Assembly: GCA_963805975.1 (NCBI GenBank)
Contig: CAWDVR010000006.1
Span: forward strand, 96,001-160,000
DNA from: an uncultured Acidobacteriota bacterium
Lineage (GTDB): Bacteria; Acidobacteriota; Thermoanaerobaculia; Multivoradales; SZUA-115
Direction of reading: 5' to 3'
DNA: 64,000 nucleotides
Made by a program: the position numbers and the translations under genes. Within the stretch, counting starts at the first letter, position 1. Each line of letters begins with the position of its first letter. Shown in pieces: positions 1-64,000 of this stretch. The notes beneath the pieces were generated by a model, which ran no database searches, had not been told where the DNA came from, and saw only the letters and a program-made list of their open reading frames with translations.

Positions 1-444
1 GGCGGCGAACAGGCCGTCGTGGGCGTCCGGGTTGAGCATCGGGGCCACGTAGAAGGTGCGGGTCGCGAGCAGCTTCGCCGCCTCTCCCTCGGCGGCGAGG
101 AGGGTCGCGATCAGGTCGAGCGCCGCCTCGGTGCCGGCGTTGTGGAAGCCGACGATGTTGGCGCCCACGAACACGGCCGGCCGTTCCTCCGGCGGCACCG
201 GGCCGGGGGAGGCGAGGGTCGCCACCCACAGATCCTTGCCGGCGGACGATTTGCCGATCGAGGCAAGCTGCAGAGGCTTTCCGCTGGCCTTGGCCCACTC
301 GCCGAGCTGCCGCTCGACCTCGGCCACGGAGTGATATTCGCCGTAGTCCACGGCAGCCGCGGGTGCTGCCGTTACGAGGCTCGCCAGGGCGAGCCCCAGA
401 CCGGCCAGCGCGGCGAGACGTTCTTTCGAGCACGATCGCTTCAC
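1..444 (-). CDS. Secreted M14 zinc-carboxypeptidase-family protein, N-terminal part (runs off the window edge); metal-binding motif is non-canonical
   Basis: Not in the ORF track; translated by hand. GTG at 444 with GGAGG upstream. MKRSCSKERLAALAGLGLALASLVTAAPAAA is a signal peptide, followed by YHSVAEV...IGKSSAGKDLWV...PAVFVGANIVGFHNAGTEAAL...FYVAPMLNPD, matching the M14 N-terminal pattern. Confidence 0.75.
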   Translation of the reverse strand, partial: MKRSCSKERLAALAGLGLALASLVTAAPAAAVDYGEYHSVAEVERQLGEWAKASGKPLQLASIGKSSAGKDLWVATLASPGPVPPEERPAVFVGANIVGFHNAGTEAALDLIATLLAAEGEAAKLLATRTFYVAPMLNPDAHDGLFAA

Positions 445-532
445 ACAGTCCTCCCTTCCGCCTTTGGCGGCTGCGTTCGATATACGGGGAGGGGGAAGAA
501 AGGTTCGTCCTGAGAGTAGAATCCCGGAGGTC

Positions 533-1438
533 ATGGATCTCAGCGACGAGCTGCGCCGCCTGGTGGTGCTGCTCCAGAAGACGCTCCGGCGCGCCAGTCT
601 CACCCAGCGCCGGGTGAGCGTGCGCCTGGGGCAGCACCCGAACTATCTCTCGCAGGTCTTCGCCGGCAAAGCCCGCCTCAAAGAGGACGTGGTGTTTCGC
701 GTGCTGCGGCTCTGCGGCGTGGCGGTCGAGGATTTCTACGCCGAGCTGGCGGCGGGCGGCCGGCGGCCGGTGGCGGTCCGGGTCGAGGCGGGCCCGGGAG
801 GCGCCGTTGCGGGCACTGCGAGCCGTGCCGGTGGGCAGGCCGGACCGGTGTCGCCGGCCGAGGCGCGCCGCTTCATTCGCGAGGCCCTGTCGGTTCGGCA
901 AGAGGCGGGCAGCGCGAGAGAGGCACGGCCTCCGGCGCAGAGCGACCGCCGCCGCGAACAGTTGGAGGCCAGCCGTCACAGCGCCCGCGTCAAGACCCTG
1001 CTACGGGCCAAGATCCGGCGTGCGGGCCTGCGCCAGCGCGATATCAGCCGCCGGTTGGGCGAGCACCCGGACTATCTGAGCCAGGTGCTGCGCGGCAACG
1101 TGGTGCTCAAGGCGGAACACGTCCTCGCCGTCCTCTGCGAGCTGGAAATCGCGCCCGCGGCGTTCTACGGCGAGCTCTACGCCGGCGTGCCGCAGGTCAC
1201 CGCCGTCGCAGATCCAGGGCGCGAGCTGGTGCGCGGCGTGAGCTGGGGGGAGATTCTGGCCCTGATCGACGCCGAGCTCGAGGCCAGCGCCAGGCGGCGC
1301 AGCGTGCAACTGGCACCCACGGCCGGGGACTCTACGGCGAGCGGACGCGCTTCCGGCCCTCCCGCCGTGCGGCGAGCGCGAAGAAGCCGACCAGCCCGAA
1401 AATCGCCCGTCGAAGTGCTTTCATGGTCGCGCGAGTAG
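533..1438 (+). CDS. Transcriptional regulator with two tandem XRE/Cro-like HTH domains
   Basis: Two similar segments: LTQRRVSVRLGQHPNYLSQVFAGKARLK and LRQRDISRRLGEHPDYLSQVLRGNVVLK. ATG at 533 follows GGAGG (short spacing, so the start is uncertain). Confidence 0.75.
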   Translation: MDLSDELRRLVVLLQKTLRRASLTQRRVSVRLGQHPNYLSQVFAGKARLKEDVVFRVLRLCGVAVEDFYAELAAGGRRPVAVRVEAGPGGAVAGTASRAGGQAGPVSPAEARRFIREALSVRQEAGSAREARPPAQSDRRREQLEASRHSARVKTLLRAKIRRAGLRQRDISRRLGEHPDYLSQVLRGNVVLKAEHVLAVLCELEIAPAAFYGELYAGVPQVTAVADPGRELVRGVSWGEILALIDAELEASARRRSVQLAPTAGDSTASGRASGPPAVRRARRSRPARKSPVEVLSWSRE

Positions 1439-1548
1439 CGCTCTGGCCAGGATGTCGGCGATTGCCGCGTGCATCTCGGCGTTGGGGATGCCGATCGACC
1501 ACGGCTGGGGGATCTCCCCGCCAGAACTGATCGTGCTGGGGTGGGCCT

Positions 1549-2775
1549 TCAGCCCTTCCGGCTCTGGATTCTCTTCAGCCGCTCCGCCACCTGGGTGATC
1601 GAGGCCACGGTGGCGGTGTGGGCGCGTGCCGCTTCGGCGAAGAGGAGGAGAGCGGCGGTGGCCTCGCGGGGGATGTCTCGGGAGACGAACACCGGGTACA
1701 TCTCGGTGGCGAGCTGCTCGACCTCTCGCATCTTGCCGAGCTGAGCGTAGAAGACGGCGAGGTCGAGAGCGGCCTGCGCCGCGTCGAAGGCCAGCCCCAA
1801 GTCGGCGAAGCGCTGGCGGACTGAGTCGAGGATCGAGACCGCTTCCTCGAGTTGGCCCAACCGCGCCAGCAACCGGCCTTCCACCCAGCGCTTGCGGAGC
1901 TTGAGGAGCGGACCGGCGGCCTCCTCGTACAGCATCTCCGAGCGTCCGAGAATTGCCATCGCGACCTGGGTTTGGCCCGCCTCCTCGAGATACAGGGCGA
2001 GGTTGTGAAGCGCGTAGAGCTTGAGCAGTGGGTCCTTTTCGCCGTCGGCGCGGCCTGCGGCGGTGACCACTGTCACGATGGCGTCTTCGAGACGGTCCGC
2101 CAGCCAGTAGGCACGGCTGAGTACCAAGAGCGTCTTGGCTTCCTGCTGTGGGTCCGAGATCGAGGCCTGGAGCTGCTGCGCCTCTTTCAACAGCTCGATC
2201 GCCTGTCGCAGGCGGCGCTGTTCGATGCGCAGAGACCCCTTGAGCGCGAGCAGCTTGGCTTTGAGCATCGGATCGCCACTGCCGAACACGAGATGGAACT
2301 GCGCACGGCTCCATGCCTCCTCGGCCTCGCGCAAGGCTCCCCGAACCTTGAGAGAATTGGCCAACGCTCCCCAAGCCTCTGCGCGCATGTCAGCGGTCAG
2401 GGCTGCGAGCCGCCCGGTAAAGGGCAATGCTTCCGCGCAGGCCACGGCGGCACGGGCCGCTGCGAGCATGGCCGCCGCGTCCGTATCGCGTTGTGTTTCG
2501 CTCTGCTCGATGAGCAGCTGGCAGGCCGACAGCGAGGCGGCTTGAGGATGAACTGCCAGCCAGCCCGGGTGCTCTTCGGCACCCAGCTGCAGGAGTTGCC
2601 GGCAGGTCGCCTCCGCGACCTCGGCGTCATCCGCTACGGGCAAGGATTCGCGTGCCGCGATCAAGCTACGGCGGATCGCGGCTTGGTAATGTGCCTCGTG
2701 TAGACGGCCGGATTCTTCCGAAACCGGAACGTCAGAGTGCGCACACTCCCTGACAGACCTCTCACTTGCGGCCAT
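1549..2775 (-). CDS. Stand-alone tetratricopeptide-repeat (TPR) protein, about 408 aa
   Basis: Helical TPR-like repeats (AEAWGALANSLKVRGALREAEEA; LYALHNLALYLEEAGQTQVA; GRLLARLGQLEEAVSIL; AALDLAVFYAQLGK). No signal peptide or HTH. Start uncertain (ATG 2775; ORF extends to 2826). Confidence 0.75.
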   Translation of the reverse strand: MAASERSVRECAHSDVPVSEESGRLHEAHYQAAIRRSLIAARESLPVADDAEVAEATCRQLLQLGAEEHPGWLAVHPQAASLSACQLLIEQSETQRDTDAAAMLAAARAAVACAEALPFTGRLAALTADMRAEAWGALANSLKVRGALREAEEAWSRAQFHLVFGSGDPMLKAKLLALKGSLRIEQRRLRQAIELLKEAQQLQASISDPQQEAKTLLVLSRAYWLADRLEDAIVTVVTAAGRADGEKDPLLKLYALHNLALYLEEAGQTQVAMAILGRSEMLYEEAAGPLLKLRKRWVEGRLLARLGQLEEAVSILDSVRQRFADLGLAFDAAQAALDLAVFYAQLGKMREVEQLATEMYPVFVSRDIPREATAALLLFAEAARAHTATVASITQVAERLKRIQSRKG

Positions 2776-2800
2776 TTCTTCGGCAGAGTGTACACGAAAG

Positions 2801-2823
2801 GAGAAAGGGGGACAAAGTCCCCC
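2801..2823 (-). terminator. Intrinsic terminator-like hairpin between the propeptide gene and the TPR gene
   Basis: On the minus strand, GGGGGAC-TTT-GTCCCCC (2807-2823) is followed by TTTCTCCTTT. Confidence 0.55.
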
Positions 2824-2879
2824 CAACCTTGCCCAGGCCGTGTCAAACGGCCCTATCTCGGAGTGGGCGCTTCCTCCTA

Positions 2880-3167
2880 CTACCTCCCTCCGTAGGGATC
2901 ACACGAGGGACCGGACTTCGCCGCGGCCGACCGCGTTCTCTGCTCTACGCCGTCGGACCCGCCCCTCTCGGTGCTCTGGAACACGTCCGCGACCACCCGC
3001 CACCAGGCACCTAGGAAGTCGAAGGCGGCGAACACGGCCGAACGCGGTGCGGCATCGAAGGCGATCGGCCCGGCCAGAGCAGTGAAGGGCGTGAGGGTGA
3101 TTGCGAGCAGGGCAACGACGGCGGCGGCACGGCGTGAGCGCGCGAGCCTGGGGGTGGGGAATGACAT
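2880..3167 (-). CDS. Small secreted protein / candidate signalling propeptide (95 aa) ending KSGPSCDPYGGR
   Basis: ATG at 3167 with AGGGAGG RBS. Basic n-region (RLARSRR), hydrophobic h-region (AAAVVALLAITLTPF), ALA cleavage site, polar linker and a compact C-terminal GPSCDPYG motif. Confidence 0.7.
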   Translation of the reverse strand: MSFPTPRLARSRRAAAVVALLAITLTPFTALAGPIAFDAAPRSAVFAAFDFLGAWWRVVADVFQSTERGGSDGVEQRTRSAAAKSGPSCDPYGGR

Positions 3168-3434
3168 GAAAATCCTCCCTTTGCCGCCGCGGCGCAGCTC
3201 GGCGGCCACCGCGACCCCAGAGGCCCGCGTGCGGCGATCGGTGAGCCAGTATGGAGGACTAGGAACGTCGGGCCGCAGGTTTTTGCCGAATGAAGGAAGA
3301 AACAACGGTCGAGGAGCAAAAACGAACGGCTGTCGGATCCGTGCCCGTGGCGGCGGCGATTGGAGCGGAGTCGCTACCGGCGAGGCGGCCGGCGTTTTGG
3401 GCTTCTGATAGGTTTGGGTATCCGCTCCTCAACG

Positions 3435-4070
3435 ATGCACCGCGTACCGCTCTGGCTCAAGCTCGCCGTCACGGCCTGGATGCTGGTCTGGATACCGGCT
3501 TACTGGGTCATGAACGGGCCGGTCAACTTCCTCTGGTTCTGTGACCTGGCGAACCTGGTCATCGCCATCGCCATCTGGCGGGAGAGCCCGCTGCTCTTCT
3601 CCTCGCAGGCCGTTTCCGTGCTGCTGATCCAGATCGTCTGGATCCTCGACTTTGGCTGCGCCCTCCTCGCCGGGTTCCATCCGGTCGGTGGCACCGAGTA
3701 CATGTTCGACCCCATGGAACCTTTGTGGTTGCGGCTGCTGTCGCTCTTCCACGTGGTAGTGCCGGTGCTGCTGCTGTGGGCCATCGGCCGCCTGGGCTAC
3801 GACCCACGCGGCTGGAAACTACAGACCGCGATCTCCTGGGTGATGCTGCCGGTGACCTTCTGGCTCACCGACCCGGCGCTCAACATCAACTGGCTGTGGG
3901 GTCCTTTCGGCCTCGAGCAGACCCTGCTGCCGCCTTGGGCCTACCTGCTGTTCTGCATGGCCGCGTATCCGCTGGTGCTCTACCTGCCGACCCACTGGCT
4001 GCTCCTCCGCTGGGCTTCGTCGCGCCGTGGGCGCGGCCGAGATCCGCTGCCGCTCGCCGGCACGCCATGA
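3435..4070 (+). CDS. Conserved-type integral membrane protein (5-6 TM)
   Basis: Several hydrophobic helices with motifs NFLWFCD, GGTEYMFDP, LSLFH and NINW; GC-rich codon usage. Confidence 0.75.
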   Translation: MHRVPLWLKLAVTAWMLVWIPAYWVMNGPVNFLWFCDLANLVIAIAIWRESPLLFSSQAVSVLLIQIVWILDFGCALLAGFHPVGGTEYMFDPMEPLWLRLLSLFHVVVPVLLLWAIGRLGYDPRGWKLQTAISWVMLPVTFWLTDPALNINWLWGPFGLEQTLLPPWAYLLFCMAAYPLVLYLPTHWLLLRWASSRRGRGRDPLPLAGTP

Positions 4071-4161
4071 GCTGAACCCGGCTCCGATCAAGCTGAAACT
4101 CGAGGTGCGTTCGAGGCGTACCAGGAGATCGAGACCCGTCTGTCTTCTCGAGGAGCCCGCG

Positions 4162-5748
4162 ATGCCCCCCCAAGCCAAGCCGTCCCAAGCCCAGTTACCT
4201 CAAGCCAACCCCCGCCAGACCAGGCCCTTCCATTCGACCCGGCTGCCCCTCGCCGGGGCCGCCTTGCTCGTGGCCCTGCTTTCCGCCGCTGGCTGCGCCT
4301 CGTCAGCGCCCGCACTGCGCGCGGCCGACCGTCTGCCGCTCGAGGCCTGCCGGGTCGAAGGAGTGAAGGAGAAGCTCCTCTGTGGCACCTACCCGGTGTG
4401 GGAGAACCGCGAGGAGAAGAGCGGGCGCAAGATCAACCTCCATGTGGTGGTCGTGCCGGCCCTGGCGGAAGACCCCGCGCCGGATCCGATCTTCATCTTC
4501 GCCGGCGGTCCCGGCGATTCAGCCACCAACGGCGCCGCCGGCTGGGCGGAGGACCGCGCGCTCCGCTCGCGGCGGGACATCGTGCTCGTCGACCAGCGGG
4601 GCACCGGCTCCTCGCACCGCCTGGACTGCAAGGTGCCCGAGGATCCTGCCGACGTGCAGGCCTACTTCGAGCCGACCCTGCCGCCGGCCGAAGTGCGGCG
4701 GTGCCGCGCCGAGCTCGAGAAGACCTCGGACCTCACCCAGTACACGACCTCGATCGCCATGGACGACATCGACGAGGTCCGCCAGTGGCTGGGCTACGAC
4801 AAGATCAACCTCGAAGGCGGCTCCTATGGCACGCGCGCCGGCCAGGTCTACATGCGCCGCCACGGCGAGCACGTACGTGCGGCCATCCTCGTGGGGGTGG
4901 CGGGCATGAACCAGTACCTGCCCCTCTTCCATGCGCGGGACGGCAAGCAGGCGGTGGACCGCCTCCTCGACACCTGCGCCGCCGATGCGGCCTGCCGCAC
5001 GGCCTTCCCCGACTCGAAGGCCGAGCTGGAGAAGGTCTTGACCGGCCTCGACACCAACCGGGGCAAGGCCACGGTCAAGAGCCCCGTGGACGGCAAACCG
5101 GTGGCGGTGACCATCCCGCGCGACATCTTCGCCGAGCAACTGCGCTTCACGCTCTACAACGCCTATTCCGCCTCGGCCACCCCCTACGTCGTCCACCGTG
5201 CCGCCGCAGGAGACTTCGAGCCGTTCGCGCGCCTGTCGATGCTCTGGGAGCCGGACTTCCGCGGCATCCTGGCTTTCGGTATGCACCTGTCGGTGACCTG
5301 CGCCGAGGACGTGCCCTTCGTCCGGCCGGAAGTGATCGAGCCGGCGGTGGCGGGTACTTACCTGCGCGGCTATCGCATCAACCAGCAGGTGGCGGCTTGC
5401 CGCGAGTGGGCGCAGGGCGAGATCCCGGAGGGCTACCATCAGCCGATCGTCTCCGACATCCCGACGCTCCTGGTCTCCGGTCCCTATGACCCCGTGACGC
5501 CGCCGCGTTGGGCCGAGGAGGCGGCGCCGCATCTCGCGCAGAGCCTCCACTGGGTGATCCCGAACGCGCACCACGGCCCGGGAGGGCTGACGAACGACGA
5601 GTGCTACACCAACGTGGCCGCGGCTTTCATCGAGAACGGCTCGGTCGCGGGCCTCGACACCTCGTGCGGCGCCACCATGGAACGCCCGGCCTTCGTCATC
5701 GACGCCGCGGGCTTCGAGAAGCTGATGAAGGAGGCGGAGGGAGGCTGA
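4162..5748 (+). CDS. Alpha/beta-hydrolase, TAP-like (peptidase S33) lipoprotein
   Basis: Lipobox-like LLSAAGC; motifs GGPG, DQRGTG, nucleophile GGSYG, DPVTP and a C-terminal His (NAHHG); AGGAG RBS before ATG 4162. Confidence 0.85.
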   Translation: MPPQAKPSQAQLPQANPRQTRPFHSTRLPLAGAALLVALLSAAGCASSAPALRAADRLPLEACRVEGVKEKLLCGTYPVWENREEKSGRKINLHVVVVPALAEDPAPDPIFIFAGGPGDSATNGAAGWAEDRALRSRRDIVLVDQRGTGSSHRLDCKVPEDPADVQAYFEPTLPPAEVRRCRAELEKTSDLTQYTTSIAMDDIDEVRQWLGYDKINLEGGSYGTRAGQVYMRRHGEHVRAAILVGVAGMNQYLPLFHARDGKQAVDRLLDTCAADAACRTAFPDSKAELEKVLTGLDTNRGKATVKSPVDGKPVAVTIPRDIFAEQLRFTLYNAYSASATPYVVHRAAAGDFEPFARLSMLWEPDFRGILAFGMHLSVTCAEDVPFVRPEVIEPAVAGTYLRGYRINQQVAACREWAQGEIPEGYHQPIVSDIPTLLVSGPYDPVTPPRWAEEAAPHLAQSLHWVIPNAHHGPGGLTNDECYTNVAAAFIENGSVAGLDTSCGATMERPAFVIDAAGFEKLMKEAEGG

Positions 5749-5750
5749 GA

Positions 5751-6854
5751 TCAGGCCGGAGACGCTGCCACCAACGGGCACGCCCGCTCGTCGAGCACTC
5801 CTTCGGGCACGCGAGCCAGTGCCGCGAGGATGACCTCCGGCCCGGCGCCGGGCAGGTGCGCGTTCTCGGCCAGGTAGCGCTTCCAGGCACGCGTGCCCGG
5901 CTGGCCGGCGAAGAGCCCGAGGGGACCGCGGAGGAGCCGGGGAAGCGGCGTGCCGCGGCTCGCCCAGCGCTCGACGTAGGGCAGGAAGGCCTCGACCACC
6001 TCGCGCCGGCTCGGCGGCTCATCCATGCCCTCTGCCGGCGAGCCATCGAAGAAGTCCCGATCCGCCGGCGCGAAGAGGTAGGGATCGTCGCAGGCGGCGC
6101 GGCCGATCATCACGCCGTCCACCCGCGCCAGGTGCTCCCGAGCCTGGTCCAGCCTGGTGATGCCGCCGTTGATCTCGATCGCGAGGTACGGGTGCTCGCG
6201 CTTCAGGCGATGGACCTCCTCGTAGCGCAGCGGCGGCACGGTGCGGTTCTCTTTGGGCGACAGGCCGCTGAGCCAGGCCTTGCGGGCGTGGACGATGAAG
6301 CGGTCGCAGCCCGCCGCGGCCACCGTGGTCACGAAGCGCGCCAAGTCCTCGTAGCGGTCCTGGTCGTCGATGCCGATCCGATGCTTGACGGTCACCGGCA
6401 GCGGCACGGCGGCGCGCATCGCGGCCACCGCGCCAGCGACCACCTCCGGCCGGGCCATCAGGCAGGCACCGAAGCTCGCCTGCTGCACGCGTTCCGAGGG
6501 GCAGCCGACGTTCAAGTTGATCTCGTCGTAGCCCCACTCTTCGGCGACCCTCGCACAGAGGGCCAGCGCCACCGGGTCGTCGCCGCCGAGCTGGAGGGCG
6601 AGAGGTTTCTCTTCCGGTGAGAAGCCGAGGAGGTGCTCGCGGTCCCCGTGCAGCACGGCGCCGGTCGAGAGCATCTCGGTGTAGAGCAGGGTCCGCCGAG
6701 TGATGCGGCGCAGGAAGGCGCGCAGGTGGCGGTCCGTCTGCTCCATCATGGGCGCCACGGAGAGCGGCCACAGCCGGCCGCGCCGCCCCTCAGGGCCCAC
6801 TCCACCCTCTGGCCCCCTCTCCCGCTGGGCCTCCTCAGGCGCGCTCGTAGTCAT
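5751..6854 (-). CDS. dusA: tRNA-dihydrouridine(20/20a) synthase DusA
   Basis: SVAPMM, LLYTEM, LALQLGG, DEINLNVGCPS, VTVKHRIG, VHARKAWLSGLSPKENR, DGVMIGRAA. Confidence 0.92.
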   Translation of the reverse strand: MTTSAPEEAQRERGPEGGVGPEGRRGRLWPLSVAPMMEQTDRHLRAFLRRITRRTLLYTEMLSTGAVLHGDREHLLGFSPEEKPLALQLGGDDPVALALCARVAEEWGYDEINLNVGCPSERVQQASFGACLMARPEVVAGAVAAMRAAVPLPVTVKHRIGIDDQDRYEDLARFVTTVAAAGCDRFIVHARKAWLSGLSPKENRTVPPLRYEEVHRLKREHPYLAIEINGGITRLDQAREHLARVDGVMIGRAACDDPYLFAPADRDFFDGSPAEGMDEPPSRREVVEAFLPYVERWASRGTPLPRLLRGPLGLFAGQPGTRAWKRYLAENAHLPGAGPEVILAALARVPEGVLDERACPLVAASPA

Positions 6855-8208
6855 CCTCGTAGCGCACGATGTCGTCCTCGCCGAAGTAGGTGCCGAGCTG
6901 TACCTCGACGATCTCGACCGGCTCGCTGCCGGGGTTCGCGATGCGGTGCTTGGCGCCGCACGGGATGTAGACCGCCTCGCCGGGCCGCGGCCGGAGCACC
7001 TGGCCGTCGAGCGTGATCTCGGGCTCGCCCGCGACCACCACCCAGTGCTCGCTGCGGTGCTGGTGCGACTGGTAGGAGAGCCGCTGGCCCGGGGACACGC
7101 GCAGGATCTTCGACTTGAACCGGGGCGTGTCGCGCAGCACCTCGAACGAGCCCCAGGGCCGGTGCTCGTAGACGTGCTCGGCGGCCTCGCGGCGGCCGGC
7201 GGCCTTGAGCTGGTCCACCAGCTCCTTCACACCCTGCGTGGTGCCGCGCCGCGCGACGAGCAGCGCGTCCGCCGTGTCGACCACGACCAGATCCGAGACC
7301 CCGACCAGGCCATAGACGCGCTCACCGTGGGCGAAGACGAAGTTCTCGCCGGTGCCGTCCGAGAACACATTGGCGCCGTTGGCGGAGAGCCTCGCCACCT
7401 CGTCCCAGCTTCCGACGTCACTCCAGCCCACGTCGCAGGGGATCACCACCTGCTCCGCCAGGTGCTCCATCACCCCGTAGTCGAGGCTCTGCGGCGCGAT
7501 GCGCTCGTAGATCTCGCCGAGGTTCGAGAGATCGGCGGCGAGGTCCTGCATCTCGTGCCACAGCTCCGGCATCAGGCGCTCGAGGTGGCCGGCCATGGTC
7601 GAGACCCGGAACACGAACATGCCGGCGTTCCAGTGGAAGTTGCCGGCGGCGACGAAGGCCTCTGCGGTCGCCGGGTCCGGCTTCTCGCGGAAGCCGCGGG
7701 CGGTCAGCGCGCGGTGCTCGCCGGCTGCGGCGAAAACCTCGTCGCCCGCCTCGATGTAGCCGTAGCCGGTCGAGGGGAAGGTGGGGCGGATGCCCAGCGT
7801 GGCCACTTGCCCCCGCTCCGCGCACGCGACGGCCAGCCGGCAGACGGCGTGGAAGCCCGCCTCGTCCTCGATCAGGTGATCGGCGGGGAAGATGCCGGCC
7901 ACCTCGTCACCCAGACCGCGGTCGAGCAGCACGCGGCAGGCGAGGGCCACGGCCGGGGCCGTGTTGCGACCCCGCGGCTCGAAGAGCGCCTGCCCGCGAG
8001 GGATCCGGAGATCGTCGAGCACACGCTGCGTGAGGACGCGCTGCTCGGCCACCGCGATCACCCACGGCGAGCCGAGCGACGCCAAACGCTTGAGAGTCTT
8101 GGCAAGGAGCGACTCGTCGAACAGCTCGACGAACTGTTTGGGGCACGAAGCACGCGACACCGGCCAAAGGCGAGTGCCGCTGCCGCCGGAGAGGACGATG
8201 GGGATCAT
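6835..8208 (-). CDS. manC: Mannose-1-phosphate guanylyltransferase / mannose-6-phosphate isomerase
   Basis: MIPIVLSGGSGTRLWPVSR, PKQF, EPRGRNTAPA, FREKPD, WSDVGSW, and a C-terminal cupin (RPWG...LSYQSHQHRSEHW...EVQLGTYFGEDDIVRYED). Confidence 0.92.
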   Translation of the reverse strand: MIPIVLSGGSGTRLWPVSRASCPKQFVELFDESLLAKTLKRLASLGSPWVIAVAEQRVLTQRVLDDLRIPRGQALFEPRGRNTAPAVALACRVLLDRGLGDEVAGIFPADHLIEDEAGFHAVCRLAVACAERGQVATLGIRPTFPSTGYGYIEAGDEVFAAAGEHRALTARGFREKPDPATAEAFVAAGNFHWNAGMFVFRVSTMAGHLERLMPELWHEMQDLAADLSNLGEIYERIAPQSLDYGVMEHLAEQVVIPCDVGWSDVGSWDEVARLSANGANVFSDGTGENFVFAHGERVYGLVGVSDLVVVDTADALLVARRGTTQGVKELVDQLKAAGRREAAEHVYEHRPWGSFEVLRDTPRFKSKILRVSPGQRLSYQSHQHRSEHWVVVAGEPEITLDGQVLRPRPGEAVYIPCGAKHRIANPGSEPVEIVEVQLGTYFGEDDIVRYEDDYERA

Positions 8209-8293
8209 GAGAGCTCGAACCTGCGCTGCCTGCTCGATGGGGGAGCGGGACACTACGCGCCGGCGATCATACGCGAGGCTTGCCCGGGACGGC

Positions 8294-9433
8294 CTACCCG
8301 GGCCGGGTGTCCGAGCCGACGGGCTGGGCAGCACCGAACAGAAAGCCCTGGGCGAGCTCGAAGCCCAGCTCCTTCGCGGCTTCGGCCTCGGCCGGCCGCT
8401 CGAGGCCCTCGGCCAGGGTCGTGATGCCAGCCTCGCGGCAGATGCGGACCAGCGACGCGAGCAGGTCGCGGTGGTTCTTCCCGGCGGTGTCGAGGCCGCG
8501 CACCATGGAGATGTCGAACTTGAGGTAATCGGGCGGCGCCTCGGAGAGGTGGACGAGCCGCGCCTGCCCGGCCCCGAAGTCGTCGTACGCCAGACCGATG
8601 CCGAGCTCCGACAGGCCGAGACGGAGCATCCGGATGGTGTTGATGTCCGAGACCGCGGACTCGTGGATCTCGAGCACAGCCGAGAAGTGGTCGCGCTCGG
8701 ACTGCAAGGGAGACAGCGAGGCCAGCAGACCGCGGACGTCGGCGAGCTCGGCCGGGTGGGTGTTGAAGAAGATCAGGGGCTTGCCTTCGAAGTCGCGCGC
8801 CGCCTCGATGGCCTGCTCGCGCATCAGGTGCGAGAGCTGCCGGTCGAGCTTGAAGGCGTTGGCGATCTCGAAGAGCGCGCCGGGATCCTGGGGCAGGCCC
8901 GGCAGGCAGCCTCTCCCCAGGGCCTCGAAGCCCACGCGCTCGCCGTCCGCCAGGCGGAGGATGGGCTGGAACATGGCGGTGACGGCGCGCAGCGCGAGGA
9001 GCTGCTGCAGCTCCTTCCGGCCGCCGAGCAGGCGGCGCTGCAGCTCGAGGAGCGGCATCTCGAGCGTGGCCTGCCCCGCCGTCAGGACCTGGGTGGAGTC
9101 CAGGTTGAACACCTCGGGGTCGGCCGCGAGCCGGAACTCCTGGTCGGCGAAATGGAGGATGTCCCCGTCGGCCAGGAGGGTCGCGTCCTGAACCCGCTGC
9201 TCGTTGACGAAGGTGCCGTTGGTCGACCCCAGGTCGCGCACCCAGAAGCGGCCGGTGTCGGCGTAGAGCTCGGCGTGGCGCATCGAGACCAGGCTGGAGC
9301 TCAGGGCCAGGTTGGAGGTGCTCTGCCGGCCGACGAGGAAAGGCAGGGGCGCCAACGGGATGCGCTCGAGGCCACGGCCGACGCCGTGGTATCTCTCGAG
9401 GAACCAGGCGGCGGCCTGCCCTGTCTCTCTCAC
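8294..9433 (-). CDS. FHA-EAL protein (phosphothreonine-binding c-di-GMP phosphodiesterase)
   Basis: FHA motifs VGRQS..VSMRHAE..DLGSTNGTFVN; EAL motifs FQPI, GFEALGR, FFNTHP, LEIHES, YDDFGAG, YLKFD, LAEGLE, QGF. Start approximate (GTG 9433). Confidence 0.88.
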   Translation of the reverse strand: MRETGQAAAWFLERYHGVGRGLERIPLAPLPFLVGRQSTSNLALSSSLVSMRHAELYADTGRFWVRDLGSTNGTFVNEQRVQDATLLADGDILHFADQEFRLAADPEVFNLDSTQVLTAGQATLEMPLLELQRRLLGGRKELQQLLALRAVTAMFQPILRLADGERVGFEALGRGCLPGLPQDPGALFEIANAFKLDRQLSHLMREQAIEAARDFEGKPLIFFNTHPAELADVRGLLASLSPLQSERDHFSAVLEIHESAVSDINTIRMLRLGLSELGIGLAYDDFGAGQARLVHLSEAPPDYLKFDISMVRGLDTAGKNHRDLLASLVRICREAGITTLAEGLERPAEAEAAKELGFELAQGFLFGAAQPVGSDTRPG

Positions 9434-9497
9434 CTCGCTCAATCTTGCCTCGTGGGGAAGGATCTTATCCTGCCCATGGCTCGTGTCCGCCGGCCAG

Positions 9498-11648
9498 TTA
9501 CGGCTGCGCCGCGTTTGCAATCTCGTCCGCCAGATGGCCGGCCGGGTACACCTTGCGCAGCATTTGCTGCATGGCGCGTGCGTCCACGGCCAGGGTGCGT
9601 CCACGGCCCTCGGTGTACTGGAAGACGCGCGACAGGCCGTAGAGGTTGCCGTCGAAGACCACGCCCACGAGGTGCATCTTGCGGTCCACGATCGGGCTCC
9701 CCGAGTTGCCGCCCGTGGTGTCGAGCGTGGCGACGAAGTTCACCGGCCCGGCCAGGTCCAGCTTGCCGCGCGCCGCCTCGAGCGCCGGGGTCACCGCCCA
9801 GGGCGAGCGGCCCTGCCGCGCCGCCGAGCGCTCGAACATGCTCTGGAAGGTCGAATACCAGGGCACCTGCTGCCCGGCCTCCTCGTAGCCCGCCGGCTTG
9901 CCGTAGCTGAAGCGCAGGCTGGAGGTGGCGTCCGGGTAGATCTCCTTGCCGCCGAGCTCGCGGCGAGCGAGGCTGATCCGCGTGCCGGCCGCGATCTCGA
10001 CGCTCTCGATCTCCTCGTCGAACCGCCGGCGCAGGTCGCGGGCCCCGGGCTCGATCACCGCCACGAAACGCAGCAGCGGGTCCGTCGAGGCGGCGATGGC
10101 GGCCTTGCCACCCGCCGCGAGCTGGCGGCGCACCTCGACGTCGCCCAGCGTGGCGGCGGCGATCCAGCGCGCGGCCAGGACCTCGGGCTGCTCTCGGCCC
10201 ATGGTGGCGAAGACCAGCGGATGGGTCACACCGAGCTGCGAGCGCAGGCGCCAGAGGTAGGCCGTGAGCTGCACCTGCTCGTACTCGGGGTAGATCGGCG
10301 CGCGGGAGAAGAGGCGCTGCTCGAGCGAGGCGCGCGCCGAGTCGCGGTAGTCCGGCATGCGTTCGCCTTCCGGCTTCTCGCTCTCGCCGGCGAGCCGCAC
10401 CAGGCCGCGGGCGTACTGCAGGTAGGTGCCCACCTGCGGCAGCTCGGTCTCGAGCAGGCGGAAGCGCGACTCGAAGGTGCGGTAGAGCCCGACCGCGTTG
10501 GCGATCTCGGCCCACGGGTCGCCGTACTTGGCCTTGAGGGCCGGATCGGCCTCGATCTTCGCCTTGAGCTCCGCCTCGGCCTTGCGCTTGGCCGCGATCA
10601 GGTCGGCGTCGAGCAGGCCGGCCATGAAGCCGGAGATCGCTTTGATCGAGTTGGTCACCCGGCGCAGGCGGTCATTGGCGATGCGCTGTTGCTCCGGGCC
10701 GCGGGTGGCGAAAGCCTCCAGACGCTCGCGTTGCTGGTCCCGGACCGACTGCTGGGCCGGGAAGAGATAGTCGCGCAGCAGGGTGAGCTGCGCCATGGTG
10801 TTCTCGCGCAGGGTGGTCCCCGGGTGGCCGGAGGAGATCACCACTTCGCCGTCCACTGCACCGGTGGGGCTCCAGGTCAGGTAGTGCATCGTCGCCGCCG
10901 GCTGGCCATTGTCGTAGGCGCGGAAGAGCGCGAAGTCGATGGCGAAGCGCGGATAGTCGAAGTTGTCGGGATCGCCGCCGAACTGCGCTAGCTCGGCCTC
11001 CGGCGCGAAGGCCAGGCGCACGTCGGCGTAGCGGCGGTAGCGGTAGAGGTCGTACTCGCCGCCGCCGAAGAGCGTCTTCACCTCGCAGCGGATGGTCGGC
11101 GGCTCGGCACAGGCCTTCTCGATGGCGGCAATCTCGGCGCGCCGGGCGCGGGCCGCCTCGGCGGCAGAGCCTTCGCTCGCGCCGCCGCCGGCGGGCGCGC
11201 CGGAGCTCGTGGCGGCGGCCTCGGCGGCGCGCACCCGCGCCGTCACCCGCTCGATCGACAGCAGCTGCAGCACCTCGAGGTCCGGGCAGGCGAGCTCGTC
11301 CTCGCGGCGCGCGGCCACGAAGCCGTTCGCCATCAGGTTGCGCTCGGCGGAAGAGAGCTTCGAGATGCAGTCCGCCCCCACGTGGTGATTGGTCAGCACC
11401 AGGCCCTGGGGCGAGACGAAGGAGCCGGAGCCACCCTGGCCGAGGCGCACCGAGGAGAGGCGCAGGTGCTCGAGCTGGGCGGCGGTGGGCGGCTCGCCGT
11501 AGGCGGCCCGGAAGCGCTCCACCGGGAAGTCGTTGGCCAGCCACATGCCCTCGTCGGCCGCGGCCGGACCGAGGGTGGCGAGAGCCAGCACGAGAGCGGT
11601 GAGCAGTCTCGCAAAGGTGAAACGGGGGCCGAACGCGCCAGCGGGCAT
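9498..11648 (-). CDS. Peptidase S46 (dipeptidyl-peptidase 7-like), secreted
   Basis: Signal peptide then ADEGMW; SGSFVSPQGLVLTNHHV, FGGDPDNF, YPDATSSLRFSYG, catalytic DTTGGNSGSP, FDGN. AGGAG RBS before ATG 11648. Confidence 0.92.
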   Translation of the reverse strand: MPAGAFGPRFTFARLLTALVLALATLGPAAADEGMWLANDFPVERFRAAYGEPPTAAQLEHLRLSSVRLGQGGSGSFVSPQGLVLTNHHVGADCISKLSSAERNLMANGFVAARREDELACPDLEVLQLLSIERVTARVRAAEAAATSSGAPAGGGASEGSAAEAARARRAEIAAIEKACAEPPTIRCEVKTLFGGGEYDLYRYRRYADVRLAFAPEAELAQFGGDPDNFDYPRFAIDFALFRAYDNGQPAATMHYLTWSPTGAVDGEVVISSGHPGTTLRENTMAQLTLLRDYLFPAQQSVRDQQRERLEAFATRGPEQQRIANDRLRRVTNSIKAISGFMAGLLDADLIAAKRKAEAELKAKIEADPALKAKYGDPWAEIANAVGLYRTFESRFRLLETELPQVGTYLQYARGLVRLAGESEKPEGERMPDYRDSARASLEQRLFSRAPIYPEYEQVQLTAYLWRLRSQLGVTHPLVFATMGREQPEVLAARWIAAATLGDVEVRRQLAAGGKAAIAASTDPLLRFVAVIEPGARDLRRRFDEEIESVEIAAGTRISLARRELGGKEIYPDATSSLRFSYGKPAGYEEAGQQVPWYSTFQSMFERSAARQGRSPWAVTPALEAARGKLDLAGPVNFVATLDTTGGNSGSPIVDRKMHLVGVVFDGNLYGLSRVFQYTEGRGRTLAVDARAMQQMLRKVYPAGHLADEIANAAQP

Positions 11649-11702
11649 CAGGTCTCTCCTATCGTCCTCGCCATAGAAGGCGACAAGCACGGGTTCATCT
11701 CG

Positions 11703-11745
11703 GTCATTGGGGAGCGTCGGGATCCTGCGCTGCGCTCAGGATGAC
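11703..11745. repeat. REP-like interspersed palindromic element (degenerate)
   Basis: Intergenic GTCATT...GATCCTGCGCTGCGCTCAGGATGAC resembles, from recall, the GTCATCCTGAGCGCAGCGAAGGATC family of bacterial palindromic repeats. Single copy in this window. Confidence 0.45.
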
Positions 11746-11755
11746 GATCCGGGGC

Positions 11756-14671
11756 TCAGGGCACCGCCTCGGGATGGAGCACCCCCAGCACGTAGCGATC
11801 GAGGCGCAGATAGCGGCGCGCGGCGTCGCGGATGGACTCGGGCGAGATGCCCGCCACCATCCGGTCATGGTCGAGGATCTGCCGCGGGTCGAGCCCCAGG
11901 CTCGAGTAGGTCTTGAGCGCGCGCAGCCAGAATTCGTTTTCGCGCACCGCCGTCTCGCGGGCCCGCCGCTGGGTCTCCTGGATCTTCGCCACCACCGCCG
12001 GCGGCACGCCCTTCTTGCGCAGCGTGCGGATCTCGTCGAACACGCCCTCGGTGAGGCTGGGGACGTTGCCCGGCGCGCAGCCGAACTCGATCCCTATGTC
12101 GTAGCGCTCGCGCGGCCGGGCCTCGAGGGTGGGATCGACGGAGACGCCGTAGGTGGCGCCGCGGTCCTCGCGCAGGGCCTCGCGCAGGCGGATCGACAGC
12201 GCCTCGGAGAGCGTCTGCAGCGCGTGCAGGTGCTCGCGGCTCCAGGTCTCCTCGCCGCTGAAGTGGAGCACGACGTCGCTCTTCGGCTCGACGCCCTTCT
12301 TCACTTCGATCTCCACCACGTCCTTGGGCGGCTCGACGCCGATGTCCTTGAAGGTCTCCTTGCGGCCGGTCGAGGGCAGGCCGCCGAGGTAGGCCTCGAC
12401 CAGCGGCCGGATCACCGCCGGGTCGAACGCGCCCACCAGCAGGAAGGTGAAGTCCGAGGCGTCGGCGAAGCGCTCGTTGAACACCCGCATCGCCCGCTCG
12501 ATGTCGATCTCCTCGACCACTTCCTTGGTCAGCGGCTGGCGTCGCCGATGGTTGCCGGACAGGGCCTGCGTCAGCTTGTCGGCGAACACCGCCTCCGGGT
12601 TGTCCAGGCGGTGCTCGACGAAGGCCGCCACCCGGTCGAGGAAGGTCTTCGATGCCTGCGGATCGGAGCGCGGCGCCGTGAAGTGCAGGTAGACGAGCTG
12701 CAGCAGGATCTCCAGGTCCTCGGGCGAGGCGCCGCCGTTGAAGCCCTCTTCGAGCTCGTTGAGGTAGGGGGAGACGGAGACGCGCTTGCCGGCGAGGGCC
12801 TTGCCCAGCTCCACGGCGGAGAAGCGGCCGAGGCCGCTCTCGGCGAGGAGCGCGGTGGCGAACACCGCCGAGTTGAAGTCCACGTCCGAGACCAGCGAGG
12901 TGCCGCCCGGCGAGAAGCCGGAGAACAGCACCTCGTCGTTCTTGAAGTCGGTGGGCTTGAGCCACACCTTGACGCCGTTGGCGAGCTTCCACTCGATCAC
13001 CCCGACCTCGGGCAGTGAGCGCTCGGAGACCACCGCGCCCCCGGCCGGCTTCTCGGCCACCAGCGGCTCGTCTAGGGTCTGGTCCACGTAGGCCGCGAGC
13101 TCCTGCTTCTTCGCCTCGGAGAAGACGGCGAGCAGCGCCTCCTTCGACGGCAGCTCGGTCGCCGGCCCCTGGTCCGGTCCGCTCACCAGGATCACGCGGT
13201 TCTCCTCGGAGATCGACTCGCGCGCCAGGCGGTTGAGCTCGTCGAGAGTGATCTCCGGCAGGTAGTGCCGCACCAGCTCGGCCTCGAGCGCGATGCCGGG
13301 GATCGGCTCGCCGGTGAAGAAGTGGCGGCTGTACTCGGCGGCGAGCGAGCGTGACTCGTTCTTGTCGCGCTCTTTCTCGGCGCCCTCGTAGTTGCGCAGC
13401 AGGTCCTTCTTCACCCGCTCGACCTCGGTGGCGGTGAAGCCGAAGCGGTCCACGCGCTCGGCCTCGGTCAGGAGCGCGGCGAGGCCCCGCTCGACGCCGC
13501 CGGCCTTCACGCCCGCGGCCTGGAAATAGGCGCCGCCGGTCCGCACCAGGTTGTCCGAGGCGGCCACCGCGAAGAGGAACGGCGGGTCGGCCTGCTGCGC
13601 CAGCTCGGCCAGGCGGGAGTTCATCAGCGCGTCGTAGATGGTGTCGACCAGCAGGCGGCGGTAGGCGCCGAAGGAGTCCTGGGGCGCCGCCGGGCGCTTG
13701 TAATAGACGGCGACGCGGGTGTCCGTGACCTCGGGGTCGCGCTCGATCGAGACCAGGGTCTCGGCGTGCGGCGGCACCTCGAAGACCGGCCGGGGCCGCG
13801 GCTCCTTCGGCACCGGGACCTTCTCGAAGCGCTCGCGGATGCGGCGCTCGACCACCGCCGGGTCGAAGTCGCCCACCGCGATGATCGCCGCGAGGTCCGG
13901 CCGGTACCAGTCGCGGTAGAAGCGGCGGAGCGCCTCGTAGGGCGCCTTTTCCAGGATCTCTTTCTTGCCGATCGTCAGCCGCTCGGAGTAGCGCGAGCCC
14001 TTGAGCAGGAGCGGGATCTGGCGGTCGAGGAGGCGCGCCTCGCCGCCGCGGCCCAGGCGCCACTCCTCGACCACCACGCCGCGCTCCTTGTCGATCTCGT
14101 GGCCTTCGAGCGCCATGCCGCCGGTCAGCCAGTCCTCGAAGAGCAGCAGGGCGCGGTCCATGATCTCGGGGCGGTCGGTGGGCACCCGCAGGGTGTAGAC
14201 CGTCTCGTCGAAGCTCGTCCAGGCGTTCAGATCCGGGCCGAAGCGCAGGCCGACCGACTCCAGGTAGTCGACGATCGCCTGGCGCTCGAAGTTGCGGGTG
14301 CCGTTGAAGGCCATGTGCTCCAGGAAGTGGGCCAGGCCCTGCTGGTCGGCGTCCTCCACCAGCGAGCCGGCGTTCACCGCCAGCCAGATCTCGGCGCGCC
14401 GCGCGGGCGTCGGATGGCGGCGCACGATGTAGGTGAGGCCGTTGGCGAGCCGGCCCTCGCGCACCACGGGGTCGACCGGCAGCTTGTCGCCGAGCGCCGC
14501 CCCGTCCACCAGCCGGGCGAGCGCCGCCGGGTCGGGCGGCGCCTGCGGCGCCACGTAGGGCGCAGGTGGGGGCGTGGCGGGAGCGCTGGCAACGCTCGCC
14601 GGCGCGGTGGCGCAGCCGAGCAGGGGGAGCAGGGCGAGGAGAGAGGCGAGCAGTCGGTGGGGGCTCTTCAA
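11756..14671 (-). CDS. M16B zinc metallopeptidase (PqqL-like), lipoprotein
   Basis: Lipobox LLGC; GLAHFLEHMAFNGT (HxxEH), NAWTSFDETVY, KERGVVVEEWR, WYRPD; second M16 half from KLANGVKV to LREDRGATYGV. Confidence 0.92.
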   Translation of the reverse strand: MKSPHRLLASLLALLPLLGCATAPASVASAPATPPPAPYVAPQAPPDPAALARLVDGAALGDKLPVDPVVREGRLANGLTYIVRRHPTPARRAEIWLAVNAGSLVEDADQQGLAHFLEHMAFNGTRNFERQAIVDYLESVGLRFGPDLNAWTSFDETVYTLRVPTDRPEIMDRALLLFEDWLTGGMALEGHEIDKERGVVVEEWRLGRGGEARLLDRQIPLLLKGSRYSERLTIGKKEILEKAPYEALRRFYRDWYRPDLAAIIAVGDFDPAVVERRIRERFEKVPVPKEPRPRPVFEVPPHAETLVSIERDPEVTDTRVAVYYKRPAAPQDSFGAYRRLLVDTIYDALMNSRLAELAQQADPPFLFAVAASDNLVRTGGAYFQAAGVKAGGVERGLAALLTEAERVDRFGFTATEVERVKKDLLRNYEGAEKERDKNESRSLAAEYSRHFFTGEPIPGIALEAELVRHYLPEITLDELNRLARESISEENRVILVSGPDQGPATELPSKEALLAVFSEAKKQELAAYVDQTLDEPLVAEKPAGGAVVSERSLPEVGVIEWKLANGVKVWLKPTDFKNDEVLFSGFSPGGTSLVSDVDFNSAVFATALLAESGLGRFSAVELGKALAGKRVSVSPYLNELEEGFNGGASPEDLEILLQLVYLHFTAPRSDPQASKTFLDRVAAFVEHRLDNPEAVFADKLTQALSGNHRRRQPLTKEVVEEIDIERAMRVFNERFADASDFTFLLVGAFDPAVIRPLVEAYLGGLPSTGRKETFKDIGVEPPKDVVEIEVKKGVEPKSDVVLHFSGEETWSREHLHALQTLSEALSIRLREALREDRGATYGVSVDPTLEARPRERYDIGIEFGCAPGNVPSLTEGVFDEIRTLRKKGVPPAVVAKIQETQRRARETAVRENEFWLRALKTYSSLGLDPRQILDHDRMVAGISPESIRDAARRYLRLDRYVLGVLHPEAVP

Positions 14672-14815
14672 GAGGTCTCCTGGGGCGTCCTTCAGTCCTA
14701 CGAATCGTATAGGAGATTCAACGGCAGGTGCGGAGCGTCGGCTCCCGCTCTCACCCTAATACCTCCGGCCCCCGCGGTCGTCCCTGGTCTCGAACGTTGA
14801 CCCGAGGAGGACGAC

Positions 14816-16034
14816 ATGCGAAGCACTCTACGTTTTTTTCTTGCCTTGTGCCTGGCCTCGACGGCCGCCATCCGGGCGGCGGAGGCGGCCCCGCTCAGGG
14901 CCCAGGTGGCGCGCTGCAACGGCCTGGCGCTCGAGGACTCGGCCACCAAGGCGGTGGGGAACACCGAGGACCTGCGGACGATGGAGGTGCAGTTCGGCTA
15001 CGCGGCTTCGAGCGCCGCCACGAAGCAGGACGAGCTCGACGACACGGACACGGTCGAGATCTGCTCGGTGAGCCTCGGCTCCGGGGTCCGGTGCCCGTGG
15101 GCCGACGCGCAGGACGAAGCCTGGCTGGTCTTCGACAAGGCCCCGATCCGGGGCACGACGGCCGCCTCGTAGGGCAGGAGATCTTTATCCGCGCCGCGCC
15201 CATCGCGGCCGGGCAGCCGGTCCTGGGCGCCGCGGTCTGGGCGAAGATCACGGCACCCGGCGGCTCGACCCACTACTTGCAGCTCGACGACGACGGCCAG
15301 CACCAGGACGGCCGGGCGGACGACGGTCCCTACGGCGCCCTGTTCGTGGAGACCGGCCAGGCCGGCGCGTACTCGATCCGCGTGGTGGCGGCCGGCGTGT
15401 CCCCGGTCTCCGGCGCTCCCTTCCGCCGCGAGCAGATGCAGGCGGTGGCGCTGCGCCACGACCGCGACACCGACCGCGACGGCCTGCCGGACCTGTGGGA
15501 GCTGACCCACGGGTTCGACCCGCGGGCCACGGACGATCCCCGGTGGGCTGCGGCCCGACGGCGAGCGGCCCGTTCGAGATCGTGTTCAGCGGCCGCGGCC
15601 CGGTGAACGGCGTGCTGACGGACCGGGCGGACAACGATCGCCCCGCCTGCTACCGATTGCGTCCGCTGGTGGACGTCGCGGCGGGTGACTGGTCGGAGGG
15701 GGTCTGCGTGACCCCGCGCCCGGACCCGTTCCCGCCGCGGGTGGAGCTCACCCTGCTGCGCGCCTCGGCCTCCGAGGCCACGATCAGGATCGAAGCTTGG
15801 GAGATCCCGGCGCTGGGAGAGGAGGAGGAGCTGCTCGATCCCGAGACCCTAGTGAGCGGGGCGGCCGAGATGCGCATCTCCACCCGCGCCGACTTCGAGC
15901 GTGCGGCGTGGGAGCCGTACGAGCCCAAAGCCACGATCCGCCTCGACGGCAGTGGCCCGCAGACGATCTACGTCGAAGTGAGAGACGTGGCCGGAAACGT
16001 CTCCGACCCGGCCGAGCTGAGGGTGAAGGACTGA
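14816..16034 (+). pseudogene. Frameshifted secreted protein in three frames (signal peptide; choice-of-anchor-X-like segment; DxDxDGLPDxWE Ca-binding repeat; C-terminal Ig-like segment)
   Basis: GAGGAGG RBS and signal peptide at 14816. The coding sense moves near 15150 to LQLDDDGQHQDGRADDGPYGALF...DTDRDGLPDLWELTHGFDP, then near 15550 to ...QTIYVEVRDVAGNVS. Two -1 shifts would restore about 406 aa. Confidence 0.55.
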
Positions 16035-16069
16035 GTGTGAGGGAAGGCTTGGATTTCGAGTGCGTGTGG

Positions 16070-16099
16070 GAAGGCGGCTTGCCTCGGTGGGCCGCCTTC
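16070..16099. terminator. Hairpin between convergent genes, probable bidirectional terminator
   Basis: GAAGGCGGC (16070-16078) pairs with GCCGCCTTC (16091-16099), followed by GTGTTT. Confidence 0.5.
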
Positions 16100-16105
16100 G
16101 TGTTT

Positions 16106-17230
16106 CTACCGCGAAGCGCTCAAGGCCGCATCCACCGTGATCTCGCTGCCGCCACGCCGCAGCTTGATCTTGACTCGGTCGCCGGCCTGGTAGCGCTCGA
16201 GGGCCAGGACGTAGTCGCTCGCCGACTCGACCTGCGTAGCGTCGATGGCGACGATCACGTCGCCCACGGTCACCCGCCGGCGGCTCTCGACGGTGGTGGC
16301 GCGGATGCCGGCGCGGTCGGCGCCACTGCCGGGCTCGACCCGCAGCACCAGGGCGCCGCGCTCGATGCCGAGCTGGCGGGCGACGCGGTCGTTGGCGATC
16401 TCCACCCCCAGGGTGGGGCGTACGATGCGGCCGTGGGCGATGAGCTCGGGCACCACCCAGTTCACCGTGTCGACCGGGATCGCGAAGCCGATCCCGGCGT
16501 AGGCGCCGGACGGCGAGTAGATGGCGGTGTTGACGCCGATCAGCCGGCCGGCGCTGTCGAGCAGCGGGCCGCCGGAGTTGCCGGGGTTGATGGCGGCGTC
16601 GGTCTGGATCACGTCGCGGATCGGCAGCCGGTCCTGCGACTCGATCTCGCGGCCCAGGGCGCTGATCACGCCGGTGGTGAGGGTCTGGTCGAATCCGAAC
16701 GGGTTGCCGATGGCGAACACCTTCTGGCCCACCAGCAGGTCGTTCGAGCGGCCGATGGGGAGGGTCTTCAAAGCGCCCCGCGGGGCCTGGATGCGCAGCA
16801 CGGCGAGGTCCTTCTCCGGCGCCTCGCCCACCAGCTCGGCGTCCCACTCGCTGTGGTCCGCGAGGGTCACCTGCAAGCGGCTGGCGCCGCGGATGACGTG
16901 GAAGTTGGTGACCACGTGCCCGGCGCCGTCCCACACCAGGCCGGAGCCCGTGCCCTGGGGGATCTCGTAGACGTTGAGCGAGAAGAAGTCGCGCCGCACC
17001 GCCACCGAGGTAATGTAGACCGCCGCCGGGGAGGCGGCACGGAAGAGCTCGATGGTGGCCTGTTCGTCGTCGGCTAGGTCGCCGCGCGCGGCCACCGTGC
17101 GCGGCTCGGCGGCGGGTGAGGCGGAGGCGCGCCCGGAGCTCTCGAATCGTTGGCCGGCGAGGAAGGCGACCACCGCAAGGCTGGCGGCGAGGAGCAGAGT
17201 GGAGAAGGATCGGGAACGCACGGTGCTCAT
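16106..17230 (-). CDS. HtrA/DegP-family serine protease (S1C) with one PDZ domain
   Basis: N-terminal TM; GTGSG, VTNFHV, KDLAVL, AIGNPFG, IQTDAAINPGNSGGPL; C-terminal PDZ (GDVIVAID). Confidence 0.92.
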   Translation of the reverse strand: MSTVRSRSFSTLLLAASLAVVAFLAGQRFESSGRASASPAAEPRTVAARGDLADDEQATIELFRAASPAAVYITSVAVRRDFFSLNVYEIPQGTGSGLVWDGAGHVVTNFHVIRGASRLQVTLADHSEWDAELVGEAPEKDLAVLRIQAPRGALKTLPIGRSNDLLVGQKVFAIGNPFGFDQTLTTGVISALGREIESQDRLPIRDVIQTDAAINPGNSGGPLLDSAGRLIGVNTAIYSPSGAYAGIGFAIPVDTVNWVVPELIAHGRIVRPTLGVEIANDRVARQLGIERGALVLRVEPGSGADRAGIRATTVESRRRVTVGDVIVAIDATQVESASDYVLALERYQAGDRVKIKLRRGGSEITVDAALSASR

Positions 17231-17473
17231 GCCGAGAGCATGATAGCAGCCCTTTTTCGCGAACCGAGCAGGTCCGACAATGTGCAAATGCGCCGGCAAC
17301 GTCGAGCAGGTGCTAAGAAAACCTGTGCTAGGCTTTGCACCGTCTTATGTTCATAGACCCAATCCTTTCCGTCGGTTGCTCGTCGTTCGAGCACTGACCG
17401 AGGTCGGGGTTCCGTGCGGCAGCAAATGGTTCCGGGCTCGCTCGCGAGCCCGGCTCTTCAAGGGGTGCCATCG

Positions 17474-20400
17474 ATGACCAAGAGGTGCAGCAGGGACCGT
17501 GGACACGCGCGCGGGGCAAGGCTCGCCGTAGCGCTGCTCGCGGCGGCAGGTGCATGGACGGCCGGACCGGCCTTCGGCTCCGGCGAGGCCGTGCCCTTGA
17601 ACGCCTTCAACATTCCTCCCGGCGCCACGGTCACGATCACTTTCGACGTCAACGTCGACAGTCCGCTCGGCGTCTGCGCCTCGGCGGTCTCCAACCAGGG
17701 CACCGTCACCGGCAACAACTTCTCGAACGTCCTGACCGACGACCCGGACGCCGCCGGCGCCGCCAACCCGACGGTGACCGGCCTCGACGCCGTGGACCTC
17801 GCCATCACCAAGACGGACGGGGCCGCGAGCGAAGTGCCGGGCACCGGCGTCACCTACACCATTACGGTCACCAACGCCGGACCGTCCAGCGCCGTGGGCG
17901 CCACGGTGGCGGACACCTTCCCGGCGGCCCTCAGCGGCGTCACCTGGACCTGCGCCGCCTCGGCGGGCTCGAGCTGCACCAGCGGGCCGGTGGGCGGCAA
18001 CATCAACGATCTGGTGACGATTCTCTCCGGCGGCACCCTCACCTACACCGTCAACGCCACGGTCAGCGCCAGCGCCTCGGGCACCCTGGTCAACACCGCG
18101 ACAGTCACCAAGGCCGCCAACCAGATCGAGTGCAACCTCGCCAACAACAGCTCGACGGACACCGACACGCTCGCCCCGCAGGTCGATCTCGCGATCACCA
18201 AGACGAACGGCGTCACCTCGGTGGATGCCGGCAGCCCCACGACCTACACCATCACCGTCACCAACCCGGGCCCGAGCGACGCGGTGGGCGCCACGGTGGC
18301 GGACACCTTCCCGGCGGTCCTCACCGGCGTCACCTGGACCTGCTCCGCCTCGGCAGGCTCGAGCTGCACGGCCGGGCCGACCGCCGGCAACATCAACGAC
18401 GTGGTGACGGTGCGCGCCGGCGGCACGCTGACTTACTCCGCCACCGGCACGGTCTCCGGAACGGCCACCGGCACGCTCTCCAACACCGCCACCGTGACCG
18501 CGCCCGGCGGCACCACCGACACCAACGGCGGCAACAACAGCGCCACCGACAGCGACACCATCAACCCGCTGGCCGACCTCTCGATCACCAAGACCGACGG
18601 CGTCACCACGGCCGTGCCGGGGATGAGCGTCACCTACACCATCGTCGCCTCGAACGCCGGCCCGGCCACCGCCACCGGCGCCTCGGTGACTGACACCTTC
18701 CCAGTGAGCCTCACCTGCACCTGGACCTGCGTCGGGGCCGGCGGCGGCACCTGCACCGCGGGCCCGGTGGCGGGCAACATCGCGGACTCCGTCAACCTGC
18801 CGGCCAGCGCCTCGGTCACCTATACCGCGGTCTGCGACATCGCCGACGCCGCCACCGGATCGATCAGCAACACGGCGACGATCGGCGGCGGTGGAGTGGT
18901 CGACAACACGCCGGGCAACAACAGCGCCACCGACACCGACACGCTGCGGACCCTGGACTTCGGCGACGCGCCGCACTCCGTGCTCGGTCCGCCCTGGCAG
19001 TACCCGACGCTGCTGGCCGACAACGGCGCCCGCCACGGCGTGGTCACCGGCTTCCGCCTCGGTGCAGCCATCGACTCCGAGGCCGACGGCCAGCCGACCG
19101 CCAACGCCGACGGCGACGACCTCAACGGCGCCACCCCCGACGACGAGGACGGCGTCACTCTGCCGGCGTTCCTCGTCACCTGCGAGTCGGCGAGCGTGAC
19201 GGTCAACGCCTCCGCGGTGGGCAAGCTCGACGCCTGGGTGGACTTCAACCGCGACGGCGATTTCACCGACCCGGGCGAGAAGGCGATCAACAACCTGGCC
19301 CTGGTGGCCGGCGCCAACCCGGTGAGCCTGGCCGTGCCCTGCACGGCCACGGTGACGGCGCAGACCTTTGCCCGCTTCCGCCTCTCCACCGTGGGTGGCA
19401 TCGCCGCCAACGACGTGGCAGCGGACGGCGAGGTCGAGGACTATCCGGTGGCGATCCGCGGCCTCGACTTCGGCGATGCCGCCGATCCGTCCTATCCGAC
19501 CCTGGTGGCGTCGAACGGCCCGCGTCACGTGCTGGGCGGCGGCGGCCCGATCCTCGGCGCGCAGGTGGATGCCGAGGCCAACGGCCAGCCGAGCGCCGGT
19601 GCCAACGGCGACGACCTGGCGGGTCTCGACGACGAGGACGGCGTGACCTTCACCTCGCCGCTGGTCCCCGGCCAGACCGCGACGGTGAGCGTCACCGCCT
19701 CGGCGGCCGGCGTGCTCAATGCCTGGATCGACTTCAACGCCGACGGCGGCTTCGGTCAGCCCGGCGACCAGATCTTCACCAACGCGGCGGTCGCGCCGGG
19801 CCCCAACAGCCTCAGCTTCCCGGTGCCGGCAGGGGCGACCTCCAACACCGCCACCGTGGCCCGCTTCCGGGTGGCCACCGCGGGCGGCCTGTCGTTCACC
19901 GGCGCAGCGGCCGACGGCGAGGTGGAGGACCACCCGGTCACCACCGCGCCGGTCGCCGACCTCTCGATCACCAAGACCGACGGCTCCACGACCGAGGTGC
20001 CCGGCACCAGCGTCACCTACACCATCGTGGCCACGAACAGCGGCCCCAACCCGATCATCGGCGCCACGGTCACCGACACCTTCCCGGCGGCGATCAGCGG
20101 CGTGTCCTGGACCTGCGTCGGCGCGGGCGGCGGCACCTGCACGGCGGGCCCGGTGGCGGGCAACATCAACGACACGGGCAACCTGCCGGTCGGCGCCACG
20201 GTCACCTACACGGCCACGGGCACGATCTCGGCCGCGGCGACCGGTACGCTCGTCAACACCGCGAGCGTCGCCGTGCCCGCCTCGGCCTTCGATCCCAACG
20301 GCGCCAACAACAGCGCCACGGACACCGACACGCTGACGCCGCAGACCGACCTCGCGATCACCAAGACCGACGGCGCGGCTTCCGAGGTTCCTGGCACCGG

Positions 20401-22484
20401 CGTCACCTACACCATCGTGGTGACCAACGCCGGGCCCTCGAACGCTGTGGGCGCGACGGTGGCGGACACCTTCCCGGCGAGCATCAGCGGCGTCAACTGG
20501 ACCTGCGTCGCCGCGGGCGGTGCCTCCTGCGCCGCGGGCGGCAGCGGCAACATCAACGACACGGTGAACGCTGCCGGTAGGCGGCAGCGTCACCTACACC
20601 GCCACCGGCAACATCTCCGCCTCGGCCACCGGCACGCTCGTCAACACGGCGACCGTGACCGCGGCCGCCGGCGCCACCGACCCCAACCCAGGTAATAACA
20701 GCGCCACCGACACCGACACGCTGACGCCGCAGACCGATCTCGCGATCACCAAGACCGATGGCGCCGCCAGCGAGGTGCCCGGCACGCCGGTGACCTACAC
20801 CATCGTGGTGACCAACGCCGGGCCTTCGAACGCCGCGGGTGCGACCGTGGCGGACACCTTCCCGGCGGCGATCAGCGGTGTCAACTGGACCTGCGTCGCC
20901 GCGGGCGGCGCTTCCTGCGCCGCGGGCGGCAGCGGCAACATCAACGACACGGTGAACGTGCCGGTGGGCGGCAGCGTCACCTACACCGCCACCGGCAACA
21001 TCTCCGCCTCGGCCACCGGCACGCTCGTCAACACGGCGACCGTGACCGCGGCCGCCGGCGCCACCGACCCCAACCCGGGCAACAACAGCGCCACCGACAC
21101 CGACACGCTGGCCGCGGAGGCGGACCTCGAGATCACCAAGGAAGACAGCGCCGATCCGCCGCCGGCCGGCCAGGATCTGATCTACACCCTCACCGTGGAG
21201 AACCTCGGTCCGTCCGATGCGCTCAACGTGGTGGTGAGCGATGCGCTGCCCTCCGAGGTCACCTACGTGAGCGACGACTGCGGCGGCACCAACACTCCGC
21301 CGTGGACCTGGAACGTCGGCACCCTGGCGGACGGTGCCACGGTGACCTGCAACATCACGGTGTCGATCAACCCCACGCCGCCGGCCTCGATCTCCAACAC
21401 GGCGACCGTGGATTCCGACACCACGGACCCGGTCTCGGGCAACGACTCGGACACCGAAGAAACCCAGCTCGACGCCATTCCTCCCCAGGTGGACAACGTC
21501 GACAGCGTGGCCGGCACCGGCGACGGCGAGCTCACGGAGTGCGAGACCGCCAACGTCGAGGTCAGCCAGCTCCTCGTCACCTTCAGCGAGGAGATGAACG
21601 ATCCGCCGGGCGACACCGATCCGGGCGACGTGACCAACCCGGCGAGCTACCTGCTGGTCAAGCCCGGCCCGGACTTCCAGTTCGCGACCACCGGCTGCAC
21701 CGGGGTGGCGGGCGACGACGTGGCGGTGACCATCACCTCGGTGACCTACGACAGCGGCACCGACACCGCGACGCTCCACCTGGCCGGCGACCTCGCCGAC
21801 GCGCAGCACCGGCTCTACGCCTGTGCCAGCCTGACCGACCTGGCCGGCAACCCGCTCGACGGCGACGGCAGCCGCGGCCCGGTGGGCACGGACTTCGTGC
21901 GTGGCTTCCGCGTCGACGCCGACAACCTGCTGGCCAACGGACACTTCGACTGCAACCTCCTGAGCTGGACCGAGATCGAGCCGACCAGCGGCGAGGTGGA
22001 GTGGGATGGAGATGACGCGGACACCGCGGTCACCTCCGGCTCCACGGAGGTCGTCAACCTGATGCCGGGCCTCGACACCAGCTTCGGCCTGTCGCAGTGC
22101 GTGCCCGTGCCGGGCAGCACCAAGCTCGACCTCTCGTCGCGGGTACGCCTGACGGCCGGAGCGGGCGTCTCGCTCTCCTTCGTGCGCTCCTGCCAGTTCT
22201 TCTCGTCGGCCGCCTGCACCGGCAGCCTGGGCGGCCCGTCCGATGCCTTCCTGCTCTCCGACACCGGGGGCACCTGGCTGACGTTCGCCCGCCAGGTGGA
22301 CTCCGCCGCCGGCGCCGCCTCCGTCCGCTGTGAGTTCCGCTTCGCGACGCCGACCGGCGTCAGCTTCGACGGCGCGATCGACCAGCTCTTCCTGGGTCTC
22401 ACCGGGGAGATCTTCTCGGACGGCTTCGAGACCGGCGACACCAGCCAATGGACGCAGTGCGTCGGCCTGGGGTGCCCGCCATGA
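17474..22484 (+). CDS. Giant secreted surface protein (about 1669 aa once one +1 frameshift near 20570 is corrected): half DUF11, 7 DUF11 repeats, 2 GEVED domains, Ig-like and CBM-like domains, IFSDGFETGD tail
   Basis: Joins ORFs 17414..20695 and 20655..22484. Repeated DLAITKTD..VTYTI.VTN.GPS..VADTFP..NTATV..NNSATDTDT; two DFGDA..GEVED domains. Comparing adjacent repeats shows one extra base (aacgctgccg vs aacgtgccg). Confidence 0.85.
20306..21110 (+). repeat. Near-identical 387-nt tandem duplication (two DUF11 units)
   Basis: The NNSATDTDTL anchor starts at 20306, 20694 and 21081 (spacings 388 and 387 nt), with near-identical DNA between anchors. Confidence 0.85.
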
Positions 22485-22543
22485 GCCACCTACGGAGCGC
22501 CAGTGAATACAACCGTGAAGCCGCCTGCGAGGAGACTCCTAGC

Positions 22544-25500
22544 ATGACCAGATCCCTGAGCAGCACCATCAGGGTTGCACTCGACAGTAGGAAAACGCGG
22601 CGCGCCGCCGCGCGGAAGCTGGCGCTCCTCCTGGTGCTGGCCTCGAGCGTGGCGGCTCCCCAGGCAGGGGCCGAGGTGGGCTTGCAGTACGTGCCCGTGC
22701 CGGCCGTCGAGACCGCACTGCCGCCGCTGCCCCCGACCACCCTGTTCCCCGTACAGCTCGTGGTGGACGACGACGCTGCCGAGGGGGTGGTGGGAGTGGC
22801 CGGCCAGACAGCACGGCAGTTCCTGTGGTTCAACCGCTTCACCCCGGGCGTGCCGTTCTCGCTCGAGGAGGTCTGGGTGCTGTTCACACCGGGCCCCAAC
22901 ATGGCCCTGGGCAACGCCATCCAGCTCGCCATCTACTCCGACGCGGACGGCAACCCGGCCAACGGCGCCACGCTGCTCGCGAGCTTCAACCAGACCATCC
23001 TGGCGCTCGACGGCAACACCTTCTCCGTCTACCCGCTGCCGGCGCCGGTCGACTTCGACGGCGTGGGCGACCTGCTGATCGGCGTCATTCCCCGCTTCAT
23101 CGTCAGTGGCGTGACCTCTCCCACGCAGCCGGCTTCGATCGACACCACGGCGAGCGAGGGCCGCTCGTGGATCGGCGTCTGGTCCACCGACCCGCCCGAT
23201 CCGCCGGTGCTCGTGCCGCCGCCCGACCAGCAGATCTCGACCATCGACGGCTTCCTGCCCGGCAACTGGATGGTCCGCGGCTTCGGCACTCCGGCCGAGA
23301 CGCTCGCCATCCCGACTCTCGGCGGTGGCGGCCTGCTGCTCCTCGCCGGCCTGCTGGCGCTGGCGGCGGGCGCCGTGCTGCGCCGGCGGGCCCGCGGCGC
23401 GGCCCTCCTGGCCCTGGCGCTGGCGGTGGCGAGCCCGGCCCTGCCGGCCGTGGCCCAGACCAACATCGACACCTTCACCACCAACCAGGCCACGCTCAGC
23501 GCGCCGCCCGACTCGAGCTCGACGGCCACCGGGGGCGCCGACATCATCGGCACCCGCCGCGGCCTGGTGGCGAGGAACCTGACCGGCGTCGGCCCCACGA
23601 CGGCAGGAGTCACCGGCGGCAGCCTCACCTTGCTGGTCACCAATACCACCCCCGATTCGCGGGGCGAGGCGCGCCTTTCCTGGGACAACGACACGGCTCC
23701 CGGCACCCTGAACCCGACTGGCCTGGGTGGCGTGAACCTCACCACCGGCGGCGCGAGCGGCTTCCGCATCCGCGTCAACTCGGCGAGCGTTGCCGGCAGC
23801 GAGATCGAGATGGTCGTGCACTCGAACGCCACCTCCTCGTCGCGGGCCTCGCTGGTGCTGCCCCTCGTGGCCGCACCGCAGAACTTCGTGCTGCCGTTCT
23901 CCGAGTTCATCCAGGCCGGCACCAGCGCCGCCAACTTTGCGAGCGTCGGTGCCATCGAGATGACGGTGCGGAGCCGAGAGGGAACCGTGGTGCTGGACGA
24001 GGTGGTGACCGCCTTACCGGTGATCGCCGCCACCAAGGCAGACGCCCTGGTGATCGACAACGACAGCGACACCAAGGCCGATCCCGGCGACCGCGTGCGC
24101 TACACAGTGACCATCACCAACACCGGCAGCGAGGGGATCTCCGTCGACCTGACGGATACCGTGGACTCCAATACCACTCTGGTGGGCGGCTCGGTGAGCT
24201 CGACGCCGGTGGCGAAGAACGACCAGTACACCTGGTTCGGCAACGTCACCCTGACGGTGGACGGCACGCCTTTCCCGGCGCTGCTCGCCAACGACACCGA
24301 TCCGGACGGCGACACGGTGACCATCTCCGCCTTCGACGCCACCACGGCGCAGGGCGGCTCGGTCACGGGCGTGAACGTCAACACCGGCGAGTTCACCTAC
24401 AACCCACCCGCCGGCTTCCGCGGCGTGGACTCCTTCAACTACACCATCGTCGACAACGACGCACACACCTCGGTGGCCTCGGCGCGCATCACGCTCGAGG
24501 GCATCGTCTGGTTCGTCGACGACTCGAACACCACGCCGCCGCACCTCGGCACGCTGTCCGACCCGTTCCAGAGCCTGGCGAGCCTCGGGGGTTCCGACCC
24601 GGATGCGCCGGGGGACATCCTCTTCATCTTCGACGACGACGGCACCCCCTACGCCGGCGGCCTGGTCCTGGAAGCGAACCAGACCCTCCTGGGCGAGGCC
24701 GAGGGCTTGGTGCTCGGCGGCCAGACCATCGTGCCGGCGGGCGGCAGACCGCAGATCACCAACGCGGCGGGCGTCGGCCTGACGCTGGCGACCGCCAACA
24801 CCGTGCGCGGTCTCGACGTCCAGGCAACGAGCGGGGCCGGGATCGCCGGCACCTCCTTTGGCACCCTGACGGCCAGCAACGTCAACGTCATCAGCGCCGG
24901 CGGCGCGGCGCTCGACCTCGCGACCGGCAACCTGGCGGCGACCTTCGGCACCCTGTCCTCGAGCGGCACGGGCGGGCAGCGCGGCATCCAGCTGGTGACC
25001 GTCACCGGCTCGCTGACCGTGACCACCACGAGCCTCACCAACCCGACGACGCAGGGCATCCGTGTCGCCAGCTCGCCGGCGGTGGTGCTCGACTTCGGCA
25101 ACACCACCATCACCGACTCGGCGGTGGGCTCCGGCGCCACCGCCATCGGTATCGACGTGGCGACCGGCAACGCCGGCGCGAGCTTCACCTTCGACAGCCT
25201 TGCCGTGACCACCGATGCCGGCGCCGGCCTGCTGGCCAACGGCAGCGGCACCGTCAACATCGGCGGCGTGGGCAACACGATCAACGCCACGGGTGGCGCG
25301 GCGGTGGACATCACCTCGACCAGCCTGGGCAGCGGCGCCACGTTCTCGACGCTCACCTCCACCAACTCCGCCGGCAAGGGCGTCAACCTCGACACCGTCA
25401 CCGGCAGCTTCACCGCCACCGGCGGCTCGATCAGCGGCCCGGCCGGGATCGGCTTCGACCTCAACGCCGGCTCGGCGAACGTCACCTACGCCGGCTCGCT

Positions 25501-27280
25501 GAGCAACACGGCGAACAACTTCCTGATCGAGGTCACCGGCCGCACCGGCGGCACGGCGAGCTTCTCCGGGAACCTCTCGGGTACCAGCAACAGCGATGGC
25601 ATCCGGGTGGCGAACAACAACGTGAGCGGCTCACCCGTCATCAACTTCAGCGGCGCCACCAAGACCCTCAACACCGGCGCGTCCGCGGCCGTCACCCTCG
25701 ACAACAACGACGTGGCGACGATCAACTTCACGGGTGGTGCCCTCGACATCGACACCACCTCCGGCATCGGCTTCAACGCCATCAACGGCGCCGTGGGGAT
25801 CACCGTGCAGGGGAGCGGCAACACCATCGACTCGGGAAGCGGCACGGCGCTCAACGTCGTCGCCACCACCATCGCGGCGGCCGACCTCAACTTCCAGAGC
25901 ATCTCGGCCAACGGCGCCGCGAGCGGAATCGTGCTCAACGCGACCGGCGCCAGCGGCAATCTGCTAGTCACCGGGACGGGGGCCGCGAACAGCGGCGGCA
26001 CGATCCAGAACTCCACCAGCCACGGCGTCTCGCTGACCAACACGCTCGCCCCGTCGTTTACCTCGCTGCGCATTCAGAACAGCGCCGGCAGCGGCGTCTT
26101 CGGGACCCTGGTCAACGGGTTCTCCTACATCAACGGCCTGATCGACAACTCGGGCACCGGCCTCGCCGCCGAAGCCTCGAACATCGCCTTCAACACCACC
26201 GCGGCGGGCACGGAGAACAACCTCTCGGGAACGGTGACGATCACCGGCAACACCCTGACCAACGCCTACTACCACGGGGTCGACATCTTCAACTTCAGCG
26301 GCACGATCGCCGACGCCACGATCTCGGGGAACACCATCACCAGCACCAACTCGACGGCGACGTCGAAGGGCTCCGGCATCCGCTTCATCGCCTTCGGGTC
26401 GGCAGCGACGATCGCCAACGTCACCAGGGCGACGATCGCCAACAACATCATCTCCAACTTCCCCAGCGCCACCGGCATCATGGCGCAGGGCGGCAACGGC
26501 AACGCCGCGGGGCCGGCAGGCGTCTTCGGGACTGCCGGCAGCGGCAGCGACATCATCGCGATCACGGGCAACCGCGTCGCCGGCTTCAGCGCGGCCAACC
26601 GCCTCGGCACGCAAGCCATCCTCGCCGTGGTCAACGGCAAGGGCCAGGGCAACTTCAACGTCTCGAGCAACGGCACGGTGGCCAATCCGCTGACCAACTC
26701 CATCGGCACCACGATCGCGGTGTCGTCTCTCGGCCAGGCGGTGGTCACCGCGACGGTCTCGAGCAACGTCATCGTCTCGAACAACGCGGCAGGGGCCAAC
26801 GGCATCGGAGCAGGTACCAGTCAGACGTTCGGGGCGACGGATACCCCGAGCCTGACGGTCACGATCTCGAACAACCAGATCAGCCAGACGGACGGCAACG
26901 GCATCCTGGCCACGGCGCGCGATGCCACCGGAACGCTGCGCGCGAAGATCCAGAACAACACTGTGGCGGCGCCGCTGGCCGGCAACCGGAACGGAATCCG
27001 AATCGACGCTGGCAACGCCGTGAGCATCAACGACTCGGTTTGCTTGAACATCTCGGGCAACACGACCGCAGGCGTCGGCCTCTCTCCCGAGGGGATCGGC
27101 CTGCGCAAGCAAGGGACCGTCGCGGCGACCAACAACTTCGCCCTCCACGGATTCGCGACCTCCCCGGCCAACCAGGCGCAGACGGCGGCTTACGTCACCG
27201 GACAGAATCCGGGTAGCTCGAGCGGGACCCTGATCATCGCCGGCGACAATTTCAACTCCCCGACCTGTTCGTTCCCTTGA
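22544..27280 (+). CDS. Giant secreted protein / probable polyprotein: signal peptide, domain 1, internal IPTL-CTERM plus second signal peptide, beta-sandwich domain, half DUF11, cadherin/Big_9-like Ig, long beta-helix
   Basis: GAGGAG RBS before ATG 22544 (alternative ATG 22481 overlaps the upstream stop). Internal IPTLGGGGLLLLAGLLALAAGAVLRRR; LLANDTDPDGD..GEFTYNPPAGFRGVDSFNYTI; about 900 aa of N/T/G/S-rich right-handed beta-helix-like repeats. Confidence 0.85.
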   Translation: MTRSLSSTIRVALDSRKTRRAAARKLALLLVLASSVAAPQAGAEVGLQYVPVPAVETALPPLPPTTLFPVQLVVDDDAAEGVVGVAGQTARQFLWFNRFTPGVPFSLEEVWVLFTPGPNMALGNAIQLAIYSDADGNPANGATLLASFNQTILALDGNTFSVYPLPAPVDFDGVGDLLIGVIPRFIVSGVTSPTQPASIDTTASEGRSWIGVWSTDPPDPPVLVPPPDQQISTIDGFLPGNWMVRGFGTPAETLAIPTLGGGGLLLLAGLLALAAGAVLRRRARGAALLALALAVASPALPAVAQTNIDTFTTNQATLSAPPDSSSTATGGADIIGTRRGLVARNLTGVGPTTAGVTGGSLTLLVTNTTPDSRGEARLSWDNDTAPGTLNPTGLGGVNLTTGGASGFRIRVNSASVAGSEIEMVVHSNATSSSRASLVLPLVAAPQNFVLPFSEFIQAGTSAANFASVGAIEMTVRSREGTVVLDEVVTALPVIAATKADALVIDNDSDTKADPGDRVRYTVTITNTGSEGISVDLTDTVDSNTTLVGGSVSSTPVAKNDQYTWFGNVTLTVDGTPFPALLANDTDPDGDTVTISAFDATTAQGGSVTGVNVNTGEFTYNPPAGFRGVDSFNYTIVDNDAHTSVASARITLEGIVWFVDDSNTTPPHLGTLSDPFQSLASLGGSDPDAPGDILFIFDDDGTPYAGGLVLEANQTLLGEAEGLVLGGQTIVPAGGRPQITNAAGVGLTLATANTVRGLDVQATSGAGIAGTSFGTLTASNVNVISAGGAALDLATGNLAATFGTLSSSGTGGQRGIQLVTVTGSLTVTTTSLTNPTTQGIRVASSPAVVLDFGNTTITDSAVGSGATAIGIDVATGNAGASFTFDSLAVTTDAGAGLLANGSGTVNIGGVGNTINATGGAAVDITSTSLGSGATFSTLTSTNSAGKGVNLDTVTGSFTATGGSISGPAGIGFDLNAGSANVTYAGSLSNTANNFLIEVTGRTGGTASFSGNLSGTSNSDGIRVANNNVSGSPVINFSGATKTLNTGASAAVTLDNNDVATINFTGGALDIDTTSGIGFNAINGAVGITVQGSGNTIDSGSGTALNVVATTIAAADLNFQSISANGAASGIVLNATGASGNLLVTGTGAANSGGTIQNSTSHGVSLTNTLAPSFTSLRIQNSAGSGVFGTLVNGFSYINGLIDNSGTGLAAEASNIAFNTTAAGTENNLSGTVTITGNTLTNAYYHGVDIFNFSGTIADATISGNTITSTNSTATSKGSGIRFIAFGSAATIANVTRATIANNIISNFPSATGIMAQGGNGNAAGPAGVFGTAGSGSDIIAITGNRVAGFSAANRLGTQAILAVVNGKGQGNFNVSSNGTVANPLTNSIGTTIAVSSLGQAVVTATVSSNVIVSNNAAGANGIGAGTSQTFGATDTPSLTVTISNNQISQTDGNGILATARDATGTLRAKIQNNTVAAPLAGNRNGIRIDAGNAVSINDSVCLNISGNTTAGVGLSPEGIGLRKQGTVAATNNFALHGFATSPANQAQTAAYVTGQNPGSSSGTLIIAGDNFNSPTCSFP

Positions 27281-27378
27281 GGAGACAGGTCCGGGAGTAG
27301 CGAAAGCGCAGCCGGGGGAGGCATAGGCCACCACCGATCCGGAGCCCGACGAGCTCCAGAACCAGGAGGAGGAGACGA

Positions 27379-27885
27379 ATGGCGGAACCGTTCTTGTCCG
27401 AGATACGAATCATGAGTTTTGGCTACGCCCCGCGGGGTTGGGCGCTCTGCAACGGGCAGCTCTTGCCCATCAACCAGAACCAGGCGCTGTTCTCGCTGCT
27501 GGGCACCACCTTCGGCGGCGACGGGCGGGTGAACTTCGCGCTTCCCGACCTTCGCAGCAGGGCGCCGATCCACGTGGGCTCGGGCCACACGCTGGGCGAA
27601 CGCGGCGGCGAGCAGGCGCACACGCTGTCGATCGCGGAGCTGCCGGAGCATACGCATGTCTGGAATGCGAATGGCTCACCTGCCACCACCAATACGCCGG
27701 CCGCCTCGCTGCTCTTGGCTCAGTCCACCGGCGATTCGGCCTGGGGACCCGCGTCGAACCTGGTGGCGATGAGCCCGGCCACGATCGTCAACGTCGGTGG
27801 CAGCCAGGCGCACCTGAACATGCAGCCGTTCTTGACCCTCACCTTCAGCATCGCTCTTGTGGGCATCTTCCCGAGCCCGAACTGA
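27379..27885 (+). CDS. Phage tail-collar domain protein (microcystin-dependent protein/MdpB-like), copy 1
   Basis: FLSEIRIMSFGYAPRGWALCNGQLLPINQNQALFSLLGTTFGGDGRVNFALPDLRSR; HTH (HxH) motif; HLNMQPFL; GGAGGAG RBS. Confidence 0.92.
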   Translation: MAEPFLSEIRIMSFGYAPRGWALCNGQLLPINQNQALFSLLGTTFGGDGRVNFALPDLRSRAPIHVGSGHTLGERGGEQAHTLSIAELPEHTHVWNANGSPATTNTPAASLLLAQSTGDSAWGPASNLVAMSPATIVNVGGSQAHLNMQPFLTLTFSIALVGIFPSPN

Positions 27886-27895
27886 GGAGACGCCA

Positions 27896-28405
27896 ATGGC
27901 ACAACCTTATGTAGGCGAGATCCGGATGTTCGCTGGCAACTTCGCGCCGGCAGGGTGGATGTTCTGCGAGGGCCAGTTGCTGCCGATCTCGGAAAACGAG
28001 ACGCTGTTCAACCTCATCGGGACGACCTACGGCGGCGACGGTCAGTCGACCTTCGCCCTGCCCGATCTGCGCGGGAGGATCCCGATCCACCAGGGCAACG
28101 GCTTCATCCTGGCCGAGACTGGCGGAGCAGAGCAGATCACGCTCACGATCAATCAGATCGCCGCGCACTCCCATCCCGCGCTCGGGTCCACCAACACCGG
28201 GACCGGGACGGCGCCCCTGAACAACGTGCTGTGCAACCTGCCAGTCGCCACGAACTCGGCCTATGGCACTGACAACCCGCAGGCCACCTTGAGCCCGCAG
28301 TGCATATCGCCGGTCGGCGGAAGCCAGCCGCACACCAACTTCCAGCCCTACCTCTGCATCAATTTCATTATTTCCCTGTTCGGGATCTTCCCGCCCCCGA
28401 GCTAG
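27896..28405 (+). CDS. Phage tail-collar domain protein, copy 2
   Basis: YVGEIRMFAGNFAPAGWMFCEGQLLPISENETLFNLIGTTYGGDGQSTFALPDLRGR; HSH; HTNFQPYL; GAGGAG RBS. Confidence 0.92.
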   Translation: MAQPYVGEIRMFAGNFAPAGWMFCEGQLLPISENETLFNLIGTTYGGDGQSTFALPDLRGRIPIHQGNGFILAETGGAEQITLTINQIAAHSHPALGSTNTGTGTAPLNNVLCNLPVATNSAYGTDNPQATLSPQCISPVGGSQPHTNFQPYLCINFIISLFGIFPPPS

Positions 28406-28414
28406 GAGGGAGAC

Positions 28415-28933
28415 ATGGCCGATCCGTTTGTCGCAGAGATCCGCATCTTCCCGTTCAACTTCGCGCCCAAGGGTTGGGCGTGGTGCGACGGTCAGCTTCT
28501 GCCGTTGTCGCAGAACACGGCTCTTTTCTCGCTCCTGGGCACGACCTATGGAGGAAACGGCAAGAGCAACTTCGCTCTTCCGGACCTCCAGGGGCGCTCC
28601 CCCATGCACCCCGGGCAGGGTCCCGGCCTCTCGCTGCACGACCTCGGCGAGACCGGTGGCAGCGAGACGGTGACCTTGCTCGAGAGCGAGATCCCATCGC
28701 ACAGCCACGGCTTGAGAGCTTCTGCTCAGGACGCGACGACGCGCATCGTAAGTGGCCAGGAGCCGGCGACCGGCATCGGGGTCTCGATCTACGGGCCCCA
28801 ACCCGGGAGCGTGACGCTAAGCCCCGCCGTGCTCGCGCCCGCTGGCGGCGACCAGCCGCACAACAACCTGCAGCCTTACCTCACGTTCTACTTCTGCATC
28901 GCACTCCAGGGCGTTTTCCCGCCTCGTACCTAG
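28415..28933 (+). CDS. Phage tail-collar domain protein, copy 3
   Basis: FVAEIRIFPFNFAPKGWAWCDGQLLPLSQNTALFSLLGTTYGGNGKSNFALPDLQGR; HSH; HNNLQPYL; GGAGG RBS. Confidence 0.92.
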   Translation: MADPFVAEIRIFPFNFAPKGWAWCDGQLLPLSQNTALFSLLGTTYGGNGKSNFALPDLQGRSPMHPGQGPGLSLHDLGETGGSETVTLLESEIPSHSHGLRASAQDATTRIVSGQEPATGIGVSIYGPQPGSVTLSPAVLAPAGGDQPHNNLQPYLTFYFCIALQGVFPPRT

Positions 28934-28959
28934 GCCGATAGCGATCGTGGTCCCTTGCG

Positions 28960-29010
28960 CGACCTCCCGGCCCGATGACGAGCCGGGAGGTCGTGGCTGT
29001 TTTTCTGTTT
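28960..29010 (+). terminator. Terminator/attenuator-like hairpin after the tail-collar genes
   Basis: Perfect 12-bp stem CGACCTCCCGGC / GCCGGGAGGTCG (28960-28993), then TGGCTGTTTTTCTGTTT. Confidence 0.55.
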
Positions 29011-29049
29011 GTTCTCCAATCTTGCTTATGCCCAATCTGGAGGTGAGCC

Positions 29050-29811
29050 ATGGGATGGCCCGAGGGGAGCGCTGCGCCCGAGCGCGGCGGAGTCGACCGC
29101 CGTGAGTTCCTGACCCTGACCTCGACCGCTGCCGCCGGAGCCTGCCTGGCCGGTGGCGCCGGGGCGAGCACGCTCCTCGGCCTGCACGCGCCGCTGGATC
29201 TGGCCATGTCCGTGGGCTTCCTCGCCGGCAGCGAGGAGTACGATCACTTCTGGGCCTTGCCCTGGAACGTGGCCCAAGACCCGTTCGACCCGCCAGAGCT
29301 CGAGGTGGTGGCCGCCGACCGCCTGCCGCTGGGCGATCAGACCCTCGCCGGCGGCTCGGTCTGGATGACCGTGCACGGCCTCTATCCGCGGCTGCCGAAG
29401 CGGGAAGTGCTCGCCTTCCGCAGCGTCAACCTGGTGGTGATGTTTCCCTCCCCAGAGCCCGCCCGGCCGGCGCCGCTGCCGTTCATCTCGTGGGGCCTGC
29501 GCCGCAACCCGGCGCGCTCGAGCGGTGCGCGCACCCACTTCGTGGTACCCCTGCGCCAGGAGGACGGCGGCCTGGTGCTGGCCCTCGAGCTGATCCGGAA
29601 CGTCCGCGGCGCCCTGGTCACCGACCGTGCGTTCACCGACTTCACCGTGGACTGGCAGGATGGCCGCCCCAAGCTCCAGCGCGGCATCTACCTTCTGGGC
29701 CTCGCCCCCGGCACCTGGAGCCGGGGCGACCGGCTGCCGACGGCCGGCCAGGAGCCCCGTGACGAGCTCTGCTCGGTGGTTGTAAGCTTCGAGCCCATCC
29801 TGGAGCCCTAG
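29050..29811 (+). CDS. Tat-exported hypothetical protein
   Basis: VDRREFLTL twin-arginine motif followed by a hydrophobic Ala/Gly stretch; GGAGGT RBS; beta-rich body of unknown family. Confidence 0.75.
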   Translation: MGWPEGSAAPERGGVDRREFLTLTSTAAAGACLAGGAGASTLLGLHAPLDLAMSVGFLAGSEEYDHFWALPWNVAQDPFDPPELEVVAADRLPLGDQTLAGGSVWMTVHGLYPRLPKREVLAFRSVNLVVMFPSPEPARPAPLPFISWGLRRNPARSSGARTHFVVPLRQEDGGLVLALELIRNVRGALVTDRAFTDFTVDWQDGRPKLQRGIYLLGLAPGTWSRGDRLPTAGQEPRDELCSVVVSFEPILEP

Positions 29812-29816
29812 CAACG

Positions 29817-30353
29817 GTGCACGGCGAGAACGGCTTCGAGACTGCCCCGGCACTGCCGGGCTCGATCAGCTTCCGGCCGATCCGTGGCGACGACCGCGAG
29901 TTCCTGTACCGGATCTACGCTTCGACGCGGGCGGACGAGCTGGCGATGGTGGACTGGCCGGAGGAGCAGAAGGCGGGCTTCCTGCGCCAGCAGTTCGAGG
30001 CCCAGCACCATCACTACCAGGAGTACTACAAGGACGCGGAGTTCCTGCTGGTGGAGAAGGACGGCGTGCCCGTCGGCCGCTTCTACGTGGCGCGCTGGGA
30101 GAAGGAGATCCGGCTGGTGGACATCGCGCTCCTTCCCGAGCATCGCGGCGCCGGCCTCGGTGGAGCACTGGTCGCGAGCCTGCTGGCCGAGGGCGCCGCC
30201 GCCGGCAAGCCGGTCTCGATCCACGTCGAGGTCTTCAACCCGGCGCTGCGGCTCTACCGGCGGCTCGGCTTCGAGCCGGCGGGCGAGCGGGGTCCCTACG
30301 TCCTGATGCGCTGGACCCCGCCGGCAACCTCTTACGCAAACACCGCCTCGTAG
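29817..30353 (+). CDS. GNAT-family N-acetyltransferase (tail-collar-cassette type)
   Basis: FLYRIYASTRADEL, FLRQQFEAQHHHY, RLVDIALLPEHRGAGLG (motif A), NPALRLYRRLGF (motif B). Confidence 0.9.
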   Translation: MHGENGFETAPALPGSISFRPIRGDDREFLYRIYASTRADELAMVDWPEEQKAGFLRQQFEAQHHHYQEYYKDAEFLLVEKDGVPVGRFYVARWEKEIRLVDIALLPEHRGAGLGGALVASLLAEGAAAGKPVSIHVEVFNPALRLYRRLGFEPAGERGPYVLMRWTPPATSYANTAS

Positions 30354-30631
30354 AGCGCTCCCTTCGCGTCCTTCCCCACCGGGACGAGGAAGATCTCGAG
30401 CGACTCGAAGGCCGGGTTCGTGAGCGCATAGATGCTCTGCGGCAGCACCGGCCCGGCGGGCCCGCGAAAGATCAGCGCGAACGGCTTGCGCTTGGCGTGA
30501 GGCACGGTTTCGCCTCCCAGGGCACGGGTCTGGGTCAGCTCGAGAGTAAGCCGCTCGGTGGGGGAGAGCAGCAGCTCGAAGCTGTGGTTCAAATGCGGGT
30601 CGAACATGGCCTTGTCGAGCGTGTCGAGCAT
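30332..30631 (-). CDS. DUF6916-family protein
   Basis: KPFALIFRGP...LPQSIYAL...LEIFLVPVG....YEAVFA pattern; 99 aa; convergent on the GNAT with a 22-nt overlap. Confidence 0.75.
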   Translation of the reverse strand: MLDTLDKAMFDPHLNHSFELLLSPTERLTLELTQTRALGGETVPHAKRKPFALIFRGPAGPVLPQSIYALTNPAFESLEIFLVPVGKDAKGALYEAVFA

Positions 30632-30801
30632 CGGTCGTCTCCGGGAACCGGGCTGAAAGAACGAGCCAACCTTAGAGCAAGCGCCGCGGGCTGACAACCG
30701 CGGCCGTCTAAGAGCCGGTGGACGGCGGTACGATGGGGTGAAACACTGTTCTCCCTTGGAGCGCCCGTCAGTCTGGCCTGCCCGTGGGCCTGGAGGATCG
30801 T

Positions 30802-33800
30802 ATGCGGATCTCCGAAAGCAGAGTGCGGATCGTCGGCTGGGCGCTCGCGGCCTTGGGCCTAGCGGGCGGAGTGGTCGTCGGCTACTTGATGTCGGGACCC
30901 TCCCGCGAGCTGGTCGAGCGGAGCTCCGGCGGCAAGAAGATGACGAGCCTTCAGCTCGCATTCGAGGCTCAGCGGGCCGAATGGATCATCAAAGACTGGC
31001 GTGGCGATGAGCCACCCCCATTTCCAGACACGGACGGGAAGAAGGCTACCGCGCGGCGCCCCGTCCTCGCTGAAGCACGCAAGAACCTCTCGCTCGACGC
31101 CTGGCTCATTCCCTTCTACGTCGCCCTGCTGACCGGCCTCTGCCTGGTGCTCTCCGGCGCCTACGGCAAATGGCGGGACAACCCGTGGCTGGTCCTCGCT
31201 GCGCTGCCGGCCGTTGCCGGGGCCCTGGACTATCAGGAGAACGCGCTCCTCGCCCAGGAGATCGACCTGGTGGCGGCGGGAGGCGTGCTCGGCGGGCGGT
31301 TGCCGCTCGCGGTGGGTCTGGTCGCGTCGCTCAAGTTCCTGCTCCTGGGCATCGTCTTCCTGGCTCTGCTGATCGTCGGTATCGCGCTCTTCCGCGCTTG
31401 GCTGGCCGGCGCCCTCCGACCCCCACCGAAGCAGGCGTGGGTACCGCTCGAGGGAGCGATCGCCGCGGAGCGGGCCTACCTGGCGGGCCGCAGGAGGTGG
31501 GCGCTCTCTGAAGCGGAGGCTGCGGCCGGCCAGCGGCCGGTGGGTCTGGCCTTCTCGGGCGGCGGAATCCGCGCGGCCACCGTCTGCCTGGGCGCGATGC
31601 GCGCCCTCTCCAAGCTCGAAGTGCTGCCCCGGGTCGACTACCTCTCGACGGTGTCGGGCGGCGGCTACATCGGCTCGGCACTGTCCTCTCTGCTGTCGAT
31701 CAACCGCCGCACCGCGCAGGCCTCGGCGCACGGGCTCGACGACCAGTACCGCTTCAGGCCCGGCGACAAAGCGCTGTTGACCACGCAAGCGGAGCGCTTT
31801 CCCTTCGAGCCCGACCGCAACCTGCAAGAGGAGCTGCGGAAGGATCTCGGCGGGCGGTACGACGGCCGCGTCCAGCTCGGGCACCTGCGCACCCACGGCG
31901 ACTTCCTGATCCGCACCAAGCGGCTCATCCACCGTGACGTGCTGCGCACGGTGGGCACGGTTCTGGGCGGCATCTTCTACCACCTGCTGATGGGCTTCCT
32001 GGTCCTCGCTCTCGTCAGCTCGGCCTACCTGATCGCGGTGTGGCTGATGGCGGATTCAGCGATCGGCAGCGCACCGGAGAACCTGCTGGGCCAGCCTGAG
32101 TTCGCAACCTACTGGCGCCAGCTCTTCGACTTCGGCGACGGCTCGGCACGGCCGTTTTTCCTGGCGATCTTCGTGGGCTTGGTCGCGCTGCCGACCGCCA
32201 TGGCGCTCTGCTCGCTGATCTGGTTCCTGCCGGAGCGCTGGTTCCGCCGCTCCGGCGACACGGTGGAGGAGAACCGTGAGTACCACTCGCTCTGGGCTCT
32301 CTTCACCATCACGCTCCTCGCCGCCATCGCCGTCACCAACTTCGTGATCGAGCGCGAAGGGTACCAGTTGGCCAACATCACTCTGCCGATGGGCGTCTAC
32401 GTCGGCGGCTGGCTCGCCAGCCTGATCCTGCACGCGGTGGTCGCCGTCTCGCCTTCGTTCGGCCGCAACCAGCGTTCCCGGTTCGCCGCCTGGAAGGGGA
32501 TCTTCAACTACCTGACGGCGATCTCGGTGCTGGTCATCCTGGTGCCCTTCGTTCTCGCCTGGATCAACAAGGACGCCAGCCGGAGCTCGGTGTTCGCCAA
32601 CTGGCCGGCGAAGGAGAGCCTGGCGTGGCTGGCCTCTCTCTTCGGCAGCGGCTGGCTCGCCAAGGGCGCGCTCGGTCAGGCGGCGTCCGGCGCCGCGGGC
32701 GGAGGTGGCCGGCTGGCGGCGATCAAGAAGCTGCCGGGAACGCTGCGCAACCTTCTCCTGGGCTTCCTCGTCACCGTGCTGGTGGTGGTGGGCCTGGTGC
32801 TCGTGACCGCCTTTCTGCTGCGTTGGGAGCTGGTGGCCGGTCTCGATCCCGATCCTCTGAGCTTCCGGCTCGGCGTGCTGGGCGCTGCGCTGCTCGCCTT
32901 TCTCCTGCTGGGGTGGGCGATCGATTTCAACAAGCTGTCGCTCCATTTCTTCTATCGTGACCGGTTGGTCGAGGCTTACCTCCAGACCGAGGGACAGGTG
33001 CCGCCAGACGCCCCCGCGGCAGAGGTACCGGGCAGCCTCGATCTGTTGCGCGACAACGGCGAGATGCGCCTCGTGCAGCTGCACGGCGTGCGCGAGGAGC
33101 CGCAGCCCGCGACGCGCGGACCTGCTGCAGCGCGTACCGCGCCCGCAGCCGGCTCGACGGCCCTGCCGAGAGATCTCAACCTCGTGGAGCGGGCGCTCCA
33201 GGCTCTGCCCTTCGGACCCGCGGCCCGCACGCCGGGCGAGCTGGCTCCGGTCGAGGCGGTCACCGGCGCGCCGCTCCACCTGATCGTCACCTGTTTGAAC
33301 CTCACCCGCTCGCGCGACATGACGCGCCGCAGCCGGAAGTCCGACACGTTCGTGTTCTCGAAGCTCTTCTGCGGCTCGGACACCACCGGCTACATGGACA
33401 CCCGGCTCTACCGGAGCGGCGAGACCAAGCTCGCTCGCGCCATGGCCGCCTCCGGCGCGGCGGCCAACACGGCGATGGGCTTCCATACCTTCTTCGCCCA
33501 GGCCATGGCCATGACCCTGTTCAACGTGCGGCTCGGCCAGTGGTTCGAGAACCCGCGCTTCAGGAACGGCGCCCGGGCGCACCGGCGTGAGGGCTGGGTG
33601 TTCTGGCCCGGCTACCTGTGGCAGGAGGTGCGCGGGGCGAGCGATGCGAGCCACCGGCTGGTCCACCTCTCGGACGGCGCGCACACCGGCGACAATCTCG
33701 GGCTCTATCCGCTGCTCCAGCGCCGCTGCCGCCTGATCGTCTCCTGCGACGCGGAGGCCGACCCGGATCTCTGCTTCGGCTCTTTCACCGAGGTGGTGCG

Positions 33801-34215
33801 GCAGGTGGAGATCGATCTCGGCATCAGGATCGACATCGAGCTGGGAGCGATCCGCCCGGACAAGGCGACCGGGTTCTCCACGCGGCCTTTCGCCCTCGGC
33901 AGGATCACCTATCCGGAGGACAAGGAGCGCGGTATCAAGCAGGAGGGGGGGTGGTTGCTGCTCATCAAGGCCTCGCTCTGCGGCTGCGAGAGCGAGACTC
34001 TGCGCACCTACAAGAGCCGCCATCCGGCCTTCCCGCACGAGACCACGCTCGACCAGTTCTTCGACGACGCGCAGTTCGAGGCCTACCGCGAGCTGGGCGA
34101 GAGCATGATGGAGCGCGCCCTGGGCAAGGAGCTCTGGGAGCTGCTGCGCGCCAAGCCCGAGTGGTTCCGGAAGTGGCGAAAGGATCTGGGCGAGGTGCTG
34201 CCCACATCTTCCTAA
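30802..34215 (+). CDS. Multi-pass membrane patatin/cPLA2-like phospholipase
   Basis: GLAFSGGGIRAA (oxyanion), YLSTVSGGGYIG (Ser), HLSDGAHTGDNLG (Asp), FPHETTLDQFFDDAQFEAYRELG; many TM helices; GGAGG RBS. Confidence 0.85.
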   Translation: MRISESRVRIVGWALAALGLAGGVVVGYLMSGPSRELVERSSGGKKMTSLQLAFEAQRAEWIIKDWRGDEPPPFPDTDGKKATARRPVLAEARKNLSLDAWLIPFYVALLTGLCLVLSGAYGKWRDNPWLVLAALPAVAGALDYQENALLAQEIDLVAAGGVLGGRLPLAVGLVASLKFLLLGIVFLALLIVGIALFRAWLAGALRPPPKQAWVPLEGAIAAERAYLAGRRRWALSEAEAAAGQRPVGLAFSGGGIRAATVCLGAMRALSKLEVLPRVDYLSTVSGGGYIGSALSSLLSINRRTAQASAHGLDDQYRFRPGDKALLTTQAERFPFEPDRNLQEELRKDLGGRYDGRVQLGHLRTHGDFLIRTKRLIHRDVLRTVGTVLGGIFYHLLMGFLVLALVSSAYLIAVWLMADSAIGSAPENLLGQPEFATYWRQLFDFGDGSARPFFLAIFVGLVALPTAMALCSLIWFLPERWFRRSGDTVEENREYHSLWALFTITLLAAIAVTNFVIEREGYQLANITLPMGVYVGGWLASLILHAVVAVSPSFGRNQRSRFAAWKGIFNYLTAISVLVILVPFVLAWINKDASRSSVFANWPAKESLAWLASLFGSGWLAKGALGQAASGAAGGGGRLAAIKKLPGTLRNLLLGFLVTVLVVVGLVLVTAFLLRWELVAGLDPDPLSFRLGVLGAALLAFLLLGWAIDFNKLSLHFFYRDRLVEAYLQTEGQVPPDAPAAEVPGSLDLLRDNGEMRLVQLHGVREEPQPATRGPAAARTAPAAGSTALPRDLNLVERALQALPFGPAARTPGELAPVEAVTGAPLHLIVTCLNLTRSRDMTRRSRKSDTFVFSKLFCGSDTTGYMDTRLYRSGETKLARAMAASGAAANTAMGFHTFFAQAMAMTLFNVRLGQWFENPRFRNGARAHRREGWVFWPGYLWQEVRGASDASHRLVHLSDGAHTGDNLGLYPLLQRRCRLIVSCDAEADPDLCFGSFTEVVRQVEIDLGIRIDIELGAIRPDKATGFSTRPFALGRITYPEDKERGIKQEGGWLLLIKASLCGCESETLRTYKSRHPAFPHETTLDQFFDDAQFEAYRELGESMMERALGKELWELLRAKPEWFRKWRKDLGEVLPTSS

Positions 34216-34251
34216 GATAGGATCGCGTACACGAAGACGAGATCCGAGCCG

Positions 34252-35904
34252 GTGACCGAACTTTCCTCGAACGATCCCTGGATCGGAAGAACCTTCGGGC
34301 GCTATCAGTTCGAGAGCGAGATCGGCCGTGGCGGCATGGGCGTGGTGTACCGCGCCCGCCAGCTCTCGCTCAACCGGCCGGTGGCGATCAAGGTATTGCC
34401 GACGCGGTTCGCGCTGGACGAGCAGTTCCGGCAGCGCTTCCAGCAGGAGGCGCAGGTCATCGCCACCCTGGTCCACGAGAACATCGTCCACGTCTACGAC
34501 ATCGAGCCGGCCGAGGGTACCTACTTCATCGTCATGGAGCTGATCGACGGCTCCAGCCTGCGGGAGCTGCGCGCGAGCCGCCGCTTCGGGGTGGAAGAGG
34601 TGCGTTCGATCGGCATCGCCGTGGCACGTGCCCTGCGCTGCGCGCATGCCCAGGGCATCGTGCACCGCGATGTCAAGAGTCACAACGTGATGGTGACGCG
34701 CGACGCCAAGGTCAAGCTGATGGACTTCGGCATCGCGCGCGTCGACGGCACGGGCATCAAGACCCAGACCGGATCGGTGCTCGGCACGCCGGAGTACATG
34801 GCGCCCGAGCAGGCGCGGACCGGCGAGACCTCGCCGCGCACCGACCTCTACTCGCTGGGGGTGCTGCTCTACGAGCTGGCGACCGGCCGCCTGCCGTTCA
34901 CCGGCAACGACCCGTTCTCGGTGGCCTTCAAGCACGTCTCCGAGGACCCGGCGCCGCCGCGGAGCGTGGAGCCCGGTTTGCCCGAGTGGCTGGAGCGGGT
35001 GATCCTGAAGGCGATGGCCAAGGCGCCCGAGGAGCGCTACCAGAGCGCGGCCGAGCTGGAGCGCGACCTGGCTTCCCAGGCCACGGGCCCGCAGGCCGGC
35101 GGCGTGCTGCCCGCGCTGGCGGGCGGCTTTCCGGCCGGTCATGGCGCGAGAACCACGCCGATGCTCGATCCCGGCACCGGGCCCACGCACGGCCTTCACG
35201 GACCGGCCGGCGGCACGGTGACCGGCCAGACCTACGTGCCGGTGGCGATGCCGCGGAGCTGGGGGCCCTGGGCCCTCGCCGCAGCGGTACTGGTGGCGGT
35301 CGCGGCTTTGTGGATTCTTCTCGGGAGACGGGAGTCACCGCCAGGCAACCCTTCACCCGCGGCCGCCCCACCGGCCGGCTCCACCTCGGCCGAGACGGCT
35401 GCTGCCAGCCTCGCGGGTTCGGGGCTCAACGATCCCGTGACCGCGCCGCCCACGCGGGCTCCGATCGCCGGCGTGCCGCCGGCGGCCGTGCCACCCGCGC
35501 CGCCGCGCCCGAGGCCGGATCCCGCGCCCGCTGGGCCCGCGCCGGCCGAGGCCCTGCCGCGCCCGGCCGAGCTCGAGCCCTCGCCGCCGGCCCCGGTGCC
35601 CGTTGCGGTGGCGCCCGCCTACTCGCCGCCGGCCGCGATCTCGGAGGTTCTCTCCTGCCGCGAAGGCGTGGAGTTCCATACCGATCCGGAAGAGGCGACC
35701 GTGTCGATCGACGGCCGGCGGATCGGGGTCGCGGACGACTGGGACGGCATGGGCGGCGGCAAAGCCTGGCGCTCCTCACCCGGCACCTACGTCGCCTGCA
35801 TGAGCGGGCCTGCGTTGCAGACGGTCTGTGTCGAGATCCACCTCGACCCCGGCGCCAGGAAGAAGATCTGCGACGTGGACACGGACCTGGAGGACGTGGA
35901 GTAG
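34252..35904 (+). CDS. Hanks-type Ser/Thr protein kinase with TM, Pro-rich linker and PEGA-like extracytoplasmic domain
   Basis: IGRGGMGVVY, VAIKVL, HRDVKSHN, DFGIAR, GTPEYMAPEQ, DLYSLG; TM WALAAAVLVAVAALWILL; TDPEEATVSIDG. Confidence 0.92.
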   Translation: MTELSSNDPWIGRTFGRYQFESEIGRGGMGVVYRARQLSLNRPVAIKVLPTRFALDEQFRQRFQQEAQVIATLVHENIVHVYDIEPAEGTYFIVMELIDGSSLRELRASRRFGVEEVRSIGIAVARALRCAHAQGIVHRDVKSHNVMVTRDAKVKLMDFGIARVDGTGIKTQTGSVLGTPEYMAPEQARTGETSPRTDLYSLGVLLYELATGRLPFTGNDPFSVAFKHVSEDPAPPRSVEPGLPEWLERVILKAMAKAPEERYQSAAELERDLASQATGPQAGGVLPALAGGFPAGHGARTTPMLDPGTGPTHGLHGPAGGTVTGQTYVPVAMPRSWGPWALAAAVLVAVAALWILLGRRESPPGNPSPAAAPPAGSTSAETAAASLAGSGLNDPVTAPPTRAPIAGVPPAAVPPAPPRPRPDPAPAGPAPAEALPRPAELEPSPPAPVPVAVAPAYSPPAAISEVLSCREGVEFHTDPEEATVSIDGRRIGVADDWDGMGGGKAWRSSPGTYVACMSGPALQTVCVEIHLDPGARKKICDVDTDLEDVE

Positions 35905-35962
35905 AGGCCACGTGCCTTCTCGGGTAGAGGGCGACCACGAGGGCCGCCCTCGGACTGATCCC

Positions 35963-36000
35963 TGTGCTACAGTCCGGTTTTCGATTGAGACTCAGTCTCA
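35963..36000 (+). promoter_or_regulatory. feo promoter: extended -10 and a Fur-type 7-1-7 operator
   Basis: TGTGCTACAGT (35963-35973), then the perfect palindrome TGAGACT-C-AGTCTCA (35986-36000) ending 20 nt before the feoA start; fur lies next to the operon. Confidence 0.7.
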
Positions 36001-36019
36001 CAACGGCTCTCTCGAATCT

Positions 36020-36271
36020 ATGACAGCGCCAGACGCGCTCGCCCCCGTCTTGCTGACCCGCCTCTCCGTGGGCCATCGGGCGCGGCTCCACGAGACCGAC
36101 CTGCCGCACCAGGACAGCGAGCTGCTCTCCGCGCTCGGTCTCGCCACCGGCAGCCGCTTCCGTGTATGCCGCGCCGGCGATCCCTGGATCGTCGAGGTCA
36201 GGGCCACCCGCATCGGTCTGGCCGACGCCGTGGCGAGGCAGATCCTGGTCCTGCCCGAGCCCGCGGTATGA
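36020..36271 (+). CDS. feoA: Ferrous iron transport protein A
   Basis: LSALGLATGSRFRV..AGDPWIVEVRATRIGLADAVARQILV; ATGA overlap with feoB. Confidence 0.85.
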   Translation: MTAPDALAPVLLTRLSVGHRARLHETDLPHQDSELLSALGLATGSRFRVCRAGDPWIVEVRATRIGLADAVARQILVLPEPAV

Positions 36272-38325
36272 CCTTGCCGCGGCTCGAAGCCGCGCCGCGA
36301 GCTCCCGCCGCGCCGCCCGCGGCGCCGCGAATTGCCCTGCTCGGCAACCCCAACACCGGCAAGACCACCCTCTTCAACCGGCTCTGCGGTATGCGGGCCA
36401 AGACCGCGAACTTCCCCGGCACCACCACCGACGCCCGCATCGGCCGCACCAGCCTGGGAGACGGCGCCCAGGGAAACGGAGGCCCGGACGCCGGCGGCCA
36501 TGCCGAGGTGGTGGACCTTCCCGGCCTCTACCGCCTGGGCCTCGACATGCCGGAGGCCCGGCTCTGCCGCGCGGTGCTCGCCGGCGAGGGTCTCTACCGC
36601 CGGCCCGATGCCGTGGCCGTGGTAGTCGATGCCACCAACCTGACCCGCAACCTCTTCCTGGTGGCCGAGCTGCTGGCGACCGGCCTGCCGACAGTGGTCG
36701 CCCTGAACATGGTCGACCTGGCGCAGCGACGGGGGCTGTCGATCGACCCCGAGCGGCTGGCCGAGCACCTGGGCTGCCCAGTGGTGCCGGTGATGGCGCG
36801 CCGCGGCCAGGGCGTGTCTGACCTACAGCGGGCCCTCGCCAGGGCGGTGGAGGAGGGGCCCGCCTTCCGGCCGTCCTGGCGCCGCTCGCCGCTGCCGGAC
36901 ACCTCGAGCTTCGCCGATCTCGAGGTCTGGGCCGACCGGGTGGTCGCGGGGAGCCTCGGCGGCGAGAGCGCGGTGGGCTCGTCGGCCGACACTCTGACCG
37001 AGCGGCTGGACCAGGCGTTCACCCATCCGGTGATCGGCGTCGCGGTCTTCGCGCTGGTGATGGGCTTCCTGTTCTGGACGCTCTTCGCCCTCGCCACCGT
37101 GCCCATGGACCTGATCGAGGCCACTTTCACCCACCTGGGCGGCTGGGTGCAGTCGGTGGTGCCCGAGGGCGCGCTCGGGGATCTGATCGCCAACGGGGTG
37201 CTGGGCGGTATCGCCGGCACCGTGGTCTTCCTGCCGCAGATCTGCCTGCTTTTCTTCCTCATCAGCCTGCTCGAGGACACCGGCTATCTGGCCCGCGCCG
37301 CCTTCGTGATGGACCGCATCCTCTGCCGCTTCGGCCTGCCCGGCCATGCCTTCGTGCCGCTGCTGTCGAGCCATGCCTGTGCGCTGCCGGGGATCATGTC
37401 GGCGCGCCTGATCCCCGACCGCAAGGACCGCCTGGCCACCATCCTGGTGGCGCCGTTCATGAGCTGCTCGGCGCGGCTGCCGGTGTACGTGCTCCTGACC
37501 GGCCTGCTGTTCGCCGACTCGCCGGCCAAGGCCGGGCTGCTCTTCGCCGGCTGCTACCTGTTGGGCGCGGTGGCGGCGCTCGGCACCGCTTTCCTGGCGC
37601 GCCGCACGCTCCTGCCCGGCCGCTCGCGCTCGATGGTCCTCGAGCTGCCGTCGTACAAGCTGCCCTCGCTGCGCACCGCCGCCTTCGTGGCCATCGACCA
37701 GGCAGGAAACTTCCTGCGCAAGGCGGGTACGGTGATCCTCGGCATCTGCATCGTGATGTGGTGGTTGTCGGCCTATCCCCATTCCACGCCGCCTCCCGAG
37801 GCGCAGGTGCTGCGGCAGCAGGCGGCGGCGCTCGCCGCCTCGGCGCCGGAGGATGCCGCCGTGCTCGAAGCGCGGGCGGGCTCTCTCGAGCGCCGTGCGG
37901 CGCAGAGCGGAAGCTTCGCCGGCCGCATGGGCCGCGCCGCCGAGCCGCTGTTCCGGCCCCTGGGCTACGACTGGCAGTTGACGGTCGGCGTGCTCACCAG
38001 CTTCGTGGCGCGGGAGGTCTTCGTGTCGACGATGTCGGTGCTGCTGGTGGGGGACGACGATCTCGACGTCGCGGAGCGCGGGGTGCGCGAGCGCATCGGT
38101 GCCGCCGAGCGCGACGACGGCACGCCGGTGTTCACGCCGGCGACGGCGGCGAGCCTCTTGATCTTCTACGTGCTCGCCATGCAGTGCCTGCCGACTCTGG
38201 CGCTCACCCGGCGGGAGACGGGCAGCATGAAGTGGGCGGCGCTCCAGCTCGGCTACATGTCGGCAGTGGCCTACGCGGGGGCGCTCGTCACCTACCAGGG
38301 ATTGCATTTCCTGGGGGTGTCGTGA
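36268..38325 (+). CDS. feoB: Ferrous iron transport protein B
   Basis: GNPNTGKTTLFN, ANFPGTT, DLPGLY, VALNMVD, LEDTGYLARAAF, PFMSCSARLPVY, ELPSY, AREVFVS. Confidence 0.95.
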   Translation: MTLPRLEAAPRAPAAPPAAPRIALLGNPNTGKTTLFNRLCGMRAKTANFPGTTTDARIGRTSLGDGAQGNGGPDAGGHAEVVDLPGLYRLGLDMPEARLCRAVLAGEGLYRRPDAVAVVVDATNLTRNLFLVAELLATGLPTVVALNMVDLAQRRGLSIDPERLAEHLGCPVVPVMARRGQGVSDLQRALARAVEEGPAFRPSWRRSPLPDTSSFADLEVWADRVVAGSLGGESAVGSSADTLTERLDQAFTHPVIGVAVFALVMGFLFWTLFALATVPMDLIEATFTHLGGWVQSVVPEGALGDLIANGVLGGIAGTVVFLPQICLLFFLISLLEDTGYLARAAFVMDRILCRFGLPGHAFVPLLSSHACALPGIMSARLIPDRKDRLATILVAPFMSCSARLPVYVLLTGLLFADSPAKAGLLFAGCYLLGAVAALGTAFLARRTLLPGRSRSMVLELPSYKLPSLRTAAFVAIDQAGNFLRKAGTVILGICIVMWWLSAYPHSTPPPEAQVLRQQAAALAASAPEDAAVLEARAGSLERRAAQSGSFAGRMGRAAEPLFRPLGYDWQLTVGVLTSFVAREVFVSTMSVLLVGDDDLDVAERGVRERIGAAERDDGTPVFTPATAASLLIFYVLAMQCLPTLALTRRETGSMKWAALQLGYMSAVAYAGALVTYQGLHFLGVS

Positions 38326-38558
38326 CGACGGCCGCCACGGTCCTCGGCCTGCCGCTTTCCGACTGGCAGTTCTATGCCGTGACGGTGCTGGCGGCGGCCG
38401 GCGGCTGGCTCGCCGTGCGGCCCTTCTTCGCCCGCCGCGGCCGGCCGGGGACGAGGGGCTGCTCGAGCTGCACCTTCGGGACAGGGACCTCGGCCGGCGC
38501 CGCGCCCAAGTCGGAAGCGCCCTCGAACCTGGTGTCGATCGGCCGCCGGCCGCGCTAG
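38322..38558 (+). CDS. FeoB-associated Cys-rich membrane protein
   Basis: GTGA overlap with the feoB stop; single TM (WQFYAVTVLAAAGGWLAV) followed by GCSSC. Confidence 0.7.
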   Translation: MTTAATVLGLPLSDWQFYAVTVLAAAGGWLAVRPFFARRGRPGTRGCSSCTFGTGTSAGAAPKSEAPSNLVSIGRRPR

Positions 38559-39052
38559 GCGATCCGCGCCGGCATCGCGCGGCGCTTTTCCGCACAGGCG
38601 TTGCACAGCCCGAGGATCTGGAGCTGGTGGTGGTCCGGCGAGAAGCCGTGGGCGCGGCAGATGCCGCTCTGCAACGCGGCGATGCCGGGGCTCACGAACT
38701 CCACCACCCGGCCGCAGCCGGCGCACACCAGGTGGTCGTGGCTCTGGCCGGCGTGCAGGTGCTCGTAGAGGTAGCGGTCCTGGCCCAGCCGCTGCTTGCG
38801 CACCAGGCCGCAGGCCACCAGCACCTCGAGGTTCCGGTAGACCGTGGCGCGCGAGATCTTGTGCCCCCGCCCCTTGAGGGCCGCCAGCAGCTCCTCGGCG
38901 TCGATGTGGCGGTGCTGGCGGTAGATCTCCTCGAAGACCGCCAGGCGCTCGGAGGTCAGGCGCAGGCCGCGGTCGCGCAGGAAGGCGAGGAACTGGGCGT
39001 GCTCCTCGGGGCTGGCGAGCGAGCGCGGCGAGGCGGAGGGCTGAGCAGGCAT
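38555..39052 (-). CDS. fur: Fur-family transcriptional regulator
   Basis: GLRLTSERLAV, HIDAEEL, ISRATVYRNL, HDHLVCAGCGRVVEF, GLCNAC. Confidence 0.9.
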   Translation of the reverse strand: MPAQPSASPRSLASPEEHAQFLAFLRDRGLRLTSERLAVFEEIYRQHRHIDAEELLAALKGRGHKISRATVYRNLEVLVACGLVRKQRLGQDRYLYEHLHAGQSHDHLVCAGCGRVVEFVSPGIAALQSGICRAHGFSPDHHQLQILGLCNACAEKRRAMPARIA

Positions 39053-39075
39053 CGCGAGTATTCTACGCGCCGCTG

Positions 39076-39104
39076 CAGAGGGGCGCACGCCGTGCGCCCC
39101 TCTG
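39076..39104. repeat. Perfect 13-bp palindromic hairpin (REP-like or terminator) between pfkB and fur
   Basis: CAGAGGGGCGCAC-GCC-GTGCGCCCCTCTG. Confidence 0.55.
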
Positions 39105-39105
39105 G

Positions 39106-40086
39106 CTACGCGCCCGGCTCCGCTCCGAAGTTCTCCCGGTAGCGCGCGGAGAACTCTGCCTTGTCGTACCTGTGGTTCGAGGTGCCGTAGCGCTCGATGC
39201 AGTAGACGGCCGCCACCGCGCCCATGCGACCGCAGACGCTCAGCTCGAAGCCCTCCACCAGCCCGGCCACGAAGCCGCCACGGAAGGCGTCGCCGGCGCC
39301 GGTGGGATCGACCACCTCGAGCACCCGGGCCGCGGGCACGGCCACCATACCGCCGTCGCGGAGCAGGATCTCGCTGCCCTGAGCGCCGTAGGTAACCACC
39401 AGGAAGTCGTGCTCGGCCTGAATCTCGGCCGCCGTCTTGCCGGTCTTCTCGCGCAGCACCGTGAACTCGTAGTCGTTGACCACCAGCGCCATGGCGCCGG
39501 CGGCGGCGCGGGAGAGGGTGTCGCCGTCCATCGCCGTGACCTGGAACGAGGGATCGAAGAGAAAGGGCAGGCCGGCGGCGCTCGCTTCGAGGCAGTGGCG
39601 CACCATGGCTTCGGGATCGTCGGGGGCGATCACCGCGAGCGCCGCCCCGGGGCCGGCCTCCCTGGTGAGCGAGAGCTCGCGCGCCCGCTTCATGGCGCCG
39701 ACGTAGAAGCCGGTGATCTGGCAGTGGGCCTTGTCGCTGGTGATGAAGCAGCACGCCGTCTTCTCTTCGGGGAAGACGGTGATGCCTTCGACGTCGACGC
39801 CCTGCGCGACCAGCCAGCTCCGGTAGTCGGCGAAATCCGCGCCGGCGGTGGCGACGATGCGCGGCCTGGCCCCGAGCAGCGCCAGGGTATAGGCGATGTT
39901 GGCGGCACAGCCGCCGCGCTGTTGATTCCATTGCTCGACGAGGAAAGAAATGTTGATCACGTGGGCCTTGTCGGCCAGGATGTGATCCTTGAAGAAGCCT
40001 GGGAAATCCATGATGTTGTCAAAGGCCAATGAGCCCGTGACCACCACCTGTCCGGAGCCCAGCCGGGCCCTGCTGCTCTCTGCCAA
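39106..40086 (-). CDS. PfkB-family carbohydrate/nucleoside kinase (adenosine kinase-like)
   Basis: VTGSLAFDNIM, GGCAANIAY, NDYE, VTYGAQGS, DPTGAGDAFRGGF; TTG start with GAGGGG RBS. Confidence 0.9.
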   Translation of the reverse strand: MAESSRARLGSGQVVVTGSLAFDNIMDFPGFFKDHILADKAHVINISFLVEQWNQQRGGCAANIAYTLALLGARPRIVATAGADFADYRSWLVAQGVDVEGITVFPEEKTACCFITSDKAHCQITGFYVGAMKRARELSLTREAGPGAALAVIAPDDPEAMVRHCLEASAAGLPFLFDPSFQVTAMDGDTLSRAAAGAMALVVNDYEFTVLREKTGKTAAEIQAEHDFLVVTYGAQGSEILLRDGGMVAVPAARVLEVVDPTGAGDAFRGGFVAGLVEGFELSVCGRMGAVAAVYCIERYGTSNHRYDKAEFSARYRENFGAEPGA

Positions 40087-40348
40087 GACGTTCCCCTCGT
40101 AAGAAGTTACAGAATGTTCGCGAGGTCCGCGACGGCCGGCGGAAAAACCGCGGCATTGTCTCACACCTGGAAAAAGCTGCGGCAAAACGCAGTTTTTTGA
40201 GCCATCTGCCTCTCTGGGTTCGTGCTATCCTGAAGTCGCTGTCCCAACTGCATGGCCGCGCGGGTGTGTGCTCCAAGGTGGAGCCTCGGGCGTAGGAGTC
40301 CCTCCCGCGAGGAGCCTTTGACGTAGGAGCTTCGATGTCTTGTGCAGC

Positions 40349-40834
40349 ATGGTGCGAGCCCGGTCGCGTTCTCTCAGTGTCTCGCTGCTGCTGGCGATCG
40401 CCGCCGGCAGCGGCGGCTGTGGCCTGGTGTCGTTCACGCAAGGAATGTTCGGAGGCCGGCTGCCCTTGGAGGTGACGGTCGCCGCCGCGGCCAACCAGGG
40501 GAGCGCAGTCGCGGTCGAGGTGCTGGTGGTCTACGACAAGAAGGTGCTCGACAAGATCCTGGCGCTGCCGGCGCGCACCTGGTTCGAGACCGCGAGCCAG
40601 TACGAGCGCGATTTTCCCGCGAGCTTCGAGCGCTCGCGCTGGGAGTGGGTGCCCGGCCAGCAGGTGGCGCGCCAGGAGATCGAGTACCGGGCCGGGGCCA
40701 AGGCGGCGGTGATCTTCGCCGACTACCTGGCCCCCGGCGCCCACCGCCTGCGGCTCGATCCGCGGCAGCCCTCGCGGCTGCTCTTGGGAGAGACGGGTTT
40801 CACCATCGAGCCGCTGGCGGCCGAGGATCATTGA
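40349..40834 (+). CDS. tssJ: T6SS outer-membrane lipoprotein TssJ-like
   Basis: Lipoprotein signal ending SGGC; ANQGSAVAVEVLVVYD, WF, WEWVPGQ, VIFADY; first gene of the T6SS operon. Confidence 0.7.
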   Translation: MVRARSRSLSVSLLLAIAAGSGGCGLVSFTQGMFGGRLPLEVTVAAAANQGSAVAVEVLVVYDKKVLDKILALPARTWFETASQYERDFPASFERSRWEWVPGQQVARQEIEYRAGAKAAVIFADYLAPGAHRLRLDPRQPSRLLLGETGFTIEPLAAEDH

Positions 40835-40859
40835 AGCCGGGACGGCCGAGGACCAGAGC

Positions 40860-42266
40860 GTGAGCGGAGCCGAGCGCAAGAGCGAACAGGAACCGGAGTC
40901 AGGGCGCACCCGCGCCCGGCTGTCGATCGCCGCCCACGAGGTGCCGCTGGCGCTCCAGTGGCACGAAGGCATGCTGCTCGCGCCGCAGCACTTTCAGCAG
41001 TTTGCACTGCGCCAGGACGCGCTCTTCCACTATCACGCCGCCTTGCTTTCCCCGTTCCATTGGGGGGTGCGGCACCTGCGCATCGATCCCGTCCATCTCG
41101 TGGACGGGGTGCTCCGCGTGCTGGAGCTCGACGCCGTGATGCCGGACGGCTTGGTGGTGCACTCGCTGCCCGGCGACGGGCCGGAGCTCTCGGTCGACCT
41201 CGGTCCTCATCTCGACGCCCTGAAGCAGCGCCCGGCGACGGTCCACTTGGCGGTGGCCGGCCACCGGCGGGGCATCGCGCCGGTGGGGGGCGAGATGGCG
41301 CGCTACGAGTCGGTGGACAGCGGGCCGGTGGCGGACGAGAACACCGGCGAGGGTGAGCTCCGCCTGCCGCGGCTGCGACCCAGCCTGCGCCTGCTGGTCG
41401 AGGACGAGCCGCCGGCGCGCTTCTCGAGCTTCCCGCTGGCGCGCGTCGCCTACCGCAACGAGACCTTCGAGCTGCAGCCGACCTTCGTGCCGCCGACGCT
41501 CCGGGTGACGCTCGACTCGGTTCTGGGCGAGCTCTGCCTGGGGGTGGCCCGGCGCCTGCGCGAGAAGGCGGTCTTCCTGGCGGACCAGGTGCGCTCGCCG
41601 TCGATCGCCGCCCGGCCCTCGCAGCTCCTCGAGACGCGCGCCCAGGTCCAGGGTCTCGTTGCCGGTCTGCCGGTGATCGAAGCGATGCTCAACTCCAATT
41701 ACGCGCACCCTTATCCTCTGTTCCTGAGCCTTTGCGCGGTGATGGGATCGGTGGCAGGGGTGGGCAAGGGCCTGGTGCCGCCGGCCTTGCCGCCGTACGA
41801 CCATCACGACCTCTTCTCGACCTTCGACGCGGCCCGCGCCTTCGTCTTCCAGACCCTGGAGGAGGGCATCCTCGAGTCGTTCACCGGCTATGCCTTCGTG
41901 TTGAAGGAGGGCTCGTTCCTGCTGCCCTTCGATCGCCAGTGGGCCGACCGCGACGTGGTGCTCGGGTTGCGCGCCAGGGACGGCGTTCCCGAGGCCGAGA
42001 CCACGGCCTGGATGGAAGGGGCGGTCATCGCCTCGCGGCCGAAGATGCCGGCGCTCGCCGCCAAGCGCATGGCCGGCGCGCCGCGGGCCCGGGTCGAGAG
42101 CGATGGCGACCTGGTGCCGTCACGCGGTGTCAGCCTGTTCTCCCTCTCCCCGGTTCCCGAGCTGGTGACGCCGGGCGAGCTGCTCGAGATCGTCAACCCG
42201 GACGACCCCGGAGGTCGACGCCGGCCGGCGGAGATCGTCCTCTACGTGCGCAACCGGCCTCGCTAG
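40860..42266 (+). CDS. tssK: T6SS baseplate subunit TssK
   Basis: QWHEGMLLAPQHFQQ, FHWGV, VMPDG, FVPP, HPYPLF, YDHHDL. Confidence 0.9.
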   Translation: MSGAERKSEQEPESGRTRARLSIAAHEVPLALQWHEGMLLAPQHFQQFALRQDALFHYHAALLSPFHWGVRHLRIDPVHLVDGVLRVLELDAVMPDGLVVHSLPGDGPELSVDLGPHLDALKQRPATVHLAVAGHRRGIAPVGGEMARYESVDSGPVADENTGEGELRLPRLRPSLRLLVEDEPPARFSSFPLARVAYRNETFELQPTFVPPTLRVTLDSVLGELCLGVARRLREKAVFLADQVRSPSIAARPSQLLETRAQVQGLVAGLPVIEAMLNSNYAHPYPLFLSLCAVMGSVAGVGKGLVPPALPPYDHHDLFSTFDAARAFVFQTLEEGILESFTGYAFVLKEGSFLLPFDRQWADRDVVLGLRARDGVPEAETTAWMEGAVIASRPKMPALAAKRMAGAPRARVESDGDLVPSRGVSLFSLSPVPELVTPGELLEIVNPDDPGGRRRPAEIVLYVRNRPR

Positions 42267-42296
42267 GCCTGCCGGCACGCCCCGCCTCGAGCTCCC

Positions 42297-43028
42297 GTGG
42301 ACAGCGCCAACCTCTCGCCGCAGCTCGCCGTCCAGTTCCAGGAGCTCTGCCGTGAGGTGATCCGCCTCAAGCAGCAGATCCTGGCCCCGGACTTCGAGGC
42401 CGGGGACGGGGAGAGCGCCAGCCCGGCCGTGGTCTGGCAGACCCTGGTCAACCTGCTCGAGCGCCAGGCACTGGCCGCGCGGGCCGGCGGCGGCGACCTC
42501 GCGGCAGAGCTCTACAGCCACGCTCAGTTCGTGATGGCGGCGCTCGCCGACGAGGTCTTCCTCAACCTCGACTGGCCGGGTCGCGAGCAGTGGCGAGCCA
42601 ACCTGCTGGAAGCGAAGTTCTTCGGCTCGCACCGCGCCGGCGATATCTTCTTCACTCGCCTCGACGATCTCCTGGCGCGCCGCGGCGCGGTGTACACCGA
42701 TCTCGCCTACGTCTACCTCATGGCGTTGGGGCTGGGCTTCGAAGGCAGGTACCGCGGGGAGGCCGGAGCGGAGGTGGCGCTCGCCGGCTACCGCCAGCGG
42801 CTCTTCAGGTTCATCTTCCACCGCGAGTCGAGCCTCGACGAGGAGGCGCTGGTGCCGCAGGCCTACGGCGTCACCCTGGAAGAAGGGACCGGCCGGCGCC
42901 TGCCGTATCTCAAGCCCTGGATCCTGGCCGGAGTGGCCGTGGTGGTGCTCTGGTTCGTCCTCTCCTTCCCGATCTGGTGGCGTCTGACGGGCGAGCTCGA
43001 GCAGATCCTGCTGGGAATCCTCCAGTGA
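42297..43028 (+). CDS. tssL: T6SS DotU/TssL (no OmpA domain)
   Basis: FVMAALADEVFL, W..NLLEAKFFGSHRAGDIFF, YLMALGLGFEGRYRG; C-terminal TM. Confidence 0.9.
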   Translation: MDSANLSPQLAVQFQELCREVIRLKQQILAPDFEAGDGESASPAVVWQTLVNLLERQALAARAGGGDLAAELYSHAQFVMAALADEVFLNLDWPGREQWRANLLEAKFFGSHRAGDIFFTRLDDLLARRGAVYTDLAYVYLMALGLGFEGRYRGEAGAEVALAGYRQRLFRFIFHRESSLDEEALVPQAYGVTLEEGTGRRLPYLKPWILAGVAVVVLWFVLSFPIWWRLTGELEQILLGILQ

Positions 43029-46000
43029 GCAGGCTGATGGCGGCGTGGCCCGTCCTGCTGGTGATCGTTCTCGCGTTGGCGGTGGCGATCACGCTCTACC
43101 TGGTGAGCCTGCTGCGCAAGGCGAAGCAGAAGGCGCTCATCGAAGAGGAGCCGCCCGCGGCCGCGCCACCGCCGGCCGCGGAAGACGCCGCGGCCGAGCC
43201 GGAGGTCGCGGCCAAGAGAGGGCTCGCGCGCTCGTTCCGGCGCGCCCTTTCCCGCCTCTCCCGCCACGTGGGCGTCCGCCGGGCGCAGTACCGCCTGCCC
43301 TGGGTGCTGCTCTTCGGAGCACCGGGCTCGCGCCCGCGCGACCTCCTGGCCGAGGCCGGGATCAACCTGCCCTTCGGCTCGCCGCTGGGCAGCGAGAGCG
43401 AGAGCGGGCTCGCCTGGTGGATGCTCGATCACGGCGTGGTGCTCGACCTGGACGGCGGCTACGTGCTCGGCGCCGCCGGGCGGAGCACCGGCTCCCTCGG
43501 CTGGGGGCGCTTCCTGCGCCTCACCCAGCGGCACCGGCCCGAGCGGCCGCTCGACGCGGTGGTGCTCACGCTGACCGCCGGCGAGCTCCTCGCGGCGCGG
43601 CGCCAAGGCGCCGCGGGGCTGGCCGATCTCGAACGGCGGGCCGGCTCTTTCTGCCAGAAGCTCTGGCAGGTCGAGAGCGTGCTCGGCATCCGCTGCCCGG
43701 TCTACGTGCTGATCACCGGCTGCGAGGCGCTGCCGAGCTTCGACGGCTTCTGCGCGGCACTGCCGGCGCGGCACTCGACCGAGATGCTCGGCTGGTCCAA
43801 CCCCTACGCGCTCGACGCCGCTTACCGGCCGGGCTGGGTGAAGGAGGCTTTCCGAGGCCTCGTCACCCGCCTGGGCCAGGTGCAGCTCGAGGTCTTCGCC
43901 GAGCCGACCCTGGTCGCGCAAGGCGAAGAGGTGCTGATCTTTCCCGAGGAGGTCGCGGCGCTCGAGGAACCGCTCGCCGTGTACCTCGACCCGCTCTTCC
44001 AGCAGAGCGCCTACCGCGAAGGGCTGCTGCTGCGCGGCATCTACCTGACGGGTGCCGCGCCGGACGCCGCCGGGGCCTCGTCGCGGGGGTACTTGTTCCA
44101 TCACTTCCTCAAGGGCCTCTTCGAGCACAAGATCTTCCGTGAGCGCGGGCTGGCGGAGCCGACCCGCGGCACCTGGCTGGCCAAGAACCGGCGCAAGCTG
44201 GCCACGCAGGCGGCGGTGGCCGCGCTCGCGGTCACGCTCGTCGCCGGCTCGGTCTTCGGCTACTTCTCCCTGCGCCGCGGCCGCGACGACCTCAAGACCT
44301 TCCTCGAGGAGACCGCCATCCACGTCGACGAGCTGCGGCGTGCGCGCGAGGCGGGAAAGCCTCTCGACCGCGGCGTGGTCGTGCGGCAGGCGGCCCACCT
44401 GATGGAGGGCATGTCCAACCTCGACGTGGATCGGCTGGGGTCGTTCTTCCTGCCCGCCTCCTGGGGTTGGTTGACTGACTTCGACGACCACATGGTCGCG
44501 GCCACGGTACGCGTGCAGGAGGACGTGATCTTCCGCGCCATCGGCTTCGACCTCGAGCGGCGTGCCTTGGAGCTCACCAAGGCGCCGTCTCGCGCCTCGG
44601 GCTCCGCCGGGGACTCTGTGGCCTGGCAAGCCGCGGCGGCGGTCGCGGCCGATCCCGGCGTGCTGGTCCTGACCCCTCTCGAGCGCCTGCCGGAGTTCGA
44701 GACCTGGTCGCGCTCGGTTGACGACCTCCAGGCGCTCGAGAACGCGGCCGAGCTCTACAACGGCCTGCCGGAGACCCGCGACCTGAACCACCTGGCGCGG
44801 GTCATCGAGTACCTCTTCGGCAAGCCGCCGCCGAAGGCGCTCTTCGAGCACTCGCGTCTCTACCGCGAGGCCCTCGCCGCCAGCCAGTTCCCGCCCTTCA
44901 AGGTCGCGGACTACGAGGCGGCGGCGGAGGTCCGCGTGGAGGCGCTGGGCCGCGACTTCTACCGGCGCCTGTTCGCCGGCAACGAGGTCTTCGCCGCGCT
45001 CCGCGCGCTGGCGCAGGACCTCGACGGCGTCGCGCACGGTGGCCTGGCGGACATCGAGGTCTTCGCCGACCTGGTGGCGAGGATCGACCTCGTCGAGACC
45101 GCGCTGGCCCAGCCCGAGCTCGACTGGGCGCGGCGCCCGACCTTCGACCTCGGAGCGGCCCACAACGAGACGCTGTCGGAGATCAGCGGCTCGGCGTTCC
45201 TGGGCGCCGACCTGGCGGAGAGCCTGCGCCAGGAAGGGGAAGCGGGCTGGCGGCTGGTGCGCGCCGGGCTCGCCGATCTCGAATCACCGGTCACCGGGCC
45301 GCTCCTGGTGCAGGACGACGGCGAGCCCAGGCTGCAGCTCTCGACCGACACCGTGTTCCTGAAGGCGGCACTCTCGAGCTTTCTCGACGAGAGCTTCCTC
45401 GCGAGCTCCGCGGCGCGCTCCTTCGATTCCACCCTCCGGCCCGGCTCCCGGCTGTTCTGGGACCTGGCGCTGCTCGAGGAGGCGGGGAAGCTCGACGAGG
45501 TCTTCAAGCGCTTCGAGGGCCAGACGCTGACGCTCTTCGCCGAGGCCCTGCGCCCTGCCATCAGCGACGTGGCCCGCGCCGAGCTGGGGGCGCGGATGGA
45601 GGACCTGATCGCCCGCGCCCAACGCTTCGAGCCGATGCCGGAAGCCGTCTCGCCGTTGCTCGCGGAGGCCGAGCTGGGAGACGAGATCGAGAGCTTCTCG
45701 CAGGCGGCCAAGCCGCTCCACCAGCTCGCCGACGCCTTCGGCCGCCTGCGCCTGGTGCGCCGCCAGCAGGCCCTCTCCGGGCTGGTGGCGGAGCAGGGGG
45801 CGGGCCTCCTGGCCGAGGTGGATCGCCTGCTGGTCGCCGGCGCCCCCTACCGGCCGCGGCAGGGTGACTTCTCCTGGTGGCAGGGAGAGGCGCAGGTGGC
45901 GCTCACCGCCTTCGACGTGGCGGACACGGCCGAGCTCGAGGCGTACCTCGCCGCCGAGCGGGAGCGCGCCAAGCGGCTGGCGACCGGCTATGCGCAGCCG

Positions 46001-47263
46001 CTCGTCACCTGGCTGGGGAAGAGCCCGATCGTGCGCCGGCCCGACGTCGCCGCGCTCTTCCGGCGCTGGGAAGGGATCCTGGTCGCGCTCCAGGAGTACG
46101 AGGCCAAGAAGCCGGGCAACGCGGTCGCCGAGCTCGAGAGCTTCATCACCGCCGACATGGCGCGGATCGATCCCAGGAGCTGCGCTCCCGGCCAGGCCAC
46201 GGCCGCGGCATCGCTCGCCGCAGGGACGGCTCCCGAGCGGCCACCGGAGCGCCCCGCGCCGCAGGCAAGCCGTCCCGCGCCGACCAGCTTCTTCCTCTGG
46301 CGCCGGCACGAGCTGGCGCGCCAGCTCGGGGAGCGCTGCCGCGACCTGGCGGCGGAGCAGGCCCGCGGCGAGTACGACCGGCTGGCGCGCTTCTTCAACG
46401 AGCACCTGGCAGGGCGGTTCCCGTTCGCGGCCCGGGCGCCGACGGCATTCGCCGCGGAAGCCGAGCTGGCGGACCTCGAAGCCTTCTTCGAGCTCTTCGA
46501 CGCCAGCGTCCAGACCCTGCGGAACGCGCAGGCGGACGACCCCGCGGCCCTCGGCACGGCGGGCTCGGCGGTGATGGGGTTCTGCGATCGCATGAGCGCG
46601 GTGCGGACCTTTTTCGCCTCCTACCTCGACAGCACCGAGCGCGAGCCGCAGCTCACCCTCGACCTCGACGTCGACTTCCGCGTCCTGCGCCAGCCGGCCA
46701 CGGGTACCAGTGGGGGGGCCGCGGTGCCGGCGGCGGAGAGCTCGGAGAAGGAGATCGGCGGCGAGCGCATCATCGATTGGCGGCTGGCGGTGGGCGATCG
46801 CGAGGTCAGTCACCGGGACACCGAGCGCCACCTCGCCTGGCGGCCGGGCCTGCCCGTCCGCCTCGGCCTGCGCTGGGCCGAGGACTCGCCGCGCCTGCCT
46901 GCCGCACCCTGGCTGGCCGCGGACGGCCGCACCGTGCTCTACGAGTACCGGAACCGTTGGTCGCTGCTCGCTCTCCTGGCCGAGCATCCGAGCCAGGACC
47001 CCCGGCCGCACACCCTGCGCTTCGAGATCACGACCGAGCCCAACCCCGAGCTCGCGGGCGCCGGGGGTGAAGCCGACGGCGGCCCGTCGCTGGCGCCGGA
47101 CGAGCCGGCGACGCAGGTCTACGTGCGGGTGACGCTGCGGCCGCCGGCGGTCGAGGGCAAGCCGGCGGAGGTGCTGCGGTTCCCCGATTTCCCGGTGGTG
47201 GCGCCGTCCCGGCAGAGCGCGGGCGAGCGCACCGTGGCCGGCGGCAGAGAGGTGTCGCGATGA
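43025..47263 (+). CDS. tssM: T6SS membrane-complex subunit TssM/IcmF
   Basis: N-terminal TM; YRLPWVLLFG, WW, RPERPLDAVVL, PVYVLIT, LLRGIYLTG, IFRERGL; second TM; LAGRFPF in the C-terminal domain. Confidence 0.88.
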   Translation: MSRLMAAWPVLLVIVLALAVAITLYLVSLLRKAKQKALIEEEPPAAAPPPAAEDAAAEPEVAAKRGLARSFRRALSRLSRHVGVRRAQYRLPWVLLFGAPGSRPRDLLAEAGINLPFGSPLGSESESGLAWWMLDHGVVLDLDGGYVLGAAGRSTGSLGWGRFLRLTQRHRPERPLDAVVLTLTAGELLAARRQGAAGLADLERRAGSFCQKLWQVESVLGIRCPVYVLITGCEALPSFDGFCAALPARHSTEMLGWSNPYALDAAYRPGWVKEAFRGLVTRLGQVQLEVFAEPTLVAQGEEVLIFPEEVAALEEPLAVYLDPLFQQSAYREGLLLRGIYLTGAAPDAAGASSRGYLFHHFLKGLFEHKIFRERGLAEPTRGTWLAKNRRKLATQAAVAALAVTLVAGSVFGYFSLRRGRDDLKTFLEETAIHVDELRRAREAGKPLDRGVVVRQAAHLMEGMSNLDVDRLGSFFLPASWGWLTDFDDHMVAATVRVQEDVIFRAIGFDLERRALELTKAPSRASGSAGDSVAWQAAAAVAADPGVLVLTPLERLPEFETWSRSVDDLQALENAAELYNGLPETRDLNHLARVIEYLFGKPPPKALFEHSRLYREALAASQFPPFKVADYEAAAEVRVEALGRDFYRRLFAGNEVFAALRALAQDLDGVAHGGLADIEVFADLVARIDLVETALAQPELDWARRPTFDLGAAHNETLSEISGSAFLGADLAESLRQEGEAGWRLVRAGLADLESPVTGPLLVQDDGEPRLQLSTDTVFLKAALSSFLDESFLASSAARSFDSTLRPGSRLFWDLALLEEAGKLDEVFKRFEGQTLTLFAEALRPAISDVARAELGARMEDLIARAQRFEPMPEAVSPLLAEAELGDEIESFSQAAKPLHQLADAFGRLRLVRRQQALSGLVAEQGAGLLAEVDRLLVAGAPYRPRQGDFSWWQGEAQVALTAFDVADTAELEAYLAAERERAKRLATGYAQPLVTWLGKSPIVRRPDVAALFRRWEGILVALQEYEAKKPGNAVAELESFITADMARIDPRSCAPGQATAAASLAAGTAPERPPERPAPQASRPAPTSFFLWRRHELARQLGERCRDLAAEQARGEYDRLARFFNEHLAGRFPFAARAPTAFAAEAELADLEAFFELFDASVQTLRNAQADDPAALGTAGSAVMGFCDRMSAVRTFFASYLDSTEREPQLTLDLDVDFRVLRQPATGTSGGAAVPAAESSEKEIGGERIIDWRLAVGDREVSHRDTERHLAWRPGLPVRLGLRWAEDSPRLPAAPWLAADGRTVLYEYRNRWSLLALLAEHPSQDPRPHTLRFEITTEPNPELAGAGGEADGGPSLAPDEPATQVYVRVTLRPPAVEGKPAEVLRFPDFPVVAPSRQSAGERTVAGGREVSR

Positions 47264-48348
47264 GCTGGATGGACCTCGAAGGATTGCTGGCGCCGATCTC
47301 GGGAGCGTCGGCCACGGGCGAACCGCTGCGCTACGACGCGCTTTACGACACCCTCAAGGAGCTGCGGCGGGAGGACGACCCCACCCTGCCGCAGGGGGTA
47401 TGGAAGCACGAGCTCAAGCGCGCCGACTGGAGCCAGATCGAGAGCCTAGCCGGGGAGGCTATCGCCCGGCGGAGCAAGGATCTGCAGCTCGCGGGCTGGC
47501 TCGCCGAGGCGTGGACCCACCTCTACGGCTTTGGCGGCGCCCGCCAGGGCCTCGAGCTCCTGGCCGAGCTCGTCCGCCGCTTCTGGGACGACGTCCACCC
47601 GGTGGCAGGCAACGGCGACATCGAGGTCCGGCTGGCGCCGCTGCGCTGGATCAACGACCAGTTGGCGAAGACGCTGCGTCTCGTGCCGCTCACCCGGCCG
47701 GACGCCGAGGAGGCGCCGGTCTGCACCTGGGGCGACTGGGAGGACAGCCTCTACCTTTCCCGCCTGGCCGCCACCGACCGCGAAGGCGCGGCCCGCGCCG
47801 AGGCGGCCGGCCGCATCACCCAGCCGCGCTTCTTCCTCTCCGTCAACCTGACCTCGGGCAGCCACTTCCTGCGCCTCTCCGAGCAAGTGGCCGGCGTCGA
47901 AGCGGCGATCGGCAACCTCGACGCGGTGCTGACCGAGCGCTGCGGCCGGGGTATGGTGAGCCTGGCGGCGCTCGGCGAGACCACGGCGGCGATCGGCGCC
48001 TTCCTCGGCCGCATCCTCTCGGAACGGGTGGACGCGGGCGAGCTCGCGCCCTCGCTGATGGAGGAGCCGTCGGGGGAGGGGGGCTCGCCCTGGGCCGCCG
48101 AGCTCAGCGCCCACGCCCCGGCGCCCGGCCGCATCACCAGCCGCGCCGAGGCCTACCAGCGGCTGACCGAGGCCGCCGAGTACCTGCTCCGCACCGAGCC
48201 CCACAGCCCGGCGCCCTACCTGGTCCGGCGCGCCGTGCTGTGGGGCAACCTGAGCCTGGCCGAGCTGCTCGCCGAGCTGCTCGCCGGCAAGGCCGATCTC
48301 GCGACCATTTACGCTCTGCTCGGCATCAAACGCATGGACGTCTCTTGA
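47260..48348 (+). CDS. tssA: T6SS TssA (ImpA_N, short form)
   Basis: LLAPIS..GEPLRYD, ELRREDD, ADW, SKDLQLAGWLAEA, FWDDVHP, SRAEAY, EPHSPAPYLVRRA..W. Confidence 0.9.
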   Translation: MSWMDLEGLLAPISGASATGEPLRYDALYDTLKELRREDDPTLPQGVWKHELKRADWSQIESLAGEAIARRSKDLQLAGWLAEAWTHLYGFGGARQGLELLAELVRRFWDDVHPVAGNGDIEVRLAPLRWINDQLAKTLRLVPLTRPDAEEAPVCTWGDWEDSLYLSRLAATDREGAARAEAAGRITQPRFFLSVNLTSGSHFLRLSEQVAGVEAAIGNLDAVLTERCGRGMVSLAALGETTAAIGAFLGRILSERVDAGELAPSLMEEPSGEGGSPWAAELSAHAPAPGRITSRAEAYQRLTEAAEYLLRTEPHSPAPYLVRRAVLWGNLSLAELLAELLAGKADLATIYALLGIKRMDVS

Positions 48349-48440
48349 GGAAGGAAAGGAGGTGCTTACGAGCCCACCGTTGGCGACCCGTGTGATGAAA
48401 CGAAACTTCCCACTTAGAAGCACTTGACAGGAGCAATCTC

Positions 48441-48959
48441 ATGGGCGAGAGCAATCAGCACAAGCTGAGCCGCGTGCGACCACCGCGGGTTCAGATCACC
48501 TACGACGTGGAGACCGGCGGCGCCATCGAGATGAAGGAGCTGCCGTTCATCGTCGGCATCCTGGCGGATCTCTCCGGCAAGCCGGAGGAGCCGCTGCCCG
48601 GCCTCAAGGAGCGCAAGTTCGTCGAGATCGACCGCGACAACTTCAACGACGTGATGGCTTCCCTCAAGCCGCGCGTCGCCTTACAGGTGGCGAACAAGCT
48701 CAACGGCGACGAGGACAAGAAGCTCAACGTGGCGCTCAACTTCAAGAGCATCGACGACTTCCATCCCGCCTCGATCGTGAAGCAGGTGGAGCCGCTCAAG
48801 AAGCTCTTCGAGGCGCGGCAGCGGCTGCGCGACCTGATGGCCAAGCTCGACGGCAACGATGACCTCGACGCGCTGCTGCAGGACGTGGCGACCAACACCG
48901 AAAGCCAGCAGCAGATCAAGAACCAGCTCGGCGAAGGCGGAGGTAAGACCGATGGCTGA
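48441..48959 (+). CDS. tssB: T6SS contractile sheath small subunit
   Basis: RVRPPRVQITYDVETGGA..ELPFIVGILADLSG, RKFVEIDRDNFN, DDFHP. Confidence 0.95.
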   Translation: MGESNQHKLSRVRPPRVQITYDVETGGAIEMKELPFIVGILADLSGKPEEPLPGLKERKFVEIDRDNFNDVMASLKPRVALQVANKLNGDEDKKLNVALNFKSIDDFHPASIVKQVEPLKKLFEARQRLRDLMAKLDGNDDLDALLQDVATNTESQQQIKNQLGEGGGKTDG

Positions 48960-50453
48960 CAAGAAGAAGGATGAGGCCGCTGCGGCCCCGGCGGCGGAGA
49001 GTGCGGCGGCGACCGAGATCACGCTCCTCGACAAGGTCATCGCCGAAGGCAGGATGGCGCGCGACGACAGCCAGAAGGCGCTCGCCCGCGACCTGGTGGG
49101 CGAGTTCGTGCACCAGGTGGTGGACGAAGGCATGACGGTGGGCACCGACACCCTGGCGTCGATCGAGGACCAAATCGCCAAGATCGACGCGATCCTGTCG
49201 GCGCAGCTCAACGAGATCCTGCACGACCCCGAGCTCCAGCGTCTCGAGGCCTCGTGGCGGGGCCTGCACTACCTGGTGATGAACACCGAGACCGGCACCA
49301 AGCTCAAGCTGCGGCTGCTCAACGTCGTCCAAGAGTGAGCTGCAGAAGGACCTCGAGTCGGCCACCGAGTTCGACCAGAGCAATCTCTTCAAGAAGGTCT
49401 ACGAGGAGGAGTACGGCACCTTCGGCGGCAACCCCTACAGCTTGCTGGTGGGCGACTACGAGTTCGGCCGCAACACCGCAGGACATGACGCTCCTGGGGC
49501 TGCTCTCGAACGTGGCGGCGGCGGCCCACGCGCCGTTCATCGCCGCGGCCTCGCCGGCGCTGTTCGACATGGACAGCTTCACCGAGCTCGGCAACCCCCG
49601 CGATCTGGCCAAGACTTTCGGAGTCGACCGAGCTCATCAAGTGGACGCTCGTTCCGCAGAGCGAGGACTCGCGCTACGTGTCGCTGGTGCTGCCGCACAT
49701 CCTGCTGCGCCTGCCCTACGGGCCGGAGACCCTGCCGGTCGAGGAGTTCAACTTCGAGGAGGAGGTGGACGGCAGCGACCACCGCCGCTACCTGTGGGGC
49801 AACGCCGCCTATGCGCTGGCCCAGCGCATCACCAACGCCTTCGCGCTCTACGGCTGGTGCGCCGCGATCCGCGGCGTCGAGGGCGGCGGCAAGGTCGAGG
49901 GCCTGCCGGTGCACACCTTCAAGACCGACGAGGGCGACTGGCGCTCAAGTGCCCGACCGAGATCGCCATCACCGACCGCCGCGAGAACGAGCTCAACAAC
50001 CTGGGCTTCATCTCGCTCTGCCACTGCAAGGGCACGGACTACGCCGTGTTCTTCGGCGGCCAGACCACCCAGAAGCCCAAGCTCTACGACACCGACGAGG
50101 CCAACGCCAACGCGCGGATCTCGGCCCGCCTGCCCTACATCCTGGCGGCGTCGCGTTTCGCCCACTACCTCAAGGTGATCTGCCGCGACAAGATCGGCAG
50201 CTTCCAGACCCGCTCCACCATGACCCTGTTCCTCAACCGCTGGATCAACACCTACGTCCTCGCCACCGACGAGGCCGGCCAGGAGCTCAAGGCCCGCTAC
50301 CCGCTGCGCGACGCCCGCATCGACGTCTCGGACATGCCCGGCAAGCCCGGCGCTTTCCGCGCCGTGGCCTTCCTGCGGCCTCACTTCCAGCTCGAAGAGC
50401 TGACCACCTCGATCCGCCTGGTGGCCGAGCTGCCGCCGCCAGCAGCGGCCTAA
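48952..50453 (+). CDS. tssC: T6SS contractile sheath large subunit, interrupted by about 6 single-base indels (probable sequencing errors)
   Basis: Fragments in changing frames: [18 protein letters not shown]; [14 protein letters not shown]; AAAHAPFI; [21 protein letters not shown]; [31 protein letters not shown]. Removing a net +2 nt gives 499 aa. Confidence 0.9.
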
Positions 50454-50472
50454 GGACCCAAGGAGAACGCGC

Positions 50473-50979
50473 ATGGCAACCAACATGTATCTCAAGTTCG
50501 AGGAGCCCGGGATCACCTCGGGCTCGACCGCGGCGGAGCACGCCAACGAGATCGAGGTGCTGTCCTGGAACCACGGTTTCGCCCAGCCCACCTCGTCCAC
50601 CCGCTCGACGGCCGGCAGTGGCACCGTGGAGCAGGCCAACCACCAGAACTTCTCGTTCTCGAAGTACCTCGACCAGTCGACCACCGAGCTCATGAAGTAC
50701 TGCTGGGGAGGTAAGCAGTTCGGCAAGGCGACGCTCTCCTGCTTCCGTTCCGACGGCGCCACCGACAACAAGCCGGTCAAGTACCTCGAGGTGCTGATGA
50801 CCCACGTCGTGATCTCGAACCAGAGCCTGTCGGGCGGGCCCGGCGACATCCCGGTGGAGAACATCTCGCTCGACTACGGCACCATCCAGTACACCTACAC
50901 CGATCAAAAGCAGGCCGACGGCACCGGCGGCGGCAACAAGCCGGCCAAGCACGACCTGGAGCAGCGCAAGATTGCCTAG
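50473..50979 (+). CDS. hcp: T6SS tube protein Hcp (TssD)
   Basis: [38 protein letters not shown]; AAGGAG RBS. Confidence 0.93.
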
Positions 50980-51439
50980 TGCGGCCCGCACCCCGCTGTT
51001 CGACCGCCTGGTCGACGAGCACCCCGGCACCCACCACGAGGCGCCGCCGGCGCGTACTTTGACGCGCGCCGGTGTCGTCGAGTCGGTGCGGCGGGAGCTG
51101 GAGCGGCTGTTCAACACCCGGCTCTCCCTCCCGCCGCACCGGCTCGAAGGCCGGCAGCGCTCGGTGATCGACTACGGCATCCCTGACTTCCGCGACGCCT
51201 CGCCGGGCAACGCGGCCGACCGCGAGCGGCTGGCCCGCGCCCTGACCGAGGCGGTCACGGCCTTCGAGCCGCGCCTCCGGCAGGTGCGGGTCGAGGTGGA
51301 GGCCCCGGCCGAGGGGCAGGAAGGCCTGACAGCCCGCTTCTCCGCCCTGCTGACCACCGAATCCATGCCCGAGCCCATCTCTTTCATGACCGTCTTCGCC
51401 CAGCGCCGCAACGGGGTGGAGGTCCATGCAGCCGCTTGA
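50972..51439 (+). CDS. tssE: T6SS baseplate subunit TssE (gp25-like)
   Basis: PLFDRL, SVRRELERLFNTR, DYGIPDF, FEPRLRQVRV; start uncertain. Confidence 0.88.
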   Translation: MPSAARTPLFDRLVDEHPGTHHEAPPARTLTRAGVVESVRRELERLFNTRLSLPPHRLEGRQRSVIDYGIPDFRDASPGNAADRERLARALTEAVTAFEPRLRQVRVEVEAPAEGQEGLTARFSALLTTESMPEPISFMTVFAQRRNGVEVHAAA

Positions 51440-53236
51440 CGAAGAGTTCCTGCGCTACTACTGGGAGGAGCTGCTCTACCTGCGGCGCCTCGGCCAGGAG
51501 TTCGCCCACACCTATCCCAAGGTGGCGGCGCGGCTCGAGCTGGCGCCGGACGAGAGCGCCGACCCGCACGTCGAGCGACTGATCGAATCGTTCGCGTTTC
51601 TCACCGCCCGCATCCAGAGGAGCCTCGACAACGATTTCCCCGAGATCGCCGCCGAGCTGCTGCAGATCCTCTACCCGCACCTCGTCCAGCCCATCCCGTC
51701 GCTGTCGGTGGCCCGCTTCGAGGTGGACCCGGAGCGGCTGCGGCTCACCTCCGGCTACGAGGTGCCGCGGGGCACCGGCCTCTTCGCCCACCCGGAGCAC
51801 GGCGACATCTGCCGCTTCCGCACCTGCTATCCCTTGACCCTGTGGCCGCTCGAGGTCACCGAGGCCGCCTTCGAGGTGCCGGACCGCTATCCCTTCCTCG
51901 ACCAGCAGAGTGACGTGGCGGCGGTGCTGCGCCTGCGCCTCGTCGCCCGCGGCGAGCCCTTCGAGAAGCTCGGAGCTCGACAAGCTGCGGTTCTTCCTGG
52001 ACGGCGACCCGATGCTGGTCGGGAAGATCTGGGAGCTGCTGGTGAGCCGCGCGCTGCGGGTGGAGCTGCTGCCGGTGGGAGAGCGGCTGGCGCGCCGGTT
52101 GCCGGGGGAACCGCTCCAGCCGGTGGGCTTCGGCCTCGACGAGGCCGTGCTGCCCTATCCGGAGCACGCCCAGCCGGCCTACCGGCTGCTCCAGGAGTAC
52201 TTCGCGTTCCCGGAGAAGTTCCTGTTCTTCGACCTCGCGGGCCTCGCGCGGGCCGGCCCGCGGCAGCACCGTGGACCTCCTCTTCCTCCTCGACCAGGCG
52301 CCCTCCTCACGCCTGCCGATCGGGCCGCAGAACTTTCTCTTGGGCTGCACCCCGATCATCAATCTCTTCGCCAAGACCAGCGAGCCCATCCGCATCGACC
52401 ACCGCCGGCTGGAGTATCGGCTGGTGGCCGACCAGCGGCGGGAGAAGACCACCGAGATCCATTCCATCCAGGCGATCTCGGGCTCCACCAACCCGGCCGA
52501 GCGCAGCCGGGACTTCGCCCCTTTCTACGCCTTCACGCACGAGATGAGCGAGCGGGGGCAGAAGGTCTTCTGGCACGCCCGGCGGGTCCTCTCCCTCTAC
52601 CAGGACGTGGCCGGCACCGAGACCCTGCTCTCGTTCCTCGATCTCGACTTCAAGCCCACCCAGCCGCCGCTCGAGACCGTCTTCGCCCACACCCTGTGCA
52701 CCAACCGGGCGCTCGCCGTACAGATGCCGGCCGGCGCGCTGCTGTCGATCGAGGACCCGATCCCGGTGGCGCGCGTGGTGTGCCTCAAGAAGCCCAGCCC
52801 GCAGGTCTCGCCGCCGCTCTCCGGCCAGACCCTGTGGCGGCTGGTCTCCCACCTCTCGCTCAACTATCTCTCGCTCTCGGGCGAGCGGGAGAGCGTCAAG
52901 GCGCTGCGCGAGATCCTGCGCCTCTACTGCGCCTCGGAAGCCGCCTCGGTGCACCAGCAGATCAGCGGCATCCGGTCGATGGAGGTGCGCCCGGTGGTGC
53001 GCCGGGTGGGTGAGAGCGCCTGGCGGGGTTTCTGTAAAGGTCTCGAGGTGACGCTCACCATGGACGAGGGGCGGTTCGTGGGCGGCAGCGCTTTTCTGCT
53101 CGGTGCCGTGCTCAATCATTTCTTCGCCCTCTACTCCTCCACCAACTCCTTTAGCCAGCTCGTGCTCCGCCGCCACGAGCGGGAAGGCGAATGGAAACGA
53201 TGGCCGCCTATGGCTGGCGAAAGAAGACTGGCGTAA
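51426..53236 (+). CDS. tssF: T6SS baseplate subunit TssF, with two +1 frameshifts (near 51973 and 52260)
   Basis: YYWEELLYLR..EFA..YPKVAARL, DPHVERLIESFAFL; YRLLQEYFAFPEKFLF; LGCTPIINLF, WRLVSHLSLNYLSL, NSFSQL, WPP. Removing 2 nt gives 602 aa. Confidence 0.9.
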
Positions 53237-54324
53237 GCGCAGGCCTGTTCGCCGAAGGCCACCGCTTCGAGTTCCTGCAGGCGGTGGGCCTGCTGGAGGC
53301 GATCGGCCGTCGGCCCTTGGGGGAGGGGACCGACCCCGAGGCCGAGCCGGTGCGCTTCTCCTCGCAGGTGGCGCTCGGCTTTCCTCCCGGCGAGGTGGTC
53401 GGCGTCCGGCCCCCGCCTCCCGGCGGCGGCCCGGCGCGGATGAGCGTGGCGTTCCTGGGCCTGGCCGGCGAGCACGGCCCGCTGCCCCAGAACGTCACCG
53501 AGCTGATCCTGCGGCGGATGGCCGCCAAGGACCGCACGGCCGCGGACTTCCTGGACCTCTTCAACCACCGGCTGGTGAGCCTCTTCTACCGGGCGCGCAA
53601 GAAGTACCGCCCGGCCCTCGACCACCGGCCGCCGGACGAGGGCCGCGTCGCGGGCACGCTCTACGCCTTCCTGGGGCTCGGCACGCCGGGCCTCGGAGGG
53701 CGCATGGGAGTGCGGGACCGGTCTCTCCTAGCGCACGCCGGGCTGATCCTCGGCACCCAGCGGCCGATGGCCGGGCTGCCCTGCCTCCTCGCGCGGCACT
53801 TCGGGGTGCCGGTGGCGCTCGAGCCCTTCCGCGGCTCCTGGCTGACGCTCGACCCCGGAGAGCGGACGCGGCTGGGCCGCCGCGGGGTCAACCAGCGGCT
53901 CGGTGAGAGCGCGGTCCTGGGCTCCAAGGTCTGGGACCAGCAGGCGGGTTTCGAGGTGCGCCTGGGGCCGCTGTCGCTCGCCAAGTTCCTCGATTTCCTG
54001 CCCACCGGCGGGGCGTTCCAGCCGCTCGTCTCCCTGGTCCGCTACTACGTGGGCCAGGAGCTCGCCTTCGGGGTGCGGCTGCTGCTCGAGCCCGACGAGA
54101 TGCCGGCGCTGCGGCTCGGCCGGGCGGGAGACACGCGCCTCGGCTGGTCGGCGCGCCTGGCCGGGAGGGGCCGCGAACGGTCCCAGGGCCAGGTCGAGAG
54201 GCCGGCGGCGCCGGAGCCGCGGCTGGGCAGCGCCGGCGGGGCTCGCCTGGGCTGGACCTCCTGGCTCTCCACCCGCCGGCCGGCCGCCGGCGACGCGCAA
54301 GTGGTGCTCGCGGGGCACGCATGA
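53200..54324 (+). CDS. tssG: T6SS baseplate subunit TssG
   Basis: FEFLQAV, FLGLAGEHGPLP, DFLDLFNHRL..LFYRA..KY, LGPLS..FLP, LGWTSWL. Confidence 0.92.
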   Translation: MAAYGWRKKTGVSAGLFAEGHRFEFLQAVGLLEAIGRRPLGEGTDPEAEPVRFSSQVALGFPPGEVVGVRPPPPGGGPARMSVAFLGLAGEHGPLPQNVTELILRRMAAKDRTAADFLDLFNHRLVSLFYRARKKYRPALDHRPPDEGRVAGTLYAFLGLGTPGLGGRMGVRDRSLLAHAGLILGTQRPMAGLPCLLARHFGVPVALEPFRGSWLTLDPGERTRLGRRGVNQRLGESAVLGSKVWDQQAGFEVRLGPLSLAKFLDFLPTGGAFQPLVSLVRYYVGQELAFGVRLLLEPDEMPALRLGRAGDTRLGWSARLAGRGRERSQGQVERPAAPEPRLGSAGGARLGWTSWLSTRRPAAGDAQVVLAGHA

Positions 54325-56954
54325 CGAGCGATCTCAAAGTCCTGATCGGCAAGCTCAACCCGATCTGCAAGCGGGGGCTCGAGACCGCCGCCGCGCTCAC
54401 CGTGGCGCAGACGCACTACAACGTCGAGGTGGAGCACCTGCTGGTGAAGCTGCTCGACCTGCCGGCGACCGACCTGCACCCGGTGCTGCGCTACTACGGC
54501 CTCTCGGTGGCCGAGGTCACGCGCCAGCTCAACGCTGCGCTCGAGGCCTTCCAGCGTGGCAACAGCCGCACCCCGGCGCTCTCGCCCCAGATCGTGCGGC
54601 TGCTGCGCCAGGGCTTCCTCCAGGCCCAGCTCCAGCTCGACGGCGACGCGATCCGCTCCGGTGCGCTGCTCCTGGCGCTGTTCGAGGACGAGGCGCTGCG
54701 CGGGCCGCTCTTCGAGTCCTGCCCGGTGCTCGCCAGGATCCCCCGGCAGTCGCTCGGCGAGAACCTGCGCGAGCTGATCCGCGACTCGGCCGAGGAGGGT
54801 ACGCGCTCCGCCGCCAGGGCGGTGGGCGGCGAGGAGAGCGCCACCGGCACAGCGGACGGCGCGGCGCCCCCCGACGGCTCGGCCCTGGGGCGCTACACCC
54901 TGGACCTGACCGCCGAGGCGCGCGCCGGCCGCATCGATCCCATCCGCGGGCGCGACCACGAGATCCGCCAGGTGATCGACATCCTCACCCGCCGGCGCCA
55001 GAACAACCCCATCCTGGTGGGCGACGCCGGGGTGGGCAAGACCGCCATCGCCGAGGGCTTCGCGCTGCGCGTGGTGGCCGGCGAGGTGCCGCAGGCGCTC
55101 TCGGGCATCGCGGTGCGCACCCTCGACCTCGGCCTGCTGCAGGCCGGCGCCGGCATCAAGGGCGAGTTCGAGGAGCGGGTCAAGAAAGTGATCGCCGAGG
55201 TCAAGACCGCGGCCCGGCCGGTGATCCTGTTCATCGACGAGGCGCACACGCTGATCGGCGCCGGTGGCTCGGCCGGCCAGGGCGACGCCGCCAACCTGCT
55301 CAAGCCGGCGCTGGCCCGCGGCGAGCTGCGCACGATCGCCGCCACCACCTGGAGCGAGTACAAGAAATACTTCGAGAAGGACCCGGCGCTCGCCCGCCGC
55401 TTCCAGCTCGTCAAGGTGGAGGAGCCGGACGAGGACGCCGCCATCGACATGCTGCGCGGCCTCACCACCCGCCTCGAGCGCCACCACGGTGTCCAGGTGC
55501 TCGACGAGGCGGTGCGCGACGCCGTGCGCCTCTCCCATCGCTACCTCTCCGAGCGCCGCCTGCCGGACAAGGCGATCAGCGTGCTCGACACCGCCTGCGC
55601 CCGCGTGTCGCTGGCGCAGGAGACGCGGCCGAGCGCGCTCGAGGACGTGGAGCGCTCGCTCCGGCGGCGCACCGCCGAGCTCGAGATCCTGGCGCGCGAG
55701 GGCAAGGAAGACGCGCGCAGCCGGGAGACGGCGGCGGCCCTCGAGCGCGAGATCGAGGAGCTGGAGACGGAGCAGGCGGCGCTCGCCGAGCGCTGGCAGG
55801 AGGAGCGCGACGCGGTGGCCGAGATCCGCCGGCTCGAGGCCGAGCTCGCGGCACCCGAGGCGGGCGCGGGAGCGTCGCCGGGTCTCTCGGCCCGCCTCCA
55901 GAACCAGCGGGCGGCGCTCGCCGCCCTGCAAGGGCCGGAGCCCATGGTGCCGGCGGCCGTGGACTCGCGGGTGGTGGCGGCGGTGGTCTCCGGCTGGACG
56001 GGCGTCCCCACCGGCCGCATGCTGGCCGACGAGGTGGCGGGCGTGCTGACGCTCGAGGAGCGCCTGGCCGAGCGCGTGGTGGGGCAGCCCCAGGCGCTCG
56101 ACGCGCTCTGCCGCCGGATCGCCACCTCGCGCGCCGGTCTCGAGGACCCGGCCAAGCCCAAGGGCGTGTTCCTGCTGGTGGGGCCGACCGGCGTGGGCAA
56201 GACGGAGACCGCGCTGGCGCTCGCCGAGCTGCTCTACGGCGGCGAGCGCAATCTCATCTCGGTCAACATGACCGAGTTCCAGGAGGCGCACTCGGTGGCG
56301 ACGCTCAAGGGCGCGCCGCCCGGCTACGTGGGCTACGGCAAGGGCGGGGTGCTCACCGAGGCGGTGCGCCGCCGGCCGCACAGCGTGGTGCTGCTCGACG
56401 AGATCGAGAAAGCCCACCCGGACGTGACGGAGCTCTTCTTCCAGGTCTTCGACAAGGGCGTGCTCGAGGACGGGGAGGGCGTGCCGGTCGATTTCAAGAA
56501 CACCGTGATCCTGGCCACCACCAACGCCGCGAGCCAGGTGATTCTCGACGCCTGCCGCGACCTGGCGGCGCTGCCCGCGCCGGAGACCGTGGTCGAGCTG
56601 CTGCGGCCGGCGCTCCTCGCGCACTTCCGGCCCGCCTTCCTGGGCCGCCTGGTGGTGGTGCCCTACTACCCTCTGGGCAAGGCCGAGATCGTGCGCATCG
56701 TGGAGCTGAAGCTGGCGCACGTCCGGCAGCGCATCCGCGACCACCACCGCGCCGAGCTCTCCTACGACCGGGCGCTGATCGACTCGCTGGCCGAGCGCTG
56801 CACGGCGGCCGACAGCGGCGCCCGGAACATCGACCACCTGCTCACCCAGACCCTGCTGCCCGAGCTCTCCACCCGCATCCTGGAGCGCATGGCGCGGGGC
56901 GAGAGCTTCGAAAAGGTTTATATCTCGGTGGACGAGGCGGGGAGGTTCGTGTGA
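54321..56954 (+). CDS. tssH: T6SS AAA+ ATPase ClpV/TssH
   Basis: [100 protein letters not shown]. Confidence 0.95.
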
Positions 56955-57018
56955 GCCGACCGCTGGCACGCCCCGTCGCGGCGGCGATCTCGGCGAGCCA
57001 TCGGAACAGGGTGGCTGC

Positions 57019-59100
57019 ATGAAGCGCCGCCTCCCGCTGCTGTTGATCGGCCTGGCCTGGCTCTGCCTGATGGGAGTGCTCCTGCTGCGCAACCGCGGCA
57101 GCCGCGAGGCCTATGCCGTGCTGTTCGTCGCGCTGCTGCTCGGTGCGGCGCTTTTCATGCTCTACCGCATCAACAAGGCGCTGGTCGCCAAGGGCAGATA
57201 CAACCGCGCGTTGCTCGACGCCATCCCCGAGCCGATCATCCGGCTGCGTCGCGATGGCACGATCCTCGACCTACGGCCGGGCAAGCACATCCCGCTGCCG
57301 CGACCGATCGAGGAGATGCTGGGCCGCGGTCTCGAGACCTTCCTCACCCCCGAGCAGATCCCGGAGGTGCTGGCCGCCATCGAGCGCGCGCTGGACAGCG
57401 GCGAGGTCGCCAGCCTCGAGTATCACCGCGAGATGGAGGGCGGGACGGTCCACCGGCAGATGCGACTGTGCCACCTGGCCGCCGACGAGGTGCTCGGCCT
57501 GGTCCACGATCTCACGCCCCAGAAGCGGGCGGCGGCGGAGCTGGCCCAGGCCAAGGAGGCGGCGGAGGCGGCGAACCGCGCCAAGTCCACCTTCCTCGCC
57601 AACATGAGCCACGAGCTGCGCACGCCGATGAACGCCATCATCGGCTACAGCGAGATGCTGCTCGAAGAGGCGGACGAGCTCACCAAAGAGGACTTTCTTC
57701 CCGACCTGGAGCGCATCCGCACCGCCGGCAAGCATTTGCTGGACCTGATCAACGACATCCTCGACCTGTCGAAGATCGAAGCGGGCAAGGTCGATCTCTA
57801 CCTCGAGCGCTTCGACGTCCGGCAAGTGGTGACCGAGCTGGCACCGACCATCGAGCCGCTGGCCGGCAAGCGCGGCAACCGCCTCGAGGTGGAGGTGGCC
57901 GATGGCGTGGGCGAGATGATCGCCGACCTCACCCGCGTGCGGCAGACGCTGCTCAACCTGCTCTCCAACGCCTCCAAGTTCACGGACCAGGGGCTGGTTC
58001 ACCTCGCGACCTGGCGCGAGCGCCGCGAGACCGGCGACCGCATCCTCTTCAAAGTGACCGACACCGGCATCGGCATGACGCCGGAGCAGGCGTCGAAGGT
58101 GTTCGGCGAGTTCGTGCAGGCGGACGTCTCCACTACCCGCAAGTACGGCGGCACCGGGCTCGGGCTCGCCATCAGCCGGCGGCTCTGCACGATGATGGGT
58201 GGCGACATCACGGTGGAGAGCCAGGTTGGGAAGGGCACCTCGTTCACCGTCGACCTGCCGGCGGTGGTCGGGGCCCTGGGACCGGAGGCCGAGCCGGCGG
58301 CGACGAAGGAAGATCTCCAGGCGGTCGCGGCTCCGAGCGGTCCGCGGGTGCTGGTCATCGACGACGACTCTGCGGCCCTCGACCTGGTCCAGCGCCTGCT
58401 CGAGCGCGAGGGCTTTGCCGTCAGCACCGCCGCCAGCGGCTACGAGGGGTTGGCGCGTGCCCGCGAGCTGCGCCCGGCGGTCGTCGTCCTCGACGTGCTG
58501 ATGCCCGGCATGGACGGGTTCACCGTGCTCGAGACCCTGAAGGAGGACGAGGCCCTGGCGGAGATCCCGGTGATCATGCTGTCGATCCTCGACGACCAGG
58601 CGACCGCCTTCAACCTGGGCGCCGTCGACTACCTGTCGAAGCCCATCGACCGCGACGCGCTGGTGACCGCGGTGACCCGGCACGCGAGCGGCCTCGCCGG
58701 GGCCTGCGTGCTGCTGGTGGAGGACGACGCGGGGGTGCGCCGCCAGCTCCAGCGCTTCTTCGAGCGCGAAGGCTGGGAGGTGGCGACTGCGGTGAGCGGT
58801 CGCGCGGCCCTCGATCGCTTCCGTGAACGGCGGCCGGCGGCCATCGTGCTCGACCTCATGCTGCCGGAGATGGACGGCTTCGAGTTCCTCGCCGCCCTGC
58901 GGCGCGAGGAAGGGGGCCGCACCGTGCCGGTGGTGGTGGTGACGGCCAAGGACTTGACGGCCGAGGACGAGCGCCGCCTCTCCTCGGTGGACGGCGTGCT
59001 GGTCAAGGGCGGGTTCAGCCGGGAAGAGCTGCTCGCGCAGTTGCGGGTACTAGTGACGGCCGGGAGCGCGGGCTCCGGCGTCTCATCCGATGCGAGGTGA
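57019..59100 (+). CDS. Hybrid sensor histidine kinase (2 TM, PAS, HisKA, HATPase, two REC)
   Basis: [39 protein letters not shown]; REC1 VIDDD..LDVLMP; REC2 LVEDD..LDLMLP. Confidence 0.93.
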
Positions 59101-59103
59101 CGA

Positions 59104-59481
59104 ATGGGGGCGAAGATCCTGCTGGTGGAAGACAACGAGATGAACCGCGACATGCTGTCGCGCCGGCTGGCGCGGCGTGAGTACGAGGTGGTGTTGGCCG
59201 AGGATGGCCAGCAGGGCATCGACCTGGCGCGCTCCGCCGCGCCCGACCTCATCCTGCTGGACATGAGCCTGCCGGTGGTCGACGGCTGGGAGGCGGCGCG
59301 CCAGATCCGCGGCAGCGAGCAGGGCGCCACGGTGCCGATCATCGCGCTCACCGCCCACGCCATGGCCGGTGACCGGGAGAAGGCCTTGGCCGCGGGCTGC
59401 GACGACTACGACACCAAGCCCATCGAGCTCGCCCGCCTGCTGGGGAAGATCGAGACGCTCCTCGCCAGGCGCGCGCCGTGA
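59104..59481 (+). CDS. Single-domain response regulator (DivK/CheY-like)
   Basis: ILLVEDN, LLDMSLP, ALTAHAM, YDTKP. Confidence 0.92.
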   Translation: MGAKILLVEDNEMNRDMLSRRLARREYEVVLAEDGQQGIDLARSAAPDLILLDMSLPVVDGWEAARQIRGSEQGATVPIIALTAHAMAGDREKALAAGCDDYDTKPIELARLLGKIETLLARRAP

Positions 59482-61115
59482 CCATGCCGGCCCAGGACCA
59501 GGGCCCGCTCGGCGGGCTCGACCCGGCTGAAGCGAGCCCCGGTGGATCGAACCCCGGCACGCGCACGCGATCCGTCTTCGTCGCGAACCTGCGCCAGGAG
59601 CTGCGCTCCCCGGCGAGCGCCGTCCTGAGCTTCAGCGTCATGCTGCTCGAAGACGCCGCGAGTCTCGCCGACGAGAGCTTCCGCGCCGACCTCGGCAAGA
59701 TCCATGGCGCGGCGCAGGAGCTGCTGACGCGGGTCGATGCGCTGCTCGAGGCGCGCGGCCCCGGTGCGGTGCCGGCGGCCGGAGCCAGCCTCGCGGCCAC
59801 CGTCCGCCACGAGCTGCGCACCCCCTTGAACCACATCATCGGCTACGGCGAGATGCTGGCCGAGGACGCGCCGGGCCTGGGTCACGAGCGGTTCCTTCCG
59901 GACCTCGACCGCCTGCTCGCCGCGGCGCGCCGGATGCTCGGCCAGATCGAGGAGGTCGTGGCCCTGCCCGGCCTGGAGTCGCACGAGGGCGCCGAGGCGG
60001 CCACCGGCGGCCTGTCGATCGGCGACGTGGCCGCCGCCCTGCGCCCGCTCCAGGGCCGCTCCCGTGCCGCCGGCAGCAGGCCCGGCAGGGTGCTGGTGGT
60101 GGACGACAACCTGATGAACCGCCAGGTGCTGGCACGGCGCCTGGAGCGGCAGGGCCACACCGTGGCGACGGCCGAGGACGGCGAGGAGGCCCTCGAACGG
60201 CTGGCGGCGGCGGACTTCGACCTCGTCCTCCTCGACATGCTGATGCCCAGGCTCCCCGGCCACGAGGTGCTCGACCGTATGAAGCGCAGCGAGCGTCTAC
60301 GGGAGCTGCCGGTGATCATGATCACCGCGCTCGACGAGACGGCGAGCATCGCCCGCTGCCTGGAGCTGGGGGCCGAGGACTACCTCACCAAGCCCTTCAT
60401 CCCGGCGGTGCTCGACGCCCGCGTCGGCGCCTGCCTGGAGAAGAAGCACCTGCGGGACCGCGAGGTGCTCTACCTGCGCCAGATCGAGGACGAGAAGCAG
60501 CGCACCGAGCGGCTGCTGCGGGTGATCCTGCCCGAGGAGATCATCCACGAGCTGCGCGAGACCCATGGCGTCCGCTGCCGGCGCCACCCGGACGTGGCAG
60601 TGCTCTTCGCCGACGTGGTGGGGTTCACCAGCTACTGTCACGGCCGCGACGCCGACGAGCTGGTGGCGGCCCTGCAGCAGCTCGTCGAGGGTTTCGAGGA
60701 GATCGCCGAGCGCCAGGGCCTGGAGAAGATCAAGACCATCGGCGACGCCTTCATGGCCACCGCCGGGCTGCTCGTGCCGGTGGAGAACCCGGTGCTCTCC
60801 TCGGTGCGGGCCGGCCTCGAGATGGTGGAGTGGTGCCGGAACCTCAGCTCGGCCTGGCAGGTGCGGGTGGGCATCCACTGCGGCGAGGTGATCGCCGGCG
60901 TTGTGGGCCACAAGAAATACCAGTTCGACGTCTGGGGCGACACGGTGAACACCGCCTCGCGCGTGGAGTCGAACGGCGTCTCGGGCCGCGTGTCGCTCTC
61001 CGCCGAAGCCTGGCAGCGCGTGTCGAGCGTCTGCCAGGGAACCTCGCGCGGCAACGTAATGGTGAAGGGAAAAGGGGAGATGGAGCTGTTCCTGGTGGAA
61101 GGGTTGCGCCCGTGA
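59478..61115 (+). CDS. Class III adenylate cyclase with two N-terminal HisKA-like helical modules and a REC domain
   Basis: NLRQELRSP and VRHELRTPLNHI; REC VVDDN..LDMLMP..KP; cyclase FADVVGFT, KIKTIGDAFM, FDVWGDTVNTASRVES (Lys/Asp pair indicates ATP specificity). Confidence 0.9.
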   Translation: MTMPAQDQGPLGGLDPAEASPGGSNPGTRTRSVFVANLRQELRSPASAVLSFSVMLLEDAASLADESFRADLGKIHGAAQELLTRVDALLEARGPGAVPAAGASLAATVRHELRTPLNHIIGYGEMLAEDAPGLGHERFLPDLDRLLAAARRMLGQIEEVVALPGLESHEGAEAATGGLSIGDVAAALRPLQGRSRAAGSRPGRVLVVDDNLMNRQVLARRLERQGHTVATAEDGEEALERLAAADFDLVLLDMLMPRLPGHEVLDRMKRSERLRELPVIMITALDETASIARCLELGAEDYLTKPFIPAVLDARVGACLEKKHLRDREVLYLRQIEDEKQRTERLLRVILPEEIIHELRETHGVRCRRHPDVAVLFADVVGFTSYCHGRDADELVAALQQLVEGFEEIAERQGLEKIKTIGDAFMATAGLLVPVENPVLSSVRAGLEMVEWCRNLSSAWQVRVGIHCGEVIAGVVGHKKYQFDVWGDTVNTASRVESNGVSGRVSLSAEAWQRVSSVCQGTSRGNVMVKGKGEMELFLVEGLRP

Positions 61116-61894
61116 GCCGGGCGCTCGCGCCGCACGTGGCGGCGGCGGTGCGGGTTCTGCAACCCAGGCAGGACCCGGCCAGGGAGCCCCGTCCGCGCGC
61201 CGCCCACGTCGAAGGTGCCTTGGCGGTGCTTCAGGCAATGCTGCCTGGTGCGGCGATCATGCATTCCGGCGCCGGGGCGGTTCCGGTCGTCGGTCAGCCT
61301 TCGATTCAGCTCCAGACCCTGCGGGGCGCCTCTCTGTGGCGAGGAACCAACGCGCCGCAGCTTCGGCGCGTCCAGGTGGTGCAGCGTAGCGACGAAACGA
61401 AAGGCAAACCCAAGCCGCGGGCCATGAGGGACTACTTGCTGGCCGACTGCCACTTGGGGGACTACGACCTACCCGTAGAGTCGCTCCTTCCCGCTACGTT
61501 TCACGGGGTTGGCATTGGCCCTCTGGACTCCTTCGGGCCTTCCAAGGGCTCCATCCTCAGGCTGCACTATCGCTTTGGGAACTGGAATGTCTACGTCCCC
61601 TGGCCCACTGTATGGACCGTGCTTGGAGACGGCTTTTGCCCGGCGCCGAACCGCTACGGCTACGCTCCGTCCGCCGAGTTCGGGAACCCCACGTTCCAGG
61701 GCGAAACCTCGGTTCGCAGTGATCTGAGCAGGGTGGAGCCATTCCCCTACAAGACAACCAGCGGCACCGTCTACACGCCGGAGGTCGAGTTCATCTTCGG
61801 TGAGGAGATCTCGACCACGACGTTGAGGCGGCTGCGGGATCTCGCCAAGCAAGACGGAGTCGCGAAGGCCGTCCAGGCGATCCTGAAGCGATAG
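61112..61894 (+). CDS. Hypothetical effector-like protein (APHVAAA leader, VVQR linker, lower-GC C-terminal domain)
   Basis: GTGA overlap with the cyclase stop; open frame to TAG 61894; composition appears to change after about 61380. Confidence 0.6.
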   Translation: MSRALAPHVAAAVRVLQPRQDPAREPRPRAAHVEGALAVLQAMLPGAAIMHSGAGAVPVVGQPSIQLQTLRGASLWRGTNAPQLRRVQVVQRSDETKGKPKPRAMRDYLLADCHLGDYDLPVESLLPATFHGVGIGPLDSFGPSKGSILRLHYRFGNWNVYVPWPTVWTVLGDGFCPAPNRYGYAPSAEFGNPTFQGETSVRSDLSRVEPFPYKTTSGTVYTPEVEFIFGEEISTTTLRRLRDLAKQDGVAKAVQAILKR

Positions 61895-61923
61895 CCGGCT
61901 CGAGCTAGAAAGGAAAGTTTCCC

Positions 61924-62637
61924 ATGCGACATCCCCCTGCCCAGGCCTTCTACTCCCTCGGCGAGCGCGAGGTGAGGGTCTTTTCGATCGGCCTCACGGC
62001 GCTCCTGGTGCTGACCTTCGGCGCCGGGCTGCTGGTGGGAACTTTCTGGACCGGGCCGGCGGTGGAGCAGGCACGGCGGGAGGCGGAAGAGAGGACCCGC
62101 CTCGCCGGCTTTGCCGAGGCAAACGAGCCGGACGAGCGCTCGCCGCCGGACACGGAACCGGTGCGCGCGAGCGACAGCGTCTCTGAGCCTGCTCCCTTCG
62201 CGGAGCCGCCGGCCTTGGTGGTGGAGCCCACGCGCCCCGCAGATCCCGAGCCCGCGGCGCGGGAGGACATCTTCCGCGCCTGGCCGGCGGAGGGAGCGCC
62301 GTCCGCGCGGCGCGTGGAGCCTCGCCGTAGCGCGCCCGAGCCCCCGCCTGCCGGCGAGCCTGCGCTCACCGCGCCCGCCGCCCCGGAGGGCGCCTATGCG
62401 CTCCAGCTCGGCATCTTCTCGGTGGAGAGCAATGCCTCGGCGATGGTGGCCCGGCTCGCCGCGCGGGGCTACGAGCCCTACCAGGTGGCGGAGCGGCGGG
62501 CGTTCCGGGGGTCTGCCAAGACCCTGTACTCGGTGAGGATCGGCGGCTACCCGACCTACGGCCAAGCCCAGCAGCAGGCGGCCGAGCTGCGGGCTCGCGA
62601 GGGCATGGAAGTCATGATCCGTCGACCGGAGGGGTGA
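61924..62637 (+). CDS. SPOR-domain membrane-anchored protein
   Basis: N-terminal TM, Pro/Glu/Ala linker, YALQLGIFSVESNA..L...GY...YSVRIGGYPTYGQA. Confidence 0.85.
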   Translation: MRHPPAQAFYSLGEREVRVFSIGLTALLVLTFGAGLLVGTFWTGPAVEQARREAEERTRLAGFAEANEPDERSPPDTEPVRASDSVSEPAPFAEPPALVVEPTRPADPEPAAREDIFRAWPAEGAPSARRVEPRRSAPEPPPAGEPALTAPAAPEGAYALQLGIFSVESNASAMVARLAARGYEPYQVAERRAFRGSAKTLYSVRIGGYPTYGQAQQQAAELRAREGMEVMIRRPEG

Positions 62638-62749
62638 GGACCCGCGCCCACGTCGTGGGTGCGATGGGGCGTCCGGCGAGCGTCCCTGCGCCCTCAGTCC
62701 AGCCGACCCTCTGCTCCAGTCGCTCAAGAACTGATGCACTGCCAGGATC

Positions 62750-62777
62750 TTGACCTTTCTCCGAATCGGCCTATACT
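62750..62777 (+). promoter_or_regulatory. Sigma70-type promoter for the DUF4157 gene
   Basis: TTGACC (62750-62755), 16-nt spacer, TATACT (62772-62777), ending about 46 nt before ATG 62824. Confidence 0.6.
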
Positions 62778-62823
62778 GAAGCGAGTCGAATTCCAGGATC
62801 TGTGAGCTATCGGCCTACGCATA

Positions 62824-63978
62824 ATGACGCCGAACCGCCTTTCCCAATCCCAACCTCACCGCGGCCCGGCCTCGGTGCTCCAGGGCACGTTCGTCGCGCG
62901 CCGGCCACACCTCCGCCTGCCAGCTATCGCCCAGCCGCAGACGTCGGGCAACTCCTTGCAGCTCCCCCAGAGCTTCCTCGGCCGACGCGGCGCAGGCAAG
63001 CCTTTGCCGGAGCCGGTGCAGCGCAAGATGGAAGCGGCGCTGGGGGCGGACTTCTCGGACGTTCGCATCCACGTCGGAGCCGAGGCGCCCAACATCGGCG
63101 CCCTGGCCTTCGCCCACGGCTCGGACCTCTACTTCGCCCCCGGTCTCTACGATCCCCACACCACCCACGGCCAGCGCCTCCTCGGTCACGAGCTGGCGCA
63201 CGTCGTCCAGCAGAGGAACGGCCGCGTGCGCAACCCCTTCGGCTCCGGGGTCGCCGTGGTGCAGGACCCGGCCCTCGAGGCCGAGGCCGATCGCCTGGGG
63301 ATGATGGCCGCTGCGCATTCGGTGCCGCGCGCGGTGGAGAAGGCGGGCCAGGCAAGTTGCCCGGGTGGCTGCGGCGCCTCGCAGCCGAAGATGGCTTCGA
63401 GCTTCAGCGTGCCGTTCGCCCCGCACGTGGCGGCGGCGCTCGGCGGGCGGGCGGCGGCCGGTGCTTCCGGCGGCATTCAGACCAAGGTGCAGGCCAAGGG
63501 GCAGGTCCAGGCACGGAGCGCGGCGGCCGCGGGCGGCTACAAGCTGGTGGTGGGGAGCTACCTCCACGGCACCGGCCGCGGCGAGCGGCTGCCCGAGGAC
63601 CTCGCCGGCCACACCTTCGTGGCCGTGCAGGAGCCCACCGGCCGGCAGCAGGCCTTCGGCTTCTCGCCGGAGAACTACGGTGACATGGACCCGCAGCGGG
63701 ACTTCGGCCGTCTGAAGAGCGGCGTGCGCGGCGCGGTGCACGACGACAGCCGCGCCTTCGCCAAGCCGGGCCTGCGCACCCGCGCCTACTCGATCAGCAA
63801 GGAACAGGCGCAGGCCGCCATGGCCAAGGTCGCCGAGTACAAGAGCCGGCACTACGACTTCAATCTCAAGAACCGCGCCTGCTCGAGCTTCGCCTTCGAC
63901 GTCGCCCGCGCCGCCGACGTCGACCCCTTCCCCGGCGCCAGCATCAAGGCCCCGCGCGAGATCCACCGGCAGTTGTAG
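62824..63978 (+). CDS. DUF4157 (eCIS core domain) protein with C-terminal permuted papain-like (His...Cys) domain
   Basis: MEAALGADFSDVRIH, ALAFAHGSDLYF, LLGHELAHVVQQ, LEAEAD; C-terminal GHTFV..AFGFSP..YDFNLKNRACSSFA. Confidence 0.85.
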   Translation: MTPNRLSQSQPHRGPASVLQGTFVARRPHLRLPAIAQPQTSGNSLQLPQSFLGRRGAGKPLPEPVQRKMEAALGADFSDVRIHVGAEAPNIGALAFAHGSDLYFAPGLYDPHTTHGQRLLGHELAHVVQQRNGRVRNPFGSGVAVVQDPALEAEADRLGMMAAAHSVPRAVEKAGQASCPGGCGASQPKMASSFSVPFAPHVAAALGGRAAAGASGGIQTKVQAKGQVQARSAAAAGGYKLVVGSYLHGTGRGERLPEDLAGHTFVAVQEPTGRQQAFGFSPENYGDMDPQRDFGRLKSGVRGAVHDDSRAFAKPGLRTRAYSISKEQAQAAMAKVAEYKSRHYDFNLKNRACSSFAFDVARAADVDPFPGASIKAPREIHRQL

Positions 63979-64000
63979 CTCGGCCTTCGCAGCTTTCGAG

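Follow-up and report, generated by a model that had tools for sequence, protein, structure and literature searches.

The window, by which we mean the whole 64,000-nucleotide stretch of DNA that was analysed, carries a small gene for a putative exported precursor, a co-oriented gene for a TPR protein and a gene for a tandem XRE-HTH protein that converges on them (Table 1). The three open reading frames are those described by the first-pass annotation, and all are under purifying selection: relative to the same-genus genome G001 (dS 0.6–1.06), dN/dS is 0.34 for the precursor gene, 0.14 for the TPR gene and 0.29 for the tandem XRE-HTH gene. The strong ribosome-binding site claimed for the precursor is likewise in place.

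Table 1. Features of the locus, with positions in the window
Feature	Position	Strand	Description
Candidate -10 TAGAAT of HTH gene	517..522	+	10 nt 5′ of start codon; conserved in G001
Tandem XRE-HTH gene	533..1438	+	301 aa, convergent; domains at about residues 14–74 and 150–215; predicted output regulator
TPR gene	1549..2775	-	408 aa, cytoplasmic-type; predicted peptide receptor
Candidate -10 TACACT	2787..2792	-	11 nt 5′ of TPR start codon; no SD
Terminator-like hairpin	2806..2824	-	In precursor-TPR gap; 8 pairs, pyrimidine tail
Precursor gene	2880..3167	-	95 aa: predicted signal peptide, Trp-containing amphipathic-looking spacer, single C-terminal core motif
Core motif GPSCDPYG	2889..2912	-	Residues 86–93, K-S before; predicted mature signal
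Predicted signal peptide	3072..3167	-	Residues 1–32, A-L-A cleavage site at residues 30–32; hydropathy heuristic
Precursor ribosome-binding site GGGAGG	3174..3179	-	From sequence
Precursor 5′ leader, predicted long hairpin	3183..3235	-	53/54 nt identical in G001
Candidate -10 CATACT of precursor gene	3248..3253	-	Conserved in G001; similar hexamers elsewhere, by eye, uncounted

The precursor ends in KSGPSCDPYGGR. A Pfam scan of this small open reading frame returned no family; orthologues are present in G001 and in P0004, the latter being the sole relative found by protein-database search, and the wider precursor family was recovered via synteny and profiles. According to the same hydropathy heuristic, the leader has a basic n-region and a hydrophobic h-region, and export via Sec is predicted from these characteristics. 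AxA-type cleavage sites occur in 92 of 101 family precursors and a lipobox in 1 of 101. Arginine pairs are found in 45/101 precursors and 58/264 controls; Tat export is unsupported, the strict RRxF[LIVM] motif being present in just 3/101. Family precursors are 74–146 aa long (5–95% range; starts partly overcalled), with an SD-like site at 111 of 120 starts. The window precursor lies within the 10–100 aa range used in searches for RRNPP propeptides and is longer than the validated 21–50 aa, as given in the available sections of PMC10075063.

The TPR protein matches Pfam TPR_12 slightly under the curated cut-off (E 5.6e-6), and because its maximal 19-residue hydropathy is only 1.44, it is predicted to have neither a signal nor a membrane helix. 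Its structure model (pLDDT 93) is a TPR superhelix, with three N-terminal helices followed by about eight helical hairpins and with no zinc finger or HTH; we refer to this design as bare. Four polar positions are near-invariant in the family (N140, R143, R294 and W297), and the window protein carries Lys at the R143 position, which is 95% conserved. The tandem XRE-HTH protein contains two HTH_3/HTH_31 stretches (Pfam, E 2.5e-11). A PDB sequence search with it found no match, and its single-sequence model (pLDDT 55) gave weak XRE/C-protein matches at E 0.03 or worse, which limits the structural claim to two XRE-like domains.

A cassette repeated in Thermoanaerobaculia genomes

The three genes are real, conserved neighbours and one copy of a cassette that is repeated many times in Thermoanaerobaculia genomes. 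The TPR paralogues that the first-pass annotation suggested looking for exist at 14 loci in the window's genome, with up to about 50 per Thermoanaerobaculia genome; the family comprises 3,751 cluster representatives at E values up to 1e-30, and its Atlas clusters are mostly from Acidobacteriota. A locus scan with a single protein returned one locus. The association of TPR genes with small signal-peptide ORFs, which that annotation expected, is far above chance: such an ORF with a GxxxDPxG motif lies upstream of 101 of the 186 TPR homologues, compared with 3/186 for antisense frames, 3/176 downstream and 3/2000 random windows. No precursor was found within the flanks examined at 43 of the 186 loci. 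In the held-out genome G013, 26 of 27 precursor matches lie within 2.3 kb of a TPR match, and in the window's genome 11 of 12 precursor-HMM matches are upstream of a TPR gene.

The first-pass annotation had placed the GxxxDPxG signature at the precursor's C-terminus. The motif itself is conserved, but it lies within two residues of the C-terminus in 47/101 precursors, with tails of up to 53 residues, and it is repeated in 26/101, up to six cores being present. Cores are more similar inside one precursor (12.5) than across precursors (-0.9). In 40/101 precursors, Lys is the second residue ahead of the first core, which may relate to the predicted cleavage. The window core fits the pattern of the bare-TPR subgroup, G-P-x-x-D-P-[W/L/Y/F/A/D]-G, and orthologous cores diverge at the variable positions (GPSCDPYG, GPTLDPAG, GPACDPNG). 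The expected co-variation is also seen, in that core similarity increases with TPR identity (Mantel rho 0.25, p 0.001, n=101), a correlation that co-inheritance alone would already yield.

Between the precursor and TPR genes, the proposed hairpin is present but by itself is at chance level (one site, from four overlapping predictions, vs 2.6 expected per 5 kb); the folding z is -1.1 for region 2770–2890. A hairpin with a pyrimidine tail occurs in 23/32 bare-subgroup intergenic regions, 42/88 others and 21/150 random windows. The pattern TAnnnT 5–13 nt 5′ of an in-frame ATG is found at 21/32 subgroup loci vs 124/858 control ORFs. Because the candidate -10 element is so near the ATG and an SD is absent, the TPR gene likely has its own, nearly leaderless transcript. 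A sigma-70 promoter scan gave no site at its threshold, comparison of the three promoter regions revealed no convincing shared operator or repeat, 25 bare-subgroup precursor leaders yielded no consensus RNA structure, and an Rfam scan returned a single chance-level match (E 0.38).

Three output designs of the TPR family

Members of the TPR family carry an N-terminal zinc finger (anti-sigma-like) or a fused XRE domain, or are bare and accompanied by a separate tandem-XRE gene, as in the window. An HxxxCxxC N-terminal domain (zf-HC2, E 7e-7) is present in 102/186 members and is absent from the window protein and its subgroup; XRE domains were found in 8 of 18 N-termini scanned (E below 1e-6), with a ninth weak; and a sigma-like gene is near 32/186 TPR loci. 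These domains and neighbours suggest that the family's role is cytoplasmic and regulatory.

The co-occurrence of HTH and TPR genes proposed by the first-pass annotation holds for the bare subgroup, where an XRE gene adjoins 30/36 loci vs 1/102 for the zinc-finger forms, but this is one of three designs and confined to one genome family. The zinc finger and the XRE neighbour are almost mutually exclusive (1/94 vs 27/80), with an independent-pairs test not significant (p 0.5). In evolutionary terms, the XRE pairing appears to amount to a single occurrence, restricted to one subgroup and to family f1. Monophyly of the bare subgroup has a FastTree support of 0.96, but the IQ-TREE topology requires 3 changes (shuffled mean 29.4), so a single origin is possible. 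A TPR match is in the locus of 18/19 two-domain HTH genes vs 3/9 single-domain ones, and all four two-domain HTH genes in the window's genome adjoin bare TPR genes. Co-divergence of TPR and HTH is weak (rho 0.26, n=26). In the sister genome G001, the closest TPR paralogue (72% identical) carries a fused tandem XRE and is under purifying selection; XRE domains of the same type are fused to TPR proteins in G001, G007 and G017, which occupy separate places in the tree. The G001 fusion borders an inserted RHS region and could be a product of rearrangement. The syntenic orthologue in G004 keeps precursor and TPR, but the next 4.6 kb or so downstream contain no HTH gene, and in several loci the HTH gene has short, degenerate TPR genes on its flanks.

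Comparison with known systems and possible mechanisms

The cassette shares with RRNPP systems a propeptide length within the search range, a receptor of 408 aa and intracellular type (RRNPP receptors, 250–500 aa), a TPR superhelix and gene adjacency (a 104-nt gap). Its host, from the Thermoanaerobaculia, is non-Firmicute, as the first-pass annotation had surmised, and lies outside the Bacillota. The best bacterial fold match is RapI (Z 21.1, rmsd 4.4, 303 aligned), followed by NprR-NprX (Z 20.2, rmsd 5.3, 297 aligned), Rap phi105 (Z 19.9, rmsd 4.5, 292 aligned), Rap pLS20 (Z 18.4, rmsd 7.0, 303 aligned) and PlcR-PapR (Z 16.2). Eukaryotic LGN/Pins (Z 24.4, 23.6) and APPBP2 (22.3) rank above these, and a profile search placed RapF (E 1.3e-10 over about 150 positions) behind some 50 other TPR/PPR sequences, so the fold appears generic, with RRNPP proteins not singled out. 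The solved complexes of LGN/GPSM2, Pins and APPBP2 all hold extended peptides; these proteins are eukaryotic, 15–16% identical and without an exported ligand, and their likeness to our model would indicate a peptide-binding superhelix only. An NCBIfam scan of 16 family members returned no RRNPP family. Fold and profile scores thus leave common descent with Rap/NprR/PlcR/Rgg/PrgX/AimR a possibility, and the proposal of an RRNPP-like module is partly supported: its genomic predictions held, but the fold favours no RRNPP relationship over other TPR superhelices.

The closest known systems are Rap(pLS20)-Phr*(pLS20)-Rco(pLS20) of Bacillus subtilis plasmid pLS20 and RapI-PhrI-ImmR of ICEBs1. As described in the available sections of PMC7641744, Rap(pLS20) systems combine a TPR protein without a DNA-binding domain, an adjacent exported propeptide and a separate HTH repressor, and the window likewise has a receptor without HTH and an HTH regulator encoded alongside. 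Unlike in those systems, the host is diderm, the precursor lies upstream or convergent rather than downstream, its 95 aa include a Trp-rich spacer and an invariant GxxxDPxG frame, the regulator has two XRE domains in one chain, the cassette is chromosomal with many paralogues, sequence identity to those systems is 10–12%, and no ImmA-like protease was seen. The XRE-TPR fusions share the HTH-plus-TPR layout of NprR-NprX and PlcR-PapR (Bacillus cereus group), from which the window protein differs in lacking an HTH. The several similar cores of some family precursors recall the tandemly duplicated Phr pheromones of Rap3T/Rap105 in Bacillus phages, with several similar cores per propeptide (available text of PMC11343458); here, however, there are up to six cores, the invariant frame is common to the whole family and the setting is non-phage. 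Long paralogues begin with HxxxCxxC, often after a sigma-like gene, as do zf-HC2 anti-sigma regulators of ECF sigma factors, whereas the window gene has no zinc finger. This N-terminus with sigma-like neighbours is absent from the RRNPP effector types listed in the accessible parts of PMC9765709 and PMC7641744, nor do those of the ECF classification (PMC7826278) describe a soluble anti-sigma that joins zinc finger and TPR and is accompanied by a peptide gene.

We lean slightly toward the cassette being a peptide-controlled transcription switch, similar to Rap-Phr-Rco, in a diderm. The analysis itself shows the genes, their selection and linkage, the variable and repeated core, the fold model, the pairing of bare TPR with tandem XRE, and the XRE-TPR fusions. 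By analogy with Rap-Phr-Rco and NprR-NprX, the precursor would leave via Sec and be processed to a short peptide spanning G-P-S-C-D-P-Y-G; brought back into the cytoplasm by an Opp-type transporter, this peptide would bind the TPR groove, and the bound TPR protein would then change its action on the tandem-XRE regulator by direct contact, as anti-repressor or co-regulator. The signal would pass between cells, a promoter of its own would drive the TPR gene independently of the precursor, and every paralogous cassette would form its own channel, addressed by the four variable core positions. The window's genome has two SBP_bac_5 genes; on visual inspection, two permease-like ORFs follow one of them. 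The diderm envelope imposes two crossings each way on a peptide, which counts against such a switch.

It is also worth considering readings that keep the ligand and its receptor. The host class is diderm, so a Sec product would end in the periplasm beside the importer, and the loop might close inside one cell by periplasmic cutting and re-import. Such a loop would not measure cell density; it would serve as a timer, or report on export, on proteolysis in the periplasm or on leakage through the outer membrane. The Trp-rich spacer could tether the precursor to the membrane, an exporter is not among the genes that recur around the cassettes in 26 wide loci, and every linkage result fits equally well. 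Nonetheless, the many distinct cores per genome and the differing cores of related genomes' orthologues suit strain-specific signals, and an 8–9-mer peptide is close to the porin size limit; we regard such a loop as unlikely. Rather unlikely too is that the peptide and TPR signal together while the tandem-XRE protein regulates the cassette from above or merely co-travels, with the TPR protein acting on something else, be it a sigma-2-only protein, a truncated paralogue or a regulator from another locus. The seemingly single origin of the pairing, the HTH missing beside the G004 orthologue and in 6/36 subgroup loci, the degenerate TPR genes and the potentially rearranged G001 fusion all point that way; the near-exclusion of zinc finger and XRE neighbour, the fusions at separate tree positions and the four two-domain HTH genes that all adjoin bare TPR genes point to direct action.

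More distant readings dispense with the ligand. The small protein could itself be the exported product (a modified, surface or metal-binding peptide, or a membrane-receptor ligand), with the TPR protein as its transcriptional regulator or chaperone that does not bind the mature core. Leader and repeated cores, with Cys in some, resemble RiPP precursors, and weak NCBIfam matches, all far below cut-off, were to HaaT (2/16) and NsdA (5/16). Against this, paralogous cassettes share no recurring modifying enzyme, ABC exporter or kinase in the 26 loci of 8–19 kb examined, a search that covered neighbourhoods only and in which no dedicated exporter, protease or importer recurs either; a Sec-type signal would take the precursor away from cytoplasmic tailoring enzymes, and core variation follows TPR subgroups. 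We consider this quite improbable. That the three genes have nothing in common beyond proximity, with the small ORF incidental, might be argued from the chance-level hairpin and the lack of a Pfam family, but the linkage controls, the G013 result, purifying selection and the XRE pairing contradict it and make it highly improbable.

A broader form of the peptide-switch interpretation, plausible though falling somewhat short of probable, is that Thermoanaerobaculia use a multi-channel peptide language: tens of TPR receptors per genome, GxxxDPxG peptides crossing two membranes both ways, and plug-in outputs (a zinc-finger anti-sigma, a fused XRE, or a free single-chain XRE dimer under a bare TPR anti-repressor), evolved apart from RRNPP or as its deep sister. 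Cytoplasmic peptide-receptor signalling has so far been described for Bacillota, and we found no report of it for Acidobacteriota in the literature available to us; the RRNPP_detector tables may hold non-Firmicute cases, although the accessible text deals with Firmicutes and viruses. If true, this would give a soil lineage that is abundant but has hardly been cultured a regulatory layer of major importance, inviting the questions of whether peptide signals are re-imported by diderms and how a single receptor scaffold couples to three kinds of output; the many natural receptor-peptide pairs on one frame could possibly provide orthogonal peptide switches. As to what the channels might control, the only recurring target-type neighbour is a carboxypeptidase-regulatory-domain gene near four G001 copies, three of them with a DUF1573-type gene; other recurring neighbours considered as targets were orthologous synteny or antisense frames. 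Some G001 copies of the cassette have secreted and RHS-type genes nearby.

Linkage and anatomy of the precursor

The three ORFs proposed in the first-pass annotation lie where it placed them and, compared with the syntenic region of G001, a genome of the same genus, have dN/dS ratios of 0.34 (precursor), 0.14 (TPR) and 0.29 (tandem-XRE); look-alike Atlas clusters are mostly from Acidobacteriota. The TPR family has 14 loci in the window's genome, one of them split over two frames with its three-core precursor intact, and matches in 34 of 41 relatives searched (up to 44 each; 51 by profile in the relative G013), and 3,751 representatives at 50% identity reach E values up to 1e-30. In a phylum-wide sample (12 candidates scored per genome, G063 included), matches at 1e-30 came from 10 of 151 genomes: nine belong to the window's class, and the tenth is a borderline case from outside it. 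Short degenerate paralogues (270-330 aa, the N-terminal part of the repeat array) lie next to many cassettes, frequently in divergent orientation to the XRE gene, and are possible decoys or partners.

Features of the cassette and related loci (window positions unless a genome, G000 being the window's own, or a fetched locus, L, is named)
Feature	Position	Strand	Basis
M14 zinc carboxypeptidase gene, divergent from XRE gene	1-444	minus
Gene with two XRE-type HTH domains, 301 aa, convergent	533-1438	plus	ORF
TPR protein gene, 408 aa	1549-2775	minus	ORF
TAnnnT-type hexamer TACACT of TPR gene, without SD	2787-2792	minus	sequence
Hairpin	2806-2824
Precursor gene, 95 aa	2880-3167	minus	ORF
Precursor 5' leader, predicted long hairpin directly ahead of SD	3183-3235	minus
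214-aa membrane protein without Pfam family	3426-4070	plus
TAP-like alpha/beta hydrolase lipoprotein	4162-5748	plus
Orphan precursor-like ORF	G000:C1:1482932-1483351	minus
TPR paralogue split over two frames	G000:C2:839130-840602	minus
30-60-aa DPxG-type ORFs	L040 (G000:C1:60700-60940), L037 (G000:C5 near 45000); G001 counterparts L092, L083
Small sigma-region-2-only proteins	G000:C5:626021-626290, C5:45115-45414, C4:146601-146903, C5:412380-412640
Short degenerate TPRs	L031:5339-6151, L032:7454-8368, L256:4371-5216, L260, L263, L269, several in G013
Insert of ~10 kb between TPR and HTH orthologues	G001 L044:5950-15830 (G001:C105)

The 224 loci collected come mostly from ten genomes picked for high copy number and are not a random sample; they gave 223 distinct TPR matches, of which 186 spanned the full length and had sufficient DNA upstream, while 37 were left out. 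A precursor was defined as an ORF of 40-190 aa that starts like a signal peptide, contains the motif GxxxDPxG and ends upstream on the same strand. Such ORFs do co-occur with TPR homologues, as had been anticipated: they precede 101/186, compared with 3/186 on the opposite strand, 3/176 downstream and 3/2000 random windows. Counting with a profile built from the 101, which is partly circular, raises the number to 126; at 17 other loci the precursor is placed differently, and 43 lack one within the flanks examined. In G013, held out of the profile alignment, 26 of 27 precursor matches could be paired with a TPR match no more than 2.3 kb away (12 upstream, 13 convergent, 1 downstream), and in the window's genome 11 of 12 are upstream of a TPR gene. 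The twelfth is an orphan: it has a signal peptide and Trp spacer, but neither a GxxxDPxG core nor a TPR gene beside it. Two TPR paralogues are preceded by shorter ORFs that begin with hydrophobic residues and contain a DPxG-type core; they lack a full signal peptide and are possible leaderless variants.

Precursors run from a predicted signal peptide through a spacer (with at least one Trp in 95/101) to between one and six cores, 146 altogether and repeated in 26 precursors. Lys stands two residues ahead of the first core in 40/101, where it may mark a cleavage site. The view of GxxxDPxG as a C-terminal tail holds in part: the motif is conserved, and 47/101 precursors stop no more than two residues after their last core. 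At orthologous copies of the window's cassette the core reads GPSCDPYG, GPTLDPAG or GPACDPNG, with a looser variant in the relative G004. Asn follows D-P in 1/36 cores of the window's subgroup, the bare TPRs with neither zinc finger nor HTH, versus 43/106 elsewhere.

The terminator-like hairpin reported between precursor and TPR genes is, taken singly, not above chance, but comparable hairpins recur in 23/32 bare-subgroup loci versus 21/150 random windows. A TAnnnT hexamer lies 5-13 nt ahead of an in-frame ATG in 21/32 subgroup loci versus 124/858 controls; because of this enrichment, and of the window's own TACACT, transcription of the TPR gene likely starts from a separate promoter beyond the hairpin, an arrangement that would make expression of the receptor independent of that of the precursor. 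The precursor leader is identical to that of G001 at 53/54 nt despite divergence at synonymous sites (dS 0.9). Leaders with a folding z below -2 belong to 31/111 precursors versus 5/100 controls, and neither a consensus structure nor an Rfam match was found among precursor leaders.

Predicted receptor fold and candidate output modules

The AlphaFold2 model of the TPR protein (141 sequences; pLDDT 93, pTM 0.88) is wholly helical. Its top fold match is LGN (Z 24.4, rmsd 3.9, 297 aligned), followed by Pins and APPBP2 and then RapI (Z 21.1, rmsd 4.4, 303 aligned), with NprR-NprX at Z 20.2 (rmsd 5.3, 297 aligned) and Rap phi105 at Z 19.9. Foldseek returned the kinds of match in the same order, and in a profile search RapF (E 1.3e-10) ranked below generic TPRs. 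On this ranking the modelled protein is a peptide-binding-type superhelix whose closest bacterial structures are RRNPP receptors, a likeness of fold rather than proven kinship. We infer that N140, R143, R294 and W297, conserved at 93-95%, line the groove.

A motif/profile test places an N-terminal HxxxCxxC-type domain in 102/186 family members (the Pfam family zf-HC2 scores weakly in two local paralogues and passes its cut-off in the family member P0016); sigma-like ORFs, some with sigma region 2 only, lie near 32/186, and nine members are XRE-TPR fusions. Among the small sigma-region-2-only proteins tabulated, two are directly upstream of TPR genes and the others solitary; four full ECF-like relatives lie on contig C1 of the same genome.

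The proposed co-occurrence of the tandem-HTH family with TPR genes is borne out for the window's subgroup. Its 36 bare TPRs come from a single family of genomes; they have an upstream precursor in 33 cases, an opposite-strand XRE gene in 30 (26 convergent, 4 divergent) and both in 27, whereas one of 102 zinc-finger forms has such an XRE neighbour. In the HTH-gene survey (30 loci fetched for 39 matches), a TPR-family match lies within the locus of 18/19 two-domain genes (for two of these genes the match is weak and partial) versus 3/9 single-domain genes; each of the four two-domain genes in the window's genome stands next to a bare TPR gene. G001 encodes a fusion of a tandem XRE of the window's type with a TPR paralogue (72% identical), and purifying selection acts on its TPR part. 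The G001 insert holds a 1660-aa RHS protein, an orphan RHS fragment, a degenerate TPR and a tandem-XRE-TPR fusion, and behind the first TPR copy there is a remnant of an HTH.

A possible signalling route

The cassette can be set beside plasmid pLS20, where Rap, Phr and Rco provide a model for such a switch (PMC7641744). By that analogy, the precursor would be exported, trimmed to a peptide of 8-10 residues and re-imported; the peptide would then bind the TPR protein, and the hold of the latter on the tandem-XRE protein would change. We lean slightly towards this whole scheme. For re-import, the window's genome has two SBP_bac_5 genes. A periplasmic loop within a single cell seems rather unlikely. 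That the TPR protein acts on a different target is hardly more probable. Three observations count against the XRE pairing evidence: the pairing represents about one evolutionary event, TPR and HTH proteins co-diverge weakly (rho 0.26, p 0.009, n=26), and the cassette's orthologue in G004 is without an HTH neighbour.

The small protein might also be an exported product that the TPR protein does not bind, which we think improbable. Core similarity averages 12.5 among repeats of one precursor versus -0.9 otherwise and is higher where the TPR proteins are more alike in sequence (rho 0.25, p 0.001), as expected of the co-variation first suggested, and co-inheritance alone can produce this correlation. 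A chance neighbourhood, set against the controls for strand, position and random windows, is very improbable indeed.

The proposal of an RRNPP-like module survives as a probable likeness of working rather than an assignment of membership. Four of the five RRNPP screening criteria of PMC10075063 describe the cassette, and for the fifth, Sec export, there is a signal-peptide-like start by sequence; host, gene order, precursor length, the fixed core frame and the family's zinc-finger output differ. Bacillales pheromone genes, according to PMC9765709, lie downstream of their receptor genes. Our literature searches found no paper on this TPR-precursor family.

The two peptidase-like neighbours of the window's cassette could process the precursor; neither is a recurrent neighbour of paralogous cassettes. 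Beside four G001 cassettes (L257, L258, L260, L261) is encoded a secreted-type protein of 800 aa that has carboxypeptidase-regulatory-like domains, accompanied at three of them by a DUF1573-type gene and at two by a small Cys-containing secreted-type ORF, and all three kinds of gene are candidate targets.

Follow-up and report, generated by a model that had tools for sequence, protein, structure and literature searches.

A chromosomal cassette of three phage-fibre-like collar proteins whose variable heads co-vary with a giant beta-helix protein

Bacterial genomes commonly encode proteins annotated as 'phage tail collar' or 'microcystin-dependent protein', for which, to our knowledge, no cellular role is known. 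They have also been reported in soil metaproteomes (PMC5579227). An uncultured Acidobacteriota bacterium encodes three of them in a row beside two giant proteins, which raises the question of what a bacterial cell does with fibre-tip proteins and with which partner they work. ORF calling and a domain search of the window, i.e., the whole 64,000-nt stretch analysed, recovered all the genes of the preliminary description at their place and in their orientation. In the list below, "core" denotes the set formed by collars A-B-C, GNAT, DUF6916, and a giant protein that bears an unnamed beta-helix domain; residues of giant B are counted from 22448.

17474..22484, + strand: giant A, accessory DUF11 x7 / GEVED x2 repeat protein (ORF calls, domain search)
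22410..22484, + strand: C-terminal IFxDGFE-type tag of giant A, common to 42 other ORFs of the genome
22448..27280, + strand: giant B, core, 1610-aa ORF with likely start ATG 22541 (ORF and domain calls, model)
23300..23461, + strand: IPTL-like motif and two hydrophobic segments of giant B, aa 285-338 (midcut-by-XrtH-like; hydropathy)
25805..26137, + strand: beta-helix of giant B, conserved block (aa 1120-1230), which follows the collar bases and is the swap crossover zone
26138..27277, + strand: beta-helix of giant B, variable and type-defining part (aa 1231-1610), which includes a cap helix and Cys1532/Cys1607 and follows the collar heads
27379..27885, + strand: collar A (PF07484), 168 aa, H91-x-H93, variable head about 27664-27795
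27896..28405, + strand: collar B (PF07484), 169 aa, HxH, variable head about 28181-28312, type-specific YGTD motif
28415..28933, + strand: collar C (PF07484), 172 aa, H96-x-H98, variable head about 28700-28831
28981..28998, + strand: hairpin resembling a terminator, after collar C and before the Tat gene (by consensus match alone)
29050..29811, + strand: twin-arginine (Tat) protein, 253 aa, predicted beta-sandwich, no named family
29817..30353, + strand: GNAT acetyltransferase (PF00583), core, motif A intact
30332..30631, - strand: DUF6916, core, 99 aa, single copy, no signal peptide; 22-nt overlap with the GNAT end

The locus had been described as a co-oriented, tightly spaced operon with a convergent DUF6916 gene. 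Genes and orientation stand, but the spacing is uneven, with a 116-nt gap between collar C and the Tat gene in which the hairpin lies. No sigma-70-like promoter was found at the cassette. The reported lack of capsid, terminase, sheath, and integrase genes was upheld for capsid, terminase, and integrase families, none of which appeared in a PHROGs scan of the 42 window ORFs, but not for the sheath: a T6SS cluster including the sheath genes tssB/tssC is located at about 40860-56950, 10 kb from the cassette. The window also holds an eCIS_core ORF at 62824.

The collars score 93-103 bits on PF07484 (curated cut-off 24) and are the only three PF07484 proteins of the genome. The paralogues are 46-52% identical to the first one, and A, B, and C represent three separate ancient lineages. 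All are intact and strongly conserved, the needle HxH, a metal site by homology, being invariant in 91 of 91 rows for each paralogue. Their profile matches the long tail fibre of PDB 8kec (E 2.6e-8). The shaft of gp12/gp37 fibres is missing, as these are stand-alone proteins of 168-172 aa with no virion gene cluster. No signal peptide is predicted on any of them.

The giant proteins are of unequal standing. Giant A, formerly proposed as the core stalk of the cassette, was rejected in this role and is a local extra: 120 other loci yielded its GEVED part just 4 times, and 6 of 40 loci of the class have a DUF11 relative. It is split into two ORFs (17474-20695 and 20655-22484), with one extra C at 20571 that is absent from the neighbouring repeat copy, and would reach about 1669 aa if the frameshift were read through. 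The same-family relative L006 has an intact orthologue (a single 1660-aa ORF, 59-70% identical), and the extra base is either an assembly error or a recent mutation. Genome-wide, 43 of the 44 matches to the IFxDGFE-type motif stand at most 30 aa from the C-terminus.

Giant B successively contains an N-terminal domain, internal membrane segments, a Big_9/cadherin-like domain, and a C-terminal right-handed beta-helix. NF033207 (midcut-by-XrtH) matches it with E 1e-5 and 25.6 bits, below the cut-off of 45, and an xrtH gene is found elsewhere in the same genome. Given the motif and this gene, a midcut-by-XrtH-like mechanism is possible, and the IPTL-like segment is possibly an anchor or a processing site. 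The beta-helix model (pLDDT 78.7) displays the right-handed parallel beta-helix of tailspikes. It matches the fold of AlgE4 with Z 27.7, the adhesin PfbA reaches Z 25.9 (rmsd 3.4, 315 aligned), and tailspikes and cellular glycan enzymes alike fall at Z 20-28; Foldseek returned nothing for the model at E <= 0.001. The term "tailspike-like" is thus retained for the fold and not for a phage origin, since tailspikes, glycan enzymes, and PfbA score alike, no PHROG matches the domain, and it occurs in none of 79 viral collar loci. A tailspike origin as an established fact was rejected on the last two points and on the Ig-like stalk and membrane segments.

The beta-helix has no Pfam family, yet 3295 clusters match it at E <= 1e-30. 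No Asp or Glu exceeds 63% in 91 rows, the top one being E1243 (63%), and this lack of an invariant acidic pair makes an enzyme role doubtful, although catalytic sites specific to single types may exist. The Cys pair is conserved in the giant proteins, and a T9SS tail is present in the relatives L102 and L122 (Bacteroidota). Because of these export/anchor signals and the conserved Cys pair, the giant protein likely folds outside the cytoplasm. The repeat stalk and export or anchor features of fibrillar adhesins are represented by DUF11, GEVED, Big_9, the membrane segments, and, in relatives, the T9SS tail.

Here, the end of the beta-helix has been swapped together with the collars. Giant B is 57-77% identical to that of L006 over aa 101-1200 and only 25-28% over aa 1201-1600, whereas over aa 1201-1600 it is 52-79% identical to those of L046/L047. 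The collars are 73-84% identical to those of L046-L048 versus 70-76% to those of L006. In a contig of run X2 that is about 96% identical over Tat-GNAT, the head of collar C is replaced.

The cassette is non-viral and present in many bacterial phyla. Among 201 genomes of the class, 58 encode at least three collars, six encode one, and none encodes two; DUF6916 is found in 56 of the 58 triplet genomes and the triplet in 56 of the 60 genomes with DUF6916, so the cassette is not due to chance. A profile of the beta-helix matches 53 of the 58 triplet genomes (absent from five), 55 of 62 cassette genomes, and 2 of 139 genomes without the cassette. It also matches 17 of 22 triplet genomes left out of its building, and 34 of 38 held-out matches have a collar or DUF6916 at most 15 kb away. 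The best 80 loci by closeness to the window's collar A make up the cross-phylum set, so other subfamilies are under-sampled; the A-B-C order is kept in 75 of these 80 and in all 37 full-length ones. In the latter, the beta-helix is present in 34 and without a match in three, the giant gene being either upstream or downstream, and the giant proteins are unrelated apart from this common domain. The synteny expected by the preliminary description is thus borne out for a widespread, non-phage cassette. Cultured carriers include Chiayiivirga flava DSM 24163 (L047), whose tip is of the type found in the window, Flavobacterium phragmitis (L102), Spirosoma luteum (L119), and Mesorhizobium erdmanii (L093). 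No collar match was obtained in five genomes with only DUF6916 or the beta-helix, whose assemblies comprise 70-730 contigs. Among 1345 neighbouring ORFs, no further neighbour recurs in more than six loci and no dedicated transporter is seen. A search of open-access papers found none on the cassette.

The variable end (tip) of the beta-helix co-varies with the collar heads, and not with the collar bases, GNAT, or DUF6916, across gene orders. In pairwise distances over 85 loci, which like all loci of the co-variation sets are related to one another, rho is 0.50 for head-tip, 0.17 for base-tip, and 0.09 for head-GNAT. Partial correlation over 91 loci gives 0.476 for head-tip (0 of 200 permutations as high, the permutations ignoring phylogeny), -0.001 for base-tip, 0.051 for head-conserved block, and 0.228 for base-conserved block (1 of 200 permutations as high, phylogeny again ignored). 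With equal column numbers, head-tip stays at 0.40 versus 0.11 for base-tip. Assigning the tip type from the nearest neighbour by head is correct for 43 of 46 loci, of which the largest type accounts for 29; the corresponding counts are 22 with the base, 24 with the conserved block, 13 with GNAT, and 16 with DUF6916. In 22 loci of other gene order, the best tip match has a median rank of 2.5 out of 62 by head and 21-30 by other parts. For 46 held-out pairs, the median rank out of 91 is 1.5 by head (36 in the top 10, 10 outside) and 33 by base (14 in the top 10). Tips fall into 26 clusters among 85 loci, the same type being found in different phyla, and locus L032 carries two dissimilar tips (0.29) beside a single triplet. 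The association announced between the collars and the large proteins is therefore retained as a functional link to the beta-helix protein, by co-occurrence and head-tip co-variation. The picture of the collars as free distal tips needs changing, since their variable heads match the beta-helix type of their own cell.

GNAT scores 47.8 bits on PF00583 (cut-off 20.7) with the R-x-x-G-x-G of acetyl-CoA motif A conserved, and DUF6916 has no Atlas match and no PDB sequence match. Their distances track each other (rho 0.39) and hardly those of the collars (0.00 for GNAT, 0.13 for DUF6916). Maturation of the apparatus by these two proteins, as put forward in the preliminary description, is a putative role. 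The twin-arginine protein matches no Pfam family. Foldseek gave nothing at E <= 0.001 (best E 4e-3), comparison with the C2 domain gave a best Z of 5.8 (rmsd 3.8, 118 aligned) with Atlas C2 leads at chance level, and no relationship to the collars was found. RR is present in at least 90% of 31 rows, partly picked by that motif, and the genome has a TatC gene; by its signal and the presence of TatC, the protein is a predicted Tat substrate. This slot is optional, and other loci fill it with a twin-arginine DUF6916: a twin-arginine partner was scored in 50 of 91 loci and not in 41, a few of which are missed twin-arginine DUF6916 genes. Tat piggy-back as a general export route was rejected in view of these 41 loci.

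Several known systems offer partial precedents. The virophage DSLV2 encodes three consecutive co-oriented PF07484 proteins of ~200 aa that assemble as a 1:1:1 heterotrimer, the collar being conserved and the head variable; its tails are encoded next to the minor capsid gene, with predicted capsomer docking and Synechococcus LPS binding (PMC12724248). Three consecutive co-oriented stand-alone collar genes of distinct lineages are found here too. Unlike those viral genes, they are chromosomal, encode 168-172 aa, have as neighbours the giant beta-helix protein, the Tat protein, GNAT, and DUF6916 with no capsid gene, and bear heads matched to a protein of their own cell. In T4 gp37/gp12, the collar is built from N- and C-terminal segments with an inserted needle carrying His metal sites and a distal tip (PMC6957217). 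The present collars share the collar-needle-tip plan and an invariant HxH but, unlike these homotrimeric virion fibre ends, lack a shaft and virion genes, have a single invariant HxH site, and belong to three lineages. The T2-type gp38, a separate protein with a beta-helix domain that sits on the fibre-trimer tip and sets specificity (PMC12892980), makes gp37-gp38 a precedent in arrangement for the binding of a cognate partner by a fibre tip, although gp38 is small, viral, and has a polyglycine sandwich, whereas the partner here is a cellular protein of 1500-3000+ aa. Fibrillar adhesins combine DUF11/GEVED/Ig repeat stalks, shuffled terminal domains, and lineage-specific anchors (PMC10952558), as do these giant proteins with their repeat stalk and the T9SS tail anchor of Bacteroidota relatives; they are single-chain, whereas a fibre-tip triplet, GNAT, and DUF6916 are co-encoded here, a combination not encountered in the available text of PMC10952558.

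Homology to T4 gp37 and DSLV2 suggests that collars A, B, and C may form a one-of-each, metal-bound fibre-tip trimer, whose variable heads would dock by direct contact on the matching beta-helix of the giant protein. The contact could be side by side, with the base at aa 1120-1230 and the heads further along the beta-helix, and asymmetry may be the reason for three different chains. The giant protein is predicted to be exported and to hold the beta-helix out on its Ig-like stalk, adhesion being the putative output. GNAT and DUF6916 would assist maturation or export in the cytoplasm, separately and irrespective of type, and the Tat protein would be an optional helper in the periplasm. Binding of the predicted A-B-C heterotrimer to its cognate beta-helix, which would make up an allele-matched, swappable surface-recognition module, has about an even chance. 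The leaderless collars, the lack of a recurrent transporter gene, and the 41 of 91 loci without a scored Tat partner weaken this reading, as do the five triplet genomes and three full-length loci with no beta-helix match, the 10 held-out pairs that fall outside the top 10 by head, and the two tips of L032.

Were the collars fibres of a contractile injection system, or the cassette a remnant of a prophage or tailocin, this would account for the PHROG tail and tail-fibre matches, the nearby T6SS, and the presence of the triplet in 27 of the 36 genomes that have a phage-type sheath. Nevertheless, TssB and a phage-type sheath match are both missing from 24 of the 58 triplet genomes, one-contig genomes included, G133 has cassette and tssB on separate contigs, and no sheath, tube, or baseplate gene recurs within 7 kb of the cassette, so the T6SS/eCIS fibre reading was rejected. 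The remnant reading, named in the preliminary description as an outcome that would overturn it, was likewise rejected, the collars being intact and strongly conserved with no recurrent phage structural genes beside them and the beta-helix missing from all 79 viral loci; taken together, such origins are extremely improbable. Very improbable, too, is hitch-hiking, by which neighbouring DNA would produce the co-variation of independent collars and giant protein: the tip does lie within about 100 nt of collar A in most loci (median 80) and a single tract can carry both, but the signal is kept in loci having the giant gene downstream or opposite, with GNAT lying nearer, and the bases, encoded on either side of the heads within the very same genes, show no such tracking of the tip.

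Other readings accept the link and change its meaning. Beta-helix and heads might share an outside target, a glycan or cell surface, to which both bind without binding each other, and would then be swapped together to retarget the cell. This two-site recognition, which is unlikely, accounts equally well for the head-tip co-variation, and the closest solved relatives of the beta-helix fold act on or bind polysaccharides while T4 gp37 and DSLV2 heads bind LPS or OmpC (PMC6957217, PMC12724248). It leaves the collars no attachment except the beta-helix protein, their sole common large partner, where the base-conserved block signal would still imply contact, and the doubtful enzyme role (only E1243, at 63%) does not help it. 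Quite unlikely is an identity tag, with heads binding a same-type beta-helix on another cell in allele-specific aggregation or kin recognition: types are many (the 26 clusters) and switched between close relatives, the collar C head is replaced in the run X2 contig, and phage-fibre heads are the outward-binding end, but toxin, immunity, and fusion genes are not among the recurrent neighbours of the cassette, the same type in different phyla would blur identity, and the reading offers no anchor for the collars on the donor cell. The trimer could also remain undisplayed, as a cognate plug or a folding or export aid for the beta-helix within the cell or periplasm. Collars without signal peptide, the twin-arginine helper in 50 of 91 loci, and type matching would suit such a chaperone, which is improbable considering that the giant protein likely folds outside the cytoplasm and that a metal-site needle would be an odd chaperone. 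A joint reading, itself unlikely, would see a reversed phage tip with three-chain heads aimed at the cell's own polymorphic beta-helix, a lock-and-key pair swapped between phyla as an inter-cell identity or partner-choice tag, its leaderless key being exported by an undescribed GNAT/DUF6916-dependent route.

For bacterial collar proteins, a likely partner can now be named, i.e., an unnamed beta-helix family of thousands of clusters. The cassette divides into a type-specific module (beta-helix end and heads) and a type-independent one (GNAT and DUF6916). If the proposed binding of the trimer to its cognate beta-helix is true, an export route for leaderless folded proteins would be implied, and a cellular heterotrimeric phage-fibre tip would be an allele-matched subunit of a surface protein.

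All eight genes lie in the window where the preliminary description had placed them. The two giant genes among them, and a type VI secretion (T6SS) cluster found in the same window, are as follows.

17474-22484, + strand: giant A, with seven DUF11 and two GEVED stretches
22448-27280, + strand: giant B, in which an IPTL-like motif precedes a pair of hydrophobic segments, and which further has a Big_9 domain and, at its C-terminus, a region unmatched in Pfam
40860-56951, + strand: T6SS cluster with tssK, tssL, tssM, tssA, tssB, tssC, hcp, tssE, tssF, tssG and clpV

Giant A is split by an extra C at 20571 that an adjacent repeat copy lacks, and its relative at locus L006 is a single 1660-aa ORF whose alignment shifts frame at 20569-20571. 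Because tssC and tssF of the window are likewise split over frames, an indel-prone assembly is a likely origin of these split genes. The DUF11/GEVED stalk, formerly taken for a part of the cassette, turned out to be local, as the GEVED part of giant A matches 4 other loci of 120. Giant A ends (22410-22484) in a tag, IFxDGFExGDxSxW, found in 42 other ORFs of the genome; 43 of the 44 matches are C-terminal, and the literature search returned no paper on it. An M16 peptidase and a DegP-like protease enclose short, fragmented ORFs without Pfam match (14728-16034, +), perhaps the pieces of a single broken gene. Directly past DUF6916 stand a 1143-aa membrane patatin-like protein (30784-34215, +) and then a Ser/Thr kinase (34252-35904, +), neither of which recurs beside the other cassettes examined.

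The cassette comprises a giant gene with a beta-helix, collars A, B and C, a GNAT and DUF6916. The genome holds exactly three collars, all in the cassette and of a family whose label is presumably COG4675, and a single DUF6916. Among 201 class genomes, including the window's own and G179 (marked unpublished), at least three collars occur in 58, one in 6 and two in none; DUF6916 is present in 56 of the 58 triplet genomes, and the triplet in 56 of 60 DUF6916 genomes. The best 80 of at least 588 confirmed genome loci, by closeness to the window's collar A, span Acidobacteriota, Pseudomonadota, Chloroflexota, Verrucomicrobiota, Bacteroidota, Actinomycetota and Gemmatimonadota, and 75 of these 80 have all three collars. 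The 37 with full flanks support the proposed synteny of collars, GNAT and DUF6916 (triplet 37/37, GNAT 36/37, DUF6916 33/37), with the beta-helix in 34/37. A quick tree took in the window and every third of 90 loci (93 rows); on it, the A/B/C labels change twice, which is the fewest possible, compared with 44 changes on average for shuffled labels.

The Tat slot of 91 loci is filled by a 253-aa family in 28, by a twin-arginine DUF6916 in 22, by both in none and by neither in 41, the latter including a few missed cases; lineage may explain this mutual exclusion. Relatives of the Tat protein also lie a few kb from collars (L021:430-1092, L030:2534-3208, L031:3785-4582, L038:15182-15916), often right after a second giant gene. 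Tandem triplets, two or three per locus, occur in L124 and the viral L127 and L128, as well as in L051, L060, L037 and L042, where a giant gene precedes most of them. The divergent triplets of L033, L036 and L125, in other orders such as B-C-A, are a different subfamily; L033 and L036 have DUF11-type neighbours, and no beta-helix match was found in L033 and L125.

For the last 400 aa of giant B, the predicted fold (pLDDT 78.7) is a right-handed beta-helix that carries a cap helix. The closest fold match of this model is AlgE4 (Z 27.7, rmsd 2.8, 295 aligned), followed by PfbA (Z 25.9), RbmB (Z 25.3) and tailspikes (Z 20-25). Giant genes adjoining collar A have diverse N-terminal parts and similar ends. 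A profile of those 400 aa (38 rows from 36 genomes) matches in 57 of 201 class genomes. Of these, 55 belong to the 62 that have a triplet or DUF6916, among them 53 of the 58 triplet genomes, and 2 to the remaining 139. Outside its building set, the profile matches in 17 of 22 triplet genomes, and of 38 matches in unused genomes, 34 have a collar or DUF6916 within 15 kb. When the giant gene is upstream of the collars, the beta-helix is C-terminal; when downstream, it is internal and followed by 400 to over 2000 aa, and in L102 and L122 the giant protein terminates in a T9SS sorting domain. The family counts 3295 clusters at E <= 1e-30, with a conserved block (aa 1110-1200), Asn ladders and a Cys pair; its alignment contains no invariant acidic pair. 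The IPTL-like sorting motif of giant B is internal (23300-23461), and at L018 the N-terminal part ending in such a motif is a separate ORF. The genome also encodes exosortase XrtH (C1:1502870-1503319) and six C-terminal IPTL-type proteins, away from giant B.

In T4 gp37, the N- and C-terminal segments build the collar, and His-bound iron and a receptor-binding tip belong to the inserted needle (PMC6957217, in part). By homology, collar aa 96-139 would be a head and the remainder a base, with mean identities of 31% and 84%. Over the 85 of 91 loci with all parts, collar distances follow those of the beta-helix tip (the variable aa 1231-1610) with rho 0.33, against 0.00 for collar and GNAT and 0.39 for GNAT and DUF6916; the tip signal is located in the heads (0.50 vs 0.17 for bases). 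For these and the following comparisons, the loci are related, which the permutations ignore, and their sampling favours the subfamily close to the window's collar. The head-tip signal is kept (rho 0.47) in 23 loci where the tip is farther from the collars than GNAT. Partial correlations over 91 loci separate the parts (head-tip 0.476, base-tip -0.001, base-conserved block 0.228, head-conserved block 0.051), and heads trimmed to 52 variable columns, as many as the base has, still give 0.40 vs 0.11.

The nearest neighbour by head predicts the tip type in 43 of 46 loci (types with four or more members), against 22 by base, 24 by conserved block, 13 by GNAT and 16 by DUF6916. In 22 loci the giant gene lies downstream or opposite; ranked against 62 upstream-type loci (L076 left out), their best tip match has a median rank of 2.5 by head and 21-30 by other parts. 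A held-out set of 97 further loci gave 47 usable pairs from 46 loci, or 46 once a duplicate was removed; by head, the median rank of the best tip match is 1.5 of 91 (top ten in 36/46), vs 33 by base (14/46). Thirteen members, drawn from several phyla and with either gene order, make up the window's tip type; Gly124 of head B is present in 13/13 of them vs 0/72 others, and a YGTD-type motif in 3/4 same-type and 0/42 other held-out loci. In loci where two giants share a single triplet, the similarity of their tips is 38-56% in 11 of 12 cases (one locus counted twice) and 29% in L032, the exception; the background median is 25%.

The window locus is itself read from sequence as a swap of beta-helix end and collars. 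With the L006 protein, giant B shares 57-77% identity over aa 101-1200 and 25-28% over 1201-1600, whereas with L046 and L047 (Lysobacterales) the figures are 19-49% before aa 1201 and 52-79% over 1201-1600. At the collars, the window shares 73-84% identity with L046-L048 and 70-76% with L006, whereas its GNAT and DUF6916 resemble L006 more (52%, 48%) than L046-L048 (43-46%, 31-38%). Two contigs of a soil sequencing run, which may come from different strains, differ from the window in this region: one shows 68 differences/1544 nt from 28836 on and 56/360 over the collar C base, with the head replaced by 155 other letters, and the other 8/209 nt up to 25509 and 45/230 past 25645.

The simplest account would be a trimer with one each of A, B and C that binds its cognate beta-helix, the bases docking at the conserved block and the heads on variable rungs; that three different chains are kept would follow from a partner that is monomeric and asymmetric. 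The DSLV2 collar proteins, for which a one-of-each trimer is demonstrated (PMC12724248, in part), are a model for the predicted trimer, and T2-type gp38, a protein that contains a beta-helix and sits at a gp37 trimer's tip (PMC12892980, in part), is a loose precedent for a fibre tip with a beta-helix partner. The co-variation would also be accounted for by an outside ligand shared by heads and beta-helix, by a kin tag acting between cells or by an internal chaperone role of the collars. Export is the weak point of every surface model, because the window collars have no signal peptide and no transporter gene recurs beside the collars among the loci examined. Collar N-termini almost invariably read M-A/S-E/Q/D-P or M-D-P-F; as a guess, the GNAT might acetylate them and DUF6916 escort the collars.

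The reported absence of phage genes stood for capsid, terminase and integrase families in 42 ORFs picked by codon composition, but not for sheath genes, since the T6SS with tssB and tssC lies 10 kb downstream. This T6SS is not linked to the cassette across class genomes. TssB occurs in 16 of the 58 triplet genomes and a phage-type sheath in 27 (a tally that also takes in G004); a contractile machine is not required for the cassette, because 24 have neither. An eCIS_core domain ORF lies at 62824-63978 (+), and phage-type sheath matches are found on contigs C2 and C3 of the genome. Among 79 viral collar loci, at least three collars occur in 8, GNAT in 3, DUF6916 in 1 and the beta-helix in none.

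The literature search, which covered neither supplements nor subscription papers, returned no paper on the cassette. In the portions of the sources available, COG4675 proteins appear in soil metaproteome tables (PMC5579227), GEVED is defined and DUF11 stalks are noted in adhesins (PMC10952558), and PF07484 is only named as a phage marker (PMC1635311). The cassette is a real, undescribed and widespread system made of known folds, and what is new here is the shared beta-helix family and the matching of collar heads to the beta-helix tip.

Follow-up and report, generated by a model that had tools for sequence, protein, structure and literature searches.

Introduction

The closest described relative of the domain reported here is CLIPPER (DUF11, PF01345), whose Lys-Asn bond has been seen by crystallography (9IFR, PMC12617251). 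According to the main text of that paper, the domain combines a CnaA-like fold with a Lys-Asp-Asn triad and is repeated in tandem along the stalks of fibrillar adhesins of Gram-negative bacteria. The triad recurs at the locus described below, and the fold is predicted for a homologue of the domain found there. The initial annotation of this DNA spoke of the DUF11 bond as proposed, which is now outdated. What the main text describes is exclusively an intramolecular bond within a continuous domain; neither “split” nor “discontinuous” appears in it. Natural inter-chain isopeptides are mentioned there for phage capsids, where they link polymers of one subunit. A domain assembled from two distant halves is known from RrgA D2. 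Its halves lie on either side of an inserted adhesive domain; they interleave and are locked together by a Lys-Asn bond, and after separation they still react in trans, as described for the Jo-In pair (5MKC, PMC5333627). Finally, BsaA of Clostridium perfringens is reported to form a natural isopeptide between chains through strand complementation, with some relatives lacking the triad (bioRxiv 2024.11.04.621531). In its accessible part, a 2026 design preprint (10.64898/2026.08.13.744004) makes no reference to natural split pairs, and in the open-access literature we found no report of natural isopeptide-domain halves encoded in separate genes.

Self-forming isopeptide domains have so far been split by engineers, which has given protein glues. 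SpyTag/SpyCatcher and SnoopTag/SnoopCatcher are such engineered systems, made of a short one-strand tag and a near-complete catcher; in both, as in the present case, a split Ig-like domain seals itself between two chains. Here we describe a candidate natural counterpart.

Results and Discussion

In a 64,000-nucleotide stretch of DNA from an uncultured Acidobacteriota bacterium (the window, meaning this whole stretch), one CLIPPER-type domain is divided between the stalk gene A and ORF B, its two halves being separated by 6.4 kb (Table 1). The initial annotation had read 17582–17779 of A as the second half of a DUF11 unit directly behind a signal peptide (Asn codon 17693), and 24020–24208 of B as the first half (Lys 24035, Asp 24155) leading directly into an Ig domain. 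Both readings hold, the Ig domain being Big_9, and Lys, Asp and Asn are indeed present in 7/7 full repeats of A. The B half matches Pfam DUF11 (PF01345) over positions 5–54 of 114 with 25.0 bits (cut-off 24.6). PF01345 also matches the full repeats of A, but the A half alone gives no match to it, and its identity therefore rests on the homologues discussed below. The stalk repeats belong to another subfamily than the split domain (25–30% identity).

Table 1. Features of the stalk gene A, of ORF B and of the adjoining downstream genes; positions are counted from the first nucleotide of the window.
Feature	Position	Strand	Remark
Start of gene A and predicted signal peptide, 35 residues	17474..17578	+	hydrophobic stretch 2.4; homologues P0178–P0265 begin at the same place
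Asn half (second half) of split CLIPPER domain, 68 residues, predicted mature N-terminus of A	17579..17782	+	Asn codon 17693
Full CLIPPER/DUF11 repeats 1–3 of A stalk	17795..18955	+	triad intact
GEVED-containing stalk region of A (PF20009, two stretches)	18956..19950	+	
Full CLIPPER repeats 4–7 of A	19958..21480	+	frame shift by one extra base at ~20571, inside repeat 5
C-terminal F-x-DGFE-x-G motif of A	22410..22484	+	candidate sorting/anchoring signal, putative function
First half of ORF B: signal peptide, unnamed domain, IPTL-CTERM-like segment (23309–23389)	22544..23389	+	separate gene in several relatives
Second, internal signal-like segment of B	23390..23455	+	predicted mature B start 23456
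Unnamed 185-residue domain of B	23456..24010	+	precedes an intact copy of the split domain in L056, L112, L113, L114, L116
Lys/Asp half (first half) of split CLIPPER domain in B	24011..24202	+	Lys codon 24035, Asp codon 24155
Big_9 Ig-like domain of B, first part of insert	24203..24493	+	model positions 3–89 of 89
Predicted beta-helix head of B	24500..27280	+	predicted from the model of L195, a homologue, and from the fold matches of that model
Three phage-tail-collar-domain genes downstream of B	27379..28933	+	

Gene A starts at the ATG at 17474, with a ribosome-binding site upstream. ORF B (22544–27280) comprises two proteins in one, and in the relatives L082, L092, L093, L094, L202 and L204 the gene starts at what is the internal signal-like segment of B. 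The middle of ORF B resembles the mid-chain sorting segments midcut-by-XrtH (NF033207, 25.6 bits, cut-off 45) and IPTL-CTERM (TIGR04174), both with scores under the respective cut-offs; XrtH is present in this genome with a score over its cut-off. The beta-helix head of B stops where single-chain homologues enter a disordered linker, and no anchor was found at the C-terminus of B. Genome-wide, each kind of orphan half was detected exactly once. Neither the A nor the B chain carries a second, complementary orphan half, and the domain annotation of the window and of its relatives leaves no flanking sequence free to complete either half.

The same two segments, only 10–15 residues apart, make up an intact domain in tandem arrays of homologous proteins (P0095, L069, L116, L147, L148, L154 and L158). 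The model of an intact copy from L148 (pLDDT 96) has 9IFR as its top Foldseek match (E 2e-7, TM 0.74 by target), so that a CnaA-like beta-sandwich is predicted for this homologue, which stands in for the window's own halves. An intact-family profile also gives 9IFR as the top sequence match in the PDB, albeit a weak one (E 0.006); in this alignment the family Asp falls on chain position 44 and the Asn on 101, and the Lys lies just ahead of the aligned stretch. Counted by hand, the family Asn fits residue 806 of 9IFR, and the Asp differs by one position from the published 748. The complete Lys-Asp-Asn triad is found in 581 of 682 distinct intact domains, a count in which the repeats are not independent of each other. 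Where Asp is missing, Asn is also lost in 73/83 domains, and where Lys is missing, it is lost in 52/67 and lingers in the remaining 15, as it does in the split pair L186. The Gln next to this Asn, which served as the comparison, is retained in 89/91. The split and clasp forms are about 12 residues shorter than the intact domains and lack one of their short strands (E69–72 of the model); the models of L148 and L195 place four strands on one half and five elements on the other. As judged from their sequences, the A half and the B half are shown by the intact, the one-chain clasp and the two-gene forms to be two parts of one domain family. By fold and triad the window's domain is a CLIPPER, here distributed over two genes instead of one polypeptide.

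The initial annotation had suggested a look for homologues in which both halves occur in one chain on either side of the beta-helix, and this arrangement was indeed found, in 14/169 proteins and in 19 loci. The first half runs directly into Big_9 in 65 of the 169 proteins examined. In 14 of these 65, the second half follows 800–2200 residues downstream, past the beta-helix and a linker, so that the domain clasps its insert; in one (P0089) it stands at the N-terminus, ahead of a mid-chain IPTL-CTERM and signal segment, which makes this protein a fused permutant. The other 50 lack a second half, with the Lys kept in 49; some of them are possibly fragments, and one is B of the window. The triad is present in 18 of the 19 clasp loci, and two further clasps occur in Saprospiraceae. 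In the model of the L195 clasp (914 residues), both halves are predicted with confidence, with strands as in the intact model, on either side of the beta-helix and a disordered linker (791–842); fold searches with only the beta-helix portion confirmed the beta-helix. B of the window ends where the clasp linker starts, and mature A begins where it ends.

We tabulated 23 two-gene pairs, of which 20 are kin from one class, that of the window, with A upstream of B; in L051 and in two Saprospiraceae pairs (L186 and L191) B lies upstream of A. Every A half (23/23) sits behind a hydrophobic stretch, with values of 1.9–3.0, whereas 19 one-chain controls range from −0.4 to 1.3. All three triad residues are present in 20/23 pairs and in 19/20 of those in the window's class. 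Together with the clasp homologues and the lack of any flanking completion, this lends good support to the earlier proposal that the halves complement each other in trans. Among 301 sampled genomes of the class, 13 contain the B type; 11 of these have a signal-led A half 3.5–8 kb upstream, and the remaining two are cut by contig ends. B is also cut by a contig end in the pairs L086, L091, L093 and L202, which may hold a one-chain A half instead of a pair. A tree of 61 heads, unrooted and with one long branch, places the split forms in separate groups, and a single origin was rejected, since holding them together gives a p-AU of 0.003.

For the coupling analysis, which was trained on 727 intact domains, the three pairs of triad positions came out at ranks 1 (D50-N115), 3 (K9-D50) and 6 (K9-N115). 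Of the top 60 couplings, 37 cross between the halves, showing that neither half is self-contained. We then left out the triad and scored separate A and B proteins with the 30 highest-ranked of the remaining cross-half couplings, all taken from intact domains only. Native pairs reached 0.86–0.89 vs 0.63–0.66 for swapped pairs (z 5.6–5.8), and 0/200 control sets of low-ranked position pairs attained the z of the native pairs; the pairs are kin, and the control shares this kinship without removing it. We take this result as a sign that A and B, although separate proteins, have co-evolved where they are predicted to meet. The split-domain pair is real and not an artefact.

The domain which clasps Big_9 and the beta-helix in single-chain homologues is thus split at this locus. 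From these data we consider it likely to be rebuilt in trans, and probably sealed by a self-forming Lys-Asn bond, by which the head would be fixed to the tip of the stalk. A would be exported and cut after residue 35, leaving the Asn half exposed at the N-terminus. B, which has no anchor of its own, would be exported as well and cut loose at the internal signal segment, with XrtH possibly releasing the head from ORF B. The coupling analysis suggests that the two halves would then interleave into one beta-sandwich, in which the Lys (24035) would attack the Asn (17693) with the Asp (24155) as catalyst and with loss of ammonia, as triad conservation, 9IFR and Jo-In lead us to expect. If the C-terminal motif of A keeps it on the cell surface, the product would be a two-chain fibrillar adhesin. 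This last step is the weakest one: the motif is common to 42 ORF ends in this genome, and an anchor role is our guess from this presence. Docking of the halves in trans is very likely, and a covalent Lys-Asn bond between A and B is probable.

The halves might instead dock in trans as one beta-sandwich without a covalent bond, so that the triad would be an inheritance and the joint perhaps exchangeable. A joint without the bond can evidently exist, because the full triad is missing in L203 (a close pair with Lys changed to Leu), in the Saprospiraceae pairs L186 and L191 (two triad residues missing each) and in heads of a Saprospiraceae genome, G401, which has eight B-type matches, those read being without the Lys, and in which one A half was found. 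In addition, BsaA oligomers that lack the bond are described as coming apart only on heating (bioRxiv 2024.11.04.621531). However, all three residues are kept in 19/20 pairs of the class at A-half identities of 35–88%, and in the intact domains the Asn is usually lost once the Asp or the Lys is gone. We therefore regard purely non-covalent docking as rather unlikely for the window's pair.

Leftovers of a gene fission or rearrangement, with A and B working apart and each half unfolded or trimmed, would be a further explanation. Neighbouring genes can retain such remnants, and the three B genes at L048 have no A half within 13 kb. Yet in the class the pairing recurs in 11/11 genomes where it could be assessed, the lineages showing it do not group together as a clade (AU p 0.003), the A half always stands at the predicted mature N-terminus, and the native pairs co-vary at interface positions, which makes this explanation very improbable.

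Less probable again is that the system is real in the relatives while the copy in the window no longer works or releases a truncated stalk. Gene A is in fact broken by a +1 frameshift at ~20571, with one extra base compared to the next repeat, into ORFs 17414–20695 and 20655–22484, which would remove the last repeats and the C-terminal motif; gene A is frameshifted also in L082 and L204. The closest relative (L081), however, has an unbroken frame of 1704 codons with seven repeats, and the break in the window falls between near-identical repeats, a place where assembly errors are common. The least probable alternative is that each half is completed by some other partner or swaps strands with full repeats. 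It could draw on the seven related repeats of A and on further DUF11 proteins in this genome, but nothing is missing from these repeats, they belong to a different subfamily (25–30% identity), a second orphan half is absent from the genome, and mismatched halves score 0.48–0.54 vs 0.89.

Covalent joining in trans thus being our preferred reading, how does the pair compare with the known systems? The likeness to SpyTag/SpyCatcher drawn in the initial annotation is apt as far as a self-sealing split domain is concerned; the half-plus-half Jo-In pair is the closer analogy, and a tag and catcher of the SpyTag type was rejected as a description, since here two halves of ~65 residues each come together. 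Like Jo-In, the clasp homologues, though not the window itself, have two halves that flank an inserted domain, and 5MKC appeared at rank 37 in the fold search with the intact L148 model. The differences are equally clear. Jo-In was cut by engineers from RrgA, which the paper describes as one chain, and its Asp sits on the Asn half (PMC5333627), whereas here we see two natural genes and the Asp on the Lys half. Moreover, RrgA D2 belongs to another Pfam family (GBS104-like_Ig) and its insert is a different domain; no PF21426 match was obtained in the domain annotation of the window or in searches with the halves. As for BsaA, it is described as a homopolymer of the TasA family with one donor strand (bioRxiv 2024.11.04.621531), while the present case concerns one joint between two different proteins. 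A donor-strand polymer of the BsaA/TasA type was likewise rejected: A and B contribute one half each, and the annotation contains no TasA match.

What is new here is the series that leads from clasp to split form, together with the co-evolution test. The evolutionary path is visible as an intact domain, a one-chain clasp, a fused permutant (P0089) and two genes. We are inclined to believe, with some reserve, that an adhesin clasp domain has repeatedly become a plug and socket that is encoded in the genes and locks covalently without an enzyme, by which anchorless beta-helix heads would be exported separately and welded to a stalk tip, giving a sortase-free two-part Gram-negative adhesin. The triad-less versions, such as the eight heads found with one stalk in G401, may then represent interchangeable tips. 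If this is true, it would amount to a route of Gram-negative surface-fibre assembly that needs neither sortase nor usher, and it would explain how an anchorless beta-helix protein is displayed. In addition, the more than 20 diverged natural pairs would be candidates for mutually selective glues.

Two observations concern the surroundings of the locus. Among the relatives of the closest loci, those with a name belong to the Thermoanaerobaculia. Phage-tail-collar genes are present in 39/50 loci with this beta-helix head, and in the window the three tail-collar genes are followed by a GNAT gene and a DUF6916 gene.

Features of the stalk and head genes

Protein A, the stalk protein that carries the Asn half of the split CLIPPER (DUF11) domain, ends in an F-x-DGFE motif, and the same motif closes 41 other ORFs of this genome (42 ORF ends in total). 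On protein A it gave no match to Pfam or NCBIfam models, and it looks like a sorting signal without earlier description. The frame of gene A is broken in repeat 5 by one additional base at window position 20571, which is either an assembly error or a strain lesion.

In the window, in the homologous protein P0089 and at the homologous locus L088, a segment resembling IPTL-CTERM precedes a second one that is signal-like. From this arrangement we predict that one ORF yields two or three proteins. Relatives have a gene boundary at the same junction.

Features of the window (nucleotide positions) and of one-chain homologues
Feature	Location	Remark
Two short overlapping ORFs	14728-16034	Upstream of protease gene
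Motif F-x-DGFE-x-G-x-T-x-x-W...P	22410-22484	C-terminus of protein A
IPTL-CTERM-like segment, then second signal-like segment	23309-23455	
Three tail-collar genes, unnamed gene, GNAT gene, DUF6916	27379-30961	
Domain with HExGH-like or degenerate motif	L031, L032, L035, L037, L038, L105, P0100, P0102	One-chain forms

Of 50 loci with this beta-helix head, 39 have collar genes next to it, whether the two halves are split or in one chain, and the products of these genes could bind or cap the head. The two short ORFs, which are without a Pfam match, are possibly fragments of a single gene.

Variation among homologues

In many one-chain forms the domain with the HExGH-like or degenerate motif comes after the beta-helix and before the second half, where it might cleave or stiffen the linker. 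Some intact domains (L116, L147, P0153, P0163, P0215) retain Lys but have Ser/Thr in the place of Asp and Cys in that of Asn. This exchange recurs and reflects either another kind of chemistry or a loss that is tolerated. In the Saprospiraceae genome G401 (L089, L186-L190) we found eight matches of the B type, a first half running into Big_9, as against one signal-led A half. Those of the eight that were read are without Lys and Asp; the L188 protein ends in a first half and Big_9 without a beta-helix. The B-type proteins of this genome and of L048, a locus with three B genes, are possibly interchangeable, non-covalent tips.
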